Translations under genes and position numbers: made by a program
Notes under the pieces: generated by a model
What the model was told of the DNA's origin: nothing
Database searches by the model: none
What the model saw: only the letters and a program-made list of their open reading frames with translations
Shown here: positions 1 through 64,000 of the stretch, one piece after another
How positions within the stretch are numbered: the first letter of the stretch is position 1
Layout: each line of letters begins with the position of its first letter
Assembly (NCBI GenBank): GCA_030390025.1
Contig: CM059432.1
Location: forward strand, 67,024,001-67,088,000
Length of the DNA: 64,000 nt
DNA from: Squalus acanthias
Lineage: Eukaryota
Direction of reading: 5' to 3'

Positions 1-1430
1 GAACACAAGGATTATCCTAGAAACCCTTGCTGTCGAGTACTGAAGGGCGCCTCCAGGCCTGACCAGGCACCTGAAGACATCTTTAGCATGCCGATGGCTT
101 GGTCAATGATACATCTGGTTGTCATATGGCTCACGTTGTAATGCTCTTGATGATCATTGGTGGGTTCCTCAGATGTGCTATCAGCCAGGTTAGAAGAGGA
201 TATCCTTTGTTGCCTAGCAGCCACCACTTAAGGCTGGTTCCAGGTGCGAACAGGTCGGGGATGTTGGACTGCCACAGTATGAAAGCATCATGGCAGCTGG
301 CGCATACCTACAGGAACCTTTTGTTGTGGTTGCGCACCAGCAGAACCTTGATGGAATGAAATCCCTTGCGGTTGCCAAATGCTCCTGGTTGATCTGGTGG
401 TGTTCGGATTACCATGTGTGTAATCGATGGTATCCTGCACCTGTGGGAAACCAGCCAGAGGCCCAGTCTGACTATTGTCATCACAGATGAAGTTTACATA
501 CCTCCCAGCCCTGGCAAACAATCCATCAGTCACCTGCCGTATGCATTTATGTGCAGCTGACTGCAAGACCCTTGATATGTCTCCGGTATCACTGTGGAAG
601 GAACCAGAGGCAAAAAAATTGAGGACAGTGGTGACTCTTACTGCCATTGGTAATGCATGACCACCAGATCTGCGGAAGCACTGCTCTTCTGAGAGGTCAA
701 GGAAGCGGAGTCTCTGTCTGTACACCCTGTTACGTGGGTAGTGCCTCCTGCAAACGTGACCCCTCTGTTGCCGCCCCCCCACCCACGTTGCTCCCCCCTC
801 TGTTGTCCACTTGCAGCTCCCACCTCTGTTACTACCCCAATTCCTCTCCCCTCTGTTGCTCCCCTCTGTTGTCCATCTGAAGCTCCCTCCACAACATGCC
901 CTTGCTGCTGTGGATGCTGATTGTCTTCCTCATCTGAAGTTCAATCAAAAGTAGCCATGACGCCACCCATCTTGATTTTTTCTGTGCCAACACCTTCAAA
1001 CTGTCAAATAAGTTTCTCACAAGTACTCTCACCAAACCATTTCTCAAAGGAAACTGAGAAAGCAGTAGTGAGCACTGAGCCTTTTTCATATCGGAACTCC
1101 TGACCTTCAATCATCCCCATGAAGTGCTGTTCAATCTCGCCTCTGTTTCACTGACAAGTTTCTCGAACCCCAGGAGACCAGTGCAGGAGCTGTTAATTTA
1201 AAATCGCTGCTAAAATCTCTGGAAAGGAGCCTTACTTAAATATTATAATTAAGAACCTGCCTCTTCAGAGCGAGTTACTTGAATGCCCCGATATTTGCTG
1301 CAGGTTAAAAAAGAAACATACGCATTTGCAGCGGGTTGGGGTTGGGTTTTGTTATTTTAAGATTTAACCCCACCTCAGATCTCTCTTGCCCATCGCAGGG
1401 GGAGGGGCGTGAGGGTTAAACTTCCCCCCC
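1..1430 (-). mobile_element. Degenerate PIF/Harbinger element (transposase pseudogene, runs off the window start)
   Basis: Minus ORF 288-782 contains RRHYPRNRVYRQRL..LSEEQC..ALPMAVRVTTVLNFFASGSF..AHKCIRQVTDGLF..GFPQVQDTIDYTH, homologous to the intact transposases at 38751 and 55708. It is frameshifted and ends in a C-run TIR-like end near 1430. Confidence 0.85.
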
Positions 1431-1482
1431 AATATTTCAGATCGATGACCTTTCCTCAGAACTGGAAGATGTTAGAGATTAA

Positions 1483-2640
1483 GGGAGCGATTTTCTCCCA
1501 ATACTTTAGGTGCTAAAGAGGCTCCGAGGTGGCCAAGATAGGGTCTTGAGCTGCAACGTCGCTTTAGCCCACCTTTAGTGCAAGATGCCATCTTGGTAAA
1601 GGAGTTGAAGCAGTGCTAGGAACGGCCGCCACAAGGATCGTTGAGGCTCTGATTACCAATTAAATTGGCTGCTAGTGCTAATTAAAGAGGCTACATGCCA
1701 TTTTGCTGGCTAACACTGCAATTAATGACCTCTCCCAACAGCGACCAGTTGAACAGGAGTAAAGAAGTTGTTGCTGAGGATTTTGAGTGCTACTTAAAGC
1801 CTTGCTCAGCTTTCACTGTTCACTTGCTGCTGGAAATCGACTGGCCAGACTGAGTTTGAAGAGGACTTTTGAGACACATCGAGAGACTTTCTGGGACATT
1901 TTATCAAGGCTTCACCAACACTCTAGCAACATTTTTCCCAAAAATTCTCTGAGGACTTCATCTAAAGAGAGTGAGTGCAGGAATGCTGTCATCCAGAGAG
2001 AGGCCAGTAGGTTCCTGCTCCATGATTCATATGCCACTACCTCAGGATGTCTGTTCAGCCAGCCCAATGATCTGCTGGGGACAGGTATCTGGGCATCGGA
2101 GACACTCTGCAAAGCCCTCTCAACCGAGGAACCCAGAGCCACCATGGCAGCTGCCTGAGCTTCCACTGCAGCACTTTGCCGTTCCATGGAAGATGCTGGT
2201 AGTGCAATGGAAGCTGTTTCGGCTTCCATTGCAGCACTTTGTCATTCCATGCAAGCTGTTTGGCGTTCCATAGAAGCTGCCATGACTGAGCTGCCACCTC
2301 AGTCATCAGACACTGCATGATGTCGGGCTCCACAGATCATTGGCTGGAAGTCACCAGCCTCTCCACACTGGAGAGGATGGGTTCCAGGCTTCGCATCAAG
2401 CCATGGGCCAAGCTGGAGGTGGACTCCACCATCCCTCTAGCCATGACCCGTAAGCTTTCAGGCAGGCTGTCCATTGCACCAAGCACTTAGTTTGTCAAAC
2501 CCATCAGCCTTCTTCTGAAGCTTGGCCCTGCGAGGTCCTCAACTGACTCCTCTACAGCAGAACTAGTATGCGACCTTGACCCGGCAAAGTAGCACCTGTG
2601 GTGTCCCTTCCACCCGGCGTGGCTGCTGCCCACTAGTCCC
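1483..2640 (-). mobile_element. Harbinger-derived remnant with Myb-partner gene 3' exon fragments
   Basis: Starts with TIR-like GGGAGCGATTTT. Minus-strand peptides (SAAVEAQAAAMVALGSSVERALQ) resemble exon 3 of the element at 13164-15542. The other end is lost. Confidence 0.6.
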
Positions 2641-3290
2641 CACAGAGTTCTGTCCTGGCACCCATGTTATTCAACGTTCATACCAGTGACCTGCCCGAAA
2701 CAGAGTCCCGCACGTTCGTATATGCTGATGACATTGCCTTGGCCACGCAAAACGTGAATCTGTCTGTCACCGAGGAGGCCCTGACCAGTGATTTACAGAG
2801 GATAGAGGCCTACTTCCGCCAAAGGTAACTTTGGCTAAACCCACAAAAGACCGTCACCTCGGCATTCCACCTCAACACTCAACAAGCAAACTAAGCTTTG
2901 AAAGTCAACTTTTGAGGTGCAGAGGTCAACCATGCCAAAAAACCCTATTTAGGAGTCATGCTTGATTGCACCCTGTCATATAGACAGTATCTCCAGAATC
3001 TTGGGAAGAAACTAAAGAGTAGGGTCAACTTGATCCAGAAACTCACCGGATCCACATGGGGAACAGACGCTCAAACCCTCCATATAGCAGCACTCGCCCT
3101 GGTGTACTCTACAGCGGAGTACTGTTCTCCGGCATGGCTATCACATCCGCACGTCAAATCCGTTGATGTCCAGCTGAATTTTACTATGTGAATTATCACC
3201 AGTACACTTTTATCAACACCAACACCTTGGCTGCCCGTGCTTGCAAACATCACACCACCACACCTACGCCGTGAATATGCAGTCTTCATC
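2640..3290 (+). mobile_element. Non-LTR retrotransposon RT fragment, Ingi/Vingi-like (I group)
   Basis: Translates to QSSVLAPMLFNVHTSDLPETESRTFVYADD... and LKSRVNLIQKLTGSTWGTDAQTLHIAALALVYSTAEYCSPAW...PTPWLPVLANITPPHLRR; in-frame stops present. Confidence 0.8.
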
Positions 3291-4621
3291 TGCATCTCAG
3301 GTCCTGTTTCATCTCCTACTTGATGAGCTGCATTGCTGTGATCTGGGGAGAGTGTCCTGGAGTGCCAGAAAGGGCAACCCTCCTCAGACCCATCTCATAC
3401 AGCAGTGTCTTCACTTTGCCAACATTCATACAGAAGGTTCAGGTATTACTTTGTTCAATCACATGCTCACAGAATCTCTTTCCTCCTTCCACACTTGTTT
3501 TGCCAATCACTGGTTTTGCTAAAAACTTCTTTTGCAGCACTAAATTTTTGGAAATTCTGGCAGCAGTTGTAAATCCCTTACAACCTTTGGAAAGGCTGGA
3601 ATCTATGTTTATCCCCATAACTAACCATTTATCTTTACATGACTGTATCCTTTTAAATCTGCAGTTCTTTAAGGGCTGATTAAGTGGCAAATTTCACTCA
3701 TCCTACATCCTCTTTAGTAAGCTACCAACACCAGGCCTAATCAAGGCTGGCAGCTCAGCAGATCCAGCGGGGCTGGCTATTCCAAGCAAAAGCCACCAGC
3801 ATTCCAATTCCACCACTTCAATACCAGTTAGTTCACTATGCCTATTAGTTAAAATAGAAATCTGCAAAAATTGAATGTGATATGTCCCTATTATGCTGTT
3901 CAGTGAGCCAAGGGCAGCACAATTCCTTCTCCTACAAACATAGGAACAAGAATAGGCCATTCAGCCCCTCAAGCCTGTTCCACCATTCAATTAGATCATG
4001 GCTGAGCTGTACCTCAACTCCATTTACCCGCCTTTTCTTCATATCAAATAAAATGTATATCCCTTCACAGTGAAACCTTAAATTTGGATTTGTTCCCAAT
4101 TTCTTTATTCAATGGGGTATTTACAACGTGTCATACTTGATAGTGAAGCTGACACTCCTGAGGCAAAACATTATATTATATTGTTCTACAATAATTCTCA
4201 ATATGCCAAGAAACCCATCCAAATGCATTGGCTTTTAACATCCTCAGGAAAGCAATTTCGAGATGAGCTCAGTTTCAATGTTTGAAGTCTTAATTTGTCA
4301 GGTTACATTTTCCACAAATCATTACAGGAATATTTTAGACCATATTATTTTAGTTATTATCTTAATTTTATTTTTATTCATCATAGCCTGAATTATTTCA
4401 ACCTCCCTTTGTTTTGCATTTGATCATTTTAAACTTTCCTAATTCTGTTTCTCGTTCACTGTTTAACAATTTACATTTGCACCAATCTCTTCCTGTCCAG
4501 CCCCATCTCTTTTGAATTTGCACAGTCCAAGGTCTTTTACGATTCTGTACAGTTCAAATGTATGTTAGGTAAAGAGTCTTGTCAGAATTAAAATAAGATG
4601 TAATTGTTAATGAGTGGTTTA

Positions 4622-5834
4622 TGTAAGGTTTCCAAAATTTGCAGATCCCCAAAACCTAAGGAAAAAGGACTTTGGAACTACCTCAGAGTGATAAAAATGC
4701 ATTTGGGCCTAACATAAGGAATTTAAGACCAAAAACCAAGTTTTGGCATTTTAAAAAGACATGTCTGGACATGTAAGGGAGAAAAGGCTGCACAGGAGGT
4801 GGGGTCAACCTCTGTAAATAGCAGTTTTGGGTATTGCAGTTGTCTGGGGAATCGGGATGACCTCATTCAAGCCCCAGCAAGCATTAACATTTTGACAATA
4901 GACCCTGGGAGAAGGCAGCCCCACCCAAAACACGAAACCAATCACCTGTAATCAACCGAAGATCGATAGGATGCAAACCATTCAAAAAAAAAAACATTTG
5001 ACACTTACAGAACCCATTAAAGACATGCATAAAGATAGAAATCCCCAGGCCCAGTCAAGAAACCCAAAACACGAGGACAATGCAAACTCCGATTAAACAA
5101 CAGATCGACAGGATGCAAGCCATTTGACACTTAGTAAAGTCGTTACTGTTGACGAGGTCTTACAATGACCAGGATTTGATTTGGTTTTGACAAGGCCACT
5201 TCAATTTAGTATAATTGAAGGCCCATCAAGCAGTTACAAGTTCGAGTTCTCCAGTTACAGTTCAAGTTCAACAGAAGGCAGTTTCCACAGTTCTGCAAGA
5301 AGGCAGTTCCACAGCTCGGAAGAAGACAGTTTAAACAGAGGCAGAGTTACAGCAAGAAGTTAAACAAAGAAGGCCAACAGCTTCACAAGCAGGCCGACAC
5401 GCAAGAAGAAACCAGAGCGACTGCCTCAGTGACCAGCGGACACCTCGCGGCAACAAGGGCCTTACAAAACCTTTTACTCAAAAGACTCTAAACCCTAACT
5501 CTAAACTGTCAAGGATTCATTTGGTGAGCATTATCCCTGGTTCTCCAGAGTCCAACCTAGCTAGTGAAGTGGGATTGGAGGGGTGAAGTATTCTTCTAAT
5601 GTTATTTCCCTCGCTTGTATCGAAGTGATCCCCACCTTTAGAGTGATAAGAGTGTTTGTGTTGTGTTTTACTTCCTTGAATAAAAGTCAAAGTTCTTACA
5701 TCAAACCTGTTGTCTACTGCATCTTTGTTCACAACCCCCAAATAAGTCCAAGGTCTAGAACCAGGGGCGTGGGAGCAATTTGAACCGCTCACTGAGTCAG
5801 AGGCGAGGCTGACCCCCACACACAACCCCCTACA
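4622..5834 (+). mobile_element. Solo LTR (ERV- or Gypsy-type)
   Basis: Ends TGTAAGG...CCCTACA with 4-bp TSD TTTA (4618-4621 and 5835-5838). Internal duplicated U3-like motifs (gatcga-aggatgcaa-ccatt near 4960 and 5102), TATA-like sequence near 5210 and AATAAA near 5679; no coding domain. Confidence 0.8.
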
Positions 5835-7172
5835 TTTACCCACTGATTGAAACATTAGCTTGTTAAAATAAAAGCTGTCTCATTGATATTTAGTACCATA
5901 ATTATTATTGCAATGTCCAATACAATTTTTCTTCCGATGTTTGTACCTTTTGCACAACAACACTGATGTAAATATTCCACAATTCTCAACTTTCTAGTTT
6001 ATTTAATCCAAAAACATCTATGTGTGCAAAAACATTTTGCAATTGGCTTTTCTTGGTTTCATCAATCATAACCCTTATGGGAAACACCTGACAGTGGAAA
6101 GGCACCTAATATGCACTTCTACTTGCCCCATGCTTCTGGAAAGTCCAGTGACTACCCACTTTTATGTGGGTGCCCAGTTCCCTCTCCACTATCCAGCTCC
6201 ACCTTGGCCTTCTGTGTAAGGGGGCCTAACCAAATTATTTTCTAAAAAAAAGACAATCTTTCTTCAGGGGTCCGCTGGTAGGGCCCACTGCGGTTTGTCT
6301 GCAGGCAAATTTGCCTCATCTTTCACAACCTACTCACCTCCAATATTATGCGCGGGGCACTTATGAGCCAGGAAGCAGGAACTCCCAATGTAGGAAGTCC
6401 CTGGCACTGGCTCAGCTCCCTCGGCTCCACAGACTTGCCGACATACTTTCAAAATTATTTGGGAATATCTCCCATATTGCACAACATCTCACTCATTGCC
6501 AATTTTTCAATTTGTTTTGTGTTCTAATTTCTCCCCGTGTTCTCTTTTGCAAAATGTTTACTACATTTCCATCCAACTGAGTGGCAGGTCTTCCCTGTGC
6601 AAATGTACCACCGCTATTCAAGAAAGGAGGGAGAGAGAAAACAGGGAACTACAGGCCAGTTAGCCTGACATCAGTCATCGACACAATGCCGGAATCCATT
6701 GTTAAGGAAGTGGTATCAGGGCACTTAGAAAATGATAACATGATTAGGCAGAGTCAACATGGTTTTATGAAAGGCAAATCATGTTTGACAAATTTATTAG
6801 AGTTTTTTGAGGATGTAACTAGCAGGGTAGATAAAGGGGAACCAGTGGATGTAGTATATTTGGAATTCCAAAAGGCATTCGATATGGTGCCACATAAAAG
6901 GTTATTACACAAGATTAGGGCTCATGGGGTTGGGGTAATATAGTAGCATGGATAGAGGATTGGTTAACGGACAGAAAACAGAGAGTAGGGATAAACGGAT
7001 CTTTTTCAGATTGGTAGGCTGTAACTAGTGGGGTGCCGCAAGGATCAGTGTTGGGGCCTCAGCTATTTACAATCTATATTAATGACCTAGATGAAGGGAC
7101 CGAGTGTAATGTATCCAAGTTTGCTGATGATACAAAGCTAGGTGGAACAGTAAGCTGTGAGGAGAACACAAA

Positions 7173-8043
7173 GGCCGCGATTTTAATGGCACTGAGAGGG
7201 CGGGTTTGGAGGCGGGTCAAGGGTCAAAATTGTTTTGTTTGAGGGCGGGTTTCGATCCCGGCGTCAACCCACCTCCAAACAATTTTCCCAAGTGACGGGC
7301 CCCGATTTGTGCATGGACCCGACACCTAGCGGTGGGAAGAGGATTAAAGCCACTTACCTGCCTGTTAACAGGTACTTGATAGTAGTTAACAGGCTCTTTT
7401 TCAATTTTGCCACTTTTGTTTGGGGTTCCCAACGTCCCGGACACCACGCCAGGTAAGTGTGGCGTGTTGTGAGTCTGCTGTAGTGTTTTTGCATTGATGA
7501 CAGCAGCAGAAGTGGGGTGAAGGATCCAATGGTGCACTGGCGAGTTTCAGAGGTAAGGAAATGTTGGGAAAATCATTTTAAATGCTCTTACACTTTTCTG
7601 TAGGTAAAAAAATTTGAAATCGATGTCTAGTCCCACCTCATTGGGAGAACCTCTCTCACTAGTGACAGATCGCTTCTGTAACCTCACCTGCAGCTGCCAT
7701 CTGTTCTAGCCTATGGAGGGAGTCACTGGAGAGCCTGGGTGCAAGAGCTCACCTTTGTACAGTGATTGTCAGTGTTTGCAGCACCTCAGCTGTCAAACAC
7801 TGAGAAATTAGTGTCAAAGAAAAATTGTACGTTGTCCCTTTAAGAAAACTGGCAGATGACGCATCATCAAATGACGTCATCTGACCGGCTTCCTCTTAAT
7901 TGGCTGGCAAGCCTGCAGGGCGTGCTTAACAAGGTCAATCAACGTAAAATCACATCCGTGGGCCGGATGTAGTTGGGGCGGGACTGGAAGCCAGAAACCA
8001 CCTGACCTGCTCCCAACCCGCATCTATTTACAAGATCGCGGCC
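7173..8043. mobile_element. Non-autonomous Harbinger-type MITE
   Basis: TIRs GGCCGCGATTTT / AAGATCGCGGCC with 3-bp TSD AAA. It interrupts the CR1 sequence acacAAAgagtctgcaaagg, seen uninterrupted near 32961. Confidence 0.9.
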
Positions 8044-8160
8044 AAAGAGTCTGCAAAGGGATATAGATAGACAAAGTGAGTGGGCAGTAAGGAGGCAGAT
8101 GGAGTATAATGTAGGGAAATGTGAGGTTATTCACTTTGGAAGGAAGAATATAAAAACAGA

Positions 8161-9597
8161 GGGCGTGATTTTCCCAATGGATGGGGGTTGGAGGAGAGTT
8201 TCAGTTTGGGTGGGTTCCAAACCCGCCTCCACTGAGAGGTAGGAAAAATTTGCAATTTTCCCCTAATTGGCCAGTTGATTTCAGAGGTGTGGGTTCCCCT
8301 GGGCCAATTAGTGTTTTGGGACTGAAACTTGCCTCTGTTGACGTCACTTATTCAGCTTCATTTAAGGGCTGCTGGCTGCCTTGGCTCATTCCACTGGTTT
8401 TTGGTTGATGCTGCACCACCTCCAAGCTGTTATCTCCTTGAAGAATGGCCAGCTCCAAGGCAAGGGCCTCCCCGAGGTTCTCGGATGAGGCGCTGGGTAT
8501 GCTGGTTGAGGGGGCGAGAGCTAGCAGGGAGGTGCTCTTCCCCTCATCTGGGAGGAAGAGGCCTCCCAAAGAAACCAAGGCTGTGTGGGTCCAGCTGGCA
8601 TGGGATATAACCTCCAGATCTGTGTGCAGATTGGGCGATTGTTTCTGTTTATTGATGAAATGCCATCCCTGTGGGAATGTATTAAAATTAGGTGATGGCA
8701 AACTGTTGGTGTGATGGCATCCGTTATTTCGGCTAAGGCAGCTACACATTGCGGGCTCCGCGACACTTGCGTGGTCAGGTTGGTGGTCAGAGTGAAAGGA
8801 GGCCAGAGAGTGATGCCCATTGTCTATCATGTGTTAAGAAGGAGCCAAGCACATGTGGCACAATGGGCAACCTATGCAAATCTCCAGGATGAGTGCATTC
8901 CTTGCACGACATGCTTCGATGCGCTGGCACCTTCTGCCCTGTGCAGCATCAGGTGGGTGAGCAGGAGGTTGGGGCTCCTGCTGCTGCTGAGCTGCCTGGT
9001 TCTGCTGCTACCGTGGCTGCTCTTCATCCGAATCTGAGGTCCATGGTGAAAGGAAATAAATGGTTTCCATGCTGCTGGCAGATACCTCCGTTGGGGAAGC
9101 GCTCAGTCCAAGCGGGGAGAGGGTCTTCCAAGGAAGTCCCACAGTTGAGAGATAGAAGCTGCAGCACCTCTGACTTCGGTAGGCCTGCTAAAAGTGCTGA
9201 AAGACCTTTGGAACAAAAGTTCTGCCATCTGCAACTGCTCCCTGATGAAAGCTCCGTTTTAATGGTGGAGCTGCAGCTGTGAGGAGGCCACCCACTTGTC
9301 AACCCGCCAGGTTTAGCTGGCGCGGTTTAGGAGGGTCGTGGAACACGCTGAAAATGTGGTAAAATAACGAGGGCCGGTCAAAATAGGATTATAGAGGCCC
9401 CTAACTACTATTTAAGTGTCTTAACTACCTCTCTGGACTGATGGAGGCGGGACCGAATCGTACCCATCAAAACTGCCTCCAGCAAAATTGCGCGAAGGCG
9501 GGTTGGAGGTGGGTTCCGAACCCGCCCTCTGTTTTTGCCATTTTGCCAACTGTCCCGCCTCCAAACCCGCCTCCTCGGGACTGGGAAAATCACCCCC
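8161..9597. mobile_element. Internally deleted Harbinger element (Myb exon 1 remnant on +, probable transposase 3' remnant on -)
   Basis: TIRs GGGCGTGATTTTCCCA / TGGGAAAATCACCCCC with TSD AGA. ORF 8445 MASSKARASPRFSDEALGMLVEGARASREVLFPSSGRK..W is Myb/SANT-like. Confidence 0.9.
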
Positions 9598-10454
9598 AGA
9601 ATATTTTTTAAATGGTGAGAAACTTTTAAATGTTAGTGTTCAGAGAGATTTGGGTGTCCTCGTGCAAGAAACACAGAAAGCTAGCATGCAGGTACAGCAA
9701 GCAATAAGGAAGGCAAATGGAATGTTGGCCTTTATTGCAAGGGGGTTGGAGTATAAGAGTAAGGAAGTCTTGCTACTATTGTACAAGACCTTGGTGAGAC
9801 CACACCTGGAGTACTGTGCACAGTTTTGGTCTCCTTATCTAAGGAAGGATATACTTGCCTTGGAGGCGGTGCAACGAAGGTTCACTAAATTGATTCCTGG
9901 GATGAGAGGGCTGTCCTATGATGAGAGATTGTGTAGAATAGGCCTATACTCTCTGGAGTTTAGAAGAATGAGAGGTGATCTCATTGAAACATACAAGATT
10001 CTGGAGGGGATTGACAGGGTAGATACTGAGAGGTTGTTTCCCCTGGCTGGAGTGTCTAGAACTAGGGAGCATAGTCTCAGGATAAGGGGTAGGCCATTTA
10101 AGACTGAGATGAGGAGTAATTTCTTCATTCAGAGGGTTGTGAATCTTTGGAATCCTCTGTCCCAGAGGGCTGTGAATGCTGAGTCTTTCAGTATATTCAA
10201 GGCTGAGATAGATACATTTTTGGACTCATGGGGAATCAAGGGATATGGGGATAGTGGAGTTGAGGTCGATGATCAGCCATAATCTTATTGAATGGCGGAG
10301 CAGGCTTGAAGGGCCATATGGCCTACTCTTGCTCCTATTTCTTATGTTCTTACTTCGCCACAGTCACTGTTAAAGGGATGCTTGCCTTCATTCAAATAGG
10401 GTGTGCTGGGCTGAGCAATTATATTTTTCTGTCCCCTGCATTTGTGAAACAGAA

Positions 10455-10980
10455 CAATAAAAACTTGCATTTATGTAGCACCTTTAATGTAGAAGAACGT
10501 CCCAAGGTGCTTCACAGAGTTATAAGGAAAAACAGAAGCGGAGCCAAAGGAGGAGATTTTAGGAGGGGTCACCAAAAGCTTAATCGAAGAGGTGGGTTTT
10601 AAGAAGGGTTTTAAAGGAGGAGAGTGATTTAGAGAGGCAGAGAGGTTAAGGGAGGGGAGATGCACAACTGGCCAGAGTCAGAGGAATGGAAAGTTTATGG
10701 GGTGGGGGTGTGGTTCTAGGGCTAAAGGAGATTATAGAAAAAGGGAGGAGTGAGGACATGGACGGGTTTAAACACAAGGATGAGAAATTTAAACTTGAGG
10801 CGTTGGGGGACTGGAAGCGAATGCAGGTCAACAAGGACGGGGTGATGGACGAGTGCAAGACTTGGTATAGGATAGGATAAGGGCAGCAGAGTTTTGGATG
10901 AGCTTAAGTTTATGGAGGCTGATCAGGAGAGCAGTGTAACTGTTGAGTCTGGGGGTGACAAAGGCAATGCATGAAGGGAG
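10455..10980 (-). mobile_element. Old L2-like LINE 3' fragment
   Basis: Begins with the aacttgcatttat-tagcacctttaa tail that recurs at 20680 and 24825; purine-rich degenerate body. Confidence 0.6.
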
Positions 10981-13163
10981 GATGCATGACCCAATACATT
11001 TATATTGTGCTACATCATACAGAACTGACTGACAAGCAGCTCCAAACCACTGATCATTAAGTACAAACCTTCTAATGCTTTCTGTTCCACTATGCTAAAT
11101 ACATTACAGTGGCTCAGAAAAAAAGGTTAATTTTGAGATTCAAGGGTAGATTTTACAGATTTGCTTCCATTGTAGAGTGCATATCGGGGACTTAGATGCT
11201 GAGGTCAGTGGCCCTGTTGGATTTTCAATTCCATGCGGGATCTGCTGACTCTGCATTTGAATTCCCGTTACGCAATTCTAGCAGGCAAAGCTCCATGGTG
11301 GGAGCCCAAGCTCAAGAATCAAACCTTTAAACCCGCTGAGTGTTTCCAGCATTTTCCATTTTATGTTTTAGATTACCAGCAGCTGCAGCTTTTTACTTTT
11401 TGCCTTAAAGAGCTACTTGGTTCTTTTATTCCCAAATCTCTTTCTGCTCTCATACTGCAAAGGAATTTTGGAAAAGTAGCCATGGAAAGAAAAAACATTT
11501 TGGGAGTGGCGGTCCTGATAGTTTGATTGGGAAACTACAGGACCATTCTGTAACTGCTCTTTGTGCAAGCCTAAAATAAACTTGCTGGATTTTCTCAGAC
11601 TAAACTATGAGTCTTCCCGGTCAGCAGCCTTAGCGAATCCAGCAAGTTTAGTTTGGGGTTGCCGCTGGCTGCGCAAAAACCTGCACATCAGGAACTGGGA
11701 GCTAGCACCTCATGAAGCCCATTATAAAAGTAGCTTACAAGAGAAACTGGATAAATTACTGCTGTGCTCTTCTGGAGCTCCTGTAGCAAAGTAGTTACTC
11801 AATTCATTTGCCTTGCTTTACTGTATGTAGAGTGGAACCCTTTGAAACGACCTGATTAGTAGTGCTGAGATTGTTTGCAGCATAATGTAATGGACTGATA
11901 AGCTACATGTCATGTGGCCCGCACTATACTTAGTAATAAATGCCTTTTCAGATGTCTGAGTAAACTACCTTTATTTTATCCAACTATGCTTGACATTTCG
12001 TCTGAACTCAACAGTGAAAAAGAAGCCACCTGTGACAATAATGCTTTAACTTGTTATAGATGCAATAGAAAGCCATTAACACATTTACAAAGAAACCAGA
12101 GGTCTTATTTCATTAAATGTAAAGGATGAAAATCCAGGCTGAAAACAAACATTTGCCAATTTTTAGCTAAGAAAAAACAAATTAAAAGTGACTCTTTTTC
12201 CGTATTCTGGTTTGTTCTGGTGTTTGTTCTTAGTTAGGTTATACAACTGAATGTCAAATATTAGATGTATTTGCATTGGAGAAATAGTTACAATTTACAA
12301 TCCATGAATGAAAACAATATTTAGTGTTCTGACACTGCTGATTCATCCTGTGTGTGAAGATATTTTTAGCAGTAATTTGCCCAAGTGTGGTAAATAACTA
12401 TCTGCATTTTAGTGGTATATTTCACTTCCTCACATGGTAGTCATGTTCACAGAAATGTGTCTAAATCTCACAGATTTTGAATAGTTACAACTGTCGTAAC
12501 CAAGTGGAAATCTGGCATTGAACCCAGTAAGATACCAAACCAACACAGACAAGTAAATGCCAAGTCAAGAGGAACTGCTTAAAAGAATAGAAAATTCAAG
12601 GTTCACAAAAGGGCGAGATGAACCTTGCACTCTCTTCCGGCCTCCGATCAACCCCCTGCTCTGGCCACCGATCTGCCTTCTGGCCTCTGATCTACCCCTG
12701 CTCTGGTCTCCAATCTTCCGCCCTCCCCTGACTCCAGCCTTTCTGATCCCTCTCCCTACTCTCCTCTCCCCAGCTGCGGCCCGGTGCCGAAGGCCTACCT
12801 GCCCGACAGCCAGCCAGCCTGTCTCTCAATAGGGCTGGCTGTGGAAATACTAATCAGGTCCTGCTGTTAAATTCAACCTGTTCTTCTGGGTTTCCCGCCC
12901 TCAAAGCAGCCCGCACTCCTGCTCCGTCCCTGCCTCCGAGTTAATATCCAGCCCTTTGTCTCCACTACCCCATTCCATGTATTGATTGTGCTTTAGTGAA
13001 GACAAACTTCCTGATATCTGTCCTAAATTTGCCTTTTACTAGTTTGAAACTATCCTATTCTCACAATTTAGTTTGAAGTTACTTTTTTGGATCTACCTTT
13101 TCTATAAAGTTAACTATCTTATATACTTTGCTAAGATCACCTCTCAAAGGCTGAAACGTTCAA

Positions 13164-15542
13164 GGGAGCGAAATTGGGCTCAGTAGAGCCCATTGTTTGG
13201 GCACCGTTCAGGAACCAAAATGGCAAACCAATTCTTCTGCCGCGAGTTGTGCCATCTTGTTGAGGGTGTTAGTGTGCGCGCAACTAACGTCTGCTGGAAG
13301 TATACAGAGCAGGCAGATCATGACAGCAATCAGCATGCAACGCTGATTTGACGCCAGCAGTATCATTTTGGAGCTCAATGCTCCAGCTAACGCCCTCTCT
13401 TAACCTTGCAAAGCTGAACACGTGTTAAGCAGCAGGAAGCTTCAGTGTGCCTCTGCCTGTCCTAGTGCTCCTATGCAGTGCTACTCCAGTTGCTGTAGCA
13501 TGGCTGGTGGAAGGCTACTGACTTTCAGTGGAGGAGACTCCAGATGGCTTTGGAGGACCACCTCGAGCAGCTCTGGGCCTAGAAGGCCCGGCTGCAGACA
13601 GCACCATTTTGGCATCGGCGGCAGCAGTCTGGGCTGGCTGGCTGACAGGCAACAGCAAAGGCACTGGCAGAGTAGTAGGACTAATGCTGTCATCCTGAGA
13701 GGGGACAGCAGGTTTGTGCTCTGTGGAGCCACTGCCACTCCCCCAAGGCACGCTTCAGCAATCCTAGTAATCTGCTGGTGAACTAATTGCTGGACTGCTG
13801 TGGCACCCTGCAAGCCCTTTTGAACACTGTAATCCAGTCTGCTTACATGGCAGCAAGCTGACCTTGCATGACAACAGTCTGAGCTTCCACTGCAGCACTC
13901 AGACATTGGATAGCTGCTGCTTGTGCTGCAATGGAAGCTGTGACATCAGCCACTGAATCATGGTTGGATGCACAAGTGTGCGAACAGAGTTGGCCACCAC
14001 TTCCATACCGGAAAGTGTGGGCTCCAAGCTCTGCACAAAGCCCTGTACCAAGTTGGTGCTGGACTCCTCCATGCTCCTTGACGTTGAACGTAGACATTTC
14101 TGGCAGGCTTCACAATGCACCAAGCATTTTGGTTGTGCATACTCATCAGTGTGCTTCTGTAGCCTGCCCTATTGAAGTCCTCATCTGAGTCCTCTGCAGT
14201 GGAACCCATGTGCTACCTCGCCCTCCAGCGATCTGGCACCTGCGGTATCCGTGCCCTGGCTGTAGTGCACTCATGCCTGGTGTCTCACCATGTGCATTTC
14301 CCACCTCTAATTTATCTAAGATACGCGCAGTGTCAGTATCTGAGTTAGTGGCTGCGAGTGTGAAATAAAGTGACGGTGCTGTGTCTTCATCATTGCTCTT
14401 CTCTTGAATTCCCTCCACTGCCCAGCCAGGTTGCACCTCTTGGGTATCTGAAAAGGAAAAAAGCACAAGGGTAAGGTTGTGGTGAGGGGAGGGGGGAAAA
14501 GAGGTGCACCCTTACACCATCTGCAGCTTGTAAATCAGAAGAGATTGTGGGATGAGGGGGAAGTGGGATGTGAGAAGGAGGATTAGGTATCAGGATACTG
14601 TCATCTTTAATGATTTCAGCCCCGCCGCTGGCCATGGCCTCAGCAATAGCCGATCCAATAATGGCTGGCACCGTCTCCTCCATGGAGGTTAGAACATGCA
14701 GGCGCACCTGCCCCTCCGGTTAACTTCTGCTGCCTCTGGTTGTGCGTCACCTTGTCCTGCAAGATAGAGGGAAGTGTGCCAGTGAGTGTCGTGCAATCTG
14801 TTTGGGTGATGTGGCTGTCATGGTTAAATAGCTGGCAGTGCGTGTAAGCTGTGAGATGTGGGTGTGAGGCCTGCAGCAGTGCTAAGTGTGTGAAGGTGAG
14901 GTAAAGCATATGAATGATTGATAGAGATTGTTGGTAGGTGAGTGGCTGAGGGCCATGGTGCAGTTGGTAGGATATGGCATTTGAAGATGCATTCACTGAC
15001 CTTGACCATTCGTGTGAGGTCATTAAACTTCTTGTGGCACTACATCCAGGTCCTCAGGGCATGAATCTTGGCATTGACCTCCATGGCTATCTGCTTTCAC
15101 TGCCTTTTGACCATGTGACTGGAGGGCCTACTGCCCCCCCTGCAGATAGACAGCTCTCTTCCTTTCCACCTCCTCCACCAAGACCTTTAATGCAGCATCC
15201 GAAAACCTTGGAGCCCGCTCTCTCCCATGTTGTGCCGTTCCTCACTGTTTCCCAGGACAGGATCACTTCTTGCATAATTCCCAGCATCTGCTCCAGCCAC
15301 AATGCACCTCCCCTTTAAGAGGTGCAGGCTAGCTTTAAGTGGTGCTAGGAAGTAATGATTTTGGGCCCCTTGCTAATGTGTGCAGCCAATTAACAGTGCA
15401 GTTAGTGCTGGCTGCATGCTGAAATCATTATAATGAGCAGGGAGCATGAAGTTGGCGTGGTGCCTGCATTTCAATCATAGGGCGCAGGTTAACTGCGCAT
15501 CGCGACACCGCACCCGTTTTCGGGGGCTATCCAATTTAGCCC
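13164..15542 (-). mobile_element. Non-autonomous Harbinger element with a degenerate 3-exon Myb/SANT-like gene
   Basis: TIR-like GGGAGCGAAATTGG / CCAATTTAGCCC with 3-bp TSD (AAG or CAA). Minus-strand exon remnants ERAxRFSDAAL..KFNDLTRMVK|gt and ag|DKVTHNQRQQKLTGG, plus SQDDSI..SAAGPSRPR, match the intact copies. Inserted into an old minus-strand CR1. Confidence 0.85.
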
Positions 15543-15685
15543 AAGTTTCTACAATCTTTCTTCATAACCCAGAAACTAGTGATCAGACTGTGGCTCTTCT
15601 CTGCAAAGCTTCCAGTGCTTGAATGTCTCCTTTGGGTCTCGGTGATCAGAACTACACAATACTCAAGGTGTGGGCTGGTCAGATC

Positions 15686-16116
15686 AAAAGAAAGACTTGC
15701 ATTTATATAGCACCTTTCACGACCACCTTTTACAGCCAATGAAGTACTTTTTGAAGTGTAGTCACTGTTGTAATGTAGCTTCCGCACAGCAAGCTCCCAC
15801 AAACGGCAATGTGATAATGACCAGTTAATGTTTTTTTTTTAGTGATTTTAATTGAGGGATAAATATTGGCCAGGACACTCCTCTGCTCTTCTTCGCAATA
15901 GTGCCGTGGGATCTTTTATATCCACCTGAGAGAGCAGATGGGGCCTCGGTTTAACGTCCCATTGGAAAGACGGCACCTCCGACAATGCAGCACTCCCTCA
16001 GTACTGCACTGGAGTGTCAGCCTAGATTTTTTTTTGTGCTCAAGTCTCTGGAGTGGGACTTGAACCCACAATCTTGTGACTCAGAGGTGAATATGCTACC
16101 CACTGAGCCACGGCTG
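15686..16116 (-). mobile_element. tRNA-derived SINE (SacSINE1/DeuSINE-like)
   Basis: Reverse complement of the same family as 58224-58672: tRNA-like head GGCTCAGTGGGTAG...GGGTTCAAGTCCC and tail ATATAAATGCAAGTCTTTC. Confidence 0.85.
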
Positions 16117-16829
16117 CCACGATAGTTTGATCATGACTTCCTGTAGCTTGGGTTTTACGGTTTTAGTTACAATGAACTCTGAGGAAGGGACTACTCTTGA
16201 AATACTAACTTGGCTGTTCTCTCTGCAGATATTAACTCAGCTGCTGAGTTTCCAACATTTTCTGTTTTTCAGCATCTGCAGTTTTTTTCCTTTTTGTTTA
16301 TTTAGTTCGGCATTCCATTGGCTCTGCTGCTGGCTGCTTTACATTGATTGGACATGCAGAGCATTGAGACTACTCACTCCGAGGTCACTTCCAACTTCGT
16401 CTTTCAGATGAGACATTAAACCGAAGCAACATCTGCCTTCTCAGGTGGACATAAAAAGCCTATTGCACCATTTGACGAGGAACAGGGAAGTTCTCTCTCG
16501 TGTCCAGGCCAATATTATGCCTCAACCAACATCACTAAAAACAGATGATCTGGTCATAGCTTGAGGACAGATCCGGGTGAATCGCAATCTGAGTGGAAGA
16601 ATTTGGTGATAATAGGAATTCAGTGGAGAGGAGGAAGGTGGTTTCTCACATCCATCTCAAAAAGAGGAGTGAAGCCACAGAACCCCAGAACTCTCAAGTA
16701 AAGTATCTAGATATCTAATATTTAGATTGTGTGCGTTCAGGATCTCAGCAGTTCTTGTTAAACTTGAGTAAATAATTGTCTTTTTCCCCTCTCTAAGTTA
16801 GGGCAATGGGTTAAACTAAGAAGTTTAAT

Positions 16830-19800
16830 TAGTAGTCTCATCAATAGAGGCATGGTACGGGACCTCAGTCCTCTCGAATGCACATCCTGTGCCATGTGGG
16901 AAGTCCAGGATGCTTCTCGTGTCCTGGACAACCACATGTGCAGGAAGTATCGTCACCCCACAGCTTAAGAGTTTGCAGGAAGAGGGGGAATGGGTGACCG
17001 CCGGACAGCCAAGGAGGACCAGGCAGTTAGTGCAGGAGTCCAGAGTGAATCTCGCTCTCTAACCTGTATTGGTGAGGGCTTTGGTTCATCTGGGGAGTAC
17101 AGCCAGAGCCAAGGCCATGGCATCATGGGTGGCTCAGCTATACAGGGATGGGGGGGAAAAGAGGAAGGTCAGAAAAGCAAGTGTGATAGGTGATTAAATA
17201 ATTTGGGGAACAGACAGGCTTTTCTGCAGACGTGACTACAGGATGGTATGTTGCCTGCCTGGTGCCAGGGTCAAGGATGTCACTGAGCGGCTGCAGGACA
17301 TTCTTTGGGATAGGGTGAACAGCCAGAGGTCGTAGCCCATATTGGTACCAATGACATAGGTAAAAAGAGGGATGAGGTCCTGCAGGCAGATTTTAGGGAG
17401 CTAGGAAAGATTAATAAGCAGCACCTCAAAAGGTAGTAATCTCCAGATTACTCCCAGTACCACGGGCTAGTGAGTACAGGAATAGGAGGATAGAGCCGAT
17501 GAATGCATGCAGCAGAGAGGGCTTTAGATTCCTGAGGCATTGGGACCGGTTCTGGGGGAGGTGGGACCTGTACAAGCTGGACGGGTTGCACCTCAACAGG
17601 GCCAGGACCAATATCCATGTTGAGGGGGTGGGGGGGGGGGTTGCTAGTGCTGTTGGGGAGGGTTTGAACTAGGTTGGCAGGGGGATGGGAACCTGAGCGT
17701 AGATTCAGAAGGGAGAGAAGCAAAGCTGGAAATAGAAGGCAGAAAATTAGTGAGCGAGTTTGGAAGGCAGAGGAAACAAAGGCTAGAAAATAGATAACAA
17801 AGGGGTTTGGCCGTGCTTAATTGTATATACTTCAATGCAAGGAGTCTAGTGAATAAGGCAGATGAGCTGAGGGTACAGATGGACACGTGGAAGTATGATG
17901 ATATAGCTATTACTGAAACGTGGCTGAAAGGGCAGGAATGGCAGCTCAACATTCCTGGTGCAGAATTTTCTGACGAGATAGAGAGGGGGGATAAAAAAGC
18001 CGGGGGGGGGGTTTGCAATATTGGTTAAAGAAGCAATTACAGCTGTGAGGAGGGATGATATGTTAGAAGGATCGTCAAATAAGGCCATATGGGTTGAACT
18101 GTAGAACAAAAAAGGGGCAATCACACTGCTGGGAGTGTACTATAGACTCCCAAATAATCAGAGGTAGAAGAGCAAATATGTAGGCAAATTTCTGAGAAGT
18201 GCAAAAACAATAGGGCAGTAATAGTAAGGGATTTCAACTACGCCAATATTAATTGGGATAGAATCAGTGTAAAAGGTATAGAGGGTGCAGAATTCTTAAA
18301 ATGTATTCAGGAGAACCTTTTTAGCCAGTATGTTGCAAGTCCAACAAGAGAGGGGGTGGTTCTGACTTAGTTTTAGGGAATGAAGCTTGGCAGGTGGAAG
18401 GGCCATCAGTGGGAGAGCATTTTGGTGGTAGAGATCATAATTCAGTTAGATTTATCGTAGTTATGGAAAAGGACAAAGATAGACCAGGAGTAAAAGTTCT
18501 CAATTGGGGAAAGGCCAAATTTACTAAGCTGAGATGTGATTTAGCAAAAGTGGACTGGAAACAGCTACTTGAAGGTAAATCAGTGTCAGAGCAGAGGCAG
18601 GCATTCAAGGAGGAGATAGTGAGGGTTCAGAGCAAATATGTTCCCACAAAAAGGGTGAGACTCCCAATCTAGAGCCCCCTGGATGTCAAGGGGTATACAG
18701 TGTAAGATAAGACAAAAAAGGGAAGCTTATGTCAGGTGCTGAGAGCTAAATACTGCAGGAAGCCTAGGAGTATAGAAAGTGCAGGGGTGAAATTAGAAAG
18801 AAAATTAGGAAAGCAAAGAGAGGGCATGAAAAAATACTGGCAAGTAAAATCAAGGAAAACCTAAACATATTTTATAAATACATAAAGAACAAGAGGATAA
18901 CTAAAGAAAGAGTAGGGCCTATTAGAGAGCAAAAAGGTAACCTGTGTGTTGAGGCACAAGACGCAGACATGGTTCTTAATGAATACTTTGCGTCTGACTT
19001 CACAAAAGAGTGACGATGCAGACATTTTAGTTAAGAAGGAGGAGTGTGAAATATTGGATGAGATTAACATAGTGAAAGAGGAAATATTAAGGGGTTTAGC
19101 ATCTTTGAAAGTAGATAAATCGCCAGGCTCAGATGAAATGCATCCCAGGCTGTTAAGAAAAGCAAGGGAGGAAATAGCAGAGGGTCTGACCATCATTTTC
19201 CAATCCTCTCTGGCTACAGGTGTGGTGCTGAAGGACTGCTAACATTGTACCGTTGTTTAAAAAGGGAGAAGGGGACAGACCGAGTAATTACAGGCCAGTC
19301 AGTCTAACCTCGGTGGTGGGCAAATTATTGGAAAAAATTCTGAGGGACAGTATTAATCGTCATGAATTAATAAAGGGCAGTCAGCATGGATTTCTTATGT
19401 GAAGGTCGTGTCTGACTAACTTAATAGCATTTTTTAAAGGAGGTAACGAGGAGGCTCAATGAGGGCAGCGTGTTTGATGTAGTCTAAATGGGTTTTTGCA
19501 AGGCTTTTGACAAGGTCCCACATGGCAGACTGGTCCGAAAAGTAGAAGCCCATGGGATCCAAGGGAAAGTGGCACATTAGATCCAAAATTGGCTCAGTGG
19601 CAAGATGCAAACGGTAATGGTCGACGGGTGTTTGTGTGACTGGAAGGCGGTTTCCAGTGGGGTGCTGCAGGGCTCAGTACTAGGTCCCTTGTTTTTTGTG
19701 GTATATATATCAATGATTTAGATTTCGATGTAGGTGGCATGATTAAGAAGTTTGCAGATGACTCAAAATTGACCATGTGATTGATAGTGAGGAAGAAAGC

Positions 19801-20665
19801 TGTAGACTGCAGGAAGATATCAATGGTCTGGCGAGGTGGGCAGAAAAGTGGCAAATGGAATTCAATCCGGAGAAGTGTGAGGTAATGCATTTGGGGAGGG
19901 CTAAGAAGGCAAGGCAATACACAATAAACGGTAGGATACTGAAGTGTAGAGGAACAGAGGGACCTTGAAGTGCATGTTCACAGATCCCTGAAGGTAGCAG
20001 GACAGGTAGATATGGTGGTTAAGAAGGCATACGTGATATATTCTCTGCCTCGGCTAATGAAGTAAAGTAAGAGCAGGGAGGTTATGCTTGAACTTTAAAA
20101 CACTAGTTAGAGCACAGCTAGAGTACTGCATACAGTTCTGGTCACCATATTACAGGAAAGATGTGATTGCACTAGAGAGGGTACAGAGGAGATTTACGAG
20201 GATGTTGCCAGAACTGGAGAATTTTAGCTATGAGGAAAGATTGGATAGGCTGGTTGTTTTCTTAGGAACAGAGGAGGCTGAGGGGAGACTTGATTGAGGT
20301 GTATAAAATTGAGGGGCCTAGATAAGAGTGGATAGGAAAGACCTATTTCCCTTAGCAGAGGTCAATAACCAGGGGGGAGGGGCATAGATTTCAAGTAATT
20401 GGTAGAAAGATTAGAGGGGAGTTGAGGAGAATTTTTTTTCACCCAGAGGGTGGTGGAGGTCAGGAACTCACTGCCTGAAAAGGTGGTAGAGGCAGAAACC
20501 CTAATCACATTTAAAAAGTACTTGGATATGCACTTTAAGTGCTGCAACCTACAGGGCTACGGACCAAGAGCTGCAAAGTGGGATTAGATGGGAGACTCTT
20601 TTTCGGCTTGCACAGACACGATGGGGCGAATGGCCTCCTTCTGTGCTGTAAATTTCTATGATTTT
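16830..20665 (+). mobile_element. Near full-length degenerate CR1 LINE (ORF1 esterase remnant; ORF2 endonuclease plus RT)
   Basis: ORF1 remnants (Cys motif, MVCCLPGARV, HIGTND, DGLHLN) followed by ORF2 [50 protein letters not shown]; many frameshifts and stops. Confidence 0.93.
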
Positions 20666-20679
20666 ATCATTTTTATTAA

Positions 20680-21600
20680 CAATTACTTGTATAGCTTTTT
20701 GAACATAGAAAAATGTCCCAAGACACTTCACAAAGGTATAATCGGACAAAAATAGATGCAGAGTGAAAGGAAGAGATATTAGGAGGAGTGACCAAAAGCT
20801 TGGTCAAAGAGATGGTTTTTAAGGAAAATCTTAAAGAAGGAGACAGAGGTGGAAAGGCGGAAGGGTTTAAGGAGGAAATTCCAGAGCTTGGGGCCTAGGC
20901 TGCTGAAGGCAAGGCTGCAAATGGCAGAGTGGGGAGGATGCAAGAGAGACTAGAGTTGGAGGAATGCAGAGTTCTGTGGGGTGGGTTTAATGACTGGAAG
21001 AGATTACTGCGGTAGGGAGGGGTGAGGCCATGAAGGGATTTAACATCAGAAATGTTAAATGCGAGGCATTTGGGGATGAGGAGCCTATGGTGGTCAGCAC
21101 GGGGGAGTGATGGATGAGTGGGTTAAGATACGAGCAGCAGAGCTTTGGATGAGCTGAAGTTTATGGAGGATGGGAGGCCAGCCAGTAGAACATTGAAATA
21201 ATTAAGTCTGGAAGTGACAAAGGCATGGGATAAATGTTTCAGCAGCAGATGGGTTGAGGCAGGGAAAGAAGCGGTGGAAGTTATGCAGGTGAAAGGAAGT
21301 GATCTTTGTGATGGAAAGTATATGGGATCAGAAGCTCAGCTTTGGTTCTATAGGACTCAACCTGAGAGTGGCTGGGGAGAGGGATTGAATCAGTGCCAAT
21401 GGTCTGGAGCTTGTGGCAAGGACTGCAGAAATAGCTTTAGTCTTCTCAATGTTTAACTGGAGGAAATTGTAGCTCATCTAGAACTGGAGCAGTCTGACAA
21501 CAGAGACAGTGGAAGGATCAACAAAGGTGGAGGAGAGGTAGAGCTGGGTATTGTCATTGTACATGCAAAGTTGACCCCATATCAAGGCAGCATGCGGATA
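20680..21600 (-). mobile_element. Old L2-like LINE fragment
   Basis: Same family as 10455 and 24825 (ccaaaagcttggtcaaagag, gagctgggt..tcatc); degenerate. Confidence 0.6.
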
Positions 21601-22489
21601 AGGAACAGGAGGCAGCTACGGTAACAGCACTCAAAATCCAGTCGTGGCAGTGTGCGCAAATCTGAATACAAGAACTGATCTTGGGGAAAAATAAATAAAT
21701 ACACTCTATGACATCCTTTCTGAATTGGCTGTGAAAATCTGAATACTGGCAAATTGACCCACTGACAATCTTGGTAGATGTAAAATCACTTGTAACAGTC
21801 AATCTGAATAAAGCATTAGATAGCTGCAGGAAAGTTTTCCAAAGACAGGAATGAAAAATTCATAGTCTGAGCTAAAGATTAGCGATTATAGTCAATTCCT
21901 ATTAAAGAAGATTTGAAGAACAATTCTCAATTCTGGGTCTGGTTTTTGATGTTTTGCTAATTATTAGTTGCCTTGGAACCAGTACTTTGCAATAGGATTA
22001 CACATTGCTTTAAAGATTAAAACTTTTTTCTCTGTTCTGCTGCTCAATTAGTACCAAGCCACTATCCAACTGCTCATTTACCACGGTCAAGAGAACATAA
22101 ATAGTTCATTGCTAAAATGTCTATCACTCAGGTTTTACTGTATTTATCTATCATAGTATGACAACACACAGTGACAGCATGTTTTTTGTCACACATCTCA
22201 TTAAAACATAATTAGGATTAATTATCAATAAGCACAAACTTGTAATTATATAGTGCCTTTCACAACCTCAGGATGTGCAGAAGCACTTTAAGCCAATAAT
22301 GTAATTTTGAAATGGAGTCACTATTGTAATACAATACATGGTAATAACTTTACCAGGAAGGAAAAGTTAACAACTTTATCCAATAATAATGTAAATTTAC
22401 ACTGAATTTTAAGATTTCTATTTTCTTCCAGTAATCCGGGACTGTGATTTTAAACATTTTGCATAATGCACACTCTACAGTTTTAAATG

Positions 22490-23416
22490 TTTATTGTTTC
22501 AAAATTCTGAATTTCTTTTGCAATACAGTAATGTTTTTACTTGAAGATTTTATAATGGTTAATATACAATGAGAAATTGGTTTTAAAACTGAATGGAACA
22601 CTGGTCACTAAGATGAAACAATATATTAAATTTATTCCAGCTTTAGGTTTCTGGGAAGTTTTAGTAGTGTGTTATTTGTAAACAACACAAATTCTTCCCT
22701 TCCAATGTGTATACACAATTAACGATTGATGGTGCATTTTTGCAGAAATGCAATTCTAGCAACTGATGCAAAGTCCAGTCATATTCATTGCACAGTTCTT
22801 CACCATACAGGGCTAGATCTCTATATATTTCTAAGTAACTTCAGCATATGTGTAGATTAACAGTTAGAATCAAAATCCATGGAAGCAAACTTAAGATAAA
22901 ACTTTATATGGGACTTTTGCATGCTAGGAACACTCCTATAAATATTTAAATGATTAAATACATATGGTAAAGATGGTTTGTTCATAAACTACTTTGATAG
23001 TGAAATTCCTTCACAAATGCTGGTAATGACAAATGTTTAACATCTGAATATTCAGTGATTTTTTTTGAACAGGCAAATCACATGGCTATTATGCCACAAT
23101 GTAGAGGGCATGCTCTTTGAAAAGAACGTATTTGGTCCACATTTCCAAGTCTTCTGGGTAAGAATAAAAGCAGTTCATTGAATGAGACTAGATGCATTTT
23201 ATGATCTGGGCAGCACTGAATTCAATACATGTTGAATGGGGAGTAGCAAATAATGAAGCATCGCCTCCAGCAAGTTTCTACTGATGTGAATTACATTTGT
23301 GCCACCTTCTTTTCCAAGTATCTTTAGATGTTGCATAACAAATGTTGCACAACAAACCAAAGGAATTGTGACAGCAAGGAAAGGATGACCTAACAACAGT
23401 TTGTTTCACTTCACTG
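22490..23416 (-). other. RB1CC1: Probable RB1CC1 3' UTR with candidate polyadenylation signals (AATAAA on minus strand at 22631-22636 and 22490-22495)
   Basis: AT-rich sequence with no obvious repeats downstream of the stop codon; TTTATT on the plus strand at both positions. The actual cleavage site is unknown. Confidence 0.55.
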
Positions 23417-23494
23417 TTATACTTTCTTGTTCCAGGGCACTGCTTTCACTCTGTAGAATTTTGTTCCCAGAGGAACTTTAAATCTGTTTTGAGC
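23417..23494 (-). CDS. RB1CC1: RB1CC1/FIP200 terminal coding exon
   Basis: Minus strand: tatttcag|GCT CAA AAC AGA ... AAG AAA GTA TAA = AQNRFKVPLGTKFYRVKAVPWNKKV*, the RB1CC1 C-terminus. Confidence 0.97.
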   Translation of the reverse strand, partial: AQNRFKVPLGTKFYRVKAVPWNKKV

Positions 23495-24361
23495 CTGAAA
23501 TAAATCAAACAAAACAATATTTCAGTTTGGCCAATATACAAACTTAATATAATGCAATACATCCATACATTAACACTTCCTCACTGAAAGTATTTCTAGT
23601 ACACGGATCCAAAATCCTAATAAATAACCTCAAGCTAATAAATGTGATCGGTTTTGATACATTCCAAAGCTCATTCACAAGTCAGATGTGGCTAAGAAAG
23701 GTCAATCAGCCCATCTATAAAAAGGATGCGTTCTGCTTATAGGATGCAACAAGGAGTCACTACATCAAATCATGTGCTAGTTATTTAATTACTCTCAAAA
23801 TATTAGCACATGGCTTCAAAACAAAAAAATGTGTTGTACAGTATAACATCTTACTTCTAAATTGCACACAAGTGGGTAAGACATCATAACTTTGCATTAT
23901 TGAGCCAAACATTGGAGCCATATTATGTACAAGTTTGCCATTAAACATTTGGCATCTCATTTTGATTGCATCAGCTATTTCTAAAGTCTCAAAATGAAGA
24001 TTTCCCCCCCCTTCATGCAGGCTAGTCGGATACTAGATCAATATTTTGTATTAGCCAAATTATGCAGTTACTTCATGCTGCTGAATATTAAAAACTAGAA
24101 TTACAAATCACATATCCTAGGTAACCTTTAGTGAGATTATGACAGTAATAAGAAATGATAATCCATAATGTGAAGTCAAGTAGTATTTGGGGACCGATTC
24201 AAATTTCTCCAGCGAAAGTATGCTTAGCACACATACAGTATCTATATATAGATGGCACAAATATGTAATAGCTCAGCTGATATTAGCAAGAGAAATTTCC
24301 TTATTGAAGTGATGCACTAGGTATGTCACAAACCACAATATAAGCACTGTCTTGTCACAAG

Positions 24362-24721
24362 CTAATTAAATTCCTCCACCTCCTTAGGTCTGCTCCTCAC
24401 TAATGTCGGTATGGATGCTCCTCTGAATGACAAGGTATGCAACATGCAGCACACTACAAAGAACTTTGGTTGCTTTATTCTGCAAGGCACATCCAAAGGA
24501 AGCAAATCCATACTGTAACGGACCACAATGCTTTTTGTAACTGGCTCTCTGTGCTTGACTAACTTTTGAGTGTGCTGTAAAAGCATCAGGAGCATACTGA
24601 AGGAATACAAATCCTTATGGTTGATGCATGCTACCAGATTAACTAACATCTATATCTCCAGATAGGTTCAGTTAGCCATACCCAGCAGTCGGGAAAGCCA
24701 GAAACAGCATAGAATCTGCCC
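24362..24721 (-). mobile_element. Highly degenerate Harbinger transposase C-terminal remnant in the last RB1CC1 intron
   Basis: Minus ORF contains KFFVVCCMLH, compared with KFVVVCCMLHN in the intact transposase. Confidence 0.6.
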
Positions 24722-24824
24722 TTTGTAGCTGATTTTGCACATGGAAGTGAAAGAATTGCTAGAATTCAGTAAAGTGCTGAAGGTGCACCAAAGGCAGTGC
24801 AATTGTGCATCCTTCTGAATCTAC

Positions 24825-25290
24825 AACAACTTGCATGCATACAGAGCCTTTAACATAGGAAAATGTCCTAAGGCACTTTACAGAGGTGTAGTCAGAAATA
24901 TATTGATGCTGAGCCAAAGGAGATATTTGGAAGGAGTACTAAAAGCTTGGTCAAAGAGTTGAGTTTTAAGGAGAGTCTTAGAGCATAGGGAGGTGGCGAG
25001 GCTGAGCGTTTTATGGAGGAAATCTCAGAGCCACCCAGGCTGAAGGCACAGCCACCAATGATGAGGTGGAGGGAGGGTGGATGGACAAAAGGAATGGAAT
25101 TGGTGACAACCTATGGAGTTTCTGGTGGGGGGACAATGGCTTCGGCCTTCCCAAAGTTTAAGTGGAGGAAATTGCAGCTCATCGGAGACTGGATTTCGGA
25201 CAAGTAGTCGGACAACGCAGAAACAGTGGCGGGGTCATGAGAAGTGATGTAGAGGTAGAGCTGGGTGCCATCAGCATACATGTGAAAGTT
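24825..25290 (-). mobile_element. Old L2-like LINE fragment
   Basis: Tail acaacaacttgcat..agcctttaac and an RT remnant (catcagcatacatgtgaa, reverse of FHMYADG). Confidence 0.6.
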
Positions 25291-25899
25291 GACTAGAACC
25301 AGTAATGCACATATCTCTAATTATCACCTTGTATATTGTTCAATTAAAGATAATTAATTCTCTCAAGGTCTGTGCAAGGCATATGTAAAGCCTGCACCCA
25401 CATTTCCTATCTGTCTGCTGCTCGTCAGATAGCACAAATATCTGCTGTGACTGGTTAAAAGTGAATGGGGTTTAGGTACAGATCAGCCATGATCTAATTG
25501 AATGGTGGAACAAGTTCGAGGGACTGAATGTCCCACTCCTATGAAACTGTACTTTTTGCAACTCTGCCTTTAGTTTGCAACATAGTGCTAATATAATGGC
25601 CTGTTCGGAAGTTCAGATTAGCGTAAAAAATAAGTTACATGCCACCAATAAATGGCTCAATTTAATTTTTAATTAATTGAATGTTATTACTGGCGTGCTA
25701 AACCTGTATTAAAATGTTACCACGTGAACCTTAATGACTGGACTGACATATTGCACCTGGTAGCAAGTGGATGTTAAGTTTCACAAAATTCTGAATAGCT
25801 GCCCCAAAATGGAGTTCTTTGAATGTTTGCCAAGTTTGTCCTACCTTCATTTCCAGTGGTAGATCAGATCTGGACATTAAAAAATGTGAAAATCCTTAC

Positions 25900-25970
25900 C
25901 TTTTTAGCCTGACAATATTCTTTTTCCATCACTTTTCCAAGTACCCAAGGTCTCCTAGAAGAACCTGGAA
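25900..25970 (-). CDS. RB1CC1: RB1CC1/FIP200 penultimate coding exon
   Basis: Minus strand: ctgttag|TT CCA GGT TCT TCT AGG AGA CCT TGG ... GCT AAA AAG|gtaagg. The 71 nt give (V)PGSSRRPWVLGKVMEKEYCQAKK, in phase with both neighbouring exons. Confidence 0.97.
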
Positions 25971-28545
25971 CTAACAGTAAACAAGTAATTTGTCAATGAC
26001 TAAATCAGTACCACTAAAGCCAATTACAGAACTATTTGTTCCTTGAAAAATTTACTTTTTAAGCTTGGAGGGTGAAAAGCCTTTTCCAAGCTTCTCCATC
26101 ATAAACAACCCTAAGTGATCCATCAGCAGAAACTACTAGTTCAAACAATGACCATTCTTTTTCTTCCTCCTTCTCCAAAGTATGAAAATGGGCTGCTCAC
26201 TTCCAGAAGATGCTATACCTCAGACAGGCTCAACTGATATGTAGATTTAAACGTGATAAATCTATGACTTCAGGTGTGGCCTTCAATCAGGACAGAAATA
26301 CTTCTGTTAGATTACCTACCATAGGCATGGCTTTTCTTATTCTTTGAAAGAGGTTTGATGTTCACATACAATAGATTACTGTTATTCTAGAGATGGAAAA
26401 TCATCTAGGGGTCTCATCTCTCTAACACAATATATGCATAGAGCTGCCATTTTGTCAGGTGATATTCCCCCTCTGTTATACAGAAGGGCGCATTCTGCAT
26501 GAAGGCAGCAACAGCCCAAGAAAAAATAAACACACAATACAAAAACTGCTCCAAACAACATGTTAAAAGCAGAACTGAGGTAGTTCATAATTTTAGGTAT
26601 AGCCTTTCAGGGGGCAGCCAAAAACAAATTTATGCAAAATCGTGACACATACAGTTCCTAAACAAAGCTAGATCCAAGTAAACATTCTATCAGGTAAATC
26701 GAAAAATCTGCCCTTATGTTCTACACTCATTGTATATAGTTATAATATTATAACTGTTAGTTGAGGGGTCAAAGACAGAATCTATTTGGTTAGAATTAAG
26801 GAAGAGAGGAATTATTATGCTACTGGGTGTATACTATCGGCCACAGAATAGTGGGAAGGAGATAGAGGAGCAAATTTGCAGGCAAATTACAGAAAGATAC
26901 AAGAACTACAGAGAAGTGATAATGGGGGACTTCGATTATCCTAATAAAGACTGGGAAAGTAACAGTGTAAAGAACAAAGAGAGGGAGGAATTCCTGAAAT
27001 GTGTACAAGAAAACTTTCTTGACCAATGTGTTTCCAGCCCAACAAGGAAGGAAGCAGTGCTGGATCTAGTTCTGGGGAATGAAATGGAGCATGTTTCAGT
27101 GGGAGAGCATTTGGAGAACAGTGATCTTTATTTCATCAGGTTTAGAATAGTTAAGGAAAAGAATAAGGAACAATCAAGCATAAAAATACTTAACTGGAGG
27201 AAGGCTAACTTCACAGAGTTGAAAAGGGATCTGGCCAAGGTGGACTGGAATCAAAAATTGGGAGGCAAAACAGTAACTGAACAATGGGAGGCCTTCAAAG
27301 AGAAGATGGTTCACGTACAGAGTTGACACATTCCCAAGAGCGGGAAAGGAAGGACATCCAAAGCTAGAGCTCCCTGGATGACTAAAGATGTAGAGGTTAA
27401 AATGAGACAGAAAAAGGAAGCTTATGACAAATGTATGGTTCATAATACAGTAGAGAACCAAGCTGAATATAGAAAGTACAGAGGAGATCTAAAAAAGGGG
27501 AATAAGAGGGGCAAAGAGGAGAGTATGAGAATAGATTAGTGAGTAACATAAAAGGGAACTCAAAAGTCTTTTATAAACACAAATAAAAGGGTAGTCAAAG
27601 GGCCAATTAGGGACCAAAAAGAAGATATTCTTGTGGAGGCAGAGGGCATGGCTGAGGTACTAAATGAGTACTTTGCAACTGTCTTCACTAGAGAAGAGGA
27701 TATTGCCAATACAGCAGTAAAGGAGGAGGCAGTAGCAATATTGGATAGGATAAAAATAGATAAAGAGGAGGTACTTAAAAGGTTGGCAGTCGTCAAAGTA
27801 GAAAAGTCACGTGGTCCAGATGGGATGCATCCTAGGTTACGGAGGGAAGTAAGGATGGAAATTGTGGAGGCTTTGGCCATAACTTTCCAATCTTCCTTGA
27901 ATTTGGGGATGGTGCCAGAGGATTGCAAATGTTACACCCCTGTTTAAAAAAGGAGAGGGGGATAAACCCAGCAAATATAGGCCAGTCAGCCTAACGTCAG
28001 TGGTAGGAAACTTTTAAAGACAATAATCTGGGACAAAATTAATTGGCATTTGGAAAAGTATGGGCTAATAAATGAAAGTCAGCATGGATTTATTAAAGAC
28101 AAATAGTGTTTGACTAACTTGATTGAGTTATTTGATGAAGTGACGGAGAGGGTTGATGAAGGTAGTGTAGTTGGTGTATATGGACTTTCAAAAGACATTT
28201 GACAAAGTACCACATAATAGACTTGTTTGCAAAATTAAAGCCCATGGGATTAAAGGGACAGTGGCAGCATGGATACAAAATTGGATATAAGGGACAGAAA
28301 GCAGAGAGTTGTGAAGTTGTTTTTCAGACTGGAGAGAGGTATACAGTGGTATTCCTCAGGGGTCAGTATTAGGACCACTGCTCTTTTTGATATATATTTC
28401 TGAACTGGACTTGGATATACAGGGTATAATTTCAAAGTTTGCAGATGACACAAAAGTCAAAAATGCAGTAAACAATGAGGAGGATAGTAACAGACTTCAG
28501 GAGGACATAGACAGGCAGGTGAAATGGGCCGACACATGGCAGATG

Positions 28546-29904
28546 GATTTGCGGAGGGTAGATCGTGCTTGACTGATCTGCTGGAGTTTTTTGGGGATGT
28601 GGCTGGTGGGGTGGATAGGGGAGGGCCGGTGGATGTGGTGTATTTGGACTTGAGGGGCTTACGATGGGGGTCCCGCATAGGAGATTGGCGTGTAGGGTTG
28701 GGGCACATGGGATTGGGGGCGGGGTACTGACTTGGATGGGGAACTGGTTGGCAGACAGAGGGCAGGGAGTTGGAATGGACGGGTCTTTTTCCGGGTGGCG
28801 GGCGGTGGCTGGTGGGGTGCTGCGGGGATCGGTCCATGGACCCCAGCTATTCACAATGTGTGTTAGTGATCTGGACGGGGGAACTGGATGTGATGTCTCC
28901 GGGTTTGCGGATGACGCAGGGCTGGGTGGGCGTGTGCGCTGTGAGGAAGATGCCGAGAAACTCCAGGATGATTTGGACGGGTTGGGTGATTGGCCGGAAG
29001 CATGGCGGATGCAATGTAGCGTGGATAGATGCGGGGTTGTCCACTTTGGTGTCAGAAGCGGGAAGACAGATTATTGTCTGAATGGCGATAGATTGGGAGA
29101 GGGGGAGGTGCAACGAGACCTGGGTGTCCTTGTGCACCAGTCGCTGGGGGTGGGCATGCAGGTGCAGCAGGCGGTTGGGGGGGCGGGTGGTATGTTGGCG
29201 TCCGTAGCGAGAGGGTTTGGGTACAGGAACGGGGATGTCTTGCTGCAGTTGTGCGGGGCCTTGGTGGGACCGCATCTTGGGTTGTGTGCGCAGTTTTGGT
29301 CGCCTTATCTGGGGAGGGAGGTTCTTGCCATGGAGGGGGTTCGGCGAAGATTCACCGGGCTGATGGCGGGAGTGACATGTGGGGAGAGATTGGGCTTATG
29401 CTCGCTGGAGTTTGGGGGGGGGGGGGGGGGGGTGAGAGGGGATCTCATTTAAGCTTATAAAATTCTGCCAGGACTGGACGCAGGAGTGATATTCCCGATG
29501 GTCGGGGGGTCCGGAACCAGGGGACACGGTCTAGGGATGGGGGGTAGGCTGTTTAGGGCGGGGATGGGGAGGAATTTCTTCACCCAGGGGGTGGTGAACC
29601 TGTGGAATTCTCTACCACAGAGGGCGGTGGAGGCCAATTCATTGAATGTATTCAGGAAGGAGTTGGATATATTTCTTAAGGCTAGAGGGATCAAGGGATA
29701 TGGGGAGAAAGCAGGGACAGGGTTCTGAATTTGGATGATCGGCCATGGTCGCGTTGAGTGGCGGAGCGGGCTGGAGGGGCCGAGTGGCTTACTCCTGCTC
29801 CTATCTTCTATGTAATTGGATAGCACCTTCAAAGAGCCTGCACAGGCATGATGGGCCGAATTCACTCCTTCTGTACTGTCAGAATCTATAATTTTTTTAT
29901 TTTT
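28546..29904 (+). mobile_element. 5'-truncated CR1 copy with A-to-G hypermutation, followed by a second CR1-type 3' tail
   Basis: RT-to-3'UTR homology with neighbouring CR1s but with many A replaced by G; possible TSD AGATG (28541-28545 and 29905-29909). Confidence 0.92.
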
Positions 29905-30149
29905 AGATGAAATTTAACAGATATGTGAAGTGATAAAATTTGGTAGGAGGAATGAGGAGAGGCAATATGAACTAAATGCTACAATTTTAAAGGGGGCGCT
30001 GGAATAGAGAGACCTGGGAATGTATGTTCACAAATCTTTGAAGGTGGCAGGACAAGTTGAAAAGGCGTTTTATTAAAAATCATATGGGATCCTTAGCTTT
30101 AAGCGAGAAAGGCTCTACGAGAAGGGTGAACCATCCGTGGCTAACTAAG

Positions 30150-31830
30150 AACATAAGAACATAAGAAATAGGAGCAGGAGTAGGCCAATCGGCCCCTCGA
30201 GCCTGCTCCGCCATTCAATAAGATCATGGCTGATCTGATCCTAACCGCCAATCTACTATCTATCACAGAACCATCTCCTGCATCTAACAGAATTGCACAC
30301 ACGAAATAGGAGCAGAATCAGGCTACACAGTCCCTGGGCCCGCTCCACTACCCACAGGGCCATGACCGATCCGAACCTAGACTCATGTCCAAATTCCTGC
30401 CCGCTCCCCGTAACCCTTAATGCCCTTTACTTCTAGGAAACTGTCTATTTCTGTTTTAAATTTAATTAATGTTGTAGCTTCTACAGCTTTTTGTGGCAGC
30501 ATATTCCATGGACCTACCACCCTCTGAGTGAAGTAGTTCCTCCTCATCTCAGTTTTGAAAGAGCAGCCCCTTATTCTAAGACTATGTCCCCTAGTTCTCG
30601 TCTCACCCGTCATCGGGAACATCCTCCCCGCATCCACCCGATCCAACCCCTTCACAATCTTATGTTTCAATAAGATCGCCTCTCATTCTTCTGAACTCCA
30701 ATGAGTAGAGTCCCAATCTACCCAACCTCTCCTCATATGACCACCCCCTCATCCCCGGGATTAACCGAGTGAACCTTTTTTGCACTGCCTCGAGAGCAAG
30801 GATGTCTTTCCTTAAGTAAGGACACCAAAACTGTATGCAGTATTCCAGGTGCGGTCTCACCAATACCTTGTACAACTGAAGCAATACCTCCCTATTTTTA
30901 TATTCTATCCCCCTAGCAATGAAAGCCAACATTCCATTTGCCTTCTTAATCACTTGCTGCACCTGCATACTAACCTTTTGAGTTTCGTTCACCAGGACCC
31001 CCAGATCCCTTTGCACTTCAGTACTCTCCAGTTTCTTGCCATTAAGATAATAAATTGCTCTAGGATTTTTCCTGCCAAAGTGCATCACCTCACACTTTCC
31101 AGTGTTGTATTCCATCTGCCAAATCTCTGCCCACTTACTTAGCCTGTCTATGTCCCCTTGCAGGTTTTTTATGTCCTCCTCACTCACTACTTTCCCTCCC
31201 ATCTTTGTATCATCTGCAAATTTTGATATGTTACACTTGGTCCCTTCCTCCAAATCGTTAATATAGATTGTGAAGAGTTGGGGACCCAGCACTGACCCCT
31301 GTGGAACACCACTAGTTACTGATTGCCAGTCTGAGAATGAACCATTTATCCCAACTCTTTGCTTTCTGTTAGATAGCCAATCCTCTATCCATGCCAGAAT
31401 ATTACCCCCAATCCCGTGATTTTTTACCTTAAGCAATAATCTTTTGTGTGGCACCTTGTCAAATGCCTTTTGGAAGTCTAAATACACTACGTCCACTGGT
31501 TCCCCTTTATCCACTCTATATGTTACTTCCTCAAAGAACTCCAGCAAATTTGTCAAACATGACTTCCCCTTCGTAAAACCATGCTGACTTTGTCCTATTA
31601 AATTATGATTATCCAAATGTCCTGTTACTGTTTCCTTAATAATGGACTCCAAAATTTTACCTACCACAGATGTTAGGCTAACCGGTCTATAGTTACCAGC
31701 CTTCTGTCTACTGCCCTTTTTAAATAAGGGTGTTACATTAGCAGTTTTCCAGTCTGCCGGGACCTTAGCGGAATCCAGGGAGTTTTGAAAAATTATTACC
31801 AATGCATCTACAATCCCTACCGCCACTTCG
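30150..31830 (-). mobile_element. Young 5'-truncated CR1 LINE in antisense orientation with an open RT frame
   Basis: Minus ORF 30660-31925 has an uninterrupted RT ([34 protein letters not shown]); 3' tail (TTCTTATG)n at 30150-30165. Confidence 0.95.
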
Positions 31831-33450
31831 AAGATAAGGAGGGTATCAAATTGAAAGAAAAGGCATACAATGTTGCGAAGAGTAGTGGTAGGCCAGAGGA
31901 TTGGGAAATTTTTAGAAACCAGCAAAGGATGTCTAAAAAAATTATAAAGAGGGAGAAGATAGAGTATGAGAGTAAACTAGCAAATAATATAAAAAGTCAG
32001 CAAGAGCTTCTACAGGTATATACAAAGGAAGAGAGTAGCTAAAGTAAACATTGGTCCCTTAGAGGATGAGACTGGGGAATTAATAATGGGAAATGGCAGA
32101 GACTCTAAACAATTATTTTGGATTGGTCTTCACGGTTGAAGAGACTAAAAACATCCCAATAATAATTGATAATCAAGGGGCTATAGGGAGGGAGGAACTT
32201 AAAACATTCACTATCACTAGAGAAAAAGTACTAGGCAAACTAATGGGGCTAAAGGCTGACAAGTCCCCTGGACCTGATGGCCTGCATTCTAAGGTCTTAA
32301 AAGAAGTGGCTGCAGAGATAGTGGATGCATTAGTTGTAATCTACCAAAATTCCCTGGATTCTGGAGAGGTCCCAGTGGATTGGAAAACCACAAATGTAAT
32401 GCGACTATTCAAGAAAGGAGGGAGACAGAAAGCAGGAAACTATAAGCCAGTTAGCCTAACATCTGTCATTGGGAAAATGCTGGAATCCATTATTAAGGAG
32501 GTAATAGCAGGACATTTAGAAAAACATGAGACAATCAAGCAGAGTCAACATGGTTTTATGAAAGGGAAATTGTGTTTGACAAATCTGCTAGAGTTCTTTG
32601 AGGATGTAACAAACAGGGTGGATAAAGGGGAACCAGTAGATGTAGTATATATTTGGATTTCCAGAAGGCATTCGATAAAGGTGCCACATAAAAGGTTACT
32701 GCACAAGATAAAAGTGCACGGGGTTGGGGGTAATATATTGGCATGGATAGGGGAGTGGCTAACTAACAGAAAACAGAGAGTCGGGATAAATGGGTCATTT
32801 TCCGGTTGGCAACCAGTAACTAGTGGGGTGCCACAGGGATCAGTGTTGGGATCTCAACTATTTACAATCTATATTAATGACTTGAATGAAGGGACCGAGT
32901 GTACTGTAGCCAAATTTGCTGATGATACAAAGATAGGTGGGTTAACAAGTTGTGAGGAGGACACAAAGAGTCTGCAAAGGAATATAGATAGGTTAAGTGA
33001 GTGGGCAAAAATTTGGCAGATGGAGTATAATGTGGGAAAATGTGAGGTTATCCACTTTGGAAGGAAGAATGAAAAAGCAAATTATTATTTAAATGGTATG
33101 AGACTACAAAATGCTGCGGTACAAAGGGATCTGGGGGTCCTAGTACATGAAACACAAAAAGTTAGCATGCAGGTACAGCAAGTAATTAGGAAGGGTAATG
33201 GAATGTTGGCCTTTATTGCAAGGGGTATGGAGTATAAAAGTAGGGACGTTTTGATGCAACATTACAGGGCGCTGGTGAGACCGCACCTGGAGTACTGCGT
33301 ACAGTTTTGGTCTCCATATTTAAGGAAGGATATACTTGCATTGGAGGCAGTGCAGAGAAGGTTCACTAGGTTGATTCCTGGGATGACATATGACAAAAGG
33401 TTGAGCCTATACTCATTGCAGTTTAGAAGAATGAGAGGTGATCTTATCAT

Positions 33451-33762
33451 GGGGGCAACACGGTGGCATAGTGGTTAGCACTGTTGCCTCACAGCGCCAG
33501 GGACCCGGGTTCGAATCCGGCCACGGGTGACTGTCTGTGTGGAGTTTGCACATTCTCCCCGTGTCTGCGTGGATTTCCTCCGGGTGCTCCGGTTTCCTCC
33601 CACAGTCCAAAGATGTGCGGGTTAGGTTGATTTGGCTATGATAAATTGACCCTTAGTGTTAGGGGGGATTAAATACGTGGGGTTACGGGGATAGGGTGGG
33701 ATATGTGTTGGTGCAGGCTCGATGGGCCGAAATGGCCTCTATCTGCACTGTGGGGATTCTGT
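33451..33762 (+). mobile_element. HE1-type V-SINE (tRNA head, V domain, CR1-derived tail)
   Basis: GGTGGCATAGTGGTTAGCACTG...GGTTCGAATCC A/B boxes; V domain GTGTGGAGTTTGCACATTCTCCCCGTGTCTGCGTGG..TCCGGTTTCCTCCCACAGTCCAAAG; tail GATGGGCCGAAATGGCCT; interrupts a CR1. Confidence 0.9.
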
Positions 33763-36374
33763 GAAACATAAGATTCTAAGGGGGATTGACAGGGTGGATG
33801 CCTGAGAGGATGTTTCCCCTAGTGGGGATGTCTAGAACTAGGGGGCATAGTTTCAGAATAAGGGGTCGCCCATTTAAGACGGAGATGAGGAGGAATTTCT
33901 TCTCAGAGGGTCGTGAATCTATGGAATTCTCTACCCCAGAGAGCTGTGGAGGCGGAGTCATTGAATATATTCAAGGCGGAGATTGAGACATTTGAACTAC
34001 AAGGGAGTCAAGGGGTATGGGGAGAGAGCGGGAAAGTGGTGTTGAGGCCAAGATTGGATCAGCCATGATCTTAGTGAATGGCGGAGCAGGCTCGAGGGGC
34101 CGATTGGCCTACTCCTGCTTCTTCTATTATGTTTAATAATTGAGGAATAGAGTACAAAAGCAAGGAAGCTATGCTAACCTTTCATAAAACACTCGTTTGG
34201 CATCAGCTAGAGTGTTGTGTTCAATTCTGGTCACCACACTTTAGGAAGGATGACAAAGCCTTAGAGAGGGTGTAGAAGAGATTTACTAAAATGGTACCAG
34301 GGATGAGGGACTTCAGTTATTAGGAGACAGTGGAGGAGCTGGGGTTGTTCTCCTTAGAATAGAGAGATTAAGGGGAAATTTGATAGACGTGTTCAAAACC
34401 ATGAACGAGTTTGAGTAAATAAAGAGAAACCGTTTCTAGTAGCAGAAGGGCCGGTAACCAGAGGAGACAGATTTTACACAGAGTTGTTGTGATCGGGAAT
34501 GCACTGTCTGAAAGGATGGTGGAAGCCGATTCAATAGTAACATTCAAAAGAGAATTGGATAAATACTCAAAGGGAAACAATCTGCAGGGCTATGAGGAAA
34601 GAGCAGGAGATTGGGACTAATTGACTAGCGCTACCAAAGAGCCAGCACAGGCATGATGGGCCAAATGGCCTCCTCCTGTGCTGCATCATTCGATGATTAA
34701 CATTATATATATTTATGTGTTTAAGCTGCAGTACCTTTTTCTGCACTGCTACTAGTTCAAAACAGAATTTTATACAGGTAAATGCTTAAGAGTTAGTTAT
34801 CATGCTGCGACACTATTGATAAATACAGATGGCATATATCTTGAGAGAAGTATTAGATAGTATAATTCTCATCTGAATCCCAAGATAAGGCTACTGGCTG
34901 GCAATTTACTAAAATCTATTGTTATCACTAACATTTTGTGTTTTACTTTTTTTTTGTGCATGGCCATTTTCAAAGATTTTCAAAACTGAAGTGCAATTGA
35001 AAGACATGTAGGCTAGTCTACTGCTTTGCGATGCAAATTCTGCAGACAAGAAATTCCAGGTAATCACATTATGCAGCTGTACAATACACAGGTCACCTGA
35101 TTCAGAACAGCTTTTTCTACTAAAGAGTAAAACCTGCCAACTTATTTTTACAAAAAGAAAAACATTGTTACATTAAAGTGCATTTTGTTTGCCTTCATTT
35201 GAAATATTCTCACAAAGTAGAGATAAATCAGCATTAATGATAGGAATAAAACACTTCTACAAGGCAGACATATAGATAGAGCTTCAAACTACATCGACAA
35301 GGTAGTGATTAACTCTGGATTACTTCTCAAGTTATTGTATTAGCAGCTGAAGACCCTACTTATTGACAAGAACATTTATTGTAGCATTCCAGGTTATATT
35401 TTATGTAAGCCTTTAAGATACGCTACTACACCCACTCTTCACTTCTCATTTTACCTCTGTATTCCCCAAATACTGGGATTTATCTGCTTAAAAAAAACAA
35501 ACACATTTCATACAATTTTTGTAAACTATCACAGCAGCACCTCGATGGAACACAAATTATTTCTTGAAAGACCTATAAAAAGAGGTGTAAATTAGCAATG
35601 AAATCCTGAACGCTTTAAGTTACTAACTTTAAATATATTTAGTTATATTTTCTTCCTTTTTTGATGGAGATGTGAATAATACATCAGAAATATTAAAGTA
35701 AACTAATGTATGTGCCTCATTTATAAACTACTGTACATGCCAAACATCGTACAGTGGTCCATTATGTATTGCAAATTCAATATACAACACAGGAGCTGCT
35801 TAGAATTGAGCATCATTGATAACATTGGAGATATATATATAAATATAAAATGAACTGATAATTCTAATTTCCAATAAAACAGATTTATTGTTAAAGAGAG
35901 AGAGAAAGATCAGAGTAAAGGATTTTTTTTAAATGACTACTATAAATGTTTTGAATGTCTTTTTATGGAATAACTAATAACCCTGCATATTTAATGCTAA
36001 AACAGGGGATCTAACAGTCCTAGGGGTAGAAATTAGGTCGCGCCCCATTTGGGGCGCAAATATCGTCCGCGCGCAAATATTAGCGCCTGGCGCTAATTAT
36101 CGGCACTGACAGGAAACTTCACTTTTACCGCCCCGGGAGGTGAGTGGAGCGCTAAATTAGGCGCTGCACACCTCTCTTAAGGCGCAAAGGCCTAGGAGTG
36201 AGGCGCTACCTCAGCGCACGAGCGCAGCTGCTGCCAGTTAGCGAGGGAACACAGACACACTGGCGCCGGACACTTCTTAAAGCGGGGGGGGCCACTTGCT
36301 CCCCAGCCACACCCTGCTCATTGCAGCCTTGAATCTCAGCCTGGAGAGACCTGAAATCCATTTTGCTGCCAAGC

Positions 36375-38456
36375 ATGGAGAGGGTGAGAGAACGCGCTCA
36401 TCGCTTCACCGAGCGGGCCTTGGATGCTCTGGTTGACGCAGTGGAGCGCAGACGATGCATGCTGTTCCCTGAGAGTGGCAGGAGGCCTTTGCCACGCGAG
36501 TTCAGAAGAGTGTGGAGGGAGGTGGCTCAGAGCGTCTCCTCCAGGAGCATGGTGCCCAGGACCCATGTCCAGTGCCGCAAAAAGTTCAACGACCTCACTC
36601 GGGTCGTCAGGGTGAGTGGCTTTTTCTCAATACCTCTCCATCCCTCCATCTCAACCTCACTCTATGGCCAGAGGGTCTTAAAACCCCAATGCACAACACT
36701 CATGCAACACCTATGGCCCTTTCATCAAACACACACACACATTCCACACTTTGCATACAGTAAGGGCTATTCACCTATGGGAGGCACATCAGGCAAGACC
36801 ATGGCTGCATACAGTAAGGGCTATTCACCTATGGGAGGCACATCAGGCAAGACCATGGCTGCATATTGTAAGGGCTATTCACCTATGGGAGGCACATCAG
36901 GCAAGACCATGGCTGCATATTGTAAGGGCTATTCACCTATGGGAGGCACATCAGGCAAGACCATGGCTGCATATTGTACGGGCTATTCACCTATGGGAGG
37001 CACATCAGGCAAGACCATGGCTGTATATTGACTCAGATGCTGTCCTTTTTCTTGCAGGCTAAGCTGGCTCATAATCGGAGACAGCAGCAACGGACGGGTG
37101 GAGGGCGGCTTCAGCTGCAACCCCTCAGCGATCTGGAGGAGCGCGTCCACAGGATTGTGGCAAGCCGGGTGATCGGTCCCGTCGCCACTGGAGACGCCGA
37201 CCCCGTTGTGGACAGCAATGGTAAGGTCATCACCTTTTTGTCCTCTGTCCTTCCACTTGTCCCTCACAATACCAGCCTTTGACACTTTCAATCCAACTTG
37301 CTAACTCGCTGCACTTATTCCTCCCTTACTGCCACCCTGTCCTCACGCTAAAGCCACTCTTGTACCTCCCTGCTTTCAGATGGTGATTCACCAGCTGAGG
37401 AGATGGTCCCTGAAGCTGCCACTGGGAGTGATGCTGCAGCTGAGGAGGAAGAGGAAGCCGGAGCATCAGTGCCACCCTCTCCCGAGGAAGCCCATGGCCA
37501 CACTGGGAACACGCCTTCCCCGGAGGGGAGCAGGGGGGAAGGGGCTGATGATGGTGAAGTTCCAGGACCCAGCGGGCTGCAGCAACGCCATTGGGGGGGG
37601 GGGGGGGGAGAGGGAAGAACGGGGGAGCAGGGGGGAAGGGGCTGATGATGGTGAAGTTCCAGGACCCAGCGGGCTGCAGCCACGCCATGGGGGGGGGAGG
37701 GAAGAACGGGAGCCTTCTCCCCAGAGGGAGAGTATGCCAGACACTCCTAATGCAATGGACGCAGAGGAGGAGCGGCTGATTGCAGAAATGAACAGCCAGG
37801 CGGTGGGCATGCACACTGAGCTCATGGGTGCAGTGGGAAGGGTGCCCGAATGCATTGAGGCACTGGCAAGGAGTGTGGAGCACTTCGCTGTAGCACAGGC
37901 GGATGCCACACTAAAGCTTACTGCTGCAATTCAGTCACTGGCTGCCAGGAACCCATCTGAGACTGCTCTCATGCAGACTCAGATTGAGGCCACGCGAGCA
38001 CTGACTGCTGCCATCCTCGATGGTTCGTGCACATGTCCCCGGGGCTGTCACCGCGCCGCAGCAGGCCAGCAATCTGTTCTCCGGCAAATTGCTCCGGATG
38101 CTGAAGTGCTGCCCCGTGGGAGTGCCAGTGTGTCGGGCGAGCAGGGAGTTGCTGTCCTCTCTCACGATGACAGCATTCCTGCTGCCAACACTGTCACTTC
38201 TCCACTGCACTTGCCACCGCCTGTAGGACAGACTGCTGCCGCCCATGCAGAGTTGGTGCAGTCTGCAGCCGGGCCCTCCAGGCCCAGAAGTGGTCGAGGC
38301 CGTCCTTCAGGGGCATCTGCAGTGTCAGGGTCTGACAAGCAGCAGCCTTCCACCAGCCTTGCTGCAGCCACTGAGGTCCCATTACGGAGGAGCAGTAGGG
38401 TTAGAAGGGGGGAAGTGCGCAAGGGAAGGAGATCACCTTCGAAGGGCAAAAAGTAG
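36375..38456 (+). CDS. Harbinger Myb/SANT-like DNA-binding protein; exons 36375-36611, 37058-37220, 37380-38456; frameshifted at poly-G 37593-37608 as assembled
   Basis: MERVRERAHRFTERALDALVDAVERRRCMLFP..W..VAQSV...RTHVQCRKKFNDL then AKLAHNRRQQQRTGGG (MSANTD/NAIF1-like). GT-AG introns in compatible phase; basic NLS-like C-terminus. Confidence 0.85.
36753..37022 (+). repeat. 54-bp minisatellite x5 in intron 1 of the Myb-like gene
   Basis: Unit GCATA(CA/TT)GTAAGGGCTATTCACCTATGGGAGGCACATCAGGCAAGACCATGGCT; only 2 units in copy 2 (53964-54071). Confidence 0.95.
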
Positions 38457-38583
38457 GAGGTGTGCCAAAATGCTGGTCATTTTTTTATTAAAGGCCGAGG
38501 TTCATGGCCCAACTTTTGTTTAGTGTTTTGGACATTATCTCCAGGTTGTGAGAACCAGTTATGTTATTGACTGTTTTTTTGTG

Positions 38584-38639
38584 TTTATTTCTATGAGTTT
38601 GTCATGAGGAATTGACACACACAGAGTTTGTACAATAAA
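38584..38639. terminator. Candidate bidirectional polyadenylation region between the convergent Harbinger genes
   Basis: AATAAA on + at 38634-38639 and on - at 38584-38589, in the AT-rich 295-bp gap between the two stop codons; conserved in copy 2. Confidence 0.55.
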
Positions 38640-38750
38640 TAAGTTTCTGTATTCAAAATATACATGGCTGGTGGTTGGAATTATTGGTGCCTTGGCCGGC
38701 TTAGGGGTTGCGTGCTGGGTTGATTCGTGTTTGTAGCACTGGCAGGGGCC

Positions 38751-39911
38751 CTAGAAGCGGCTTGCTATTAGTCGTTGACGGACGGCCCTTGCAGTTTGAC
38801 CATTGTGGGCCGCCCTCCTGCCTTGGTGCTGCTGCTGATCATCGTCCTCGGCCTGTTCCTCCTCTTCCTCCTCCTCCTCTTGTGGTGCTGCAAGGCCTGG
38901 TGGCATTGGCTGCGTCCTGAGGATTGCCATGTTGTGCAACATGCAGCACACCACTACGAATTTGGAAACTTGCTCAGGCGAGTACTGCAGGGCTCCTCCG
39001 GAATGGTCCAGACAGCGGAATCGTTGTTTGAGCACGCCGATTGTGCGCTCAATAATGTTCCTCGTTGCTTGTTGGCTTTCCTGGTACCGCAGCTCAGCAG
39101 GGGTGTTTGGCGCACGGAGCGGTGTCATCAGCCAGGTGCTCAATGCGTACCCCTTGTCCCCCAGAAGCCAACCAACTGGCTGATGCGGTGCCTCGAAAAT
39201 TTCTGCCACAGTACTCTGGCGCAGGATGAAAGCATCGTGGCAGCTGCCCGGATAGTGGGCATTGACAGCGAGAATCACCTGTCTGTGGTCACAGACCAAC
39301 TGCACATTCAAGGAATGGAACCCCTTTCTGTTCCGGAACTCCTCTGCATTCTCTCGCGGAGCACGCAAAGCCACATGCGTGCAGTCAATGGCGCCCTGCA
39401 CCATGGGGAAGCCCGCTACCCTCGCAAAGCCCATAGCACGGTCATGCTGCTTGTCTGGGGTCATAGGGAAGGAGATGAAGTCTCGTCTCCTTGTGAAGAG
39501 GGCATTGGTGACCTGCCGGATGCAGCGATGCACCGCAAACTGGGAGATATTGGCGAGGTCCCCAACAGCAGCTTGGAATGAGCCAGTGGCGTAGAAGTTC
39601 AAAGCCACTGTGACCTTCACTGCCACCGACAGAGACGTCCTGGACCTCAGCTGAGGCTGCAGATCTGGCTGCAGCAGGTGGCAGAGCTCAGTGACCACCT
39701 CCTTGCTGAATCGCAGCCTTCGCAAACACAGCTCCTCGGACATGTGGATGTAGGAGAGCTGTTCACGATATACCCTGGGAGGGTAAGCTCTCCTGTACAT
39801 GCGCCTGATGGCCCTCCTCCGTCTGGCCATCATTGCCACTCTCTGTCTGCGTCTCACTCTCCTCCGATTGAGCTGGAGCAGGACGACGCCCCCAATCATT
39901 GCAGCCCCCAT
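38751..39911 (-). CDS. Harbinger (HARBI1-like) DDE transposase, 386 aa, open frame
   Basis: Catalytic motifs [63 protein letters not shown]. Confidence 0.96.
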   Translation of the reverse strand: MGAAMIGGVVLLQLNRRRVRRRQRVAMMARRRRAIRRMYRRAYPPRVYREQLSYIHMSEELCLRRLRFSKEVVTELCHLLQPDLQPQLRSRTSLSVAVKVTVALNFYATGSFQAAVGDLANISQFAVHRCIRQVTNALFTRRRDFISFPMTPDKQHDRAMGFARVAGFPMVQGAIDCTHVALRAPRENAEEFRNRKGFHSLNVQLVCDHRQVILAVNAHYPGSCHDAFILRQSTVAEIFEAPHQPVGWLLGDKGYALSTWLMTPLRAPNTPAELRYQESQQATRNIIERTIGVLKQRFRCLDHSGGALQYSPEQVSKFVVVCCMLHNMAILRTQPMPPGLAAPQEEEEEEEEQAEDDDQQQHQGRRAAHNGQTARAVRQRLIASRF

Positions 39912-40589
39912 ATTCTCTTTGCCAGAAAAGTAATGAGGTACAGCAACGAAAGTAGCAGCAAAGTTAGGATGAACTAGGCAAAACTACCTCACAAAGCGTT
40001 GAGTCAATGTAGAAGTCTCTCTCTCTCTCTCTCCGAATCTCTCTCTCTCTCTCAGAACGAGTGGTGCATAAATGTCGACCACAGAAAAAGACAGGAAGAG
40101 GCCCCCTTTAAATAGCGCCCCCCCCAGCCCCACACCGATTGATAACGTTCCAGTCTTCCGGTCGTTGGAAGCGCCAGGCGGTAAGGCAGGGGGCGCCACT
40201 CAATTTCCGCTCCGGGGCGCCCCAAGGGCGTTGCACCACGGAATGACGTCACAATCTGCGCGCGCAGGTGGTCGCAGCGGTAAGTTTTAGCGCCGCCGCA
40301 CAATCTCAAGTTAAGTTCTCGAGCGTCGCAAACAGCGCTGCGCCCGGGCGTTAGCGCCTTAACGCCCCATTAGCGCCCATTTAAGGCGCTAACGGGAGGC
40401 GCAACCAACTGAATTTTTACCCCCTACTGTCTAACAGTCCTGTCTGAAAAGGTGATACTTCATTTAAGGATAATGGAAAATAATTAAGATGGCCTATTGC
40501 TTTGCCTGTAAATTTATCTTAAAGCAAGCACAGAAGCTACAAATAATGTTTTCCATTGAATCTCTGAGCGCCACATTTAAAAAAAATGT

Positions 40590-40990
40590 GTATGGGATGT
40601 GGGCGTCGCTGGCAAGGCCAGCATTTATTGTCCATCCCTAATTGCCCTCAAGAAGCTGGAGGTGAGCCGCCTTGAACCGCTGCAGTTTGTGTGGTGAAGG
40701 TACTCCCACAGTGCTGTTAGGTAGGAGTTCCAGGATTTTGACCCAGCGACGATGAAGGTTCGGCGATATATTTCCAAGTCAGGATGGTGTGTAACTTGGA
40801 GGGGAACTTGAAGGTGATGGCGTTCCCATGCGCCTGCTGCCCTTGTCCTTCGAGGTGGAAGAGGTCGCGGGTTTGGGAGGTGCTGCCAAAGAAGCCTTGG
40901 AGAGTTGCTGCAGTGCATCTTGTAGATGGTACACACTGCAGCCACGGTGGAGGGAGTGAATGTTTTTAAGGTGGTGGATGGGGTGCATCT
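40590..40990 (-). mobile_element. 3' fragment of a CR1/L2-group LINE of a different family
   Basis: Minus-strand peptide TVAAVCTIYKMHCSNSPRLLWQHLP...SKSWNS followed by AATAAATGCTGGCC at the 3' end. Confidence 0.6.
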
Positions 40991-41526
40991 GCACATACAT
41001 GCTGTCATGTGAGCACAAACTAAACTAATTTATGTTGGCACTCATATCACAATGTAAATATCACAGCTGCACAACAAGCCAATGTATCAAATTACTTCCT
41101 TGGCCGCTCCCAAGAAAGAGTGGCATGGAGTTTCTGCAGGGGCGCAATTGTCAAAACGTGCCCAGAACGGTTGGACACTACGCCGGTTTTGCCGAGGTGA
41201 AGTTACGCTCAAGTTTCCACACAAACTCATTAGCATAAGACCAAACGTAAAATCTCGCATGAATCAGTGCAATCAATTGATGAATGGAACAGGGCATTCT
41301 CCAGCATCAAAAGGGAGTGGGATTGCCAGGAAATGAGCCATTCTTTAACTGACTGATTTAATGCTCTTGGTCTTGCTTTTAAATTGGTTTCAATTGACTG
41401 CTTTGATCTGCCCTTGATAAACAAGACCTGCAAGCAGCAGTCAATTGAAGCCTCACAGGTTGGCCCTGCTTTGCTGTAACTGACTGAATTAAGACTAATT
41501 TAAACTAAATTTAAAAAAAAGAACAA

Positions 41527-41720
41527 AAGAAAGACTTGCATTTATAGAGCGCCTTTCACGACCACCGGACATCCCCAAGCGCTTTACAGCTAATGAGGTA
41601 CTTGTTTTGAAGTGTAGTCACTGTTGTAATGTAGGAAACACAGCAGCCAATTTGCACACAGCAAGCTCCCACAAACAGCAATGTAATGACCAGATAATCT
41701 GTTTTTAGTGATGGTGATTA
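41527..41720 (-). mobile_element. 3' half of a SacSINE1/DeuSINE-like SINE, inside a CpG-rich MITE-like remnant (about 41120-42031)
   Basis: aaagacttgcatttatagagcgcctttcacgacc...gcaagctcccacaaacagcaatg matches the reverse of 58500-58670; TIR-like AAAATTTCACGGCC near 42031. Confidence 0.7.
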
Positions 41721-42139
41721 CGTAATTTAAAAGTAATTACAGCAGCAGCAGAAGCCCAGCAGTATCAGGCTTCAATTGACTGCTGGTACAGTTGATTAAT
41801 TCGGGATTAATGTGTCCACGGGTGCCTATATGCCCAAGAATATGGGCACAATATGAAAACATCCTAACGGTCGCAATCGGCCGAAACTTGCCATGCCGAC
41901 CTGGGGGCATGGCCAGTTTTGTGGACGGGGCTGCTTCAAGCGAAGGGACTTTTGAAACAGTGCAAGACTGCAGAAACTAGAGTGCAAAGCGTTTATGGGT
42001 GTAACTCACTTACGCTTAAAATTTCACGGCCTTTTGTGCTATTTCATTCCATTCCAGGAGATGAGGCTCAATTCAGTACCAAGGGTGCATAGTTTCGGCT
42101 GGAGACCTAAAACTATGGCATCATAGTTAACCTTGTACC

Positions 42140-44400
42140 TACAGATAATGTCACTGAAGGGTAGAATGTAGATGAGGAAGCCAAGGATGTATCCTTGGTA
42201 AACTCCAAAGGTGACTGTGCAGGGACTGGAGGAAAAGGCATAACAGATATACTGGCTATGTTGGCAACCAACACAAAGGCAGTCTCCAATGAGCTATGGA
42301 AGCTAGGCGATGAAGGAGGGTGGCATGGCTGTCCAAGGAAAGACTGAGGAGGACATGGAGGGAAAGCACGCTCTGGTCGCAGACACAGAGGATATCATTG
42401 GTGAATTGCATCACGGCAATCTCGATGTTGTGAAGCAGGCAGAAACCAGACTCAATGGATTTCAATAGGGAGTCATGGGAGAAGTGGAAATGGAGCTAGG
42501 AGGTGATAACACATTCCAGGACCTTAGACTGGAATGAGAGGTTAGAGATGGAATGATAGCTGGAGTGGACAGACAGGTAAAGAGTGGGATTCATGATAAG
42601 GAAGAGACAATGGCTAAACAAAGGATGCCCCAACAATGTTGGAAAGCACTAGGGCTAGGAAAGACAACTTAGTGGCCAGGAGTTGGGTAGGGAGAAGTTC
42701 AAGGCGGCATAAGGGGGGGGGGGAGAAATTCGGTATTGCCTCGTTTGGGGCGCAATTATCGGCTGGGCGCAGTTTAGAGCCTGGCGCTAATTATCGCCTC
42801 CGACTGCAAACTTGGCTTCTATCGCCCCTGGAGGTGATTGAAGCGCTAAATCAGGCGCTACACACCTCTCAAGGCGCTAACGCCGAGAGTGAGGCGCTAC
42901 CTCAGAGCACTGGCGAAGCTCATGTGATGTCAGTCAGCAATGGAACAGACACACTGGCGCCGGCCAGTTCTTAAAAGGGGAGGGTCAATCTTGCTCTCCA
43001 TCCACAGCCTGCTCATTGCAGCCTTGCATCTCGGCCTGGAGAGACCTGTACATCAATTCTGCTGGAAAGAACAATGGAGAGGCCCAGGGAAAGAGTTCAG
43101 AGTGCAGCCCCCATAGTCTCTTCTAAATCGATGCAAGGAAGGTCAAATCAAAATGAACCTGCAAAGTGCTGCTCAGTACCCAAAACTCCTTCACACAGCG
43201 TTGAATCTCTCCAGAAGTCTCTCTCCCTCTCTCTCAGAATGCGTGGTGCAAAAATGTCGCTGACCAAAAAAGGCAGGAAGCGTCCGCCTTTAAATAGCAC
43301 TCCCCCAGTCCCTTCCCGACTGAAGGCGGAAAGGCAGGGGGCGCCACTCAATAACCGGTCCGGGGCGCTACATGCTCGACTGATGTCACGATCTGCAGGC
43401 ACAGGAGATCGTGGCGTAGTGTTTAGCGCCGCCGCAAAATGTCTGGTCAATTTCGCGAGTGGCGCAAACATCGCCGCGCTCAGGCGCTAGTTGCTTTGCG
43501 CCCCATTAGCGTCCTCTTAGGGCGCCAACAGGAGGCACAACGCAACCAAATTTTTCCCCCCCAAGGTGTTTTTATTTTGCAAGAAATTAGCTTGGAGATG
43601 AGAGAGAAGCTGCACAGTGACAAGGTCAGGGTTAGGATAAGTTATGGGAGGAATTTATAGTTCAGGTAATTAATCTTAAACTTTCAGGTGAAGTAGTCCA
43701 TGACCATCTCATATTTAATCTTAAAGATGAGGGGGGAAGGAAGGTGTTTGAGGAGGATTTGGCACAGAGAAAATGAACATGGATAAAACTTACCTTCCAG
43801 GATGATCCTGGAGTAGGAAGTTGATGTGCTGTTGAAAGGGAGACATAGTAATGCTCAACATAGTAATACCAGGTTTGGTGGTCAAAAACTCGGCCAGTCA
43901 TGTCCCATGTGTTATCACGTCTATGGCCCTCAGAATTTATAGGGAGCTGTACCAGGAAAATGAGAGCAGTGGGAGATGGTGGTGAATTGGCATAAGACAG
44001 AAGTAATGCAGCTGTTTAGCAGGTCAACAGCAGCAGTGATGTTGCAATAAGTGGAAGGTCAGAAGAAAGTAAATCAGGTGTTAGAATATGAATTGGTGAG
44101 GGAGCCAAGTGAGGTGGGGAGAGGCAGTGTGCTTTCCAGGGGTGCAGGCCAAGGATATTGGGGTTGGGGGATAGGCAGAGAGATTTAGATGGTAAGGAAG
44201 GAGGAAATGGTCAAAGCTGGACATGGCATAATTTAAATCTCAGAAGTGGCAGGATCGAGGGTGCGACCACAGGTATGGGTGAGGAAGTTAACGTGAAGAG
44301 TGAGGCTATAGAGGACAGTAGGGTGGAGGAGTCAGGAAAGGAGTGTGGGGAAATAAAGTGGAGGCTGAAGTCAGAGGATGAGTAGTTGCTCAATGCAAAG
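42140..44400 (-). mobile_element. Old L2-like LINE remnants, interrupted by a MITE
   Basis: Minus ORF 42256-42465 QFTNDILCVCD..SLHVLLSLS..HATLLHRL resembles L2 RT; purine-rich degenerate flanks. Confidence 0.55.
42714..43562. mobile_element. MITE/deletion derivative of the intact Harbinger family
   Basis: G-run GGGAGAAATT / AATTTTTCCCCCCC ends with TSD AAG. Both subterminal regions align with copy 1; the Myb start (ATGGAGAGG near 43074) is fused to the reverse transposase start (tgcagccccca). Confidence 0.9.
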
Positions 44401-44574
44401 CCTGAAACCAGTAACTGTACAGAGTAGGTCGCAGCCAGGAAAAACCTCATTATACTATGACTGCATTCCTTCCACCACGAGAGCTCTGTACATTTGTGCT
44501 TATAAGCATGCACAGAACTGCTCTATGCTGGTAAATTTTGAACGTTTTGAGTGTGCAGGTGGAAACATCCACTC

Positions 44575-45692
44575 ATAAGAACATAAGACCATAATTGGAG
44601 CAGGAGTAGGCCATTTGGCCCCTCGAGCCTGCTCCTCCATTCAATAAGATCATGGCTGATCTTCTACCTCATCTCCACTTTCCTGCACTATCCCCATATC
44701 CCTTGATATCCAAAAATCTATCGATCTCCGTCTTGAATATACTCAACGACTGAGCCACCACAGCCCTCTGGGGTAGAGAATTCCAAAGATTTACCACCCT
44801 CTGAGTGAAGAAATTTCTCTTCATCTTAGTCCTAAATGGCCAAACCCTTATTCTGAGACTGTGACCCCTGGTTCTAGATTCCCCAGCCAGGGGAAACATC
44901 CTCCCTGCATCTACCCTGTCAAGCCCTGTAAGAATTTTGTATGTTTTAATGAGATCACCTCTCGTTCTTCTAAACTCCAGAGAATATAGGCCTAGTCTAC
45001 TCAATCTCTCCTCATAGGACAATCCCCCCCATATCCCAGGAATTAGTCTGGTGAACCTTTGTTGCACTCCCTCTATGGCAAGTATATCCTTCCTTAGGTA
45101 AGGAGACCAAAACTGTACACAATACTCCAGGTGTGGTCTCACCAGGGCCCTATATAATTGCCGTAAAACGTCTTAACTCTTATACTCAAATCCTCTTGTA
45201 ATAAAGGCCAACATACCATTTTGTTTTCCTAATTGCTTGCTGTACCTGCATGTTGACTTTCAGTGATTCATGTACAAGGACACCCAGGTCCCTCTGAACT
45301 CCAACAATTCCCAATCTCACCATTTAAAAAAATACTCTGCTTTTCTATTTTTCCTACCAAAGTGGATAACTTCCCATTTCTCCACATTATATTCCATTTG
45401 CCATGTTCTTGCCCACTCACTTAGCTTCTCTATATCCCCTTGAAGCCTCTTTGCATCCTCCTCACAACTTACATTCCCACCCAGCTTTGTATCAGCAAAC
45501 TTGGATATATTACATTTGGTCCCCTCATCTAAATCATTGATATAGATTGTGAATAGCTGAGGCCCAAGCACTGATCCTTCTGGTACCCCACTAGTTACAG
45601 CCTGCCAACCCGAAGATGACCCATTTATTCCTACTCTGTTTTCTGTCTGCTAACCAATCCTCAATCCATGCTAGTATATTACCCCCAATCCC
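44575..45692 (-). mobile_element. 5'-truncated CR1 LINE
   Basis: Minus ORFs 45317-45571 and 44669-45142 ([34 protein letters not shown]); CR1 tail at 44575. Confidence 0.93.
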
Positions 45693-45799
45693 ACTCAAAC
45701 ATTTTTTTTAAACTTTGCTTAAGTCTATAAAGTGCTCAGAAAGTCTACAGATCCTTTAAATTCAGTTTGACACCAGTGAACTTATACAAGTAATATGAA

Positions 45800-46365
45800 A
45801 TGGACCACACCTTGAGTACTGCATACAGTTTTGGTCTCCTTATTTAAGGAAGGATATACTTGCATTGGAGGCAGTTCAGAGACGATTCACACGGTTAATT
45901 CCAGAGATGAGGGGGTTGGACTTATGAGGAAAGGTTGAGCAGGTTGGGCCTATACTCATTGGAATTTAGAAGAATGAGAGGTGATCTTATTGAAACATAT
46001 AAGATACTGAGGGGGCTCGACAAGGTAGATGCAGAGAGGATGTTGCCCCTCGTGGGAAAATCTATAACTCGGGGGCATAGTTTCAGAATAAAGGGTCGCC
46101 CTTTTAGAACTGAGATGAGGAGGAATTTCTTCTGAGGGTCGTAAATCTGTGGAATTCTCTGCCCCAGAGAGCTGTGGAGGCTGGGTCATTAAATACACTT
46201 AAGGTGGAGATGGACAGGTTTTTGCAAGATAAGGAGTGAAGGGTTATGGGGAGCGGGCGGGGAAGTGGCTTTGAGCCCAAGATCAGCCATGATCTTATTG
46301 AATGGCGGAGCAGGCTCGAGGGGCCAAGTGGCCTATTCCTGCTTCCATTTCTTATGTTATGTTCC
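45800..46365 (+). mobile_element. CR1 LINE 3' fragment
   Basis: [34 protein letters not shown]1 3' UTR with ttcttatgttatgtt tail. Confidence 0.92.
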
Positions 46366-48262
46366 TGAAGGGGTCTTAAGTCAGTATTTTGGAGTCAGAT
46401 TGATTTGACACGGATTTAAAGAAATTAGTTTGCAGTGATGCAAAAGTTTAACTACTGCAATTCGAGATATTTCCACAAAAGCAAGACCGTTCTTACAACC
46501 AACTTCCTGCCATTAACATTTTTGCACTGCAGCATAAAAAAAGTATAGCACTGAATAAATGCTGATGGATTTAAAGCACAAGTGTATAATCACCATCAAT
46601 GATCTAATAAACAAAGTTATTTGCAAGTTTTCTTTTGCCATGCATAAAAATTGAAATTAGAAAATAAATCATGTTTAATTGTTAGAAAACACAGGGCTGA
46701 TACAAAAGGACTGCAATTTCCAAAGAGCTCCCCAGTGGAAGGCTGGTTTGTGACTGATTGAGCTATTAGTTCAGATTATATTTATTCCTCAAATTTTGGA
46801 AGTGATGAACAGGGGATTCTTTATTTTCTGTGTTTTGTAGCACAACTAATCTAATTTCACAGGAACTGAATGGGGTCTTGTCAGATCCATCCTTAGTCCT
46901 ATACACACAAGGGATTTAAACCTTATTAAACTAGAATTTACTTCAGAGAAAGTAGAGAAACAGATCAAAACTAGATAATAAATTACATGGGGATGTAACT
47001 GATTTTTTGTTTAAGTTTAAAGCACTTCTGAACCATCGAAACAGCAACGGTTTCTTCTGGCAGAAGAATTGATAGGGTGATTCCAACTACCATAATTATT
47101 GATTTCAAATAAAGGCATCATATTTAGAAATATTGAGGGTCTATAATTTCAAAACATAACTTCAGTTGGGATATTTGCTCTTTGCTGTACAGGGAGTAAT
47201 ATGACAGGTGATTGTTAATTCTGTTTGCTGGTCAGATGCAACACTTCAGGCTGATTCCTAATGATATGCTTTACAGAAATATCCCATCAATATACTTTAA
47301 AAATATCTTTTTAAAAATAAGTCAGAATGCCAGAAGGCATGCAGTAACTCTTGGCACTGTAATTTGTAAAGTTATTTTGATCTAAGGAGACTGGCCTAAC
47401 CTCAATTATGTCAGAAGATGCAAGGAAATTCATGAAATGTTCTGTATCTTGTTTTTTGATGAACACTATATTTACACTACAAAAATAGACAATGAAATGT
47501 CAATATCAGTAAAGAGAATATCAATCCCCTAACAAAGCAAAACTCATTCTGCTTAAATAAATTATGATACAATTAGATTGTCTTAAAAATAAAACTTACA
47601 TGTCACTAAAGCTAAAACTAGGCAAGGACTTCAAAAATGAATACCTCATCCTGTGACAAATCCTGAGATTTTTAGGCATTCACTGATTATAGCATGATTC
47701 TCTGTCCATCTCCCCTCCTCCAAGGAGCATGTTTTTCTAAAAAGAATTCCCCAAAAGATGTGAAAATTCTGTTTTTTTGGTTCCCGTTTCTTTTGAGGCA
47801 GCTCTAATTATCCATCAGTGCATACCAAATTTCAGTGTTTCTCTCAATTTACTTCGGTGATCTGTATGCACAGTTTGGCCAATGAACCGTTATCATGCCA
47901 GGTTTTAATCTTCTCTGTCATAATTATGCAATTTTGTACAACTGAACTATCTGACTATTCCTCTTGGGCTGGCCTTTCTTCAAACTGCCTCAAATTGAAT
48001 TAATATTTGAGTGGCACTTAAGAGTTACTAACCTTTCAGGTGCATGATTTTCTTTTCCTCAAACTTAACCTTATTGTGGTACTACAATAGAAAAAAATCC
48101 TCACAGATGGATGTACAATACAGTTATGCTCAGTTCCACAATTCCCTGGACCATTTTGTGATAAAATAAAAGTCCTCTCCAGCTCATCTTAATTCACATT
48201 GTTGGGAGTGATATTCATGCTGTTGGAGTGATGATCTGGCGTAAGCCCAGAAAGAACACAAG

Positions 48263-49640
48263 GGGCTATAAATTGGTTAGTCCCTGAAAATGGGCGCGGG
48301 GATTGCAATTAAGCCATGCCCGTTGAGTGGAATGCAGGCAGCACGCCAACTTCGTATCGCTTGCTAACTATAATGGTTTGTGTGTGCAGCCAATGAACAC
48401 CGCAGGAAGCGTTCCACTTCCCAAACTGTTCATTGACTGCACACATCAGCAGGGGGCCCAATATCGTTCGTAACTTGCACGTCTTAAAGCTAGCCTGCAC
48501 TTCTTAAAGTGGAGGTGCATTGAGGCTGCAGCAGGTGCTGGGAGTGCTTCTGCAAATGAATCTGACCTGGGAAAAAAGAATGGCTGACCATGGGAGAGAG
48601 CGGGCCCCCAGGTTTTTGGACACTGCACTGGAGGTCTTGGTGGAGGTGGTGAGGAGTGATGACCTGTATCCACAGGGGGGCAGGAGGCCCTCCAGTCATA
48701 CGATGAGAAGGCAGTGGGAGCAGATAGCCGTGGAGGTTAATGCAACGAGTATAGCCCTAAGGTTTGTTTTGTTTGGGATTGATATTCTCTTTACTGATAT
48801 TGGCATTTCATTGTCTATTTTTGTAGTGTAAATATAGTGTTGATCAAAAAACAAGATACAGAACATTTCATGAATTTTCTTGCATCTTCTGACATAATTG
48901 AGGTTAGGCCAGTCTCCTTCGATCAAAATAACTTTACAAATTACAGTGCCAAGAGTTACTGCATGCCTTCTGGCATTCTGACTTTTTTTTAAAAAAAAGA
49001 TGGCGCATGAACCTGCTGTCTTCTTTTAGAATGGCACCATTTATGCGCGCACCCCTCCCACTCCGCCAGTGCCCTTGCAGTTGCCTGCCAGTTTATTTTA
49101 GTATGCAATATGGCATGATTTAATTTATAAATTTGCATTGGAATGTGTATTTTGTTTTGGCTTTTATTTTTGCATTGTGGCCAAGAGGACGATGTGATGG
49201 TCAGCGACAGAGGGAAGGTAAGGCGTATGGGACTGTTGGTGAAAGGGGGTTGGGGTTCAGGTTACTGGTATTGTTGTTGAATTAGTTGTTCACGTACAGC
49301 CCGGGCAGAAAGGGGCTTTTTAGGTTGCAGCCTCCCTTCCTGTTCTGCGCTGCCTCTTCCTCGTGGTCCTGGTTCTCAGCTTCCTGCACGATAGGTGGTG
49401 GCAAGTGCTGTTCCCTCATGATGGCTAGTTTGTGCAGCATAGAGAGCCTCGGTGATCTCCTTTATGGAGCAGTACATTGCAAGCTGCAAGATGTTGCTAA
49501 TATCTCCAGGAAGGAGCCAGATGCATAGAAGTTCATAGCCACAGTCACCTTCACAGCCACTGGCAATGCAGTCCTTGCCCCACTCTGAGGTTGTAGTTGT
49601 AGTTGAAGCAGTTGGCAGGCTTCAGTGATGACCTCCTTAG
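48263..49640. mobile_element. Rearranged Harbinger remnant: left end, Myb exon 1, captured host DNA, transposase fragments
   Basis: TIR-like GGGGCTATAAATTGG; MADHGRERAPRFLDTALEVLVEVV..WEQIAVEVNA on +; EVITEACQLLQ..TALPVAVKVTVAMNFYASGSF on -. Truncated by a CR1 tail at about 49640. Confidence 0.85.
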
Positions 49641-50970
49641 AATCAAAGAAATTTACAGCACAGAAGGAAGCCGTTTGGCCCATAGTGTCTGTGCCGGCCC
49701 AAAAAGTGCTATCCAGCCTAATCCCACTTTCCAGCTCTTGGTCCGTAGCCCTGTAGGTTATGGCACTTTAAGCGTACATCCAAGTACTTTTAAAATGCGA
49801 TGAGGGTTTCTGCCTCTACCACCCTTTCAGACAGCGAGTTCCAGACCCCTACCATCTTCTGGGTGAAAAAAAGGTCTCAACTCCTCTAATCCTTCTACCA
49901 ATTACATTAACCTCTCTGCTAAGGGAAATAGGTCCTTCCTATCCACTCTATCTAGGCCCCTCATAATTTTATACACTTCAATTTTTCAATAACCAGGGTT
50001 TTCTTTTTATCTAAAATCTCCACCATCCCTTGATCCTCCACAATTCGACTACCTCCTTCATCCCAGAGTGGTCGTACCCATTCTGAACTATTCTTTTACT
50101 TTTTAAAGATCTTATATAAAAGCTATTAATATTTCCTTTTATATTATTTTCTAGCCTTTTTTCCCAATTGCCTTTATCCCTTTTCACCTCTCTAGGTACA
50201 CTTTATTTCCTCCTGATTATCTTTAGTATGGTATAGATAATTTTATCAGAAGCCTTCCTTTTAAGTTTTTTAAATTTTAATTTCCATTTATCCTCAGCAT
50301 TCCATTCTTTGATGCACCCATTTTTCACCTTATAAAGGTACTTATTTTGTGCTCTATGCATCTCATATTTGAAGAGTGCCCAGTTCATTTGAGCTGTATT
50401 TCTTATCCCACTGCTTTTTCTAGGCCAGTACCCTCATCTTTGACTCTTTCTATTGTTTTGTTCTTGAATTGATCACAACCAACTTGTGGTTGCTATTTTT
50501 CCTACTCTTTGGTTATTTGCTCCATATAATTTCCAGAACTAAATCAAGCAATGTTTCTTTCCTTGTTGGACTATTGGTCCAGGAAGCAATCCTACCCCGC
50601 TCCACTACTTTGATCACATGCATTTCCCTCCAGTCTATATTAGGATAGTTAAAATCATCCAATATACTTGTCTTGTTGTTCTTGTATATCACTCTGAAAC
50701 GTCTTCAGATCTCCCCCTCTGCCTCATCTCCACTATTTGGCTTGTAATGCACACCAAGGATTATACCATTTCCATTTATTCACACTATCCATATGGATTC
50801 TGTCTTAAGGTAACTCCCTTGGATATCCTTAAATAAAACAGCATAAATAGAATCTTCAATAACTCTGCCATTCCATCCACTTTTTTTCCTCTCACTTCTA
50901 AAAATTTATAAACAAGAACATGAAGTGCTCAGTCCTGTCCAATCCCAAGACAATTCTCCATTATAGCTAC
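49640..50970 (-). mobile_element. CR1 3' fragment (49640-49985) plus older degenerate CR1 endonuclease-region remnant
   Basis: Reverse match to the CR1 3' end at 20300-20660; further up, remnants resembling GDFNY and LDLVLG. Confidence 0.7.
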
Positions 50971-51953
50971 ATCATATCCCTACACAAATTTGTTTTGAAT
51001 GTTTTGTACATTCACATAGGTACCGCTCCAATTTTTTGCAACGTTGACCTTTGTTCTTTTTCCTGGTTTTCTCATTAGATTTTTTGATATCCTTTGCCTC
51101 TTCTAAAACAGCATTTTAATCTCTCTCAAAGCCTCTTTCTTTCTCTTCTGATATTTTCTGCTTGTCAACAGCTTTATTAATTATACTCTCCCTACCACCG
51201 CCATATTTGGTTCAGGCAAAATATCCCATCAGCTACGATTTCTCAATTCGCTAAAACTTCTTTCTTTAAATATTGCACCTTTGTCAGTCACCAAAATAAA
51301 AAAATGTAACTTTTTAAATTCAGCGTGTGAAGGGGTGGGTGGATTTAAACAATCCACTCATGAATTGTTGGGGCTTAAGCCATGACAAACATAGATGACT
51401 TACCTGCTCTCATCTTCTGCTCAGTGACTACTTCAGCAAATTATTCAAATAAGCTATGAGTGTTAGGGAAAGATCCCAGTACTCACCCACTCAATGCCAG
51501 TTGAATGCATAATTAGGAAATGCTGTCAAACTTGTTAAAAATGAAAGACTTCAGTGTCTAAGTCACAGAGAATCTTGCAGTATGGCTCCCAACATTACTT
51601 TAGTTCTAGATATTTATCTGATCTGCTTACTATTCATATTCAAGGAATCTACAATATAAACACTAATCAATATGAATTGCTGAAAAAAAATAAACGATTA
51701 CATCATGTGATGACAAGTAATTAGTGTTGCTGGTGACGTGAACACAACTGAAGTGCACTTAAATAGCAAGCATTCTATGCACATATACAGAAGTAAGGAT
51801 GACCACACAACCTCTGTACAACGCCAATACGTTAAAAGAGCACATTAGCCCATAATTTGCCGTGAGTAAGAACAGTGAAAAACAGCGTTCGCTGTTATTA
51901 CCCCTTTGAAACTGACCGTAACTTCAGGATTCTTCAAAAATGTGCTTGCTCAC

Positions 51954-52081
51954 CTGGTTTAAGATCCAATGCTCCCAATGACTCTGAATGCAGGAAGTAA
52001 AGGGTTGGGCCAACAGTAAATAGAACGTAGTTATCATGACGTTCATCCAAGATAATAAGCACTAGATCTCCAACTTGGAAA
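51954..52081 (-). CDS. RB1CC1: RB1CC1/FIP200 internal coding exon (third from last; Claw domain)
   Basis: Minus strand: ttttacag|T TTC CAA GTT ... CTT AAA CCA G|gtgag. The 128 nt translate to FQVGDLVLIILDERHDNYVLFTVGPTLYFLHSESLGALDLKP, which I recognise as the vertebrate RB1CC1 C-terminus. Canonical AG/GT sites; phase fits the next exon. Confidence 0.97.
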
Positions 52082-52487
52082 CTGTAAAAGAAACCAATAC
52101 AATATCAATGGTAAATTTGAATATCACTAAACTCTTATTCAAATTCTACACTGGTTACATATCAGTAAACCCATTAAAAAAAGTCCTTGCTACAGAAGAG
52201 GAATACAAGAGTTCAAAGCTTAATTTAAGTTCTATATATTGGTTTTGCTCTCCTTAATGATACTATAAGTAAGGACATTGTCAGTGGAATATTCAATCCC
52301 ACTTACACGGCAGTTCCTTGACATTTTGAATTTCAATAGGCCAAACTGCAGTAGCACTACTTTCAGTTGTAAATTACATAATTTGATCCATCACCTCCCT
52401 TATTCTAAACTAGAGTGGACAACTCCTCACTTGAGGGATAAGCAACAACTGAATCACTGCAGGAAAACAGATAAATGCTACAATAAT

Positions 52488-53222
52488 GGGCCAGAAATTC
52501 GGCTCTCCGGCTTCCCGCGGGTACTTACATACCGCGCCTGCCGTTGTGCTTCGGGCCCGCGTGGAATTCGGCTCCTGGGCCTCCTGCAGCTGCCGGCGCG
52601 CAGTGCTTGCGTATCCCAGGGGCACAGTTAGTTCGAAGCGTCCCCAGGGATCACGTGGGCCATGGAGAGCCAATAGGAGCAGGGAATCTCCATTCATAGA
52701 TTTGACAGGTCTTCCTATCAAAATCTATGAATAGAGATCGGCCCCAAAACCTCACTAAAACTTCAAATAAATAAAAAAACATCACATTTTTAAAATAACT
52801 ATAAATTACATAAATTAACTACTTTAAACAAAAATTAAAATTTTTGAAAAAATTAATTACACTTTTTAACGGTGCTAAAAATAAACTTACCTTTCTTTAA
52901 AGTATCTAAAAAAGATAAACCTGTTGAAAAAATGTTTAAATTGTACTTAATTCACCACTTACCTTGTTAAAAGCAGGCCTTGCGCCTCCTTTTTTCCCCG
53001 CGCAGCTTCTCCGTACTTACCCGCACGGAGAAACCTGAAAAAAAAACCGAAGTTCGCTGCGTGCGCGCTGCCTCTCCGGCACATGCATTCGACCTCTGAA
53101 CCCCTTCCTTCAAGGGAATGGAAGTTCTGGTTTCCAGCGCATGCGCGAAACTGCCACTTTCGTTGGGTCTACGGGTGAGTACCCAGCGCGTACTCACCCG
53201 TGGAGACCCAAATTTCTGGCCC
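52488..53222. mobile_element. Harbinger/Tourist-type MITE
   Basis: 21-bp TIRs GGGCCAGAAATTCGGCTCTCC / GGAGACCCAAATTTCTGGCCC with TSD AAT; CpG-rich arms and AT-rich centre. Confidence 0.92.
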
Positions 53223-53587
53223 AATGTTGTAGAGAATGGTATGCTATTGAAGCAGAGAAGACCAAGTCAATAACACTTGCTCAAGAAAGACTGACCTTGA
53301 TGAAGGCCACTGGTTTATGTTTTCACAGATAGACATATGGCCGGGAGGTGAGTGGAGCGCTAAATTAGGCGCTGCACACCTCTCTTAAGGCGCAAAGGCC
53401 AAGGAGTGAGGCGCTACCTCAGCGCACGAGCGCAGCGCAGCTGCTGCCAGTTAGCGAGGGAACACAGACACACTGGCGCCGGACACTTCTTAAAGCGGGA
53501 GGGGCCACTTGCTCCCCAGCCACACCCTGCTCATTGCAGCCTTGAATCTCAGCCTGGAGAGACCTGTAATCCATTTTGCTGCCAAGC

Positions 53588-55413
53588 ATGGAGAGGGTGA
53601 GAGAACGCGCTCATCGCTTCACCGAGCGGGCCTTGGATGCTCTGGTTGACGCAGTGGAGCGCAGACGATGCATGCTGTTCCCGGAGAGTGGCAGGAGGCC
53701 TTTGCCACGCGAGTTCAGAAGAGTGTGGAGGGAGGTGGCTCAGAGCGTCTCCTCCAGGAGCATGGTGCCCAGGACCCATGTTCAGTGCCGCAAAAAGTTC
53801 AACGACCTCACTCGGGTCGTCAGGGTGAGTGGCTTTTTCTCAATACCTCTCCATCCCTCCATCTCAACCTCACTCTATGGCCAGAGGGTCTTAAAACCCC
53901 AATGCACAACACTCATGCAACACCTATGGCCCTTTCATCAAATACACACACATTCCACACTTTGCATACAGTAAGGGCTATTCACCTATGGGAGGCACAT
54001 CAGGCAAGACCATGGCTGCATATTGTAAGGGCTATTCACCTATGGGAGGCACATCAGGCAAGACCATGGCTGTATATTTACTCAGATGCTGTCCTTTTTC
54101 TTGCAGGCTAAGCTGGCTCATAATCGGAGACAGCAGCAACGGACGGGTGGAGCGCGGCTTCAGCTGCAACCCCTCAGCGATCTGGAGGAGCGCGTCCACA
54201 GGATTGTGGCAAGCCGGGTGATCGGTCCCGTCGCCACTGGGGACGTCGACCCCGTTGTGGACAGCAATGGTAAGGTCATCACCTTTTTGTCCTCTGTCCT
54301 TCCACTTGTCCCTCACAATACCAGCCTTTGACACTTTCAATCCAACTTGCTAACTCGCTGCACTTATTCCTCCCTTACTGCCACCCTGTCCTCACGCTAA
54401 AGCCACTCTTGTACCTCCCTGCTTTCAGATGGTGATTCACCAGCTGAGGAGACGGGCCCTGAAGCTGCCACTGGGAGTGATGCTGCAGCTGAGGAGGAAG
54501 AGGAAGCCGGAGCATCAGTGCCACCCTCTCCCGAGGAAGCCCATGCCCACACTGGGAACACGCCTTCCCCGGAGGGGAGCAGGGGGGAAGGGGCTGATGA
54601 TGGTGAAGCTCCAGGACCCAGCGGGCTGCAGCAACGCCATGGGGGGGGGGGGGGAGGGAAGAACGGGAGCCTTCTCCCCAGAGGGAGAGTATGCCAGACA
54701 CTCCTACTGCTATGGACGCAGAGGAGGAGCGGCTGATTGCAGAAATGAACAGCCAGGAGGTGGGCATGCACACTGAGCTCATGGGTGCAGTGGGAAGGGT
54801 GCCCGAATGCATTGAGTCACTGGCAAGGAGTGTGGAGCACTTCGCTGTAGCACAGGCGGATGCCACACTGAAGCTTAGTGCTGCAATTCAGTCACTGGCT
54901 GCCAGGAACCCATCTGAGACTGCTCTCATGCAGACTCAGATTGAGGCCACGCGAGCACTGACTGCTGCCATCCTCGATGGTTCGTGCACATGTCCCCGGG
55001 GCTGTCACCGCGCCGCAGCAGGCCAGCAATCTGTTCTCCGGCAAATTGCTCCGGATGCTGAAGTGCTGCCTCGTGGGAGTGCCAGTGTGTCGGGCGAGCA
55101 GGGAGTTGCTGTCCTCTCTCACGATGACAGCATTCCTGCTGCCAACACTGTCACTTCTCCACTGCACTTGCCACCGCCTGTAGGACAGACTGCTGCCGCC
55201 CATGCAGAGTTGGTGCAGTCTGCAGCCGGGCCCTCCAGGCCCAGAAGTGGTCGAGGCCGTCCTTCAGGGGCATCTGCAGTGTCAGGGTCTGACGAGCAGC
55301 AGCCTTCCACCAGCCTTGCTGCAGCCACTGAGGTCCCATTACGGAGGAGCAGTAGGGTTAGAAGGGGGGAAGTGCGCAAGGGAAGGAGATCACCCTCGAA
55401 GGGCAAAAAGTAG
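53588..55413 (+). CDS. Harbinger Myb/SANT-like protein, copy 2; exons 53588-53824, 54107-54269, 54429-55413; frameshifted at G14 tract 54641-54654 as assembled
   Basis: Same exon structure and sequence as copy 1, without the exon 3 duplication. Confidence 0.85.
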
Positions 55414-55707
55414 GAGGTGTGCCAAAATGCTGGTCAATTTTTTATTAAAGGCCGAGGTTCATGGTCCAACTTTTGTTTAGTGTTTTGGACATTATCTCCA
55501 GGTTGTGAGAACCAGTTATGTTATTGACTGTTTTTTTGTGTTTATTTCTATGAGTTTGTCATGAGGAATTGACACACACAGAGTTTGTAAAATAAATAAG
55601 TTTCTGTATTCAAAATATACATGGCTGGTGGTTGGAATTATTGGTGCCTTGGCCGGCTTAGGGGTTGCGTGCTGGGTTGATTAGTGTTTGTAGCAATGGC
55701 AGGGGCC

Positions 55708-56859
55708 CTAGAAGCGGCTTGCTATTAGTCGTTGACGGACGGCCCTTGCAGTTTGACCATTGTGGGCCGCCCTCCCGCCTTGGTGCTGCTGATGATCATC
55801 GTCCTCGTCCTGTTCCTCCTCCTCCTCTGGTGGTGCTACAAGGCCTGGTGGCATTGGCTGGGTCCTGAGGATTGCCATGTTGTGCAACATGCAGCACACG
55901 ACTACGAAGTTCGAAACTTGCTCAGGCGAGTACTGCAGGGCTCCTCCGGAATGGTCCAGACAGCGGAACCGTTGTTTCAGCACGCCGATTGTGCGCTCAA
56001 TAATGTTCCTGGTTGCTTGATGGCTTTCATTGTACCGCAGCTCAGCAGGGGTGTTTGGCGTACGGAGCGGTGTCATCAGCCAGGTGCTCAATGCGTACCC
56101 CTTGTCCCCCAGAAGCCAACCAACTGGCTGATGCGGTGCCTCGAAAAGTTCTGCCACAGTAGTCTGGCGCAGGATGAAAGCATCGTGGCAGCTGCCCGGA
56201 TAGTGGGCATTGACAGCGAGAATCACCTGTCTGTGGTCACAGACCAACTGCACATTCAAGGAATGGAACCCCTTTCTGTTCCTGAATTCCTCTGCATTCT
56301 CTCGCGGAGCACGCAAAGCCACATGCGTGCAGTCAATGGCGCCCTGCACCATGGGGAAGCCCGCTACCCTCGCAAAGCCCATAGCACGGTCATGCTGCTT
56401 GTCTGGGGTCATAGGGAAAGAGATGAAGTCTCGTCTCCTTCTGAAGAGGGCATTGGTGACCTGCCGGATGCAGCGATGCACCGCAAACTGGGAGATATTG
56501 GCGAGGTCCCCAACAGCAGCTTGGAATGAGCCAGTGGCGTAGAAGTTCAAAGCCACTGTGACCTTCACTGCCACCGACAGAGACGTCCTGGACCTCAGCT
56601 GAGGCTGCAGATCTGGCTGCAGCAGGTGGCAGAGCTCAGTGACCACCTCCTTGCTGAATCGCAGCCTTCGCAAACACAGCTCCTCGGACATATGGATGTA
56701 GGAGAGCTGTTCACGATATACCCTGGGAGGGTAAGCTCTCCTGTACATGCGCCTGATGGCCCTCCTCCGTCTGGCCATCATTGCCACTCTCTGTCTGCGT
56801 CTCACTATCCTCCGATTCAGCTGGAGCAGGACGACGCCCCCAATCATTGCAGCCCCCAT
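55708..56859 (-). CDS. Harbinger (HARBI1-like) DDE transposase, 383 aa, open frame
   Basis: GAIDCTH, LLGDKGY, YNESHQATRNIIERTIGVLKQRFRCL and CCMLHN all intact. Confidence 0.96.
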   Translation of the reverse strand: MGAAMIGGVVLLQLNRRIVRRRQRVAMMARRRRAIRRMYRRAYPPRVYREQLSYIHMSEELCLRRLRFSKEVVTELCHLLQPDLQPQLRSRTSLSVAVKVTVALNFYATGSFQAAVGDLANISQFAVHRCIRQVTNALFRRRRDFISFPMTPDKQHDRAMGFARVAGFPMVQGAIDCTHVALRAPRENAEEFRNRKGFHSLNVQLVCDHRQVILAVNAHYPGSCHDAFILRQTTVAELFEAPHQPVGWLLGDKGYALSTWLMTPLRTPNTPAELRYNESHQATRNIIERTIGVLKQRFRCLDHSGGALQYSPEQVSNFVVVCCMLHNMAILRTQPMPPGLVAPPEEEEEQDEDDDHQQHQGGRAAHNGQTARAVRQRLIASRF

Positions 56860-57684
56860 ATTCTCTTTGCCAGAAAAGTAATGAGGTACAGCAACTAAAG
56901 TAGCAACAAAGTTAGGATGAACTAGGCCAAACTACCTCACAAAGCGTTGAGTCAATGTAGAAGTCTCTCTCTCTCTCTCTCTCCGAATCTCTCTCTCTCT
57001 CTCAGAACGAGTGGTGCATAAATGTCGACCACAGAAAAAGACAGGAAGAGGCCCCCTTTAAATAGCGCCCCCCCCAGCCCCACACCGATTGATAACGTTC
57101 CAGTCTTCCGGTCGTTGGAAGCGCCAGGCGGTAAGGCAGGGGGCGCCACTCAATTTCCGCTCCGGGGCGCCCCAAGGGCGTTGCACCATGGAATGACGTC
57201 ACAATCTGCGCGCGCAGGTGGTCGCAGCGGTAAGTTTTAGCGCCGCCGCACAATCTCAAGTTAAGTTCTCGAGCGGCGCAAACAGCGCTGCGCCCGGGCG
57301 TTAGCGGCTTAACGCCCCATTAGCGCCCTCTTAAGGCGCTAACGGGAGGCGCAACCAAGTGAATTTTTACCCCATGGAATTGGATAAAAACTACAAAATC
57401 CCACAAAAACAGAACATGGCCCTCCAATATGTGTTATTTCAGCTTTTGACAAAACTCTGAAAATATTTAAAACAAAACCTCAAAATTAAAATTTTAAAAG
57501 GTTACAATAAAAAAAAAAATACTTGTTTCATTAAGGATTAATTACGTGAATCTTGGTTAATGCAATGAAATTCTGGGGGAAACCTCTGAAACATTTTGAT
57601 CATACACCTTTTAACGTATGACAGTGACCCAAGGCACTTCAGAGGCATAAGGAGTGCAGCGCTTTGCTAAATTTACTCTGTAGT

Positions 57685-57930
57685 GTAATAGGGAATTCAA
57701 GAAAAACTTCTTTACCCAGAGAGTGGTTAGAATGTGGAACTCACTACCACATGGAATAGTTGAGGGGAATAGCATAGATGCATTTAAGAGAAAGCTAGAT
57801 AAACACATGAAGGAGAAAGGAATAGAAGGATATATTGATAGGGTTAGAAGAAGAGGGGTGGGAGGAGGATCGTGTGGAGCATAAACACCGGCATAGACCA
57901 GTTGGGCCGAATGGCCTATTTCTGTGCTGC
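57685..57930 (+). mobile_element. CR1 3' end fragment
   Basis: aacttctttacccagagagtggttagaatgtggaac...gttgggccgaatggcct CR1-type tail. Confidence 0.8.
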
Positions 57931-58223
57931 AGCTAAACCTTGTTGGATCACTTCTTCAAATACCCCTCAACCCAGTTTCCCCATTATGGATAAAACTGCA
58001 GCTGCTTCTGGTGCAGAGGCTGCTACTACAGACAGGTGCTTGATGAAAACCTAGGGCCTGATGTCAGACTGAATAGCAGCAGTGTGTCGGTGCTTACTTA
58101 AGGTTAGTAGAAAATCGGCAAGAACCTTTGGATAATAATTTGATTGACCATTTACTGCAACTACTCTCACGCTAGAAGATGACAGTGGCATGTGAAAGGC
58201 GAGAACAGTGTAGAGTTTAGTCT

Positions 58224-58672
58224 CAGCTGTGGCTCAGTTGGTAGCACACTCGCCTCTGAGTCAGAAGGTTGTGGGTTCAAGTCCCACTCCAGGGGACTTG
58301 AGCACATAAAGCTAGGCTGACACTCCAGTGCAGTGGGAGTGCTGTACTGTCGGAGGTGCCATCTTTCGGATGAGATGTTAAACGGAGGCCCCGTCTGCTC
58401 TCTCAGGTGGATGTAAAAGATCCCATGGCACTATTTCGAAGAAGAGCAGGGGAGTTATCCCCGGTGTCCTGGCCAATATAACACCACTAAAAAATCAGAT
58501 TATCTGGTCATTATCACATTGCTGTTTGTGGGAGTTTGCTGTGTGCAAATTGGCTGCCGCGTTTCCCACATTACAACAGTGACTACACGCCAAAAGTACT
58601 TCATTGGCTATAAAGCGCTTTGAGAAGTTCGGTGGTCATGAAAAGTGCTATATAAATGCAAGTCTTTCTTTC
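58224..58672 (+). mobile_element. Full-length tRNA-derived SINE (SacSINE1/DeuSINE-like)
   Basis: A box TGGCTCAGTTGG and B box GGTTCAAGTCC; central domain GATGAGATGTTAAACGGAGGCCCCGTCTGCTCTCTCAGGTGGATGTAAAAGATCCCATGGCACTATT; tail GCTATATAAATGCAAGTCTTTCTTT. Confidence 0.88.
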
Positions 58673-58699
58673 TTTTCTTTCAGCAGGAGTTCATCGTTG

Positions 58700-59851
58700 G
58701 AGGGTATTTAGTTATTATTTAAGTTCAATATTAAGATGCATTTAGATAGAAGTTCTTTTTCTATAATTATTATTTGGGTTCGGTGAGTAAGGGAAGTCTG
58801 AATCTTGCAAGGTTTGGTGCTGATGGGAGTTCAAGCTAACACTATTTACATTTTTAAGTTGGACAGAGAGGGACGGAAGTGCAAAAAACTCTCGTGGCGT
58901 GTGAAGAGAGTGATATATGGGCCATCATGGATCTTCAGTTGTATCCATGGGCAGCATATTTCTATGAATATCACTTGATGCCCTTTGTTAGAAACTAGGG
59001 GTGCCTAAAAATGTATATGGCTACACGAATAATACTGTGTTCAAATGATAAGTTTTGTTTGCCTGGAAAGCTTGCATTAGAATTTGAGACAGTCTTTTTA
59101 ATCAGTTAGATTAGGTGAAGCATAAACATTCCACACGGGGGCCCATCGGATGGCCCTGTCAGGCTAGTTATCTGTTGTTTGTAAGTTAGAGTTTTGACTT
59201 TGTTAATGTATCTTTAATTTGGCCAGTGAAGGCCCAACCTATGTTTCTTCCATAATTATTAATAACCATGTTATAATCTCTACAGATAGAATTTGGAGTT
59301 TGTTTAGCAGAACTGCTTGCAAAGATAATTAAAAGTTAATTAGGAAAAGACATAGAATGAAAGGATTTTGAGGCGGCGAAGGTATCCATCTTAGAATGGG
59401 CCATTTGCTAGATGAAGGTGAGATAGCGACTGGCTAACGTGCGACAGCTCTGGCTGGGGCCATGATTAAGAGGGACAGGGCTGGGCCTTGTACTTGCTGG
59501 GTTAAGGAGGATAGAGTCAAGAGAGATAAGACGAATTCCAATGGAGGAACCTTCAAAATGTAAAAACAAGAAAGATAAATTGGATGAGATATTGAGACCC
59601 CCTTTTGGGGAGGGTTTTCATCTAAGAATTGAGACAAAGAAATCAACACCCCATTGGTTGATGAGATTTTAGAGGAACCGCTATAGGTTAAATGGTCTTG
59701 TCAATAACTTGGCCTCAGGCCCACTCCTAAAAAGAGAATAAAAGTGACACCCCAAGGGCTTGCCCACACAGACGGTGGAGGGGAGAGCCGAACAGAAGTT
59801 GGGCTGGTCGAACGCTCTTTTGAGAGTGATCCCATGCTCACCATCGGAGGT

Positions 59852-59906
<55 letters not shown>

Positions 59907-60083
59907 AGAAGCCAGAGAACTGTTCATGCATGCCAGCTGTTTGTCACGGTCGTATGTTTTTGCTGTTTTACTAGTGTGTTATATTCCGTCCTAAACTCCG
60001 ATTAAACACAATATATCCACCATATTGGTTTGTACTCGATCCTGTTTACCAGAGATACGCGAATCTCTACACCTTACCCAACA
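58700..60083 (+). mobile_element. Possible solo-LTR-like repeat containing a (GA)n microsatellite (59837-59904)
   Basis: Ends ATTAAA...CCCAACA like an LTR U5; no matching TG start or TSD identified, so the left boundary is a guess. Confidence 0.35.
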
Positions 60084-60289
60084 AAAGGGAGAGCGTAGAA
60101 AGAGAGAAGTGCAAGACCATCTGCAGGGGTAGCAGAAGGAGACAACTCTCACATGCAGGGAACCGAGTTACTGAAATTGTCCAAAACAGAAAGAGTTGGG
60201 CAAGTATTAGGTGGACAGTAACTCAATGAAGGGTAGTCCTAAGAAGCATTGTGGCACTGTAGAACAAGGTATCTTCCAGAAAGCTGACA

Positions 60290-60790
60290 AGCTAGTTGAA
60301 AGTGGTAGTAGAGGGGGATTCTAGAGTCAGGGAAGCAAACAGCCTTTTTTTTTTTGGCAGTTGTGACCAGAAGTCCAAATGGTATGTTGCCTCCCTGGTG
60401 CCAGGATGTACATCAAGGAATATACTGAAAACCTTCTGGAAAGGAGGTAGAGCAGCCAAAACTCATGGTCCATGCTGGAACCAAACAACATAGGTAGAAT
60501 GCATTTTGAGGTAACGCACAGGGAGTTTGAGGAAATGGGTATGGATTGAAAAACTAAATCTCAAGGGTGGTAGTTTCTACTTCCTATGCAAGGAGCTTGG
60601 CAGGTTAAAGAAAGGAAAATTGAAACGGTCAAAATGTGGCTGTAGGGTTGGGTGGGTGGGAAGGGTTCACATTCTTGGGACACTGGAGCCCATTTTGGGA
60701 TAAGGAAAGCCTATACCGAAGGGATGTCCTTCACCTGAACTGAAGCGGCAACAGCCTTGCAGAGAGGGTAAATAGAGCAAAAGGGAGGGT
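60290..60790 (+). mobile_element. Very degenerate CR1 ORF1 (SGNH esterase) remnant
   Basis: KVVVEGDSRVREANS..CDQKSK.VCCLPGAR-like and DVLHLN motifs paralleling 17180-17600. Confidence 0.65.
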
Positions 60791-60990
60791 TGGGGGAGAA
60801 AGAGAAGATTTCATATAACTGGAGTGGAGAAAGTTTAAGTTTGAACCTAGAAATGGGGAGCTAGATTAATAAACCTATTCTAATAGAAGTAGGTAACTTT
60901 GCTAAAATGGAGAAAATTTCAGAACAGAAAAAAGAAACAGGTTTTGAGATAGTGACAGATAAAAACACTTGTGGAAGCAGATTAAGAATG

Positions 60991-61202
60991 ATGTGGAGAT
61001 GCCGGTGTTGGACTGAGGTGGACAAATGTGAGAAGTCGCACAACACCAGGTTATAGTCCAACAGCTTTACTTGAAATCACAAGCTTTCGGAGCGCTGCTC
61101 CTTCGTCAGGTGAAGTCACCTGACGAAGGAGCAGCGCTCCGAAAGCTTGTGATTTCAAATAAAGCTGTTGGACTATAACCTGGTGTTGTGCGACTTCTCA
61201 CA
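60991..61202. mobile_element. Penelope-like palindromic insertion with hammerhead-like motifs
   Basis: 87-bp inverted arms (61027-61113 and 61116-61202, one mismatch) containing CTGACGA..GGAGC-AGC-GCTCC GAAA; flanked by direct repeat CAGATTAAGAATG. Confidence 0.85.
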
Positions 61203-62632
61203 GATTAAGAATGGCAGTGGTGTGTGGCAGGTGGCCAGAGGACATGGAGCTGGGAATTAGAACATGTTTTGGTGAGAGAGCTAGGATTTTATTTCCCTGG
61301 GGATAGGCTGCAAGTTAGACAGGAAGATGTCCAAGATGGTATTGTCAATGATTGAAACCTCAGAGACTTCTATACTGCAGGAAGAGGATGACAACATTGC
61401 TCTGATTCAAAGATTCTTAAAGGGACAGCTGTCTATTTTTTTCCAGATAGTTAAACAACATTGCTGCTATGCATCAGTGATCAGAATGTTATCAGACCTG
61501 ATTTTGTAACATAGCCTAACAAAGGATAAGAAAATGAAAAAGAGATCTTGAATCGTGGAATAATAAACAACATTTTGATCATTTCAATATTGGTTAAAAG
61601 TTCATCTAAGTCAGCTACCAAAGTTTATTTTACCTCTGAATCAATGTCAGTCAAATCAAGACCAGTCTTGCAACATTCATATATGCAGCAAATTTCTGCT
61701 ACAGCTTTCCAATATTAATTTTAAACTTCATCAGTTCTAATGAAGGGTTACATCTGAAACATTAACTTGTCTGTTCATGCCATAGATGCTTGAAATCTCA
61801 TCTTGTTTCAACTTTAAACAAAATGTTTTCCTGAAGAACTTGTTCCGTTAATGAAAGTATCAGTGGTATTTTGTGACTTAATTTTTACACCAGAGCAGAT
61901 ATGCTTGTAGTCTGTTCCCGTATCATGTTAAAGTGAAGCACACCATCCAGAGGCTAAAGTGAGAACTGATCTAGCTAGTTTACATCAATGGCATGTAAAA
62001 TTCAAGTGACAGACGGTGCTGGAACTCAAATCCCTTAACCATCTAGTTGGGAGGCAGCCATTCCATTCTCTGTGGTTTTGCAGAGGGTGTTTACTGTTTT
62101 TAGTGGCACACAAAAGTATCACAATGTCAAATAAATTACACAGGTAATAAAAAATAAAATTTCCATAGCTATTTTAATGATTATTTGTAATTTGTAAAAT
62201 TCTAGCCCGGGGGAAGGGGTTGGAGATGGGTGGGGAGAATTTCTTAACGTAATTCTCGCAACAGCAGTACCTTTTGTAACATTATCATGGCAGCAACATG
62301 CAGAGGGCTGTGCTGATGAGCTGGATCAAGATCTAGCACAAGAGACAAGTCCGGGAGGTGAATATTTGATTTTTTTTTTGCAATACCTGTCACACCATAT
62401 ATGCTTGTATTGCTTCACATCAAAATCATGCATACTTAATGTTTTAGTAGAAAAGTAAAAAGGTCTCCATTTAGGTGCGGGGAGGGGGGCGGGGTGGGGG
62501 TGGGGGTGGGGAGGAAAGAAACACAGCATGCGGTAGGGGCTCAATAATCAGTGTGTCCAAATTAGGAAGGGAAGAAAATTCAATTGTCCAAAGTTCCTGC
62601 TACAGGTTGTTATCCCCTACCAAGGAGTCAAT

Positions 62633-63756
62633 GGCCCGGATTTTGCGGTACAAATAACGGTGAGGCTATCAGCGCTCATCGTTAAGGGGTAAATCGGACC
62701 GCACATGCGCAGTTAAATGCAGAAATCAAGTTGCTATCCAAGTTGCCCTGCACCTCCAGGAGCTGCGCTATACCAGTATCTCGCCCAGAGACTCACCACT
62801 GAAACATATGGAACGGGATGAAGTTGGGGTACTTACATGATTCTATGGAGAGGTACTACCAACGCTGCCTCTGCAAGATCCTGCAAATCCATTGGCAGGA
62901 TAGGCGCACCAACGTCAGTGTTCTCGCTCAGGCCAACATCCCCTGCATCAAAGCTTTGACCACGTTCGATCAGCTCCGATGGACAGGTCACATTGTCCGC
63001 ATGCCCGATACGAGACTCCCAAAACAAGCGCTCTACTTGGAGCTCTGGCACGGCAAGAGAGCCCCAGGTGGGCAGAGGAAACGCTTCAAGGACACCCTCA
63101 AAGCCTCCTTGAAAAAGTGCAACATCCCCACCGACACCTGGGAATCTCTGGCACAAGACCGCACAAAGTGGAGGAGAAGCATCCAGGAAGGCGCCGAACA
63201 CCTTGAGTCTCTTCGCCGGGAGCAAGTGGAAGCCAAGCGCAGGCAGCACAAGGAACGCACGTCAACCCAAGCACCCCACCCACCCGCCCCTTCAACCACC
63301 GTCTGCCCCACCTGTGAAAGAGACTGTAGGTCCCGCATTGGACTCATCAGTCACCTGCGAACTCATTTTTAATGTGGAAGCAAGTCATCCTTGGTTCAGA
63401 GGGACTGCCTAAGAAGACTTACATGATAGATACCCACAACACCATAGAAAAGGTTATGGCTTGTTCATTCAAGTGTAAGTGAATTTCAAATGGCGTGATA
63501 AGTCTTAATTACTGCCAAACAACCGCTCTGGCACTGAAAATTAACTTTTACAAATGTGGAGTCTCATTCCTTCAGATTTTAACTATTGATGGAGATTTAA
63601 AAAAATTAAAAAATGAAGTGTTTTTTTACTTTTTCTTTCTGTTTCTTTTACACTCTCTCTTAATCCCATCTGTCTTTAGCTCACTTTATTTTGCTTCTGT
63701 ACATGATTTGACATTGAACTATTCTAACTTATATTCCTGGCACAGACTCTGCGTGT
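62633..63756. mobile_element. Harbinger-type MITE-like element interrupted by an RTE LINE and then a CR1 tail
   Basis: TIR-like GGCCCGGATTTTGCGG start; a related short fragment lies at about 51848-51930; right end not seen. Confidence 0.5.
62842..63416 (+). mobile_element. 5'-truncated RTE-clade LINE (C-terminal domain with C2H2 finger)
   Basis: QRCLCKILQIHWQDRRTNVSVL..QLRWTGHIVRMPDTRLPKQALY..GGQRKRFKDTLK..CPTCERDCRSRIGLISHLRTH*; 11-bp TSD ACTTACATGAT (62831-62841 and 63417-63427); short AAG tail. Confidence 0.93.
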
Positions 63757-64000
63757 CATAGAATCATAGATACTTACAGCACAGAAGGAGGCCATTCAGC
63801 CTGTCGTGCCTGTGCTGGCTCTTTGAAAGAGCAATCTTGCTTAGTCCGATATCCCTGCTTTTTGTCCATAACCTCATGTCCTGTCCAACTCCCTTTTAAA
63901 ATTATTTATGGAACCAGCTTCCATCACCTTTTCAGGTAGAGCGTTTCAGATCCTAACAACTCAGTGAAAATGTTTCTCCTCATCTCCCTTCCAGATCTTT
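63757..64000 (-). mobile_element. CR1 3' end running off the window
   Basis: tcatagaatcataga..acagcacagaaggaggccattcagcc is the reverse of a CR1 3' UTR. Confidence 0.8.

Follow-up and report, generated by a model that had tools for sequence, protein, structure and literature searches.

ADARs hyper-edit long duplex RNA, and the resulting inosine is copied as G (PMC5224506). The closest described cases in which such editing reached DNA come from birds, where hyper-edited RNA of Rous-associated virus as well as avian leukosis virus was fixed in proviral DNA (Felder 1994; Hajjar and Linial 1995; both as summarised in PMC12925331). As in the CR1 copies described here, clustered A>G changes affected near half of the adenosines and entered DNA by reverse transcription. 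The avian cases, however, concern exogenous retroviruses and lie in the LTR region or an inverted repeat, whereas here a non-LTR element that lacks an internal hairpin and belongs to the inherited genome is altered along as much as 2.2 kb. Retroelements with APOBEC-type G-to-A changes (PMC4866542, PMC3880073) are likewise single genomic copies with strand-biased, motif-bearing clusters found against subfamily relatives, but our copies show the opposite direction, an RNA substrate and the ADAR motif. According to its available text, the screen in PMC4866542 dealt with LTR elements and kept alignments in which G-to-A dominated over A-to-G, other mismatch types being very rare; its supplements may include occasional A>G clusters from LTR elements. 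In the available text of PMC3880073, G-to-A and C-to-T were examined and lizard CR1 gave no signal.

A further parallel is the restriction of human LINE-1 by ADAR1, as there, too, ADAR meets LINE RNA and ribonucleoprotein (PMC5224506). In the accessible parts of that report, editing was undetected in more than 2.5 kb of L1 RNA from human cells, the authors allowing for a small edited fraction, and restriction was independent of editing and did not need the deaminase. Here, in contrast, the edited fraction is visible as DNA. Comparison of high-quality DNA traces with their reference disclosed no A-to-G excess in the accessible text of PMC2873906, a design blind to copies already in the reference. 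A 2016 review regarded the part played by editing in the evolution and suppression of Alu as undetermined (PMC4982230, in its available sections), and the case for edited RNA passing into DNA has been made on the basis of correlations (PMC10209271). Our literature searches, run on article texts without supplements and mostly outside subscription journals, revealed no description of LINE copies with A>G hyper-editing in any reference genome. For retroviruses, ADAR-edited precedents are known.

The copy under study is a CR1 LINE at 28546-29812 of the window, i.e., the whole stretch of 64,000 nucleotides that was analysed. It contains 17% A and 43-44% G, compared with 31-36% A in the adjoining sense-strand CR1s. 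A sequence-only reading had proposed that A is replaced by G throughout this copy, using other CR1s of the window (32549-33430, 30660-31830 and 6760-7170) as reference. These neighbours are members of other families, with only 61-67% identity, so they were dropped and genomic family copies were taken as comparators, namely the best 30 of 40 matches retrieved from the 3.7-Gb genome. In pairwise comparisons with the 29 other loci, A>G ranged from 120 to 161 and G>A from 2 to 12 in 28 cases; the remaining locus, L004, is itself edited. The column majority of the 28 unedited family copies served as reference for the spectrum. Against this majority, 141 of 364 A were changed to G, while T>C affected 4 of 303 positions (Fisher p 4e-38 for A>G against T>C) and all remaining types numbered five or fewer. 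G>A was found at 4 of 385 positions, the direction being set by the family majority, so that the G>A clusters on the element sense typical of APOBEC are lacking. Both the replacement of A by G and the lack of a comparable T-to-C excess thus held true, though with other comparators. In 56 unedited copies the background of A>G had a median of 0.8% of A and a maximum of 4.2%. Identity of the copy to the 29 family loci among the best matches was 80-84%, and approximately 96-97% when A>G was left aside.

The bases adjacent to the edited positions were not random. Editing affected 28 of 125 A following G but 113 of 233 following other bases (p 1.5e-6), and 69 of 123 A preceding G but 72 of 235 preceding others (p 4.5e-6). 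The rates after A (49/89) and after T (35/66) were similar. The earlier statement that A preceded by G is mostly spared has to be softened, since such sites are depleted, yet 22% of them were edited. When this copy and a second one were pooled, the trinucleotides TAG (42/50), AAG (64/94) and TAA (46/71) ranked high and GAA (20/91), GAC (9/50) and GAT (8/96) low, a tenfold spread. Depletion of 5′ G was also detected in other copies (L004, p 7e-9; L066, p 4e-4; L067, p 8e-5), while the 3′ G enrichment in L004 was non-significant (53/124 vs 88/244, p 0.21). Zebrafish ADAR sites show G depleted upstream and enriched downstream, and the highest editing in zebrafish occurs in ovary and testis (PMC8096273). 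From this neighbour motif we infer that ADAR was probably the enzyme. A TpA-type or RIP-like DNA hypermutation, which would strike both strands at one dinucleotide and spread into the flanks, does not agree with edits on one strand after all four 5′ neighbours and with clean flanks.

Synonymous (37/88) and non-synonymous sites (104/260) were equally edited, which gives no sign of selection; altogether 92 of 389 codons were changed. The predicted amino-acid routes were recovered in the edited copy (R>G, K>R, E>G, K>G, I>V, T>A, Y>C, Q>R and N>D). Of the peptides previously put down to editing, FTMCVSDL and GFADDAG were confirmed, while the L in GVLRGSV originates from a C>T change at 28821. A Pfam search with the edited RT segment yielded no match.

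Positions of the elements at the locus are compiled in the table below. The tails of the family carry an 8-base repeat instead of poly(A), and the copy is truncated at its 5′ end; the label CR1, given in the sequence-only reading, fits the tail type characteristic of this group. The A>G edits span 28551-29784, starting 5 bases inside the 5′ end and stopping before the tail. The truncation, the tail typical of CR1 and the 5-bp duplication that encloses the block are marks of retrotransposition. The duplication was deduced from two homologues of the host element, L017 and L035, which overlap by 5 bases across the block. The junction at 29813 is unique in the genome, and a genomic search for a parent with the same 3′ junction gave this locus only. 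The block 28546-29904 is possibly a template-switch chimera, a 3′ transduction or the outcome of two insertions at one spot. Within approximately 120 bases, the copy also exhibits three 9-base deletions (at 29361, 29392 and 29479) and a G run (29414-29432) lengthened by 12 bases, possibly through slippage on a G-rich template. The edited block is intronic: exons of an ATG11-domain gene flank it to the left and to the right, all on the minus strand; judged by its motifs, this gene is presumably RB1CC1/FIP200.

Table. Elements of the edited CR1 locus and its surroundings (window coordinates)
Feature	Position	Strand	Remark
5′-truncated CR1 LINE copy: 3′ part of ORF2, 3′ UTR, tail	28546..29812	+	ends match family copies
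RT catalytic motif region: GFADDAG; unedited copy KFADDTK	28901..28921	+	
19-G run at 12-base insertion; probably an edited purine tract lengthened by slippage	29414..29432	+	unchanged in run X2
Terminal CR1 tail, unedited	29788..29813	+	3/3 TA kept
Unedited 3′ tail of another CR1 family (~80 bases) plus T-rich run, directly behind edited copy	29813..29904	+	
Left copy of 5-bp target-site duplication AGATG	28541..28545	+	last three bases are microhomology with family sequence
Right copy of 5-bp duplication	29905..29909	+	
Left part of older host CR1 (another family), over the extent analysed; no hyper-editing	27800..28545	+	A>G 5/62, G>A 14 in testable columns
Right part of host CR1; no hyper-editing	29905..30100	+	columns 29814-30100: A>G 4/67, G>A 9
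Open frame with late coding exon of host gene	25867..25992	-	no Pfam match on its own
Open frame with upstream exon of same intron, ATG11 domain	51937..52104	-	PF10377, E 1.6e-7

The locus is not the only one of its kind. Sixty loci, all picked by likeness to edited queries or patterns, were aligned after two duplicates had been left out. Four of them exhibited at least 17 A>G per 200 bases and the other 56 at most six, while T>C never exceeded six. A multi-family pattern yielded four further candidates (L066 to L069). Six copies are clearly edited, i.e., 28546-29812, L004, L034, L062, L066 and L067; they belong to three CR1 families and all show A>G on the sense strand. L004, 2.2 kb long, was edited over its full length (287 of 695 A); its catalytic motif reads FADG, the catalytic Asp being lost. 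In L034, 81 of the edits (84 of 894 A in total) fall inside one interval of approximately 1 kb, with almost none in the 1.2 kb before and the 0.58 kb after it; within this one copy the rate thus starts at 0 of about 190 A, climbs to roughly 30% and then returns to 0. L034 (G000:C17:29570898-29575172, minus strand), a young copy that extends over at least 2.8 kb, offers the best case for a search for an antisense partner. The edits of L062 (24/179) are mostly found toward the 3′ end. L067 (91/185) and L066 (30/122) were placed in two other families by their nearest relatives.

Two candidates were rejected as clear copies, because the pattern itself had selected the patch. L068 showed 10 of 140 A>G along with 10 G>A, eight of the edits lying within 43 bases, and L069 showed 10 of 156, four of them within 12 bases. 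Upstream of the CR1 copy, L069 contains a tandem array of an approximately 70-base unit (L069:200-790, reverse strand).

The copy 28546-29812 and L004 share 350 A, of which 145 and 135 were edited, respectively, and 77 in both. The sets overlap only partly and are not nested, which indicates independent events. Sharing was slightly above the trinucleotide expectation in two of three pairs (77 vs 68.7, p 0.02; 53 vs 45.9, p 0.02). Divergence of the edited copies apart from edits ranged from 1.05% to 4.2%, so the editing events differ in age. In the four copies edited end to end, terminal TA was kept in 15 of 15 cases within the last 26-35 bases, compared with per-copy editing rates of 45-82%, a count that was made post hoc and depends partly on recognising the tail. 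Out of seven copies checked, a target-site duplication was clear only in the block 28546-29904 and in L066; for L004, L062, L067, L068 and L069 none was clear. The flank test had usable columns except in the 5′ flanks of L004 and L062. Judged by their sequences, these elements form a class of LINE copies with ADAR-type editing that is rare but has arisen repeatedly in inherited DNA.

Their frequency was estimated from motif searches of the genome. The RT-region motif matched at least 29,087 copies, 14,631 and 14,456 in the two orientations. One site gave three edited matches among these copies (at least 29,087) and another gave four among at least 63,207, which would correspond to about 1 in 10,000 CR1 copies, an order of magnitude given the incomplete sensitivity of the searches. 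The site with 29,087 copies was picked partly because it catches known copies, and its value is that nothing new surfaced. A general RT-motif pattern retrieved only the copy 28546-29812 and the unedited L060. As one pattern missed both heavily edited copies covering its site, the predicted sensitivities are too high. T>C copies numbered zero with each of three genome-wide patterns. Six sense against zero antisense copies give p 0.03 when taken alone, sense copies having been searched harder.

We consider it very probable that CR1 RNA was hyper-edited by ADAR while paired with antisense RNA and subsequently retrotransposed in the germline. The greater part of a sense CR1 transcript would pair with antisense RNA from a close CR1 relative, and, as strand, type and neighbour pattern of the changes suggest, ADAR would deaminate approximately 40% of its adenosines to inosine. 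The CR1 reverse transcriptase would copy the edited RNA at a germline target site, reading inosine as G. Because an internal inverted repeat of at least 25 bases was not found in an unedited copy, antisense CR1 RNA is the presumed partner; with copies numbering tens of thousands over the two orientations, the genome can supply it. The inverted CR1 arms close by show 72% (109 nt) and 83% (77 nt) complementarity. The sharply bounded interval in L034 suits such a duplex. The enzyme would stem from unedited RNA, either the same molecule before editing or another in trans: with FADG, the edited RNA of L004 could hardly encode a working enzyme, and the ORF2 protein would have been made before editing or in trans. 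The last approximately 30 bases may have escaped through lack of pairing, through bound protein or because priming requires them. Such events would be rare, yet they recur in different CR1 families and at different ages, and each leaves a single dead copy. Our searches revealed neither a parent locus nor an antisense partner nor edited RNA. The low frequency of edited copies could reflect infrequent editing just as well as infrequent escape from restriction; being dead on arrival, they are uninformative on the number of edited RNAs that were stopped. The idea of the sequence-only reading that ADAR restricts LINEs thus finds no support in these measurements.

Among other explanations, deamination in place after insertion fares best, but it is unlikely. 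Here ADAR would have acted on the DNA strand of an R-loop formed with the host pre-mRNA, or an edited cDNA of the locus would have been the donor in a gene conversion. The plus strand at this locus is the template strand of the host gene, so an R-loop gives the same A>G direction, and the internal patch of L034 could be a conversion tract. ADAR edits DNA in hybrids in vitro, although in the available text of that source such editing was described at dA-C mismatches or with mutant enzymes (PMC12925331). Against this explanation, the edits keep within the inserted element at both ends, the adjoining CR1 DNA shows no editing on that strand, and all six clear copies were edited on the element sense. 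The sequence-only reading had argued from orientation, the edited strand being opposite to the host pre-mRNA. This is true but weak, precisely because an R-loop yields the same orientation; it is the unedited flanks that answer this rival. The core of that reading, namely that ADAR-type hyper-edited CR1 RNA was copied back into the genome, was supported.

Quite improbable is an adenine deaminase of another kind (TadA/ADAT-like) attacking a plus-strand DNA intermediate during insertion. As the mirror of APOBEC editing of retroelement cDNA, it would explain the strand, the confinement to the insertion and the rarity equally well. However, the neighbour pattern equals the published ADAR motif and is not limited to TpA, as the similar rates after A and T show, a T>C counterpart is absent, and the bounded patch of L034 suits a duplex. 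We know of no vertebrate adenine deaminase acting on DNA intermediates in this way.

An error catastrophe of the reverse transcriptase, e.g., misreading of template A with unbalanced dNTP pools, is very improbable. It is consistent with changes in one direction confined to the insertion, and the copy also carries the three deletions and the expanded G run. But the context spread matches ADAR, the rate in L034 rises from zero and returns to zero, and other mismatch types were not raised in L004 (1.6%) and L034 (1.05%), the family median being 1.6%.

The presence of the edits in DNA was checked in four sequencing runs, X2, X7, X9 and X14, whose types were guessed. Run X2, comprising 2 billion letters of contigs, is probably DNA. 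One of its contigs (201 bases) is identical to 29233-29432 (200 bases), a stretch with 22 edits plus 8 private changes, and another, of 142 bases, shows three differences across a stretch with 15 edits; among the pieces listed none spans the whole edited copy, and X2 may share its origin with the assembly. Two more X2 contigs at 29495-29565 differ from the window and from one another, as expected for two alleles. An assembly artefact from edited RNA data, GC-biased conversion or a G-rich subfamily is hardly credible, for despite the guessed run types and the partial contigs, X2 reproduces edits and private changes alike, T>C is not raised, the closest genomic matches listed are only 80-84% identical, and the edited copies have no common allele set. 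We conclude that the edited copy is real. None of the results that the earlier reading had listed as contrary to an origin in ADAR-edited RNA was obtained: T>C is rare, A after G is depleted, the edits occur in a probable DNA run and a multicopy G-rich subfamily is absent. Among the listed pieces of X14 none was informative for the edits, and no RNA run among the listed runs contained sequence of the edited copy. A piece of X7 from organism C (28581-28651) has 5 of 71 differences from the edited copy and 12 from the unedited one; for a piece of X9 from organism D (28870-28943) the values are 4 of 74 and 13. These contigs give a weak hint of orthologues or of other edited copies in other species.

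With somewhat more confidence than doubt, we suggest that ADAR-hyper-edited LINE copies are general, overlooked genomic fossils that occur in several families and species and date germline dsRNA and ADAR activity. On this assumption the spared 3′ tails would mean that editing hits an already assembled retrotransposition complex, and A-to-I edits would have a direct route to inherited DNA. The edited CR1 copies would represent direct germline sequence records of edited RNA becoming DNA, with a first rate estimate of approximately 1 in 10,000 insertions. Generality can now be checked in repeat-rich genomes by a collapsed-alphabet screen.

Some other elements of the window deserve mention. The host intron harbors an inverted CR1 pair (30749-31457 / 32678-33386) of 709 bases, 80% complementary and 1.2 kb apart, which is likely a present-day RNA editing substrate. 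Just before the exon at 25.9 kb, a short frame (25947-26000) encodes a peptide resembling the 52.0 kb exon, possibly by chance or through a small duplication. Finally, two near-identical open frames of approximately 410 residues with matching neighbours are located on the minus strand at 38754-39983 and 55711-56931; they are probably copies of a DNA transposon.

Follow-up and report, generated by a model that had tools for sequence, protein, structure and literature searches.

An elasmobranch Harbinger family with two genes and many copies, and one probably non-autonomous member

Described Harbinger systems

Two-gene Harbinger elements are already well known as a type, and several described systems can be set beside the family analysed here. 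NuwaI elements (Han et al. 2015, PMC4482050) have a mean length of ~4462 bp, CWG target-site duplications (TSDs) and terminal inverted repeats (TIRs) of at least 12 bp. They share with the shark family the DDE transposase and Myb/SANT open reading frames (ORFs), TIRs of this minimum length starting from GGG, a 3-bp TSD and animal hosts, but the 16 hosts given in the accessible part of that source include no cartilaginous fish. The zebrafish element Harbinger3_DR (Sinzelle et al. 2008, via parts of PMC9710019 and PMC2836001) was rebuilt from consensus sequences. It has the same two-protein design: its Myb-like protein recognises a subterminal motif, and the transposase depends on this protein to enter the nucleus. 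The shark family, in contrast, is known from a natural empty allele and probable spliced transcripts rather than from a transposition assay.

Vertebrate Harbinger bursts are known from sea kraits (PMC8437027) and coelacanth (PMC5381603). Harbinger-Snek of the sea kraits, with 269 intact copies in L. colubrina, resembles the shark family in being a high-copy vertebrate Harbinger with damaged or non-autonomous variants and RNA across both ORFs, whereas it was acquired horizontally from marine invertebrates and the shark transposase falls among shark and ray proteins; no within-species empty site for Harbinger-Snek was found in the available text of PMC8437027. The Harbingers of coelacanth and of teleost fish (Smith et al. 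2012 via PMC5381603; PMC9179366) are likewise transcribed and apparently still accumulating, with a teleost coverage of 0.002-0.14% of the genome (PMC9179366). The same 2022 study, in the portion available, reported no Harbinger in elephant shark and called for testing of other cartilaginous fish; the whale shark paper (PMC8455134) records the superfamily as present. Shark Harbinger bursts were not found in the literature outside supplementary repeat tables (e.g. Supplementary file 20, PMC8455134), which may list the family, and the accessible parts of PMC3014272, PMC4255032 and bioRxiv 2025.06.08.657570 yielded nothing on this family. The host genes HARBI1 and NAIF1 belong to the same protein families as the two genes of the element, and shark relatives of the transposase carry the database label 'putative nuclease HARBI1'. 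Unlike these fixed single-copy genes, however, the shark element is multi-copy, with TIRs, an empty allele and a TSD; the first three rule out a host gene of the HARBI1/NAIF1 type.

Structure of the element and its relatives

In the 64,000-nucleotide stretch analysed (the window), the element spans positions 36023-40423 (4401 bp) and carries a DDE transposase and a three-exon Myb/SANT gene arranged tail-to-tail. Its 12-bp TIRs (36023..36034 on the plus strand and 40412..40423 on the minus strand; GGGGTA(G/A)AAATT) match at 11 of 12 positions, for which the chance probability is ~3e-8, and the sequence CTA adjoins both ends (36020..36022 and 40424..40426). The TSD is 3 bp long, as the empty site described below contains a single CTA. 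A register moved by one base fits the CTA site too, but spoils the symmetry of the ends and misfits the MITE discussed below. The pre-insertion site has no symmetry about CTA. At the insertion point, a short segment of the flank (TCTAACAGTCCT) is repeated in tandem, giving two units.

The left subterminal region (36035..36340) is CpG-rich and contains three GGCGCTA motifs, and the right one (40100..40411; CpG observed/expected ~1.1) contains five, all candidate sites for the Myb protein. The motif is absent from the element interior and occurs seven times in the MITE; apart from the two Harbinger copies and the MITE, the window has none. The sequence GGCGCTAA is a candidate Myb-domain target. 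Over the whole element the CpG observed/expected ratio is 0.55, compared with 0.34 for the remaining window.

The DDE_Tnp_4 domain with its catalytic triad, the Myb/SANT second gene, the short TIRs starting with G and the 3-bp TSD found here are those of PIF/Harbinger in the broad sense (PHIS). The TWA duplication of PIF/Harbinger in the narrow sense (Han et al. 2015) was not found, and the family is not placed in that group; the three elements have CTA, ATG and AAG, all of which differ from CWG by a single base when read on one of the strands, with no exact match, and only CTA is confirmed by an empty site. The TIRs starting with GGG, the two ORFs and the length of ~4.5 kb found here are NuwaI traits, and in these structural features the family appears NuwaI-like.

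The MITE (42714..43562, plus strand) belongs to a sister family, has TIRs with AAG on both sides, and is 80% identical to element bases 1-361 and 70% to bases 4006-4401. Its sequence also makes up the loose ends that 54 X1 contigs show at position 36353, X1 being one of the public sequence runs considered below. That the Harbinger family could mobilise it, as had been proposed, is plausible because the GGCGCTA subterminal motif is common to both and the TIRs are similar. Still, the identity between MITE and element is just 70-80%, and the abundant sister family of the MITE may have an autonomous partner of its own.

The transposase gene is a single exon encoding 386 residues (38751..39911, minus strand; Pfam DDE_Tnp_4, E 5e-38) with D176, D252 and E288 intact. 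In a tree made by a quick method from 37 rows picked from 122, the protein nests among shark and ray proteins, with a best identity of 65%; no relative was found among solved structures at E <0.05. Two conserved positions are substituted in this copy, N277Q and H280Q. Among homologues with a residue at 277, 105/115 have N and none has Q, and at 280 the counts are 96/117 for H and 4/117 for Q; even shark proteins devoid of the DDE triad keep N277/H280. Contigs of the runs X9 and X13 differ from this copy near residues 277/280 by 7 and 6 letters, matching the counts for the second copy of the window, which suggests that N/H is the common family state, although most of the letters are unlisted.

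The partner gene lies on the plus strand. Exon 1 (36375..36611) encodes the trihelix domain (Pfam Myb_DNA-bind_5, E 1.3e-9) and is 60% identical to residues 65-137 of P0122, a full-length shark homologue that spans all three exons; the alignment to exon 2 (37058..37220) starts at P0122 residue 140, and exon 3 occupies 37380..38456. Both introns have GT..AG borders. Intron 1 contains a 54-bp minisatellite (36733..37030) with three units more than in the second copy, and intron 2 (37221..37379) is 159 nt long. As assembled, exon 3 is frameshifted: a tandem duplication with a 97-bp period (37525..37701, plus strand) includes a G16 run (37593-37608) and a premature TGA at 37643, at which the spliced frame ends after 221 aa. 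P0122 matches both flanks of the G16 run in different frames, and dropping one G opens a frame of 491 aa. Among the contigs listed, the sequence breaks off at the G run, and the run lengths could be homopolymer errors of the assembly. With the C-terminal partner frame as query, a word-indexed search gave no match and a HMMER search gave 10, while exon 1 had one match among longer proteins. A complex of transposase residues 1-335 with the helical segment of the partner, predicted without alignments, scored 0.01, which speaks neither for nor against an interaction.

A second copy (53341..57373, plus strand, ATG(G) on both sides) starts 12.9 kb past the end of the first. It is without the first 110 bp, left TIR included, and has an open 383-aa transposase with N277/H280; its partner frame ends after 235 aa, past the same G run, here G14 (54641), and the addition of one G opens 461 aa. 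The two copies differ by 64 substitutions in 4026 aligned bases (98.4% identity), with a transposase pN/pS of 0.27 (Fisher P 0.003), and from this comparison of sequences purifying selection between the copies is supported. Transitions at CpG account for 4/370 sites, compared with 18/3656 other sites. Overall there are 22 transitions and 42 transversions, whereas four pairs of CR1 elements from the window show 237 and 154 (P 1e-4). Seventeen of the 64 substitutions, many of them synonymous, are clustered in 38820-39215 (P 1e-4).

The original prediction of paired TIRs with a TSD, retained CpGs, an open DDE transposase and a near-identical copy 13 kb away is thus borne out, the left TIR of that copy being missing. 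Its three-exon Myb/SANT gene also stands as regards exons, intron borders and tail-to-tail orientation, but not as an intact reading frame, and with the early TGA and the substitutions N277Q and H280Q the description of the element as complete is not confirmed.

Empty site, transcripts and abundance

The element was compared with four public sequence runs (X1, X5, X9 and X13). A contig of X1 (390 nt, depth 5.35) matches 35831-36018 and then directly 40423-40590, with 188 letters in the first stretch, 168 in the second and a single difference in 356. The join consists of the left flank, a single CTA and the right flank. In X13, another sample from another study, a contig ends at 36018 with 81 letters left, its second piece not being among those listed. 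Filled and empty alleles are accordingly observed at the CTA site, on one fully listed contig of X1 and one partly listed contig of X13. Instead of a polymorphism within the species, however, the empty site could mark a point at which two very closely related species differ.

Of the splice junctions predicted earlier, that of intron 2 is found exactly: three contigs of X13, a run guessed to be RNA, skip the 159 nt, and no such joint occurs in X1, X5 or X9. The intron 1 joint is absent among the rows listed (15 of 59), and one X13 contig crosses the intron 1 donor unspliced.

In X1, 40,958 contigs matched the element, 9,564 of them at ≥99% identity and 16,748 at only 90-95%. The median summed depth is ~6e5 inside the element and 2.6-9 on the left flank. 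Depth summed over contigs does not equal a copy number; after division by 31 it gives a rough floor of ~1,800-6,400 and points roughly to thousands of family copies. Word shares with organisms B-E are 0.29-0.48, and the one such run compared (X9) also covers the left flank; horizontal transfer to these organisms would look no different from close kinship, or from traces of such an abundant repeat being carried over.

Recent mobility and the state of this copy

The favoured reading, to which we give a probability of about 0.7, is that this copy belongs, probably as a non-autonomous member, to a two-gene Harbinger family (PHIS, NuwaI-like) present in many copies in an elasmobranch, and that it inserted recently enough for the empty allele to persist. 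Recent mobility of the family is well supported, because an empty site exists and the family is abundant and probably spliced. The copy itself is probably non-autonomous because its partner gene is frameshifted at the G run and two conserved transposase residues are lost. Its ends are intact, so that it could still be moved by proteins encoded elsewhere in the family, and its arrival at this site may itself have occurred in trans. By analogy with Harbinger3_DR and Ping/Pong, the Myb/SANT protein would bind the GGCGCTA(A) repeats of the two subterminal regions and carry the DDE transposase into the nucleus. The transposase would then cut at the GGGG termini and make an insertion staggered by 3 nt, which would account for the 3-bp duplication; the duplication is itself observed. 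Slippage of the partner gene at the G run and loss of the two transposase residues would have left the copy non-autonomous.

That the family burst long ago in years and is now extinct, looking young through slow shark evolution, with an empty allele that is either an old polymorphism still unsorted or the mark of a sister species, is unlikely, though it survives best among the alternatives. Epaulette shark has 7e-10 mutations per generation and an Ne of ~710,000, so that neutral polymorphisms can persist for millions of generations (PMC10587355), many X1 contigs are only 90-95% alike and both local copies are damaged. Against this, the differences between the copies are transversion-rich and CpG-poor, unlike the decay of dead methylated copies, and the low pN/pS, the probable spliced transcripts and the contigs at ≥99% identity also speak against it. 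At such mutation rates, taken from another species, the 1.6% divergence may still stand for a long time in years. Of the earlier claim that the family is recently or currently mobile, the first part is upheld by the empty site, probable spliced transcript, very high summed depth, purifying selection and little CpG decay; current mobility is not established, because shark insertions can stay polymorphic for millions of generations.

Slightly less probable again is an intact and autonomous copy, in which a homopolymer error would explain the frameshift, the duplication would do no more than extend a disordered linker, and Q277/Q280 would be tolerated. The break falls exactly in the G16 run and one base restores the frame; the DDE triad, TIRs and TSD are intact, and the substitution cluster looks as if the segment came from another functional sub-lineage. 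Yet Q277 occurs in none of 115 homologues, N277/H280 persist in triad-less shark proteins, the X9 and X13 letter counts suggest N/H as the common state, and both window copies are out of frame. The earlier description of this copy as a complete candidate active element is not supported, as its partner is frameshifted as assembled, its transposase is substituted at conserved sites and its neighbour lacks the left end. A paralogous segment or contig mis-join, which would make the empty site uninformative on mobility, is very improbable: the contig is a single, fully listed one of low depth and the insertion lies within the duplicated flank, but the near-perfect match on both sides, single-copy-like depth, exactly one CTA and a second sample ending at the same base speak against it.

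Returning to the favoured non-autonomous copy of a recently mobile family, a further-reaching version can be put forward only tentatively, namely that intact, currently transposing copies persist in one elasmobranch, where a burst specific to its lineage raised the family to thousands or even tens of thousands, its relative organism C having only a few copies, 98.5% alike. If true, a vertebrate Harbinger in its native, unreconstructed form would be actively altering a shark genome that mutates slowly, with its own transversion-rich mutation signature and a G-run slippage hotspot repeatedly making copies non-autonomous. The family would also provide natural proteins for two-component Harbinger transposition in vertebrates, the cited cell assay, as described in the sources available, having relied on an element rebuilt from a consensus. 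PMC5381603 characterises the genomes of sharks as slowly evolving and dominated by LINEs and SINEs. In such a lineage, where point mutations are very few, structural variation would have a live source in a DNA transposon that is abundant, spliced and still segregating.

Structure and lesions of the two copies

Copy 1, the Harbinger element studied here (36023-40423, 4401 bp), ends in terminal inverted repeats (TIRs) reading GGGGTA(G/A)AAATT, matching at 11 of 12 positions, with CTA flanking each side. Its transposase occupies one open frame of 386 aa on the minus strand (39911-38751; Pfam DDE_Tnp_4, E 5e-38) with the triad D176/D252/E288 present, and lies tail to tail with the plus-strand partner gene, in which a Myb/SANT exon (36375-36611; Pfam E 1.3e-9) is followed by two more exons with GT..AG introns; AATAAA occurs between the genes on both strands. 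Sequence and Pfam searches thus bore out the TIRs, target-site duplication (TSD), open DDE transposase and Myb/SANT-like gene of the original prediction. Copy 1 has a CpG observed/expected ratio of 0.55, whereas the remainder of the window has 0.34. Sharks or rays account for 112 of the best 120 of 365 transposase relatives (best identity 65%), and both window transposases nest among shark/ray proteins in a quick tree, which makes an elasmobranch the most probable host.

The element had also been called complete, which the assembled sequence does not confirm. Spliced as predicted, the partner gene of copy 1 stops after 221 aa at a TGA at 37643, directly beyond a G16 run inside a 97-bp tandem duplication. 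By homology the frame downstream of the run is genuine coding sequence, since it gave 10 HMMER matches, the best of which, a sawshark protein of 554 aa whose N terminus carries a Myb domain, aligns with exon 1, exon 2 and, in differing frames, both sides of the run. The second copy (53341-57373) is near-identical as claimed, with 64 differences at 4026 sites, but lacks its first 110 bp, left TIR included, and is frameshifted at a G14 run in the equivalent position. A G run one base shorter or longer would open frames of 491 and 461 aa, so the frameshifts may be errors of assembly; the listed public contigs end at the run without resolving its length. The run also looks like a slippage hotspot generating non-autonomous copies. 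In the transposase of copy 1, Q277 replaces a residue that is N in 105 of the 115 homologues with a residue there and Q in none, and Q280 one that is H in 96 of 117 and Q in four; both fall in the segment leading up to the catalytic glutamate, and copy 2 carries N277 and H280. Copy 1, with both ends retained, probably lacks a working partner protein and would therefore depend on other copies.

ATGG stands directly before the truncated left end of copy 2 and directly after its right TIR (53336-53341; 57374-57377), as if the TSD and first G had been kept and bases 2-110 deleted inward from the left cut site. This may record an abortive excision, though coincidence (about 1 in 30-60) could also account for the match.

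An element-free allele and the extent of the family

Contigs, rather than raw reads, from four of 24 public runs (X1, X5, X9, X13) were aligned to 35500-40590. One X1 contig (organism A, 390 nt, depth 5.35) joins 35831-36018 straight to 40423-40590; over 356 letters it departs from the window flanks at a single position. Since the join consists of left flank, a single CTA and right flank, it confirms where the element begins and ends as well as the 3-bp duplication, and it reveals an allele without the element. An X13 contig (organism A, another sample and study) also stops at 36018, with 81 letters remaining, whose placement is not among the matches listed; no empty-site contig was among the matches listed for X5 or X9. 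Because Harbinger excision is usually precise, according to the available text of PMC2836001, the allele may be post-excision as well as pre-insertion. It might also belong to a very close relative.

Three contigs of X13, which we guess to be RNA, carry a joint from which precisely intron 2 is missing (159 nt, GT..AG); the DNA runs X1, X5 and X9 lack it. These presumed spliced transcripts belong to the family, not specifically to copy 1. The predicted splicing is probably borne out for intron 2; the intron 1 joint was absent among the 15 of 59 X13 entries listed. In X1, 40,958 contigs match the element (9,564 at at least 99%, 14,646 at 95-99%, 16,748 at 90-95%), with a median summed depth near 6e5 inside it against 2.6-9 in the left flank. 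Summed contig depth is no copy number; division by 31, an assumed correction for contig overlap, still yields a rough floor of about 1,800-6,400 family copies. In X9 (organism C), depth inside the element is only 3-10 times that of the flank; the contigs there are long and 98.5% alike, six of the eight listed differing at 34 of 2287 letters.

Runs labelled organisms B-E hold 29-48% of the stretch's exact 31-mers, B and C across several studies; close relatives, horizontal transfer and carry-over are alternative sources. An X5 contig (depth 47) with the joint 40423>36016 leads out of a right TIR and, after a few bases, enters a left end, which suggests head-to-tail copies somewhere in the genome.

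Divergence, age and neighbouring elements

Between the copies, pN/pS is 0.27 for the transposase (P 0.003) and 0.66 and 0.44, not significant, for the partner gene. CpG transitions number 4 at 370 sites, against 18 at 3656 other sites. The ratio of transitions to transversions is 22/42, whereas four CR1 pairs from the window with greater divergence show 237/154 (P 1e-4). Given the low transposase pN/pS, few CpG transitions and transversion-rich changes, the copies would more readily have diverged in lineages that were still functional than by the decay of methylated, dead ones. Family variation is likewise transversion-rich (53/90 among the X1 change kinds listed), differing from nearby CR1 copies. 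A cluster of 17 of the 64 differences in 38820-39215 (396 bp, transposase; P 1e-4) suggests a mosaic origin of copy 1 from two sub-lineages.

The empty allele, splicing, abundance and mode of divergence support mobility that is recent on a population scale, the first half of 'recently or currently mobile'; intact, currently transposing copies seem to us a minority prospect. For the epaulette shark, the available text of PMC10587355 puts mutation at 7e-10 per generation and Ne at about 710,000. In a host of that kind, copies 98% identical, and a site still polymorphic as well, could date back millions of generations and need not be young.

The MITE, a related short element at 42714-43562, shares 80% and 70% of its sequence with the two ends of copy 1 and on that similarity derives from a sister family; its family occurs in 54 X1 contigs. 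Decayed, older transposase and Myb-gene remnants lie at 4-790, 1970-2580, 8445-8630, 13440-15230 and 48574-49761; the superfamily has struck the window many times. Beside a Myb remnant, inverted arms of 221 nt, 98% complementary and 1.2 kb apart (47308-47528/48775-48995), are possibly another young non-autonomous element. Long open LINE reverse transcriptase frames, which we take to be CR1-type, lie in inverted orientation at 30660-31976 (-) and 32087-33478 (+).

Proposed mechanism, classification and protein relatives

The proposed way of working is that of Harbinger3_DR and Ping/Pong. For Harbinger3_DR, the available texts of PMC9710019 and PMC2836001 describe a Myb protein that binds subterminal repeats and without which the transposase does not enter the nucleus. 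By analogy, the shark Myb protein would bind repeats close to the ends, most likely GGCGCTA(A), and be required for entry of the transposase, which would then cut and paste the element; observed here are both genes, one splice, the element's ends, the 3-bp duplication and the empty allele. GGCGCTA occurs three times near the left end, five times near the right and never in the interior of copy 1, seven times in the MITE, and nowhere in the window outside copy 1, copy 2 and the MITE. Through this common motif the family's proteins could cross-mobilise the MITE, which may possess its own autonomous partner.

Copy 1 shows the testable superfamily features and is Harbinger in the broad sense; its target site is not the TWA of the narrow PIF/Harbinger group. 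With its GGG ends, its two ORFs and a length of about 4.4 kb it resembles NuwaI as described in the available part of PMC4482050; the TSDs seen here come near the CWG of that group but do not equal it, and membership is a possibility.

Several short-branched 'HARBI1-like' clades with one protein per species occur across sharks and rays in the quick tree (P0008/P0015/P0016/P0020/P0023/P0027; P0021/P0024/P0063; P0009/P0012; P0004/P0005; P0039/P0040). Many members have lost a catalytic D or E and retained N277/H280, and the clades look like repeated elasmobranch-specific domestications of the transposase lineage. In the partner-gene relatives P0123/P0129, a sawshark gene model fuses a PML-like RING/B-box/coiled-coil protein to partner-gene exons 2-3, and the second protein joins partner-gene sequence to Ig domains; either host genes have captured exons in these cases or the annotation is at fault.

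Judging from the portions of these papers available, young vertebrate Harbinger precedents exist in sea kraits, where Harbinger-Snek makes up 8-12% of the genomes (PMC8437027), coelacanth (PMC5381603) and teleosts (PMC9179366), and PIF-Harbinger is given as present in whale shark (PMC8455134). Among the openly accessible article texts searched, we found no paper on a young, high-copy or polymorphic elasmobranch Harbinger. Copy 1 is a real but probably crippled member of an abundant, spliced and recently mobile shark Harbinger family, new in itself and of an element type already known.
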